Part shown: piece by piece, positions 1-32,000 of the stretch
Layout: each line of letters opens with the position of its first letter
Numbering within the stretch: the first letter of the stretch is position 1
NCBI GenBank assembly: GCA_016700375.1
Contig: CP065016.1
Coordinates: 570,001-602,000, forward strand
DNA: 32,000 nt
Source: Candidatus Saccharimonadota bacterium
GTDB lineage: Bacteria > Patescibacteriota > Saccharimonadia > Saccharimonadales > UBA4665
Direction: 5' to 3'
Position numbers and translations under genes: made by a program
Notes under the pieces: generated by a model
Told to the model about the DNA's origin: nothing
Databases searched by the model: none
The model's input: the letters and a program-made list of their open reading frames with translations, nothing else

Positions 1-3000
1 GCCGTGATTATACTCCTGCCCCCATGTGGTCATATCGACCACGCAATCGGCCGTCACGCCATCTATGTCTGTCATACTCCGGTAGCGGAGGTACCAACGT
101 GCGCCAGTCGAGTTATCGACACCATTCAAAAGCCAGCTGTTTGGAAATACATCTGTGTCGGTATCTATCATGCGCGAATACTTTGCAACTTGCGGCTGTG
201 ATTTTATGGACGAATAGAAATGCCTGCCACTGCTGAGCGGTGCCGTACAGCCACCACCCATAACAACTATTTTGCCGCCCACATAGGAAACCGCCGCACC
301 GTATCTGTCGCCGCTGTAGCGTTTATTTGTTTCATACCAGTCGCCAATGCCAGTTGGGTTATTGCCGCTCGCCACCGTTGTGTTGGCGCTGATGGGTGTC
401 ACGAGCGTATTTGGCGCACAGGTACTGGCGGCCGAGCGGCCAGCTACCAAATAGAGATAGCCATTGGCGGCAAAGCCCTCAGCTTCACTGATTGGCCCCG
501 GAAGGCTTGTCGTAAACGTCCATGCGTCGACCGTTCCGTCGCTGTTAATCTGGGTAAACTGTGCATCATTAAAATACTGGGTACCATTGTTGCCGCCAAA
601 AGTGTACAAATTATTGGCATACGCTACCACTGTGTTACCACGCCGAGCAACATCTGGCACGTCTGTGTCTTGCGCCCAGCTATCGGCCGCAATATTGCCG
701 CCGCTACTCAGCTGCGGGCTTATGTAGACCGTGTTGGTGTTCGCAGCGCTACCATCTAAGCCTCCGACAACATATATGCGGTTGTTCCATACCGCCGCGC
801 CGAATCGAGTCCTGGCTTGTGCAGCTTGTGCAGCTGTATCACCTATACCTCCTGAAGCGGTTGACCAAGCTGTGGCAATGTCTCCCGAGGAAAAACTATT
901 TGCATAGAACACAGTCGATTGCTCGTTAGTGGCTGTGTCGTCTTGACCACCAAGATAGTACAGGTTTCCACCGGCAACCTCCAGTTGCCCCCAAGTTCTA
1001 TCAAACGGCAGACCATTTGTGGCCGATGCCCATGTACCAATTGTTCCATTCGATGTATCGATTGGCGCGTACTGCACGTTACTGGTTGCATTTGTACAGT
1101 CCGTCGCACTAATACAACCGCCCGCCACATATATATAGCCATTCAACACAGCCGAGCTTGCACCCCACCGATCGGTATCGGCCGCAAACGTGTCATCTGA
1201 CAGCGCCGTGTAATCTACCGGCGCACCACTATCGTTATTGTAAAGCTGGAATGTCTGAATCTCTGGCTGCATACTCGTGCAGCCAGCCGGTGCCGCCCCT
1301 GCCGCACAACCGCCAATAGCATAGACATAGCCATTACCCACAATAGCACGCAAATCCCAGCGAGGTGTCACTACCACACCAGAGCTATCAAACGTGCCCA
1401 TATCTCCTGTTGTCACGTCTATTTTTGCAAACAAAAGGTCTTGAAGCGAGGCAGTGCCGCTATACCCAGCAAGCGAATATATGTACCCGTTGTACCCAAA
1501 AGCCACGGCGCGTCGGCGCACAGGATCCATGAGCCCTGTCGTAAATTTCCAACTGCCTGTTGATAGACCCGTTGTATTATCGACAATGTTATTGCTATCA
1601 TCAATTTTTGCGTATATGGTGTCGCGACGGTTTGCGGCAAAGTTGGGGCCACATGGATAGTTATCGTCACCGGTTCCCCCAGCATTAATAACCGAGCACG
1701 AGCCACCAACAAGGTAAATTCGATTTGCATATATTGTACCAGCCATTAGGCCAAGCCCCTGAGAACCAGTGTTGAGATTATCGGCGTCAATTTGAAGCTG
1801 ACCTGCGGTATCACAGTCAGTCGCATTGGCCTCTTCCAATGCCCCGCTGGTCATAATATTACACTTATATACTTCTGTGAAATACGTGCTACAACCTATG
1901 CCATCATCACCTGTGCCCCCACCAGCTATATAACATCCGCCCAACACATACAGGTTGCCCGGGTAGGTTGCCGCATTGGCTGGGTTAGACCTGGTAAAAC
2001 TATAGGCGTAGCCCCGAGATGTGCCAAGTGCTAGGTTGGCAAAGGTCTGTGCAGTCCACGCCCCCGACAACGTACCGTTCGCATTCAGTGCAACCCGATA
2101 GACGTTACTACTCCATGTTGTACCACTGGTGCCGCCAATGACGTAAATGGTGTTATTGAACACCGTCGCACTCCCCGCTGATATACCTGTTGTACCATTT
2201 ATTCTATTCGTGCTGTCAACACACCACAGGCTATTTGTTACAAAAGTTCCTCCGCAAGTACCAACGCGCGTCATATTGCCGCTCGAGTCGATAGCTGCAT
2301 ACGAAACATTGCCGCTCGATGCCGCTGTACCGCCCGTTTCGCAAACATCATTGGCCGCAACATTTGTACACCCCCCTATGGCGTAGATGTAGCCGTTGTT
2401 TATGACAACCATGTTGCTCATTTGGCCGCCTTGCTGTGCGCCGTCGCCTGCCCCCGGTAAGTCGCAGTCGGTGTAATTTGGCGTCACACAGTTACCCGTA
2501 TTGGCTGGTTCTGAGTTGCTCACAGTACTGGCATCGCCATCGGGGTTAACGACGCCATACTCAACCGCTTGGTGAACGGCATAACACGTCCCATTCGAGG
2601 TGTTTTGTCGATTGCAGCCCCCAAACCGGTATAACCCGTTTTGCCATGCAACCAAGTTGTAGCCAATTCGTTGGTTACTGAGGTTGAGTATAGGGTTCCA
2701 ATCAGCAAGCGAGCCATCGGCATTAATACTCGCAAGCTGCACATCGCTTGCAATAGTACTGCAGTAACCACTCGTCAGCGCCGAACAACCGCCCGCAAGG
2801 TAAATATAGGCTCCCCATATGGTGGCGTAGCTGCCGCCCATGGTTGCACGAGCCGTCGTGAATGTACTCGTCTGTACCCAGGTATTCATGGTTCCGTCGC
2901 TATTTACCTTGCTGTAGTACACGGTGTTACGCAAAGTGCCGCTACTGTTGCCGCCAATAAGGTAAAAGGCGTCGTTATAAAACAACACTGAGTGGCCATG

Positions 3001-5418
3001 CCGAGCATCGGGAAGAGTCTGCATGCCAGTGGTCGACCATGAGCCAATATCTCCCGTCGCTAGCACGTCTGCCACCCGCACAGTGCTAAGACTAGTGCCA
3101 CTTGTATCTCGGCCGCCAAACAAATAGAGCCTATTATTGGCAACCGCAATTGAGGAATAACTCAATGCGGCCGGCAGCGTATTGGTCGACGCATACCAAT
3201 AGCCGGGGGTGCCTCCGGTAGGATGCCACAGCTGTGGTTCGCCATTGGCTCCAAGCTTAGCGACCCACACAGTAGACTGGCCATTTGCCGCAGTGCCATC
3301 GCTGGTACCACCGATAGCATATAAAAAGCCATTGTACGCATACATAGCCATACCGACTCTGTTTGCGGGCAAATCATACACGCTGTTATTGCACCAGCCG
3401 CTACAGAGGCCAGCGCCAGGGTTTGGACTATCAATAGTCCCGGCCGTTGGGTTAAATTGCGCCCATTCAACGGTGTTTTTATAGGCAGCCGTGACGGTAG
3501 CAGGCCGTATGGCAATCGATGAAGCTCCCCACGTATCATTCAGAATTCCATCCGACACAAACGTCGCCGCCGGTGCGCTCACAGTCGCCAAAGGGGGCAC
3601 GTCAAGCGCGGCAACCGCAAGACCAACGCTAGTTGTATCTGCCGAGCTATAGCCCGAATACACCCGAGTATGCCCGCTCGGCAGCCACGTTGCTTCAGTT
3701 GGATTATCGGCGTTTATGGCAACTGAACGAATAATGAGCGTCGCATCGTGCGACGGGGTAACCGCTGGATACGATGGGACAGTCGCCGAGCCGCTACTAC
3801 CCGTTGCAATCGAACCACTTACCGGTGAACCGGAATTGAAATTTTTTATTCGAAGTACCACGGCCGACCACTCAACTCCCGCGCCAATTGTCCAGTTATA
3901 GCTGCTCGCTTCGTTACCGCCGCCCTGGTCGGTACCAATCTTCCAACATACCTGGTGTTCACGCGCGCTACTACATGTCCAGCCCGCCGGTGATGTAATT
4001 GTTCCAGTACCTACCCTACCGATACTTGCAACATACAAATCCCCCGCCGGGCGTACGGTTGGCATATTGACGGTAAATGTTGTGGCGTTCGTAGCCTGCA
4101 CCGTACTCTGCTGGCTCACTATATAGGGCATGGTGGGATCCACTCTGCCCCCAGCCCTGTATATATAGCCGCCCGCGGTTGCCATAGCCTGGTCCCAGAC
4201 ACCACTGCTCATCTCTGTTGTGTCAGACCAGTAATCTATGCGCGCTCCAGTGGTTTGACTCTTCTGGATAAGCTCGTTGTCGACATCGAAGTCAATATTA
4301 GTTTCGTTGTTGCCCTTCATAAGTTTACGCGCTGTTTCTATGTATACAGTCGGGTCAATGGTAAGCGGATAGCTGGCCTGCTTGAGGTTACTTGCATACA
4401 CGGTCAGCTGGTTGCTTTTCAGGCTATACCATGCGCGTGCTTGACTCTGTTTTTTACCGTATTCACGAATAAAGGGTGCAGGAAACCGAAATAGCAGCGT
4501 ATTTTTTTCACCATTACGTCGGGCCGCCTCAAGCGTGGCCGTATCAGCATCGTTACCGGTGGCAACTTTACCAAGCAACGTCGGCGACACTCCGTATATC
4601 CCCAAGCTACCATCACCCTCAAGTCGTGCCTCAGTTCCATTGGTCAATCCCAGGTTATAAACGAATTTCATTTCGTTTGTACTGGGCGTATGCAACACAA
4701 TATCTTCCTTAATACTGCTCGCCCGAAGTGAATACACTTTTTGCGCACTTGAGCCTTGCAAAGGATACACCAATCTTCCGCCTTCCTGGCGCGGCTCGCT
4801 CAGTTGAAATGCGGGCTTAAAGGTAGTCGAGACACCATTCACAGCGTCAGTTACGGTCACGCCGTCTTTTGGATTAAGATAAAAAGATGCAGTAAACTTT
4901 GGGCCTCCTACCTGTCCTGCCGTTCCAAGACCTGGCTGAAAACCTTGATTATATTGGTACGCCTGCTGTTTTTGGTCGAGCTTTAAGCGGTCTGCATAGG
5001 ATATTCGTTGCTCCCCGAGTAGTTGCTCTGCTTGGGGCGAGAGCGCATAACTCACTTCTTGTGTACGCAAATGAAGTGTATCAATACCCAGTGTACTCAC
5101 CATAAGCAGTGCCATGAAGCCCCAACCAACACGAGCTAGAAGCGGGTGCCTGCGGCGTTTTGGCCGCAAACGATATAGACGCTTGGCGATAGGTTTTGGC
5201 AAGCGGAGCAAAATGAGCTTCTCGAGCCGGTTATACCCCCGCCACAGTATCCGCCAAAGCGACTGAATGGCGTTTTGAATACGAGCAAAGATGTTTACAA
5301 GAATCTTCCGCGGTGAAAGCTGCAAGTTCAGCGTAACCGTCCGGGCGGCAATATGCGCTGAACCTCCATGTTCAGCAGGCTCTGGCAGTGTCGATGTTTG
5401 GCGATGTCTGTGTTCCAC
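1..5418 (-). CDS. Giant membrane-anchored Kelch-type beta-propeller repeat protein. C-terminus lies beyond the left window edge; absent from the supplied ORF track.
   Basis: Manual translation of the minus-strand frame whose codons begin at coordinates divisible by 3 shows no stop from 5586 down to base 1. The product reads ...LRPKRRRHPLLARVGWGFMALLMVSTLGI, a positive-inside N-terminal TM anchor at ~5170-5080. A ~500-aa region follows, then at least 15 Kelch-like blades with the recurring x-Y-x-x-GG signature: NRLYLFGGRD, DAFYLIGGNS, NGYIYAIGGC, NTIYVIGGTS, GNLYVLGGC, NRIYLVGGS, NGYVYAIGGC, GNLYYLGGQD, NRIYVVGGLD, NNLYTFGGNN, NGYLYLVAGR. There is no in-frame ATG upstream of the TM segment. 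GTG 5418 and TTG 5325 are candidate starts, so the 5' end is uncertain. Confidence 0.8.
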   Translation of the reverse strand, partial: MEHRHRQTSTLPEPAEHGGSAHIAARTVTLNLQLSPRKILVNIFARIQNAIQSLWRILWRGYNRLEKLILLRLPKPIAKRLYRLRPKRRRHPLLARVGWGFMALLMVSTLGIDTLHLRTQEVSYALSPQAEQLLGEQRISYADRLKLDQKQQAYQYNQGFQPGLGTAGQVGGPKFTASFYLNPKDGVTVTDAVNGVSTTFKPAFQLSEPRQEGGRLVYPLQGSSAQKVYSLRASSIKEDIVLHTPSTNEMKFVYNLGLTNGTEARLEGDGSLGIYGVSPTLLGKVATGNDADTATLEAARRNGEKNTLLFRFPAPFIREYGKKQSQARAWYSLKSNQLTVYASNLKQASYPLTIDPTVYIETARKLMKGNNETNIDFDVDNELIQKSQTTGARIDYWSDTTEMSSGVWDQAMATAGGYIYRAGGRVDPTMPYIVSQQSTVQATNATTFTVNMPTVRPAGDLYVASIGRVGTGTITSPAGWTCSSAREHQVCWKIGTDQGGGNEASSYNWTIGAGVEWSAVVLRIKNFNSGSPVSGSIATGSSGSATVPSYPAVTPSHDATLIIRSVAINADNPTEATWLPSGHTRVYSGYSSADTTSVGLAVAALDVPPLATVSAPAATFVSDGILNDTWGASSIAIRPATVTAAYKNTVEWAQFNPTAGTIDSPNPGAGLCSGWCNNSVYDLPANRVGMAMYAYNGFLYAIGGTSDGTAANGQSTVWVAKLGANGEPQLWHPTGGTPGYWYASTNTLPAALSYSSIAVANNRLYLFGGRDTSGTSLSTVRVADVLATGDIGSWSTTGMQTLPDARHGHSVLFYNDAFYLIGGNSSGTLRNTVYYSKVNSDGTMNTWVQTSTFTTARATMGGSYATIWGAYIYLAGGCSALTSGYCSTIASDVQLASINADGSLADWNPILNLSNQRIGYNLVAWQNGLYRFGGCNRQNTSNGTCYAVHQAVEYGVVNPDGDASTVSNSEPANTGNCVTPNYTDCDLPGAGDGAQQGGQMSNMVVINNGYIYAIGGCTNVAANDVCETGGTAASSGNVSYAAIDSSGNMTRVGTCGGTFVTNSLWCVDSTNRINGTTGISAGSATVFNNTIYVIGGTSGTTWSSNVYRVALNANGTLSGAWTAQTFANLALGTSRGYAYSFTRSNPANAATYPGNLYVLGGCYIAGGGTGDDGIGCSTYFTEVYKCNIMTSGALEEANATDCDTAGQLQIDADNLNTGSQGLGLMAGTIYANRIYLVGGSCSVINAGGTGDDNYPCGPNFAANRRDTIYAKIDDSNNIVDNTTGLSTGSWKFTTGLMDPVRRRAVAFGYNGYIYSLAGYSGTASLQDLLFAKIDVTTGDMGTFDSSGVVVTPRWDLRAIVGNGYVYAIGGCAAGAAPAGCTSMQPEIQTFQLYNNDSGAPVDYTALSDDTFAADTDRWGASSAVLNGYIYVAGGCISATDCTNATSNVQYAPIDTSNGTIGTWASATNGLPFDRTWGQLEVAGGNLYYLGGQDDTATNEQSTVFYANSFSSGDIATAWSTASGGIGDTAAQAAQARTRFGAAVWNNRIYVVGGLDGSAANTNTVYISPQLSSGGNIAADSWAQDTDVPDVARRGNTVVAYANNLYTFGGNNGTQYFNDAQFTQINSDGTVDAWTFTTSLPGPISEAEGFAANGYLYLVAGRSAASTCAPNTLVTPISANTTVASGNNPTGIGDWYETNKRYSGDRYGAAVSYVGGKIVVMGGGCTAPLSSGRHFYSSIKSQPQVAKYSRMIDTDTDVFPNSWLLNGVDNSTGARWYLRYRSMTDIDGVTADCVVDMTTWGQEYNHG

Positions 5419-5469
5419 GTCGTATTGTGCGCTCGGTCCGCACCCCGTTCTCTTTACGCTACTGCTTAT

Positions 5470-5498
5470 AGTGTAGCATCTTACCCCCGTTATTCCAA
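5470..5498 (-). promoter_or_regulatory. Candidate sigma70-type promoter for the Kelch-repeat gene
   Basis: The minus strand reads TTGGAA (5498-5493), 17 nt, TACACT (5475-5470). This lies between the vapC stop (5532) and the first possible start (GTG 5418). Sequence match only. Confidence 0.25.
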
Positions 5499-5521
5499 CG
5501 CAAAATCCCAGGTAATTTCCC
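5498..5521. repeat. 24-nt direct repeat, copy A, immediately downstream of vapC
   Basis: Plus strand ACGCAAAATCCCAGGTAATTTCCC matches 6190-6213 (ACACAAAATCCCAGGTAAATACCC) at 21 of 24 positions. Confidence 0.7.
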
Positions 5522-5531
5522 GAGGGGGACC

Positions 5532-5918
5532 CTATGATTGCAGACCTACTGGCTGTATGTGCTTTGGAAGCCTCCTTGAAAGCTCCCTATCATTTGTGAA
5601 AAAACTGTTTGCCTGCAGGCTAATCGCAGTTGCCACGTGTATCGAATCACCTATTGTTAAGCCGTGAGTGCGTTGCAATTCACCAGCCTTCAGCGCAATA
5701 GTTGTGTCCATCGCAACAAATGTCATGTTTGGGATTTCAAGCAACGGAGTCGTAACCGCAGCAGACCCCGCCATAAACTCAGTCAATGTCAGGACAGACG
5801 TGACAAACGCACTCCCCTCCGCGCGTGCGCAATCCAGCATATCTGCCACCCGTATACTGTCTGAGCCATTATCCTCAAGAAGATAAATCAATATATTGGT
5901 ATCGAGATATATGGTCAT
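5532..5918 (-). CDS. vapC: PIN-domain toxin (VapC family)
   Basis: 128-aa ORF with the PIN signature positions: MTIYLDTNILIY (N-terminal Asp), TLTEF, IGDSIHVATA, FFTNDREL. It starts 3 nt after the stop of the upstream antitoxin ORF, the typical vapBC arrangement. Confidence 0.85.
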   Translation of the reverse strand: MTIYLDTNILIYLLEDNGSDSIRVADMLDCARAEGSAFVTSVLTLTEFMAGSAAVTTPLLEIPNMTFVAMDTTIALKAGELQRTHGLTIGDSIHVATAISLQANSFFTNDRELSRRLPKHIQPVGLQS

Positions 5919-5921
5919 AAT

Positions 5922-6146
5922 TCATCGCCAATTATCACGGATTTCGCGGATGCGCACCACCGGATTACCCAATCGTTTTGGCACCGTCCCGATGAGCTGA
6001 CGAAACGACGGCTCTTTTTTCAAAACAACTTGGGTGTCTGTTACGCTGCTAATAACAAGCCTATCCCCGCTCTGTACGGACATCCGAGCCCGGACTGCGC
6101 TTGGGATAACTATCTGATTTTTACTTGAAAGTGTCACTGTTTTCAT
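5922..6146 (-). CDS. vapB: AbrB/SpoVT/MazE-type antitoxin (VapB-like)
   Basis: Reads MKTVTLSSKNQIVIPSAVRARMSVQSGDRLVI..., the swapped-hairpin AbrB-type DNA-binding N-terminus. I place the start at ATG 6146 (Met13 of the track ORF 5922..6182). The 12-aa extension would begin inside the -35 element. Confidence 0.8.
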   Translation of the reverse strand: MKTVTLSSKNQIVIPSAVRARMSVQSGDRLVISSVTDTQVVLKKEPSFRQLIGTVPKRLGNPVVRIREIRDNWR

Positions 6147-6182
6147 ACGCTTTACTATAGCAAGAAGTAAAGCGTATTGCAA
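6145..6182 (-). promoter_or_regulatory. vapBC promoter with overlapping palindromic operator; probably a leaderless mRNA
   Basis: The minus strand reads TTGCAA (6182-6177), 17 nt, TATAGT (6159-6154), with ATG at 6146 only 7 nt after the -10. A perfect 11-bp inverted repeat, TACGCTTTACT (6145-6155) and AGTAAAGCGTA (6165-6175) separated by 9 bp, covers the -10 and the start codon. Confidence 0.55.
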
Positions 6183-6189
6183 TTACTTT

Positions 6190-6222
6190 ACACAAAATCC
6201 CAGGTAAATACCCTGGGATTTT
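6190..6222. repeat. 24-nt direct repeat, copy B, extended here into a perfect hairpin, immediately upstream of vapB
   Basis: The arms AAAATCCCAGG (6194-6204) and CCTGGGATTTT (6212-6222) flank the loop TAAATAC. On the plus strand GCTTCGC and T8 (6231-6238) follow. Confidence 0.7.
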
Positions 6223-6282
6223 GCTTCGCTTTTTTTTGTTTTTACAAACCCATTCATGGCTCATGCGTCTGTTCAGACCTGA

Positions 6283-6405
6283 CTATGCCAGGCTAAACAA
6301 TGGATCACTCTGTATCTGGCGGCGCAAGCGCACCTGCTTCCGCCGCTCATTTTGCGGCAGTCGCTTTAGGACTCTATCGTCTTGCCTCTTTCTTTCCTTT
6401 TTCAT
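6283..6405 (-). CDS. Possible 40-aa highly basic small protein, below the ORF-track size cutoff
   Basis: ATG at 6405 is preceded by AAGGAA 7 nt upstream and an A/C-rich leader. Product: MKKERKRQDDRVLKRLPQNERRKQVRLRRQIQSDPLFSLA. No recognisable family. Could be a chance ORF. Confidence 0.2.
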   Translation of the reverse strand: MKKERKRQDDRVLKRLPQNERRKQVRLRRQIQSDPLFSLA

Positions 6406-6568
6406 ATTACGTTCCTTTGGTATGTGTTTGTTTGATTGTGTATTTGAAGTATTTGTATTTGTATTTGTCTACCTGGAGGCCATGGTGGCTCCCACGCAGT
6501 ACCACAAGGTCCCGCCCGAGTGGTTCGTATTGATTTAGAAGTTGATAAAGTGTGCATTTTCATAATTC

Positions 6569-9500
6569 CTACTTATTGCTGTACCTGAAGGTTAAGTTCT
6601 CCACATACGCACTAGCATTACTCTTTGCCGAAACCGTTATGCGTACGACCATGGTATCGCCAGCGGCAAACGGTGTGGCACCGCCAGTGTGGCACGCGCC
6701 AGTCCCTAAGTCTGTTGTTGGTGTTGTGGAGTTCCAGGTGCTTACCGTACCGCTCATGGTCGCATCGGCGCTACAACTCGTTAACCCGCCCGTACTCGTC
6801 TTTTTAAATATGGCGTATTTCACACTTGCGTTTGAAGTATTATCTACTAGCGAGATGAGTGATGTTGTGCCAGATTCGAATTCCTTAAACGTCGAAGGGA
6901 GCCTGTATGAAACATATATGCTGTACGTTTGGTCGCTTGCTTGCGGAGAGGTCCAGCGGTAGTAGTTGCGCGCCTCACCGCTCGCACAGAAACCAGTATT
7001 TACACTTAAGCCGCCGCCATTACCGCAGAAGTCGGCCGTCATGGTACCAACCCCTGTACCGTTCAATACAGCTCCGGTATATTCTGGCGTGTAGGTAATG
7101 ATATTATCTGGGGCGCTACCGCAAGCACCCCAACCATCGGCTTCGTAGCACTGGATGTTACCAAGGGTGGTGTCGAAGTACATGGAACCAAGGTAGCGAT
7201 CATCACCGTTTGAAACAAGTGGTGCTGTACTGGAACGATCAAGCGTAAAGAGCGTCACCTGACCACCCGTGTTCCCGCCGCCCATCTGAACGCTTGCCGG
7301 ACGAGTGGTGCTATCGTTACGAATAAAGCTGAGGTTATCTACATATATGGTACGGGCTGTTGCATCGGTCTGTCTAATAATAAGTAGTGGCGTTGTCACT
7401 GCCGCGCCAGTGGTAGTAATGGTACAGGTGACCTTTGTCCAGTTATAATTGGTGGAGTTAGACAGTGGCCGAGAAGTTGTGTAGCCCCCACCGTAACCCT
7501 GGCAGAGATTTGTAAGTGTGGTGCCATTATCTGGTGAATATATGACTTCTATAGGCGTTGTGTTTTGGCCCGCAGTACTAGATGCAGCGGTAAATGACAC
7601 CGTGTACGTTGTGCTAGCGACAGGGTTTGCGGTCAGTTGGTTGCGGACACCGTGTAGGTTTGACGCGCCAGTTACTACCTTTACACCAGCTTCGCCAGTT
7701 TGGTATTCACCGCTGGTAACACTGCGTGTCACAGTTGCACCACTCTGAGCTGACCATGTACTGGCTGGAAATGTAGTAGCACTACCACCGGCCGTTTCCG
7801 CGCCACCGTTACTTGCGAGTTCTGTGCCGTAGCTATTGACGCTGAATAGGTTCGTTCCAATGGATGTCTGGATTTCTAATAAGCCACCCGATATAGGAAC
7901 GCCTGAGTTGTTTCGCACAGTAAGACCCCCGGTACCAGCTGGGCTATCTGCGGTGGAGCGGAGCACTATCTCGGCACCGCCAGCGGCAGTCTGGGTGTTA
8001 TTGTATGCGGCTTGAAGGTCGGTCGCGCTCGAAGCACCGGCCGCCGTCCAGTCCACTCCGTTCCAGAACATGGTGGCAGTCGTGTTTGGTTTGAGAGCAA
8101 TTGTGTTGCCCTGGCCGCCACCGTTGACCGAAAGTGTCATATCCTGCGTGCCGCTGTTTGTGACGTACATGACACGTCCAGCCGTTGTAAGAGTTGGGTC
8201 AGCGAGTGTGACTGTGGAGCCAGCATAGGTGTTATTGACGAGTGCGGTACTATTACTGTTTACGGTTGCGGCCGTAATCGAGCAGGTCGCTACCGTACAG
8301 TTTTGTGAAGTACCTGTAAATGCTGTCGGGTTGAGGTTTACAAGCCCCAGTACGCCCGTCCCGCCAGCGTCACCGCCAGACAGCAGCAGCGTACCACCGT
8401 TACCAGTGCCCAGCCCAGCGCTTCCCTTTATGGTCAGCTGACTACCATTTGTATTATTCGTGGTCTGAGCAGCCCCCTGGACCACTGTCGCAGTAGTAGC
8501 AATACCAAGGTTTATTGTGCTGGCAGAAAGATTTATTGCTGCCGTTCCAGCCGCCTTGCCGATGGTCGTTGAGCTGGCATTGTTTGCCCCAATATTTAAT
8601 ACGGTGGCAGTTGCCGTGTCTAGAAGAGGAGTTAGTATAGACGTATCGGCTCGGCCAGTGCCACTTAGCCAGAAATTGCTGCTGGCTTGTTGGGCAGCAT
8701 TTTGGTTCTGGATGAAGTTGCCACAGGCCGTGGTGGAGTTGTTGGTACATATAGTAGCGTTACCGGCTAGAGCTGGGATATCTAAGGTGTAGTTACCTGT
8801 TTGGGCAGCCGACTGTATGGTGACAGTGTTAGCATTGGTGGCGTTAGCTATGACTATCTTACCTGCCACTGGGTTAGTACCGCCGTTGTAGTTACCGAGC
8901 TCTAGTTCACCGTTGGTGGTGTCTATGTTTAGGACACTGATGCCATTGGCGTTTTGGATGTTAAAGGCGGTGGTAGAGTTGGCCTGACGGAAGCGGATGT
9001 CTAGGCCACCTTGGGTCATAGACTGGCCAGCGTAGATAGTACCTGTGCCAGCGTCGTTGATGGTGGCAGTGCCAGCAGTGGTGCTGAAGTTGTTGTCGGC
9101 CAGGTAGTTGGTGTCACTGGTGGAGTTAGCTATGTTTATGGCGTAGCAGGTGGTGGTACAGCTAGTGTCGGTGATGGAGTTACCGGTGATGGTGTTGGAG
9201 TCGGAAGCGTTTATATACATGCCGTTGTTCGCGGTAGCGCCGCCGTTATCATGAATCTTGTTACCAGAGACAGTGTTGTTAGAGGAGGAGGAGGAGAGGT
9301 AGATGCCATAGGTGTTGCCCTGGGCGGTGTTGCCAGAGATGGTGTTGTTGGAGGAGGAGGAGAGGGTGATGCCGTAGGTGTTCCCCTGGGTGGTGTTGCC
9401 GGTGATGGTGTTGTTGGAGGAGGAGTTGAGGCCGATGCCATAGTTGTTCCCCTGGGTGGTGTTGCTGGTGAGGGTGTTGTTGGAGGAGGAGGAGAGGTAG

Positions 9501-12500
9501 ATGCCGTAGTTGGTGTTCCCCTGGGCGGTGTTGCCGGTGATGGTGTTGTTGGAGGAGGAGGAGGAGAGGTAGATGCCGTAGTTGGTGTTCCCCTGGGCGG
9601 TGTTGCCGGTGATGGTGTTGTTGGAGGAGGAGAAGGAGAGGTAGATGCCATCATTCCGCCAGTTGTTTGCTTTAACGTTCGTTATGGTACCGCCTTGGAC
9701 GGCTGAACTGCCAGTACCAGAACCAACACCGTCAAAGTATACGCCGCGCATCGTACCACTTGTCTGGTTAGCTTTGTTACCGTCTAGTTTTAAGTCACGG
9801 ATGGTGATGCCGGTACCGTTACCGCCTGTAGTGGTGTTGGTGATGGCGTTGATGTGAGTGTTGAAGCTATTGGGTATAGTAATGAGCGTTCCAGTACCTA
9901 CACCAGCCAGAGTGGTGTTGTTTGGTACAGATATAGCAGCGTCTATGGTGTAGGTACCAGCTAGCAGGACTACTTTCTTGCCAGATCCGGCGGTGAGGGC
10001 TTGGTTTATCTCTACTTGGTCACCGTCACCTGCTGCTGCAGTGTCACCATCACCCAGGTAGTCAGCAGCAGCTTTGTCTTTAGCACTGGAGTCACTGGCA
10101 GCTACCAGTATGGCATCAGACTTGTCGGCTTGCCATTTAGCAGTAGTACCGTTGTAAACCAGCAGTTGTTTAGTATCTGTGTCGTAGTAGACCATACCGT
10201 CAGTACCAGCTGGTCTGCTGGCTGTGTTGCCGCCGGTTATTGTTATGCTTTGGCCAGCAGCCAGAACAGTGTCTTGGTTGAGGTTTATGGTTGTAGCGTT
10301 AGTAGTACCTATGTTTAGGGCTACGGCTGTAGCGGTGTCTAGTGTGGGAGTTAAGACACTGGTGTCTGCTCTGGCAGAACCAGTTATCCAGTAGTCTGCT
10401 GTCTGGGCGCTAGCGTTCTGGTTCTGGATGAAGTCTGTAGCACCAGGAGCACAGTTGCCTAGTGTTTCCATACAGAAGGTGTCATTGGCTCCAAGGACTG
10501 GAATAGATGCAGTGTAGTTACCTGTCTGGGCAGCTGACTGTATAGTTACTGTATTGGCGTTGGTGGCGTTAGCTATGACTATCTTACCTGCCACTGGGTT
10601 AGTACCGCCGTTGTAGTTACCTAGTTCTAATTCACCGTTGGTGGTATCTATGTTTAGGACACTGATGCCATTGGCGTTTTGGATGTTGAAGGCAGTGGTA
10701 GAGTTTGCTTGTTTGAAGCGAATGTCTAGGCCACCCTGGGTCATAGACTGGCCAGCGTAGATAGTACCTGTGCCAGCGTCGTTGATGGTGGCAGTGCCAG
10801 CAGTGGTGCTGAAGTTATTGTCGGCAAGGTAGTTAGTGTCGCTAGTGGAGTTAACTATGTTTATGGCATAGCAGGTGGTGGTACAGCTGGTGTCGGTGAT
10901 GTCGTTGCCGGTGATGGTGTTGGAGTCGGAAGTGTCTATATGTATGCCGTTGTTCGCGGTAGCGCCGCCGTTGTCATGGAGTTTGTTGCCAGAGACGGTG
11001 TTGTTGGAGGAGGATATGAGGTAGATGCCGGAGCCGCCGTTCCCCTGGGCGGTGTTGCCGGTGAGGGTGTTGTTGGAGGAGGAGTCGAGGGAGATGCCGT
11101 AGGTGTTCCCCTGGGCGGTGTTGCCGGTGAGGGTGTTGTTGGAGGAGGAGGAGAGGTAGATGCCTTGCCAGGTGTTCCCCTGGGCGGTGTTACTGGTGAG
11201 GGTGTTGTTGGAAGAGGAGGAGTCGAGATATATGCCCGTTCCGTTCCCCTGGGCGGTGTTACTGGTGAGGGTGTTGTTGGAAGAGGAGGAGTCGAGATAT
11301 ATGCCCGTTCCGTTCCCCTGGGTGGTGTTGCCGGTGATGGTGTTGTTGGAGGAGGAGGAGAGGTAGATGCCTTGCCAGGCGTTACCCTGGGCGGTGTTGC
11401 CGGTGAGGGTGTTGTTGGAGGAGGAGGAGAGGTAGATGCCGTAGTTGGTGTTCCCCTGGGCGGTGTTGCCGGTGAGGGTGTTGTGGGAGGAGGAGATGAG
11501 GTAGATGCCGTAGTTGGTGTTCCCCTGGGTGGTGTTGCCGGTGAGGGTGTTGTTGGAGGAGGAGATGAGGTAGATGCCGTAGTTGGTGTTCCCCTGGGTG
11601 GTGTTGCCGGTGATGGTGTTGTTGGAGGAGGAGAGGAGGAAGATGCCACTATTTCGCCAGTTGTTTGCTTTAACGTTCGTTATGGTACCGCCTTGGACGG
11701 CTGAACTGCCAGTACCAGAACCAACGCCGTTGAAGTATACGCCGTACATAGTGCCACTTGTCTGGTTAGCTTTGTTACCGTCTAGTTTTAAGTCACGGAT
11801 GGTGATGCCGGTACCGTTACCGCCTGTTGTGGTGTTGGTGATGGCGTTGATGTGAGTGTTGAAGCTATTGGGTATAGTAATGAGCGTTCCAGTACCTACA
11901 CCAGCCAGAGTGGTGTTGTTTGGTACAGATATAGCAGCGTCTATGGTGTAGGTACCAGCTAGTAGAACTACTTTCTTGCCAGATCCGGCGGTGAGAGCTT
12001 GGTTTATCTGGACTTGGTCACCGTCACCTGCTGCTGCGGTGTCACCATCACCCAGGTAGTCAGCAGCGGCTTTGTCTTTGGCACTAGAGTCACTGGCAGC
12101 TACCAGTATGGCATCAGACTTGTCGGCTTGCCATTTAGCAGTAGTACCGTTGTAAACCAGCAGTTGTTTAGTATCTGTGTCGTAATAGACCATGCCGTCA
12201 GTGCCGGCTGGTCTGCTGGCTGTGTTGCCGCCGGTTATTGTTATGCTTTGGCCAGCAGCAAGAACAGTGTCTTGGTTGAGGTTGATGCTGGTGGCATTGG
12301 TCGTCCCAATGTTCAGGGCAACAGCAGTGGCGGTGTCTATGAGGGGGGTGAGGACCGAGGCGTCGGCTCGAGCAGTACCAGAAATCCAGGAGTTCGCTGT
12401 TTGTGCACTAGCGTTTTGGTTCTGGATGAAGTTGGTAGCGGTTGGTGCAAGCACTGATGCATCGCAGGTACTAACTACCCCGCCGTTTGTACATAGGAGG

Positions 12501-15500
12501 GTTGTACTTGTTGACGTCTGTGGAGTAACACTAAGTGTGCCCTGAATAGTAGTAGTGGTGGCCACACGACCAATGGTGACGACACTGGCGTTCGTGGTGC
12601 CGATGGAGACGGTACCAGCCGTGGTGGTAGCCGTACCTGTGTCTATGACGATGTTACCAGAAGCACCAGCAGAAGCATTGCCGGTGGCTATGGTCGTATC
12701 GCTGGAAGTTGTACCAGCGCTGGAGGCGACGGTAACACCGCCTGCACCTTGCAGCGTGAGGAGACCAGCGTTCGTGCCCCAGGTGGCAGCGGCGGCACTG
12801 GTGAGGGTAAGGGCACCCGTGTTGGTGGTAAAGCTACTGGCAGCGTTCGAGGTGATGCTGACGGCACCGGCTGTAGCAGAGCCGATGGTGGTAGTACTAG
12901 TGCCAGTGGTGTTAATGTTGGTGGCGCCGAGGACGGTTGTTGTGCCAGTGATGGCATTGGTAGCAGAAGCGTTACCAATGGTAGTCGTAGCAGCACCAGT
13001 CATATTGATGTTAGTGGTACCAGTTAGGCTGGTGGTGCCACTTGTGACAGTGAAGTTCTTGCCAGTGACGACGGTGGTGTCACCATTGAGGGTTACGGCA
13101 CCAGTGCCGGTAGCAAACGTGCCGCTGCTGGCAGATTGATCAAAGTTGCCAGTACCAGCTGCGAAGGTAATGTTTTGGTTCGCGGCGATGCTGACGTTTT
13201 TGTTCAAGTTTATCTGGGTCGCATTTGTCGTCCCGATGTTCAGGGCAACAGCAGTGGCGGTGTCTACGAGGGGGGTGAGGACAGAGCTATCTGCCCGACC
13301 CGTACCGTCTATCCAGAAGTTAGCGCTCGTTTGAGCACTGGCATTTTGGTTCTGGATGCCGGTGGTGGAGGTCAGGCCACCGCAGTTGTTCTGGCTGGTA
13401 CATATATCTGCATTGGCGGTGAGGGCTGGGATACTGAGGGTATAGCTACCGGTTTGGGTGGCAGAGGCGAGGGTGACGGTGTTGCTATTGGCGGTAGTAG
13501 CAAACACTATCTTCCCAGCTACTGGGTTGGTACCACCATTGTAACTACCAAGTTCTAGTTCACCGTTTGTGGTGTCTACATTGAGGACGTTAACACCATT
13601 GGCGTTCTGGATGTTTACTGCAGCTGTAGAATTAGCCTGCTTGAAGCGGATGTCTAAGCCACCTTGAGTCATAGCCTGACCAGCGTAGATGGTACCCGTG
13701 CCAGCATCATTGATGGTGGCAGCATAGGTACCGTCGCCGGTGAAGGTGTTACCGGAGAGGTAGTTACTGGTAGCACCAGCGAGAAGGAGATTGATCGCGT
13801 AACAGGTCGTTGTACAGCTTGTGTCTGTGATAGTATTGCCGATAATCGTATTGTTGGATGAGGTGCCAATATAGATGCCGTTATTCGCCGTTGAACCACC
13901 ATTGTCTGCTAAGGTGTTGCCAGATACAGTATTTGCGTTAGATACGATAACGATACCTGCCGAATTCCCCCTCACACTGTTGCCATTCAGCGTATTATTA
14001 GCTGAGGAAGAGGAGACATATATACCGTAGCTTGTATTCCCTTGTATGGTATTGCTCGAGACGGTATTACTGCTCGATGAGGTAGTAATATATATGCCGT
14101 AGCTAGTGTTTCCCTGCGAAGTATTTCCGCTAATTGTGTTATTTGAAGAAGAGGTAGCTACAATTCCATACGAGGTATTCCCTTGTGCGGTATTGCCAGT
14201 TAGGGTGTTATTGTTGGAGGAAGATATATTGATTCCAATGCCATTGTTCCCCTGTGCGGTATTGCCAGTTAGGGTGTTATTGTTGGAGGAAGATACAAAG
14301 AAACCGTCAGTAAAGCTACCCTGTGCAGTGTTGCTAGTAAGTGTATTGTTGGACGAAGATGAGATAAGGGCGAAGCTATAGTAAGCGTTAGCCTGTGCGG
14401 TATTTCCCGCGAGCACATTGTTGCTAGAACTACGTAGACATATGCCGACACCGACTTGACAGTTGGAGCCACCTAGGCCAGCCCAGTTATTTGCCTGTAC
14501 ACCCGATATCCGAGCACCTTGCCGCGCGCTTGAGCCTGTCCCGCCACCCATGTTATTGAAATCAACACCCGCCATACCCGTGCCAACACCCATAGACTGA
14601 TTCGCATTGTTACCATCAAGCTTGAGGTCTCTGAGGGTGACATTGGTGCCGGTGGTGGTATCAGTGTTGACGATGGCACTAAAGTTGACGTTCAGAGCGT
14701 TAGGAGTGGTAATGAGTGTACCCTGCCCTATACCAGAGAGAGTGGTGTTGTTCGGAATGGAGATGGATGCATCTATGGTGTAGGTACCGGCCAGAAGCAC
14801 CACCTTCTTGCCTGCTCCGGCTGTGAGAGCTTGGTTTATCTGGACTTGGTCGCCATCATTCGCAGCACCAGTATTACCATCACCCACATAGTCAGCAGCC
14901 GCTTTATCTGCGTCAGAAGAGTTACTGGCAGCAACAAGAATAGCTTCGCTTCTATCTGCCTGCCACTTGCCATTGGCGTAGGTGAGGAGTTGTTTGGTGG
15001 TGGTGTCATAGTAGACCATGCCTTCGGTGGGACTTGCAGGACGGGAGGCGGTGTTACCGCCGGTGATGGTGATGGATTGGCCAGCGGCAAGAACAGTGTC
15101 TTGGTTGAGGTTGATGATGGTGGCATTGGTCGTCCCAATGTTCAGGGCAACAGCAGTGGCGGTGTCTATGAGGGGGGTAAGGATAGAGGTGTCAGCCCGA
15201 CCGGTGCCAGATATCCAGAAGTTAGCTGTTGTCTGTGCAGAGGCGTTTTGGTTTTGGATGCCGGTGGTTGAGGTAAGAGGCGTAGCGGAGCAAGCGGCAA
15301 GTTGGTTGCTCCCATTCTGGCATACAAACGTACTCCCTGCTGTACCACTCAGCGTAACAACCGTATTGCCCTGGATAGTAGTTGTAGTAGCAGCACGGCC
15401 TATAGTGACGCCGCTTGCGTTGGTGGTGCCAATCGATACTGTGCCAGCAGTGGTAGTAGCCGTGCCAGTGTCTATGACTATGTTGCCGCTGGCACCAGCG

Positions 15501-17386
15501 CTGGCATTACCCGTAGAGATAGTCGTGTCGCTTGATGTAGTACCGGCAGCACTGGTTACTGTAGTGCCGCCTGCTCCCTGCAGGGTCAGCAGACCAGCGT
15601 TGGTGCCCCAGGTGGCAGCAGCGGCACTGGTAAGGGTTAATGCCCCGGTGTTGGTCGTGAAGCTACTGGCAGCGTTCGAGGTGATGCTGACGGCACCAGC
15701 TGTAGCAGAGCCAATGGTAGTGGTAGCAGTCCCAGTGGTATTGATGTTGGTGGTGCCGGCAGCCGTGATGGTGCTACCAGTGAGATCAAGCGTGCCCGTA
15801 GTGTTACCAATGGTGGTATTGCCGGTACCCGTACCAAGGTTGGTAGCAGCAGCACCGGAGGTATTTATGTTGGTGGTGCCGGTAACAGCTATTGAGCTCC
15901 CGCTCTGAACACTAATAGTACCCGCTGCACTATTACCAATAGTTACAGCCCCTGTGCTTGTGCCTGTATTGATATTGGTATCAAAGTTACTATTTGCATT
16001 GAGGCTTATCGTACCGCCAGAAACACTACCGCCAGCACTAGCTGTTACAGTGCCGGTAAATGTTTTATCGCCAGCAAAAGTTTGCACCCCAGTGCTAACA
16101 AGCCCAGGACTGGTACCATCAGCCGTTTGCAAATATATACCGTTGCCCGATACGACTGCGCCATCGCCACTCTTTGTCTGACTATCTATAGTACCTATAA
16201 ATGTAACGCCATTACCTGCACCATCAATGTTCGTAGCGGTCCAAGCGCTACCATCATATATATATGTCTGTGCCTTGCCGGCTTGAATACTCACGCCATG
16301 CATTGTGAACGCAACACTACCGGTATTAAGTACATAGGAAAGGCGACCCGCCGTGCTACTCGTAGGCGCTGGTAGGCTCAATGTTCTCCCAGCTGTTGTC
16401 TGAGGTATAACAAATGTTGTATATGTATCTACCGTTGCAGCAGCCGTGCCAATTGCACCACTCGCCGCAAAGTCACTCAGCGTCGAACCGGTCAAAAGTG
16501 TCGAGCCATTGTTCGTAAACTGAGAGCCATTCGTAACGAACGGCCCCTGTACTGTTGTGGTGATAGTTGACTTACCTATGCTAATCGATGTCGCATTCGT
16601 CGTACCAATCCCCAGTGCGGCTGCCGTATTACTATCAATAAGCGGCGCTTGAAACGCCGTATCCGCCCTACCCGTTCCCGATAGCCAGAAGTTTGACGTT
16701 GTCTGTGCTGCCCCAAACTGGTTTTGAATAAATCCAGCATTTATTTGGGTCTCGGTGAGGAGGTTGTAGGTGCCGGCTGCTCCTTGGTCTTGGATGGTAA
16801 AGGTTTGGTTGCCGCTGGTTGGAGCAGCAATGCTGAGAGTGGCGAGGTTAGCTCCAGAGCTAGTGACGATCTGCCCCGCCGTCTTAGCATTAAACGCATA
16901 AGGCACTGCGGTGAGCTTGAGTCTTGGGGACATCTCTCCGTCCCAAGTAGGAGTAGCGGTTTGGGTGGTACCACCAACGTTCATGGTGAGGTAGAGCTGT
17001 TGGTCCCAGGGCATCGTACCGGGGAAAGCCGTTTGAGAACCAAGGTTAACGGTGACGTAGCCATTGGCTACTCGGACACGGTTGTCGTTGCCAGCAGTGA
17101 CACCGTTGCTATCGTAGTAGGTTTCAGTCCAGAGGAGTGTTCCCCCACTGGCAGCGTCGTAGAGCTTGAACTCGATGTTGTAGTAGCCGTCTGGGGCAAT
17201 GGCACCAGTCGCTGTTTCCAAACGAGCCTGGAAGTTCAGGTTGTCACTGGTGGCGGCATAGGCGGTCTGAGAACCGAGGCCAACACGCGTGAGTGACGCG
17301 GGGAGGAGCGCGCGCGTATAGGAAAACAGGGGGAGGATGAGCAAAAACAAAACCAAGACAACTTGGGTGCCGTACTTCGAGTTCAT
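6569..17386 (-). CDS. Giant (~3605 aa) secreted/surface protein: tail-fibre-like segments, three parallel beta-helix (pectate-lyase/tailspike-like) modules and a CBM4/9-like C-terminal region
   Basis: One uninterrupted ORF (track 6569..17608).
- Start: I place it at ATG 17386 (MNSKYGTQVVLVLFLLILPLFSY, a signal/TM segment). The upstream 74 codons are Arg/Ser/Leu-rich and do not look like protein.
- A motif recurs six times: IQNQNA(S)AQT..FWISGTGRAD..LTPLIDTATAVALNIGTTNAT.
- Each of three modules contains GMVYYDT.TKQLL.Y....KWQAD, DGDQVQINQALTAG.GKKVVLLAGTYTIDA.ISIPNNTTL.G.G.GTLIT (the N-terminal motif of pectate-lyase-3/tailspike folds), and about 6-12 PbH1-type repeats (SSSNNTLTGNTAQGNTNYGIYL).
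- The C-terminal part has a jelly-roll CBM-like pattern: ELASNGGAE....W......GEAGVKV...TTYTVSF....IYVDNLSF. Confidence 0.85.
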   Translation of the reverse strand: MNSKYGTQVVLVLFLLILPLFSYTRALLPASLTRVGLGSQTAYAATSDNLNFQARLETATGAIAPDGYYNIEFKLYDAASGGTLLWTETYYDSNGVTAGNDNRVRVANGYVTVNLGSQTAFPGTMPWDQQLYLTMNVGGTTQTATPTWDGEMSPRLKLTAVPYAFNAKTAGQIVTSSGANLATLSIAAPTSGNQTFTIQDQGAAGTYNLLTETQINAGFIQNQFGAAQTTSNFWLSGTGRADTAFQAPLIDSNTAAALGIGTTNATSISIGKSTITTTVQGPFVTNGSQFTNNGSTLLTGSTLSDFAASGAIGTAAATVDTYTTFVIPQTTAGRTLSLPAPTSSTAGRLSYVLNTGSVAFTMHGVSIQAGKAQTYIYDGSAWTATNIDGAGNGVTFIGTIDSQTKSGDGAVVSGNGIYLQTADGTSPGLVSTGVQTFAGDKTFTGTVTASAGGSVSGGTISLNANSNFDTNINTGTSTGAVTIGNSAAGTISVQSGSSIAVTGTTNINTSGAAATNLGTGTGNTTIGNTTGTLDLTGSTITAAGTTNINTTGTATTTIGSATAGAVSITSNAASSFTTNTGALTLTSAAAATWGTNAGLLTLQGAGGTTVTSAAGTTSSDTTISTGNASAGASGNIVIDTGTATTTAGTVSIGTTNASGVTIGRAATTTTIQGNTVVTLSGTAGSTFVCQNGSNQLAACSATPLTSTTGIQNQNASAQTTANFWISGTGRADTSILTPLIDTATAVALNIGTTNATIINLNQDTVLAAGQSITITGGNTASRPASPTEGMVYYDTTTKQLLTYANGKWQADRSEAILVAASNSSDADKAAADYVGDGNTGAANDGDQVQINQALTAGAGKKVVLLAGTYTIDASISIPNNTTLSGIGQGTLITTPNALNVNFSAIVNTDTTTGTNVTLRDLKLDGNNANQSMGVGTGMAGVDFNNMGGGTGSSARQGARISGVQANNWAGLGGSNCQVGVGICLRSSSNNVLAGNTAQANAYYSFALISSSSNNTLTSNTAQGSFTDGFFVSSSNNNTLTGNTAQGNNGIGINISSSNNNTLTGNTAQGNTSYGIVATSSSNNTISGNTSQGNTSYGIYITTSSSSNTVSSNTIQGNTSYGIYVSSSSANNTLNGNSVRGNSAGIVIVSNANTVSGNTLADNGGSTANNGIYIGTSSNNTIIGNTITDTSCTTTCYAINLLLAGATSNYLSGNTFTGDGTYAATINDAGTGTIYAGQAMTQGGLDIRFKQANSTAAVNIQNANGVNVLNVDTTNGELELGSYNGGTNPVAGKIVFATTANSNTVTLASATQTGSYTLSIPALTANADICTSQNNCGGLTSTTGIQNQNASAQTSANFWIDGTGRADSSVLTPLVDTATAVALNIGTTNATQINLNKNVSIAANQNITFAAGTGNFDQSASSGTFATGTGAVTLNGDTTVVTGKNFTVTSGTTSLTGTTNINMTGAATTTIGNASATNAITGTTTVLGATNINTTGTSTTTIGSATAGAVSITSNAASSFTTNTGALTLTSAAAATWGTNAGLLTLQGAGGVTVASSAGTTSSDTTIATGNASAGASGNIVIDTGTATTTAGTVSIGTTNASVVTIGRVATTTTIQGTLSVTPQTSTSTTLLCTNGGVVSTCDASVLAPTATNFIQNQNASAQTANSWISGTARADASVLTPLIDTATAVALNIGTTNATSINLNQDTVLAAGQSITITGGNTASRPAGTDGMVYYDTDTKQLLVYNGTTAKWQADKSDAILVAASDSSAKDKAAADYLGDGDTAAAGDGDQVQINQALTAGSGKKVVLLAGTYTIDAAISVPNNTTLAGVGTGTLITIPNSFNTHINAITNTTTGGNGTGITIRDLKLDGNKANQTSGTMYGVYFNGVGSGTGSSAVQGGTITNVKANNWRNSGIFLLSSSNNTITGNTTQGNTNYGIYLISSSNNTLTGNTTQGNTNYGIYLISSSHNTLTGNTAQGNTNYGIYLSSSSNNTLTGNTAQGNAWQGIYLSSSSNNTITGNTTQGNGTGIYLDSSSSNNTLTSNTAQGNGTGIYLDSSSSNNTLTSNTAQGNTWQGIYLSSSSNNTLTGNTAQGNTYGISLDSSSNNTLTGNTAQGNGGSGIYLISSSNNTVSGNKLHDNGGATANNGIHIDTSDSNTITGNDITDTSCTTTCYAINIVNSTSDTNYLADNNFSTTAGTATINDAGTGTIYAGQSMTQGGLDIRFKQANSTTAFNIQNANGISVLNIDTTNGELELGNYNGGTNPVAGKIVIANATNANTVTIQSAAQTGNYTASIPVLGANDTFCMETLGNCAPGATDFIQNQNASAQTADYWITGSARADTSVLTPTLDTATAVALNIGTTNATTINLNQDTVLAAGQSITITGGNTASRPAGTDGMVYYDTDTKQLLVYNGTTAKWQADKSDAILVAASDSSAKDKAAADYLGDGDTAAAGDGDQVEINQALTAGSGKKVVLLAGTYTIDAAISVPNNTTLAGVGTGTLITIPNSFNTHINAITNTTTGGNGTGITIRDLKLDGNKANQTSGTMRGVYFDGVGSGTGSSAVQGGTITNVKANNWRNDGIYLSFSSSNNTITGNTAQGNTNYGIYLSSSSSNNTITGNTAQGNTNYGIYLSSSSNNTLTSNTTQGNNYGIGLNSSSNNTITGNTTQGNTYGITLSSSSNNTISGNTAQGNTYGIYLSSSSSNNTVSGNKIHDNGGATANNGMYINASDSNTITGNSITDTSCTTTCYAINIANSTSDTNYLADNNFSTTAGTATINDAGTGTIYAGQSMTQGGLDIRFRQANSTTAFNIQNANGISVLNIDTTNGELELGNYNGGTNPVAGKIVIANATNANTVTIQSAAQTGNYTLDIPALAGNATICTNNSTTACGNFIQNQNAAQQASSNFWLSGTGRADTSILTPLLDTATATVLNIGANNASSTTIGKAAGTAAINLSASTINLGIATTATVVQGAAQTTNNTNGSQLTIKGSAGLGTGNGGTLLLSGGDAGGTGVLGLVNLNPTAFTGTSQNCTVATCSITAATVNSNSTALVNNTYAGSTVTLADPTLTTAGRVMYVTNSGTQDMTLSVNGGGQGNTIALKPNTTATMFWNGVDWTAAGASSATDLQAAYNNTQTAAGGAEIVLRSTADSPAGTGGLTVRNNSGVPISGGLLEIQTSIGTNLFSVNSYGTELASNGGAETAGGSATTFPASTWSAQSGATVTRSVTSGEYQTGEAGVKVVTGASNLHGVRNQLTANPVASTTYTVSFTAASSTAGQNTTPIEVIYSPDNGTTLTNLCQGYGGGYTTSRPLSNSTNYNWTKVTCTITTTGAAVTTPLLIIRQTDATARTIYVDNLSFIRNDSTTRPASVQMGGGNTGGQVTLFTLDRSSTAPLVSNGDDRYLGSMYFDTTLGNIQCYEADGWGACGSAPDNIITYTPEYTGAVLNGTGVGTMTADFCGNGGGLSVNTGFCASGEARNYYRWTSPQASDQTYSIYVSYRLPSTFKEFESGTTSLISLVDNTSNASVKYAIFKKTSTGGLTSCSADATMSGTVSTWNSTTPTTDLGTGACHTGGATPFAAGDTMVVRITVSAKSNASAYVENLTFRYSNK
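8789..10433 (-). repeat. Intragenic module C of the giant protein
   Basis: Anchor 8789 (GTAGTTACCTGT...) corresponds to 10514, and anchor 10421 (GTTCTGGATGAAG) corresponds to 12419. The PbH1 array lies at ~9200-9660. Confidence 0.85.
10514..12431 (-). repeat. Intragenic module B of the giant protein
   Basis: Long stretches differ from module C only by scattered substitutions, for example 11651-11900 versus 9661-9900. Module B is ~273 bp longer because its PbH1 array (10930-11650) has extra units. Confidence 0.85.
13439..15262 (-). repeat. Intragenic module A of the giant protein (most diverged copy)
   Basis: Colinear with modules B and C at protein level (IQNQNASAQTTANFWISGTGRAD ... TQTGSYTLSIP). 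The DNA is clearly diverged. The PbH1 array lies at ~13860-14470. Confidence 0.75.
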
Positions 17387-17945
17387 GTGTAGTTTCTTCC
17401 CGAGAAGCGAAGAAAGACGTATCGACATACGGCGCAACGAGCATCGTAGGGAAAAACTGCGCAGGAACCGAAGAAGCCATGCTGGCGGCCAGCTGTGCTG
17501 GGCGGAGGCGTGGCTGGTACGGCGGCTAAGGACGACAAAGGCCCTCTTGGCTGAGAGCCAGAGGGTGCATGCGAAGAACGCTTGCGCTGTACGTTTTAGT
17601 TTGAACATGTGTTTTGTAAAGTGTTTGTGTTGGTTTCTCGGTTTTTTTGAGATACCAATCTTTGTTTCGGATTTTGCCTAGTTTTTGGTTTTGGCCTATC
17701 CTGCACAGAAGTATGCCCCATACGAACCACCTGTTACAAGAGAAAAGTGAAAGAAAGTTATGCAAAAAAATGTATTCAATTTTGACAAATCAACAGATGT
17801 TTTTCGTAGTGTTTTATACTACAATTATTCATTACCCCTGTTATTTTCATGAAAATAGAGCAGAATTGATTCTGATTCAGCATGCAAATTTGTAGCAATA
17901 TTCACTACGAATAATATATTCTCCTAAAGTTATCCACAGGTACAT

Positions 17946-17980
17946 ACAAAAACACCCGCACGCAGCGGGTGTTTTTGGGC
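17946..17980 (-). terminator. Rho-independent terminator downstream of rplU (A- and T-tracts on both sides, so possibly bidirectional)
   Basis: A 9-bp stem, AACACCCGC (17951-17959) and GCGGGTGTT (17965-17973), encloses the loop ACGCA. On the minus strand the hairpin is followed by TTTTTGTATGTA. It lies 28 nt after the rplU stop. Confidence 0.8.
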
Positions 17981-18001
17981 TAATACTCCTAGAGCTAGAG
18001 G

Positions 18002-18310
18002 CTACGCAATACTGTCGATCACGACCGTGGTCTGCGCCTGGCGATGGCCACGAGTTTTGTGCACGCGCTTTTTCGCCTTGTAGCGTATAGCCGTGACTTT
18101 ATCTGCCTTTGCCTCCGCGTCTACTACGGTAGCCTTTACCGCCACGCCCTTTACCAAGGGCGCACCTACGGTAGTCTTTTCGCCGTCTACAACGAGCAAT
18201 GCGTCAAAGCTGAGTTTGGTATCGTCACCAGTGAGCCGCTCGATGGAAAGTGTTTGACCTTCGGCTACGACATATTGTTTGCCGCCGGTAGCAATAACTG
18301 CTTTTTTCAT
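18002..18310 (-). CDS. rplU: 50S ribosomal protein bL21
   Basis: Reads MKKAVIATGGKQYVVAEGQTLSIERL....KVTAIRYKAKKRVHKTRGHRQAQTTVVIDSI, the bL21 signature (TGGKQY, GHRQ). I prefer ATG 18310 because AGGTGA lies 5 nt upstream. The track start 18319 is the GTG inside that Shine-Dalgarno sequence. Confidence 0.9.
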   Translation of the reverse strand: MKKAVIATGGKQYVVAEGQTLSIERLTGDDTKLSFDALLVVDGEKTTVGAPLVKGVAVKATVVDAEAKADKVTAIRYKAKKRVHKTRGHRQAQTTVVIDSIA

Positions 18311-18375
18311 ACTTTTCACCTAACCTTACGTTTACTATTGCACCCAAGTTTATCACTTACACCCCTGTTTGTAAA

Positions 18376-18420
18376 CCCTTCCCCCTACTCACCACCCCAC
18401 CGCCCCAGCCCACCCCCTCC
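18376..18420 (-). other. G-tract-rich (G-quadruplex-capable) element upstream of rplU
   Basis: The minus strand reads GGAGGGGGTGGGCTGGGGCGGTGGGGTGGTGAGTAGGGGGAAGGG, six tracts of three or more G within 45 nt, 65-110 nt upstream of the rplU start. Confidence 0.5.
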
Positions 18421-18456
18421 ACTACACTTTTGTTACGGCCGTAACAAAAGTGTAGT
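18421..18456. repeat. Perfect 36-bp palindrome 8 nt upstream of the PaaX-like gene
   Basis: ACTACACTTTTGTTACGG|CCGTAACAAAAGTGTAGT is an exact reverse-complement pair. The same sequence recurs at 18947-18981. Confidence 0.9.
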
Positions 18457-18464
18457 ATGTAGGT

Positions 18465-18944
18465 ATGTCACAGCCAAAATCAGCAACAGATTTCATCCTA
18501 CGCGGCCTATTCCTTCCTCTTTCGCGGCAAAACCTATTGCTCAGCTTTAAGCCCAGCCAGTTCTTCTACGAACTCTCGCGGGTCAGCGGTTACCCCGAAA
18601 AGACTCTGCGGGACACCATGAGTCGAGCCACTCGCGATGGCTACATTGTCATGGGGGATACTATTCCGCAGCTTACCGCAAAAGGCCTGAAGAAGGTTCA
18701 GCCTTTCGTAGCGGAAAAGCTTCCAGAGAACGGCCAGCTACTCGTTGTTTTTGACATACCAGAAGAACGCAAAATGATGCGACATGAATTCCGGCGGTTG
18801 CTCAAACGCCTCGATTTCCAATACGTCCAGCAGAGCGTCTGGATGACAGATCTCGATCACAGAAAAGTACTAGCTGAAGCGGTAAAGAAACTAGAGCTAA
18901 AAGATTGCGTCAAAGTGTACGAAGCCGCTCCCATAAAACTATAG
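18465..18944 (+). CDS. Small PaaX-family-like regulator: N-terminal winged HTH plus Cas2-like (ferredoxin-fold) domain
   Basis: 159 aa. The N-terminal half has a wHTH-like pattern (FFYELSRVSGYPEKTLRDTMSRATRDGYIV). The C-terminal half, ENGQLLVVFDIPEERKMMRHEFRRLLKRLDFQYVQQSVWM, matches the hallmark of the PaaX central/Cas2-like domain: hydrophobic strand, (F/Y)DIPE, R..R, L...GF, Q.SVW. Confidence 0.6.
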   Translation: MSQPKSATDFILRGLFLPLSRQNLLLSFKPSQFFYELSRVSGYPEKTLRDTMSRATRDGYIVMGDTIPQLTAKGLKKVQPFVAEKLPENGQLLVVFDIPEERKMMRHEFRRLLKRLDFQYVQQSVWMTDLDHRKVLAEAVKKLELKDCVKVYEAAPIKL

Positions 18945-18946
18945 TC

Positions 18947-18981
18947 ACTACACTTTTGTTACGGCCGTAACAAAAGTGTAG
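18947..18981. repeat. Second copy of the palindrome, 3 nt after the stop of the PaaX-like gene
   Basis: CACTACACTTTTGTTACGGCCGTAACAAAAGTGTAG (18946-18981) is identical to 18420-18455. No U-tract follows on either strand. Confidence 0.9.
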
Positions 18982-19220
18982 CAGGCAGAGTGTTGTTTGT
19001 GGACTTGGGTTGTAGAAGCGTGGAAACCGTAAAAGCAGCGAGTCAGTAGCTAGGGTCGCCGGAGTGCTTCCTTTAGATTATCAAGTTCGATGGCACATAG
19101 ACTGGGCACGGGGCAGCAAACTACGACCATTGGAGCCCGCAACTGCCGTATAGGGCTCATAGCATCAGAGCAGTCCAGTGGTTAGGTCCGCTCGATGCTA
19201 TGAACTGTCCTTGGGGGTTT

Positions 19221-22106
19221 CTAGGCCTTTTTGAGCGCGATGGTCAGGCGCAGGCCTTCGATGTTCGCTTCGGTACAAAAAGCGCCTGTGCCGGGCTCTA
19301 CAAAGGCCTGGGTTAACGTTTCTGCCTGAATCGTCCGCTCGTGCTCAGCAAGCGCAGCCATGAGTTCTTTATCTTCCGCAGTCAGCAGCAAGACAATCCT
19401 GTCATCCACCTGCAGCCCAGCCTGCTTACGGGCGTTTTGCACCGCTCGTACTACCTCGCGGGCCATGCCCTCTCTCTTGAGTTCTGGTGTTATATTTTTG
19501 TCAACAGTAACAGCCAGTTTCACTTCATTGACGTGTTTAACTTCTTTCACATTCACTTCATCGGCAATGATTGCCTCGTAGTACTCACCGAGTTTGTCGC
19601 TACCGTATGTCAGGGCTGCTAGGGGCTGTCGAACCTTCACCTGGGGCTCTGTTTCTGTCTTAAACATGCGTGCAGCCAAGCCCTGCTCTATGACACTCCT
19701 GGTCTGTGCCATACGTTCTAGTACTGTCTCGTCTACGGCACCAGGCTCTGGCCAGTCAAGCAAATGCACACTCTCGCCGCCAGTCAGTTTCTGGTACAGT
19801 TCTTCTGCTAGAAACGGCGTAAACGGTGCGAGCAGCAGACTAAGGCGCGCGAGCACATAATGCAAGGTGCGATATGCATCATGCTTGTCGGCATCGTCGT
19901 CGCTTTTCCAAAAACGCCTACGGCTGCGACGGACATACCAGTTGCTGGCATCGTCCAAAAACGGCAAGACGCCACTGAGGGCATCGGGCAAATTATAACC
20001 GTCTAAATCAGTAGTCATTTGTGCTTGCAGTTGATGTAAACGTGACACCACCCATGTATCAAGCGGGTTGGTTAACTCCTTAGAAGGATCTTCGAGCGAG
20101 TCATTCCACTCCCAGCCATCCACCTCGGCATACATTGTAAAAAAGTCATACATGTTCCACACCATCGCCAGTTTGCGCTGGATATCTTGCACATCCTTGT
20201 CTTGCAAGCTAAAGTCTTCACCACTCATAACGGGCGAGCTCAGCAGCAAAAATCGTAGTGCATCGGCACTGTATTCATCCATGAGTATGTTTGGATCGGT
20301 GTAGTTACCATAGCTTTTACTCATTTTGCGGCCATCGTTGCCGGCGAGAGTACCCGTCACGATACAGTTTGAAAACGAGTTCTTCTCGAACAGCCCCACC
20401 GATACGGCGTGTAGGTAGTAAAACCACGCCCGCACCTGACCGACGTATTCGGCTATATAATCACCCGGGAAACTAGCCTCAAACTTCTCTTTGTTCTCAA
20501 ACGGATAGTGGAACTGCGCAAATGGCATGCTACCACTCTCAAACCAACAGTCCATGACCTTGTCGATACGCGTGTAGTGCACACCATCTAGGTCAAACTC
20601 TACGTCATCAATCCATGGGCGGTGGTAATCATCGAGCTCAACACCGCTCAGCTCTTTCAGCTCGGCGTAACTACCCACGACCTTCACGCGCTCCTTCCCG
20701 TCCGCATCCGTGCCCTTCCACACCGGCATAGCGGTAGCCCAGAAGCGGTCGCGGCTGAGGTTCCAGTCCGGCGCACTCTCGACAGTTTTGGCAAAGCGAC
20801 CATGTTTGACATGCCCCGGGAACCAATTGATGTTTTCGTTCTGCTCCAGCATGTCCTGGCGTTGCCCGGCAATGTCCATGAACCAGCTTGGGTGCGCTCG
20901 GTACATGAGCTTCGTACCGCAGCGGTGACAGTGCGGGTATTCGTGGCGAACGTACTCTATTTTGAGCGCCTTGCCTTCAGCCAGCAACGTCTTAGCAATA
21001 TCTTTGTTCACGTCCCATATGTTCTGGCCTTCCCACGCGCCTTCTGTGTAGTTCCCGTTTTCGTCCACAATTGAGACAAGCGGAATGTTGTGCTCTTTAC
21101 ATAGAACGTAGTCTTCCTCACCATATGCAGGGGCTTCATGTACTATTCCCGTACCGTCATCGGCCGTCACAAAGTGGGCGTCAAGCACCCGGTGCGCACC
21201 TTCGCCGCGGTGTTCAAAGAGTGGCTCATAGGCTTTTCCAACCAGTTCTGACCCCTGTATCTTTTTTACAACGTTGTAAGCCAATGGCTGATGCCTCTCG
21301 TCGGTCATCACCCTGGCAATCGCCGCCGTTGCTACATAGAAGCGCTTGCCAGCGTGCTCGAGCAGTGAGTACTCTGTGTCACCCTTTACTGCCACTGCAA
21401 CGTTCGCTGGAAGCGTCCAGGGTGTTGTAGTCCATGCTAAGAGAAACTCGTCAGAATCTGCCAATTTGAAGTACGCGTAGATGCTTGGGTCGGTATCTTG
21501 CTGGTAGCTATTGTCCATTGCCACCTCGGCTTTAGAAATAGGCGTGGCGTCACGCGTGCAGTACATGAGCACCTTTTCGCCTTCATATATTTTGCCCTTT
21601 TCGTACAGTTCCTTAAACGCCCACCAGACCGATTCCATGAATTCTTTATCCATGGTTTTGTATGCACCTTTGAAGTCCACCCAGCGGCCAATCCGGTCGA
21701 TGGTACTTTCCCACAAGTCACCCGTTTGCACCATATTGTCTCGGCACGTGGTAATGTACTCCTCGAGTGATATCTTGGTCCCGATATCTCGCTTATCTTG
21801 TATGCCCAGCTTTTTCTCGGTAAATACTTCAGCCGGCAGGCCATGACAGTCCCAGCCCCAAACGCGTTCAACCCGGCGCCCCTTCATGGTCCAGTAGCGT
21901 GGCACCGCGTCTTTCGCAACGCTAGAAAGCAATGTACCGTGGTGTGGCACGCCCGTGATAAACGGCGGCCCATCGTAAAACACATATGCACCCTCTTTTG
22001 GCCGTTGCTCAACCGACTTCTCGAATGTACGGTTCTCTTTCCAGTACCGCACCAGGTCCTTCTCGTACTCTATAGCCTTCCGCCGTGTATTTGCTTTGAA
22101 TTTCAT
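19221..22106 (-). CDS. ileS: Isoleucyl-tRNA synthetase, eukaryote-like (type 2), paralog 1
   Basis: 961 aa.
- FYDGPPFITGVPHHGTLLSS is the class I HIGH region in the type-2 IleRS context.
- WTTTPWTLPAN and GTGIVHEAPAYGEEDY are the CP1 editing motifs.
- MDCWFESGSMPFAQ and GRKMSKSYGN (KMSKS) are present.
- The start codon overlaps the SGNH stop (ATGA). Confidence 0.9.
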   Translation of the reverse strand: MKFKANTRRKAIEYEKDLVRYWKENRTFEKSVEQRPKEGAYVFYDGPPFITGVPHHGTLLSSVAKDAVPRYWTMKGRRVERVWGWDCHGLPAEVFTEKKLGIQDKRDIGTKISLEEYITTCRDNMVQTGDLWESTIDRIGRWVDFKGAYKTMDKEFMESVWWAFKELYEKGKIYEGEKVLMYCTRDATPISKAEVAMDNSYQQDTDPSIYAYFKLADSDEFLLAWTTTPWTLPANVAVAVKGDTEYSLLEHAGKRFYVATAAIARVMTDERHQPLAYNVVKKIQGSELVGKAYEPLFEHRGEGAHRVLDAHFVTADDGTGIVHEAPAYGEEDYVLCKEHNIPLVSIVDENGNYTEGAWEGQNIWDVNKDIAKTLLAEGKALKIEYVRHEYPHCHRCGTKLMYRAHPSWFMDIAGQRQDMLEQNENINWFPGHVKHGRFAKTVESAPDWNLSRDRFWATAMPVWKGTDADGKERVKVVGSYAELKELSGVELDDYHRPWIDDVEFDLDGVHYTRIDKVMDCWFESGSMPFAQFHYPFENKEKFEASFPGDYIAEYVGQVRAWFYYLHAVSVGLFEKNSFSNCIVTGTLAGNDGRKMSKSYGNYTDPNILMDEYSADALRFLLLSSPVMSGEDFSLQDKDVQDIQRKLAMVWNMYDFFTMYAEVDGWEWNDSLEDPSKELTNPLDTWVVSRLHQLQAQMTTDLDGYNLPDALSGVLPFLDDASNWYVRRSRRRFWKSDDDADKHDAYRTLHYVLARLSLLLAPFTPFLAEELYQKLTGGESVHLLDWPEPGAVDETVLERMAQTRSVIEQGLAARMFKTETEPQVKVRQPLAALTYGSDKLGEYYEAIIADEVNVKEVKHVNEVKLAVTVDKNITPELKREGMAREVVRAVQNARKQAGLQVDDRIVLLLTAEDKELMAALAEHERTIQAETLTQAFVEPGTGAFCTEANIEGLRLTIALKKA

Positions 22107-22696
22107 ATTCCCATCTCCGTTAATTTAGTTTTCATCAGCTTACTCATTTCTTCATGTCCCTCTGGAGAAAAATGCACCCCGTCACTCGAGAGGCTTATCT
22201 CACCCGGAATAATTACTTGTTCGCCGGACCCTTCAAGCAACGCAACCAGCGCCTGCTGTTTCTCTTCGCTGCCCATAAAAGCCTGGCTACGCCTGAAGTT
22301 TGGTGGAGCAATATACATAATGCTTGCAGGCGCAACGTATACATCCTCACTCAGTTGAGCCACCGCGTCTCTGTACCACAATAAGTCATCATATATTTGG
22401 TCTGGCGTGAAGCTGTACTTATCTTTGCAGTCATTTGTGCCAAGTGCGATGATGACGAGGTTAAGCGGCGAAGCTTGCCTGCAGATGACTTCAAATGAGT
22501 CTTTTCCATTTTTACTTTGGTCAGCATGATCGTAGCCGCCCGCAATCCTGCCTGGGAGCCCGGCGGGCTGCACCTCATGGCCATCGCCAAGTTGTTTTTG
22601 AAGCTGGTTCACCCACCGAGCCTGAGCAGAATACCGTTTCAGGTTATCATCCTGCCCCCAAACATTTGAATCGCCATATATTAATATATTTTTCAT
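22103..22696 (-). CDS. SGNH/GDSL-family hydrolase (esterase/lipase-like)
   Basis: All four SGNH blocks are present: block I IYGDSNVWG, block II GLPGR, block III LGTNDC, block V DGVHFSPEGH. ATGA overlaps at both ends couple it to the GNAT and ileS genes. Confidence 0.8.
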   Translation of the reverse strand: MKNILIYGDSNVWGQDDNLKRYSAQARWVNQLQKQLGDGHEVQPAGLPGRIAGGYDHADQSKNGKDSFEVICRQASPLNLVIIALGTNDCKDKYSFTPDQIYDDLLWYRDAVAQLSEDVYVAPASIMYIAPPNFRRSQAFMGSEEKQQALVALLEGSGEQVIIPGEISLSSDGVHFSPEGHEEMSKLMKTKLTEMGI

Positions 22697-23223
22697 ATTC
22701 TGGGCTCCCTTCTCATTTTGATTGATGGCATCTTATCAGCATGCATATAGTCAGATCCTGAAACTTTTTTAAAGCCTTGCTTCTCATAAAACCGCTTGGC
22801 GCGTTCATTGTAATCAACGACCACTAGGTCAACTACCCGTTTCGCGTCCCAAAATGCATCAGCGTGCAGCATCAGCTCTGCAGCAAGGCCTGTCCCTTGG
22901 TACTCACGGGCAATGTACAGCGCACCCAATTCCTGATCTTCCTTGTGGCGAGTCGCATGCACAAACCCAACGACTGCGTCGTTTACAACAGCGACCTCGT
23001 ATAGCTGATCCGGGTCGGCTATAAAGCCTGTTACTAGTTCGCGACTTTCCTTAAGCTTTTCGGGTGAATCCCAGCTTTCCCATCGCTCGCGCACCCATGA
23101 CTCTGGCACACCAGCGTTGTCATTTGGATAGGTGTCGAGCCAAGACGCGGCATGAAACTTACGTATAGCGTAGGTATCGTCGGGTGTCGCGGTACGGATT
23201 GCTGGCTTAGCTTCTTCACTCAT
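22693..23223 (-). CDS. GNAT-family N-acetyltransferase, copy 1
   Basis: 176 aa. It has the acetyl-CoA motif A region (ALYIAREYQGTGLAAELM) and the C-terminal NERAKRFYEKQGF. GGAG lies 6 nt upstream of the ATG. It is the first gene after the T-box leader. Confidence 0.8.
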   Translation of the reverse strand: MSEEAKPAIRTATPDDTYAIRKFHAASWLDTYPNDNAGVPESWVRERWESWDSPEKLKESRELVTGFIADPDQLYEVAVVNDAVVGFVHATRHKEDQELGALYIAREYQGTGLAAELMLHADAFWDAKRVVDLVVVDYNERAKRFYEKQGFKKVSGSDYMHADKMPSIKMRREPRI

Positions 23224-23437
23224 TTTTTCTCCAAATAAAAATCACCTCTTTTAGCTGCCAGATCCCGGGTTATTCGGGAGGTACCATCTGGCTTCCAAAA
23301 GAAGTGATTCTTTTAGCACTTAGTTGCCGGTCTGACGGGCCGAACCGTTGGAATCTACTTTCTGGCTACGGCCAGATTTCTCTCCACTGCTTCGTGGTTG
23401 ATAGCCACTAATCCGGCAAAGCCGAAACGCATTTAAT
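23224..23437 (-). promoter_or_regulatory. T-box riboswitch leader, Ile specifier (AUC), copy 1
   Basis: Minus-strand RNA, 5' to 3':
- Short hairpin GUGG-CUAUCAA-CCAC (23408-23394). AUC followed by A sits in a 7-nt anticodon-loop-like loop.
- Stem II-like helix UCUGGC-CGUA-GCCAGA with a GAGAAA/AAGUAGA (S-turn-like) internal loop.
- Possible IIA/B pseudoknot.
- Stem III: CUAAAAG-AAUCACUU-CUUUUGG.
- Antiterminator: GCCAGA-[UGGUACC]-UCCCG-AAUAACC-CGGGA-UCUGGC (23292-23257). This is the A1 / 7-nt bulge / A2 layout and the conserved UGGNACC.
- CUAAAAGAGGUGAUU then pairs back to AAUCACUUCUUUU and is followed by UUUUUAUUU. Confidence 0.75.
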
Positions 23438-23443
23438 ACTGCA

Positions 23444-23473
23444 AGTATACGCCCTCCCACCCACCTAGCACAA
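23444..23473 (-). promoter_or_regulatory. Candidate promoter of operon 1
   Basis: The minus strand reads TTGTGC (23473-23468), 18 nt, TATACT (23449-23444). The spacer is G-tract rich (GGTGGGTGGGAGGG). Confidence 0.4.
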
Positions 23474-23497
23474 GCTCCACTCTTATCCAACGCAAAA

Positions 23498-24846
23498 TGA
23501 GCCTGAACCGCCTATCAGGTTCTAAAATACTATGAGCCTGAAATATCGACAGCTGGCATAGCATGGGAGGATGACTATTACTATGCAGCAACACACGCTA
23601 CCAACTATTGAAGAACTCAGACAGTTTGTCTCAGGCACTCAGTCACTTGACCTTACAATCGTACATAAGCAAGAGGCTTATGCCTGGTTACAGCAACTGG
23701 TCGTTCGTCTTGACTACCAGCACTTGGGCAAAAAAGACAAAGGCGTCGTTCGAGAATACGCCATAGCCGTCACGGGGTACAGCCGTGCCCAGGTGACTCG
23801 GCTTATTGGACAGTACCTGCGGACTGGCTGTATTGCGCTGGAGCCAGTGAACATGAGAAACCAGTTTGCACTGCGCTACACGCGTGAAGACATTGGGCTG
23901 CTAGCAGAGCTGGATGATGCCCATGATCGGCTCAGTGGCAAAGCGGCAAAAGTTCTAGCCCAACGAGCCTTTGTGACATTTGGCGATGCACGCTACGAAC
24001 GACTTAGCGCAATCTCCGTCAGCCACATATACAATCTACGTGGCACCGTAACATACCGTAACCAAAGCCATACGTTCACCAAAACGCAAGCAACAACAAT
24101 AGCTATTGGCGAGCGCCGCAAACCACGCCCGAACGGTCAACCTGGCTTCATCCGTATAGATACTGTCCACCAGGGAGATAAGGACAAAGAAAAGGGTGTG
24201 TACCACATCAATCTGGTTGATGAAGTTACCCAGTGGGAGGTGGTGGTCGCGGTCGAGAGAATCACTGAGCGTTACATGCTGCCAGCCCTCGAAGCAGCTT
24301 TGGTGCTGTTCCCATTTGTCATTGTAGAATTCCACGCCGACAATGGCTCGGAGTACATCAACAAACAAGTTGCTGCCCTCCTGAAAGCAATGCTCATCAA
24401 GCTCAGTAAGTCTCGAGCCTACCAAAGCGGAGACAATGGATTGGTTGAAACCAAGAATGGTAGCATTATCCGAAAAGCCCTAGGCTATGCGCATATACCC
24501 AGGGAATATGCTCCGGATATTAACAGCTGGTACTGTACGTGGTTTGTGCCCTACCTGAACTTCCACCGACCCTGCGGTTACCGCATAACGAGCGTTGACT
24601 CAAAGACGGGCAAGAGGACACATCGCTACCCAGTCAATGGGTACATGGTACCGTACGAGAAGCTGAAGTCATTGCCAGACGCCAAACAATACCTGAAGAC
24701 AGGCAGCAGTTTTGAGAAACTAGACGAAGTGGCGTATGCTGAAAGTGATACAGCTTGGGCGATAGCCATGAACAAAGCAAAAGACCAGTTGTTGAAGACA
24801 CTATATACAAAACGCTAGCTGTTTGTTTCTGGTAGCTTCAGGCTCA
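23498..24846 (+). mobile_element. IS element copy 1 (DDE/rve-type transposase, TG...CA ends)
   Basis: The inverted repeats AATGAGCCTGAA (23496-23507) and TTCAGGCTCATT (24837-24848) give 5'-TG...CA-3' termini. An extra internal ATGAGCCTGAA lies at 23532-23542. The element encloses a single intact transposase ORF. No flanking target-site duplication was recognised. The near-identical block shared with copy 2 is larger (23345-24868). Confidence 0.7.
23571..24818 (+). CDS. DDE transposase with integrase (rve) catalytic core and N-terminal HTH
   Basis: 415 aa. Candidate D-D-E triad: FIRIDTVHQG, EFHADNGSEYIN and DNGLVETKNGSIIRK, with a spacing typical of retroviral-integrase-type transposases. GGGAGG lies immediately upstream. 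The IS family is not assigned. Confidence 0.8.
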   Translation: MTITMQQHTLPTIEELRQFVSGTQSLDLTIVHKQEAYAWLQQLVVRLDYQHLGKKDKGVVREYAIAVTGYSRAQVTRLIGQYLRTGCIALEPVNMRNQFALRYTREDIGLLAELDDAHDRLSGKAAKVLAQRAFVTFGDARYERLSAISVSHIYNLRGTVTYRNQSHTFTKTQATTIAIGERRKPRPNGQPGFIRIDTVHQGDKDKEKGVYHINLVDEVTQWEVVVAVERITERYMLPALEAALVLFPFVIVEFHADNGSEYINKQVAALLKAMLIKLSKSRAYQSGDNGLVETKNGSIIRKALGYAHIPREYAPDINSWYCTWFVPYLNFHRPCGYRITSVDSKTGKRTHRYPVNGYMVPYEKLKSLPDAKQYLKTGSSFEKLDEVAYAESDTAWAIAMNKAKDQLLKTLYTKR

Positions 24847-24870
24847 TTCTTGGATTGGAATATACTGCCT

Positions 24871-25542
24871 TCAGGCGTTTCGGCAAGTCTCCGCAAATGC
24901 CTTATAGATGAGTGGCCCCGTGTCATCAGACTCTGGATGCCACTGAACGCCGTATATATTCCCATAACTCATAGCTTCAATCACACTGTCATGGGCTTTT
25001 GCGCAAAGCTTAAAATGCAACGGAAGTTTGGCAACTCCTTGATGGTGCCGTGACGCAACAGTAGCCTTATTGCCACGCATTAGACCTAGAAAGTCAGCAC
25101 AAAGGTCAATTTCGTGCTGAACGCCCATGTGCCGAACCGCACCGCCAACTTCTTGGGCAATATCTTGGTAAAGCTCACCACCATAGTGAACTGCCAGCAG
25201 CTGCATGCCATAACAAACACCTAAAATTGGCTTATCCAATGCGCTAAACATATCAATGAGGCTGCGCTCCCAAGCAACTCGCTCCTGAGGTTCAGTCGCC
25301 GTATGAAGCTCATTGCCGCCATACACCTCCGCTGGGATATCTTCACCTCCAGAAATTACTAGACCATCACAAAGTTCAAACGCTTCTTCCGCGCTCATGT
25401 CTGGCGCTAGGATAATAGGTATTGCTCCCGAAGCAGCAATTGCAAGCGTATAATCTCGGCGTAAGTACAGACTAGCCCTCGATGCAGGTAATTTTATGCC
25501 CTCATCAAATGCAGGAGTAACACCAATAACCGGTTTCTTCAT
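24871..25542 (-). CDS. Class I glutamine amidotransferase of the peptidase C26 / gamma-glutamyl hydrolase (PuuD-like) family
   Basis: 223 aa. It has the nucleophile elbow PILGVCYGMQLL, then SRHHQGV and GVQWHPE (the His/Glu of the triad). The ATGA overlap with the ileS-2 stop makes it the last gene of operon 2. Confidence 0.8.
   Translation of the reverse strand: MKKPVIGVTPAFDEGIKLPASRASLYLRRDYTLAIAASGAIPIILAPDMSAEEAFELCDGLVISGGEDIPAEVYGGNELHTATEPQERVAWERSLIDMFSALDKPILGVCYGMQLLAVHYGGELYQDIAQEVGGAVRHMGVQHEIDLCADFLGLMRGNKATVASRHHQGVAKLPLHFKLCAKAHDSVIEAMSYGNIYGVQWHPESDDTGPLIYKAFAETCRNA

Positions 25543-32000: not shown

Follow-up and report, generated by a model that had tools for sequence, protein, structure and literature searches.

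The window, by which we mean the whole 32 000-nt stretch of DNA analysed here, comes from a Saccharibacteria (TM7) genome, and sequence comparison supports the presence on its minus strand of an isoleucine T-box leader ahead of an ileS operon. Its 3′ domain holds two conserved helices that exclude each other, namely Stem III and a helix of 15 bp around the intact antiterminator; the strand CUUUUGG is common to both. From the sequences and their predicted folds we judge, with a probability of roughly 0.65, that this T-box controls the GNAT–GDSL–ileS operon by transcription attenuation, through a swap of strands at Stem III and on a platform that is not canonical.

What identifies the leader as an Ile T-box? 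A sequence-only reading had proposed both the T-box and its isoleucine specificity, and both hold under comparative testing: the bulge is UGGUACC, the specifier is AUC and an IleRS is encoded downstream. That reading placed the feature and its elements correctly. It is to be amended in that the feature is read 5′ to 3′ on the minus strand, and in that there is a second, diverged copy (table 1). The leader nearest the first operon, copy 1, folds with z = −4.63 relative to dinucleotide shuffles, and all the leader helices covary in the family alignments. When 82 related loci were searched with a covariance model built on the 3′ domain, 79 of them had exactly one copy ahead of the ileS operon, and the window had its two; the 81 copies of the family counts below are these 79 Saccharibacteria loci plus the two window leaders.

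Table 1. Positions in the window of the two T-box leaders, their structural elements and the operons that follow them. All features lie on the minus strand. SD, Shine–Dalgarno sequence.
Feature	Positions	Strand	Parts and basis
Copy 1 of the Ile T-box leader, complete (from the base of Stem I through the U-tract)	23233..23431	−	Sequence, RF00230, R1 model, fold z
Truncated Stem I	23388..23431	−	Base helix UGC 23431–23429/GCA 23390–23388; optional hairpin 1 CGGC-UUU-GCCG 23424–23414; compensatory changes in relatives, Rfam alignment
Specifier hairpin GUGG-CUAUCAA-CCAC	23394..23408	−	Specifier AUC 23402–23400; conserved A 23399
Stem II with S-turn motifs (GAGAAA ... AAGUAGA), apical hairpin UCUGGC-CGUA-GCCAGA	23349..23386	−	Rfam alignment, covariation
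Stem IIA (ACGG/CCGU) and IIB pseudoknot partner	23328..23348	−	Loop CGG with CCG 23330–23328; covariation
Purine string, Stem III and AA	23293..23321	−	AAGUG 23321–23317; Stem III (7 bp) 5′ strand CUAAAAG 23316–23310, loop 23309–23302, 3′ strand CUUUUGG 23301–23295; AA 23294–23293; covariation
Antiterminator A1/bulge/A2	23257..23292	−	A1 GCCAGA 23292–23287/UCUGGC 23262–23257; bulge UGGUACC (7 nt) 23286–23280; A2 UCCCG 23279–23275/CGGGA 23267–23263; covariation, MFE retention
Enclosing (terminator) helix, 3′ strand CUAAAAGAGGUGAUU	23240..23254	−	Pairs with 23309–23295 (Stem III loop and 3′ strand)
U-tract UUUUUAUUU	23233..23241	−	Directly after enclosing helix
SD GGAG and GNAT start codon	23221..23232	−	GGAG 23232–23229; ATG 23223–23221; outside enclosing helix
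Regulated operon 1, GNAT–GDSL–ileS	19221..23223	−	GNAT acetyltransferase 22693–23223; GDSL hydrolase 22103–22696; IleRS (961 aa) 19221–22106; Pfam, NCBIfam TIGR00392
Paralogous Ile T-box leader, copy 2	29483..29684	−	Bulge UGGUACC 29539–29533; enclosing 3′ strand about 29506–29490; U-tract 29491–29483; alignment, R1 model, MFE architecture
Regulated operon 2, headed by copy 2	24871..29473	−	GNAT 28946–29473; CdiA_C-like 125-aa ORF 28534–28911; IleRS (965 aa) 25539–28436; C26 glutamine amidotransferase 24871–25542 (last gene); Pfam, TIGR00392

A search with the Rfam T-box model RF00230, proposed beforehand as a check, succeeds in part. In a local E-value search RF00230 is the sole Rfam family matched at copy 1, significantly so (23436–23256(−), 33.5 bits, E = 8.8e-6), but the score falls below the gathering score of 93 because some 55 nt of Stem I are missing. 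In E-value mode four of six relatives are matched at the correct place, at 22.6–35.2 bits. At the gathering threshold Rfam has no match in the window or in the loci of 13 relatives. The region of copy 2 shows no match to RF00230 even at E ≤ 10, where only a spurious miRNA match is returned; when the whole window is scanned by E-value copy 1 is lost too, and only a spurious match to a viral frameshift element appears. Rfam-based annotation misses the whole class of Saccharibacteria Ile T-boxes.

The truncated Stem I without a long distal platform, also proposed from the sequence, is borne out: Rfam aligns 35 nt of Stem I against 90 in its model, and the leader lacks the long Stem I with AG bulge and distal-loop elbow platform. 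Nor is there space for one, since −10-like boxes lie 7–25 nt ahead of the Stem I base. The base itself is K-turn-like, with flanks of the GA type (GAUUA/GAA), and its helix varies among relatives by compensation (UGC/GCA, GGC/GCC, UCC/GGA, CUAC/GUAG), as does hairpin 1, where CGGC/GCCG becomes CUAGC/GCUAG. The specifier, AUC and its following A, sits as proposed in the 7-nt loop of the short hairpin. A 4-bp stem with a 7-nt, anticodon-loop-like loop and AUC at loop positions 3–5 recurs in 66 of 67 genuine leaders. Among 63 aligned leaders this stem is 100% paired, its second pair being CG in 39 and UA in 24; AUC is present in all 63 and the A after it in 62. The codon thus read, with its purine, matches the regulated genes, both downstream synthetases being IleRS.

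Stem II and the pseudoknot complete the decoding domain. The closing helix of Stem II is 90.8% paired and shows double changes (UA 31/CG 30 at one pair, GC 44/AU 7/UA 4 at another), and its AAGAA and AGUAGA are almost invariant in the 63 aligned leaders. Stem IIA is 88% paired. Pairing of the IIB loop with the downstream strand covaries by eye, in a variable register (GAUC/GAUC in L082, GAGU/ACUC in L069, UUUGA/UCAAA in L075). Rfam aligns both the S-turn Stem II and the IIA/B pseudoknot, an optional module typical of non-glycine T-boxes.

The discriminator has the published arrangement RRRxG–Stem III–AA (PMC7583486), with AAG.G and AA nearly invariant in the family. The antiterminator helices and the bulge are present on the minus strand just as first read. 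Across 79 distinct sequences A1 is 99% paired with 4 of its 6 pairs covarying, and A2 is 94–95% paired with all 5 pairs covarying; between them lies the 7-nt bulge, UGGN followed by ACC, and GAUGGUACC is nearly invariant. The A1/A2 helix is kept in the MFE structure of 79 of 79 leaders. The A2 pair adjoining the bulge is U–A here, as against the canonical G·U steric sensor. UGGU had been predicted to pair with an ACCA-3′ end, in agreement with the single tRNA-Ile found when tRNA genes were sought across all loci: locus L066, whose leader carries UGGU, encodes a tRNA-Ile(GAU) with an A73-CCA end (...GGCUCC-A-CCA), although its anticodon stem has two mismatches. Leaders with UGGC, UGGA or UGGG are unmatched to tRNAs, and no tRNA genes were found in the window.

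How is the antiterminator related to the helix beside the U-tract? The sequence-only reading had this helix enclose the antiterminator and had CUUUUGG choose between two copies of CUAAAAG. The long-range pairing of AAUCACUUCUUUU with AAAAGAGGUGAUU indeed extends to 15 bp, and it is compensated in the family: double changes fall at 13 of the 15 pairs on a MAFFT alignment and at 14 of 15 on an alignment fitted to the rival structure. The helix is 83–88% paired, compared with at most 52% in slid controls, and none of 500 shuffles reaches the observed values; its median length is 17 bp, compared with 3.4 bp when the 3′ strand is shuffled. Stem III, for its part, is 86–93% paired on the neutral alignment, has double changes at 7 of 7 pairs (A4 alignment) and pairs with a median z of −2.9 against shuffles. 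Both helices covary, and the strand is common to them: at least 3 nt are shared in 65 of 70 Stem IIIs. Because indels in the unmodelled downstream strand blurred the column-wise three-way covariation test on the model-fitted alignment, the leaders were folded one by one instead. Variants of Stem III with its shared strand include CUAAAAG/CUUUUGG, CUUUUGAG/CUCAAAGG, CUUCAGAG/CUCAGAAG and CUGAAAG/CUUUCGG.

A canonical overlapping terminator, whose 5′ strand would be the 3′ half of the antiterminator, is ruled out: 23267–23257 has no complementarity to downstream sequence, and the OFF helix uses 23309–23295. All 81 copies have a U-tract behind the enclosing helix: the 8 nt after it contain a mean of 6.1 U residues, and at least five in 80 of 81 copies, against a background T frequency of 0.24. 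A stable predicted hairpin is here followed by a U-rich tract, as in an intrinsic terminator. When both structures of copy 1 are folded, as had been suggested, the ON structure is computed at −21.3 kcal mol⁻¹ and the OFF structure, the composite hairpin, at −36.1 kcal mol⁻¹; a copy 1 transcript cut short ahead of the 3′ strand forms Stem III and the antiterminator when folded. A simple promoter and terminator scan of the window was uninformative, since it does not recognize a composite hairpin whose ‘loop’ spans 60 nt.

As the leader is transcribed, the first structures to form would be Stem III and the stable A1/A2 hairpin. The emerging CUAAAAGAGGUGAUU would then zip outward from the base of A1, oust the 5′ strand of Stem III and go on to pair with the Stem III loop, so that a long composite hairpin would come to stand beside the U-tract and RNA polymerase would terminate. 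Uncharged tRNA-Ile would be held at two places, AUC pairing with the anticodon GAU and UGGU with the ACCA end. With charged tRNA, Stem III would not be locked and the swap would go ahead. Since the switch would act on Stem III and the linker, the tRNA-binding helix would never be unfolded. Such a mechanism is plausible by analogy with the ileS T-box of Mycobacterium tuberculosis (Mtb), in which charged tRNA still pairs with the bulge while the linker undocks and Stem III leaves the antisequestrator (PMC12647780).

The attenuation mechanism has its weak points. Because the OFF hairpin still displays the bulge, base-pair competition alone cannot explain how tRNA blocks the swap; we infer that the block would rely on tertiary docking of the kind seen in other T-boxes. 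The review literature has it that fast tRNA capture by a transcriptional T-box generally depends on a long Stem I bearing the elbow platform (PMC7583486), and by that generalization the absence of a long Stem I from the Saccharibacteria leader counts against attenuation. Nor can the Stem III swap be the whole story, since a subclass of five relatives (L031, L040, L046, L057, L059) has no Stem III. Further points against it are the AU-rich base of the enclosing helix, the U–A pair of A2 beside the bulge and the chimeric make-up of copy 1. We would put at even odds the broader proposition that these leaders form an unrecognized class of Saccharibacteria T-box in which the helix for the tRNA 3′ end is permanent, a bare 5-nt linker strand acting as stand-in in the minimal subclass.

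Might the same T-box act on translation, alone or additionally? The OFF hairpin, 7 nt before the SD, would then occlude the landing site of the 30S subunit, or the pyrimidine-rich strand CUUCUUUU would be an anti-SD, with the U-rich stretch as an enhancer or standby site. We regard this as unlikely, though several facts speak for it. All known T-boxes with an ultrashort Stem I are described as translational (PMC7583486). Throughout the family the enclosing helix ends only 7–20 nt from the SD, and the segment of it that adjoins the U-tract is AU-rich (AAUCAC/GUGAUU, 2 G–C in 6), weaker than the base of a typical intrinsic terminator. The 3′ strand, moreover, carries GAGGUGAU, a near-perfect SD-like sequence, in the window and the closest relatives. 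The same likeness had been remarked upon for the downstream strand AAGAGGUGAU; it is real in the window but is not a feature of the family. Elsewhere the strand reads AAGUGAU, AGAUGAC, AAAUGGC or UGAGGUUU, covarying freely with the Stem III loop. We reject an SD role for GAGGUGAU: the ATG is 17 nt away, and an in-frame TGA intervenes. A separate GGAG stands 5 nt from the ATG of the GNAT gene, and in all copies the true SD and start codon fall outside the conserved helix. Finally, intrinsic terminators are defined by a U run set directly against a helix, and at least 80 of 81 copies have one, including copies in which the 5′ strand of Stem III is not A-rich (L023, L072). Translational control, which had been left open at the outset, is the weaker reading.

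A different view would make the enclosing helix a static stem that closes the discriminator in both states, some other alternative structure being the regulator, or would have Stem III never form in this lineage. The enclosing helix is thermodynamically dominant by the energies given above, the five leaders that entirely lack Stem III fit such a view, and the helix would presumably stack under A1, much like Stem III in the T-box structures that have been solved. We nevertheless hold it to be very unlikely. However radically the sequences differ among leaders, the Stem III 5′ strand can still pair with the shared strand, and a helix that never formed would not keep its complementarity. The A1/A2 3′ strands, lacking a downstream complement, offer no canonical terminator in its place, and the conserved U-tract would be left without a role.

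The second leader heads an operon of its own. Each operon encodes an IleRS that matches the TIGR00392 ileS equivalog (operon 1, 784 bits; operon 2, 788 bits; cutoff 621), and the paralogues are 77% identical for IleRS and 66% for GNAT; the ORFs of operon 1 overlap by 4 nt. The 5′ half of copy 2 is identical to that of copy 1, whereas its 3′ half has diverged through compensatory changes (A1, AUCGGA/UCCGAU; Stem III, CUAAAAG/CUUUUAG) and its MFE structure has the same enclosing architecture. Both leaders contain one end, at about 23329/29582, of a 1.54-kb unit of at least 99.9% identity that carries an rve integrase gene. Copy 1 is a chimera, copy 2 having recently overwritten its 5′ half. IS-free orthologous leaders (L001–L007) have a 3′ half identical to that of the window leader; an IS terminal repeat or transposase leader is rejected as the source of the structure, the same element being found in these orthologues. 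That the window leaders are decaying relics, disabled by an IS- or integrase-associated rearrangement that replaced half of each, is scarcely credible even though the unit ends within them, one of its two integrase copies is frameshifted and copy 2 is invisible to Rfam, for both leaders keep every conserved element and score 122 (copy 1) and 96.9 bits (copy 2) with the R1 family covariance model, the half that was exchanged matches the family consensus and is a genuine Ile decoding domain in its own right, the A1 and Stem III differences of copy 2 are compensatory rather than disruptive, and the IS-free orthologues share the 3′ half.

In the standard model terminator and antiterminator compete for one strand, so that tRNA protects the helix that it binds. 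About 80 related genomes conserve a different design, in which the tRNA-bound helix stays as it is and Stem III becomes the site of competition. In the literature searched we found neither this enclosing-terminator wiring nor a report of T-boxes in this phylum (Patescibacteria/CPR), and with the present leaders T-box regulation would reach into the Candidate Phyla Radiation. A variant peculiar to this lineage is also of some practical interest, given that T-boxes serve as targets for antibiotics and that Saccharibacteria live as epibionts in the human mouth. If the attenuation reading is true, a transcriptional T-box would be workable without a Stem I elbow platform, contradicting the long-Stem-I generalization. 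If the helix is permanent, binding of the tRNA end would be naturally separated from switching. In the Mtb ileS T-box, recent single-molecule experiments trace the response to tRNA charging to Stem III and the linker (PMC12647780); the Saccharibacteria design, if confirmed, would be a simple natural system for studying aminoacylation sensing and would afford a direct test between rigid steric rejection and the model of linker and Stem III undocking.

How do these leaders compare with known T-boxes? An ileS T-box with a short or ultrashort Stem I was reportedly described by Sherwood, Grundy & Henkin in 2015 from M. tuberculosis, Mycobacterium smegmatis and Nocardia farcinica. Actinobacteria and this Saccharibacteria lineage presumably both have the eukaryote-like (type 2) IleRS. 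Compared by description, the actinobacterial leader likewise regulates ileS, has a Stem I without the distal elbow-binding platform, uses an S-turn Stem II and a IIA/B pseudoknot to reinforce codon–anticodon pairing, and builds its discriminator from linker purines, Stem III and a bulged helix with UGGN (PMC7583486, PMC12647780; the Mtb co-crystal is PDB 6UFG, as cited in PMC12647780). The switch is where the two differ, again by description. The actinobacterial one is translational, and its sequestrator excludes the antisequestrator, many of whose base pairs must break; the Saccharibacteria OFF helix spares A1/A2, consumes Stem III and has a conserved U-tract after it, the SD lying beyond the helix. 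In Mtb the tRNA-Ile has a GCCA end, whereas the Saccharibacteria bulge UGGU matches ACCA.

The canonical RF00230 leaders, such as Bacillus subtilis tyrS and glyQS, share the logic of tRNA-dependent antitermination, the specifier with its purine, UGGNACC between A1 and A2, and a hairpin with U-tract as the OFF signal. There, however, the 3′ strands of A1/A2 become the 5′ strand of a terminator that overlaps the antiterminator (PMC7583486). In Saccharibacteria the terminator 5′ strand would instead be the loop and 3′ strand of Stem III, with the antiterminator unchanged on top; Stem I lacks about 55 nt (AG bulge and distal platform), and the specifier lies in a terminal, not an internal, loop. 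A precedent is stem Sa of the staphylococcal glyS T-box, where the 3′ domain has been remodelled in one lineage and the core tRNA-sensing bulge retained. As described, stem Sa is an insertion within the antiterminator/terminator domain and not a terminator that encloses the antiterminator (PMC4574755, PMC9177973).

Every element that the sequence-only reading had listed for the leader of operon 1 (copy 1) was found in its place. The synthetase of this operon is an isoleucine-tRNA ligase, scoring 784 bits with the NCBIfam equivalog TIGR00392 (cutoff 621). The 206 nt leader folds with z = −4.63 relative to dinucleotide shuffles, none of 200 being as good. Is it a T-box? At the gathering threshold Rfam reports no family anywhere in the window. 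A local E-value scan of copy 1 returned a sole match, the T-box family RF00230 (23436–23256, minus strand, 33.5 bits, E = 8.8e-6), which covers the full model with a Stem I of 35 nt versus 90 nt. The covariance model thus speaks for the claimed T-box by its local E-value, but the score lies below the curated gathering score of 93 bits and, by that criterion, copy 1 is outside RF00230. None of 13 further relatives reached the Rfam threshold; in an E-value search of six relatives, four matched, at 22.6–35.2 bits. Despite the low score, the T-box-defining parts are present in copy 1: a UGGN–ACC bulge between two helices, a Stem II with S-turn motifs, Stem IIA/B, and AAGUG–Stem III–AA, which fits the published discriminator motif 5'-RRRxG–Stem III–AA-3' (PMC7583486).

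Features of the two leaders, their operons and the remainder of the window
Feature	Position	Strand	Remarks
Copy 1, leader	23437→23224 (5'→3')	minus	heads three-gene operon 1
A1, copy 1			GCCAGA/UCUGGC
Bulge, copy 1			UGGUACC, 7 nt
A2, copy 1			UCCCG/CGGGA
Specifier hairpin, copy 1			GUGG-CUAUCAA-CCAC; AUC, then A
Stem III, copy 1			CUAAAAG/CUUUUGG
Enclosing helix, copy 1			AAUCACUUCUUUU pairs with AAAAGAGGUGAUU; extends to 15 bp; then UUUUUAUUU
Operon 1 with leader	19221–23437	minus	
GNAT acetyltransferase, operon 1	22693–23223	minus	first cistron
GDSL hydrolase, operon 1	22103–22696	minus	
IleRS, operon 1	19221–22106	minus	961-aa class I synthetase; TIGR00392
Copy 2, paralogous Ile T-box leader	29684–29483	minus	heads operon 2
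Operon 2 with leader	24871–29684	minus	GNAT, CdiA_C-like ORF, IleRS, C26 amidotransferase
GNAT, operon 2	28946–29473	minus	first cistron
CdiA_C-like ORF	28534–28911	minus	125 aa; PF18451, E 9e-15
Repeated 1.54-kb unit	23329–24868 and 29582–31120		at least 99.9% identity
rve-family integrase	23571–24818	plus	in 1.54-kb unit
Second integrase copy	30045–31070		remaining ORF
3679-aa ORF	6569–17608	minus	NosD/right-handed beta-helix repeats
PIN-domain gene	5532–5918		near 3679-aa ORF
Ribosomal protein L21 gene, neighbour of 3679-aa ORF	18002–18319		
Cas2/PaaX_M-like gene, neighbour of 3679-aa ORF	18465–18944		
Perfect 17-bp hairpin	18946–18983		TGCTACACTTTTGTTAC-GGCC-GTAACAAAAGTGTAGTG

How widespread is this leader? 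A genome scan for IleRS gave 80 loci, nearly all from Candidatus Saccharibacteria/Saccharimonadales MAGs, which places the window in a TM7 (Patescibacteria) genome. R1, the covariance model of the leader 3' domain that we built, has exactly one match per locus in 79 of the 82 related loci searched, in every case shortly before the ileS operon, and also matches both window copies (all E ≤ 5e-4). The leader lies immediately 5' of ileS in most genomes; the window and its closest relatives have GNAT (and GDSL) between the two. The specifier hairpin (4-bp stem, 7-nt loop, AUC at loop positions 3–5) recurs in 66 of 67 genuine leaders. Among 63 aligned leaders its stem is 100% paired (second pair CG in 39, UA in 24), AUC is invariant and A follows in 62. 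The loop consensus, YUAUCAM, places U at the equivalent of tRNA U33 and A at that of position 37, so that ‘anticodon-loop-like’, as the hairpin had been called, is apt. The short base helix of Stem I covaries (UGC/GCA, GGC/GCC, UCC/GGA, CUAC/GUAG), and the flanking sequences AUGA ... GAA seem to resemble the GA/K-turn motif of the canonical Stem I base. Since −10-like boxes lie 7–25 nt upstream of this helix, there is no space for a long Stem I. The closing helix of Stem II shows 90.8% pairing and numerous double changes, AAGAA/AGUAGA being nearly invariant. An extra conserved hairpin, GUUAC-NNNN-GUAAC, precedes Stem I closely (~15–35 nt before its base), after the −10-like box, in L013, L022, L032, L049 and L052; the window leaders lack it.

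If Stem III, the hairpin just 5' of A1, lends its loop and 3' strand to the enclosing helix, can both helices be real? In 61 3' domains aligned with MAFFT irrespective of structure, the enclosing helix has two-sided changes at 13 of 15 pairs (for example AU 24/GC 21, CG 25/UA 19, UA 23/CG 17), and 88% of its cells are paired versus at most 52% with the partner slid; the observed values were reached by none of 500 shuffles. Even on an alignment fitted to its competitor, Stem III, 14 of its 15 pairs covary. Stem III is 86–93% paired on the neutral alignment, with a median z of −2.9 versus shuffles, double changes at 7 of 7 pairs (alignment A4) and compensatory variants such as CUUUUGAG/CUCAAAGG, CUUCAGAG/CUCAGAAG and CUGAAAG/CUUUCGG. 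We conclude, on this comparative evidence, that Stem III is real, alongside the covarying enclosing helix. Of 70 leaders with a Stem III of 4 bp or more, 65 have three or more nucleotides of the Stem III 3' strand also engaged in the enclosing helix. The A1/A2 antiterminator is retained in the minimum-energy fold of all 79 distinct leaders, and the median length of the enclosing helix is 17 bp, falling to 3.4 bp with the downstream strand shuffled. For copy 1 the calculated energies are −21.3 kcal/mol with Stem III and antiterminator (ON) and −36.1 with the enclosing helix (OFF); a transcript that ends short of the 3' strand is predicted to adopt Stem III plus antiterminator. The proposed choice of CUUUUGG between two CUAAAAG copies matches these data, in which both helices sharing CUUUUGG covary.

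What of leaders that have no Stem III? Five relatives, forming a minimal subclass (L031:3883–3995, L040:3858–3963, L046:3904–4006, L057:3892–4006, L059:3908–4006), read ...UAAGUC-CC-AA-(A1) and are closed by a 5-bp GC helix, then a U-tract; an example is GUCCC, immediately 3' of the AAG purines, whose partner is GGGAC with the U-tract. In the published view, an antiterminator without Stem III gives no appreciable tRNA binding. Given these five relatives, what is competed for may, as a general principle, be the linker/Stem III module and not A1/A2.

Does the enclosing helix act on transcription or on translation? A U-tract follows it directly in all 81 copies (mean 6.1 U per 8 nt, at least 5 in 80 of 81; background T frequency 0.24), and an AAAGGAG-type Shine–Dalgarno sequence lies 7–20 nt beyond, outside the helix. 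The sequence-only reading had found the downstream strand Shine–Dalgarno-like. In the window GAGGUGAU is so, but 17 nt that include an in-frame stop separate it from the ATG, and copy 1 has a separate GGAG 5 nt before the ATG. Elsewhere the equivalent strand is AAGUGAU, AGAUGAC, AAAUGGC or UGAGGUUU; the likeness is therefore not conserved. Translational effects of the leader, alone or additional, are possible, as the base of the enclosing helix is AU-rich and the ultrashort-Stem-I T-boxes described so far are all translational. Given the universal U-tract, the Shine–Dalgarno sequence outside the helix and the unconserved likeness, we favour intrinsic termination, with the expression platform a putative intrinsic terminator.

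Does the tRNA suit the bulge? The window holds no tRNA gene. The only tRNA-Ile(GAU) gene in the related loci (L066, 882–955, minus strand) ends ...GGCUCC-A-CCA, and the L066 leader has UGGU. This pair is consistent with the expected UGGU:ACCA pairing, although two anticodon-stem mismatches (CAUAC/CUACG) may mean that the tRNA gene is misassembled, is a pseudogene or encodes an unusual tRNA. Other leaders have UGGA (L039, L050), UGGC (L059, L071, L078, L080), UGGG (L081) or UGGUAUC (L083), and the Mtb tRNA-Ile ends in GCCA. The tRNA-Ile discriminator base therefore probably differs among lineages; the variable fourth bulge nucleotide predicts lineage-specific changes at base 73.

Each of the two tandem ileS operons (period ~6.3 kb) has its own Ile T-box and leading GNAT gene, with paralogue identities of 77% (IleRS) and 66% (GNAT). 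The GNAT–IleRS association recurs elsewhere as a fusion (NCBIfam NF040702). The operon 2 IleRS (965 aa) scores 788 bits with TIGR00392. Both window enzymes resemble the MupA/MupB type, with scores far under those cutoffs; a second T-box-controlled IleRS in a reduced genome raises the possibility that one copy confers inhibitor resistance. In operon 2 the ORF between GNAT and ileS encodes a CdiA C-terminal toxin domain, of a Pfam family whose members are tRNA nucleases; a tRNase-like gene controlled by tRNA-Ile would be curious.

The two leaders have identical 5' halves, and 3' halves diverged with compensatory changes (A1 is AUCGGA/UCCGAU in copy 2). Contigs L001–L006 encode a GNAT identical to that of operon 1, and their leaders share its 3' half. 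Their 5' half differs, with compensatory changes from copy 1 in hairpin 1 (CGGC/GCCG to CUAGC/GCUAG) and in the specifier stem (GUGG/CCAC to GCGG/CCGC); the orthologues L001–L007 retain a different 5' half. In both leaders the 1.54-kb unit takes in the promoter, Stem I, Stem II and the first part of IIA, and its left edge falls inside the leader. From this edge we infer that the decoding domain of copy 1 was recently overwritten by that of copy 2 through gene conversion. The second integrase copy is frameshifted by a 1-nt indel (23730/29983). The Cas2-like gene and ileS1 converge on the 17-bp hairpin, which may serve as a terminator in both directions, though its U tail is weak.

How might the switch work? 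The tRNA-binding helix A1/A2 would persist in both states, while the downstream strand would zip outward from the A1 base, displace the 5' strand of Stem III and then pair with its loop. In single-molecule experiments on the Mtb ileS T-box, charged tRNA kept its pairing to the bulge, but the linker came undocked and Stem III separated from the antisequestrator (PMC12647780). A platform attacking Stem III would read precisely this signal. Full-text literature searches turned up no T-box report for Saccharibacteria, Patescibacteria or the candidate phyla radiation; the TBDB short-Stem-I model was run within Actinobacteria only, and T-box reviews describe only overlapping terminators. We rate as new the combination of an ultrashort Stem I with a putative transcription-type platform built around the antiterminator.

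The terminator of a canonical T-box draws its 5' strand from the 3' strands of A1 and A2, whereas the Saccharibacteria leader would keep A1/A2. In the Mtb ileS T-box the sequestrator and antisequestrator are mutually exclusive, whereas the predicted OFF helix here leaves A1/A2 intact; the contrast with actinobacterial leaders is drawn from published descriptions. The A2 pair next to the bulge (window 23279/23263; A4 columns 123/165) has been described as a conserved G·U wobble sensing the aminoacyl group. It is G·U in only 32 of 79 leaders, other states including G–C (16), A–U (7) and U–A (21), the last in both window copies.
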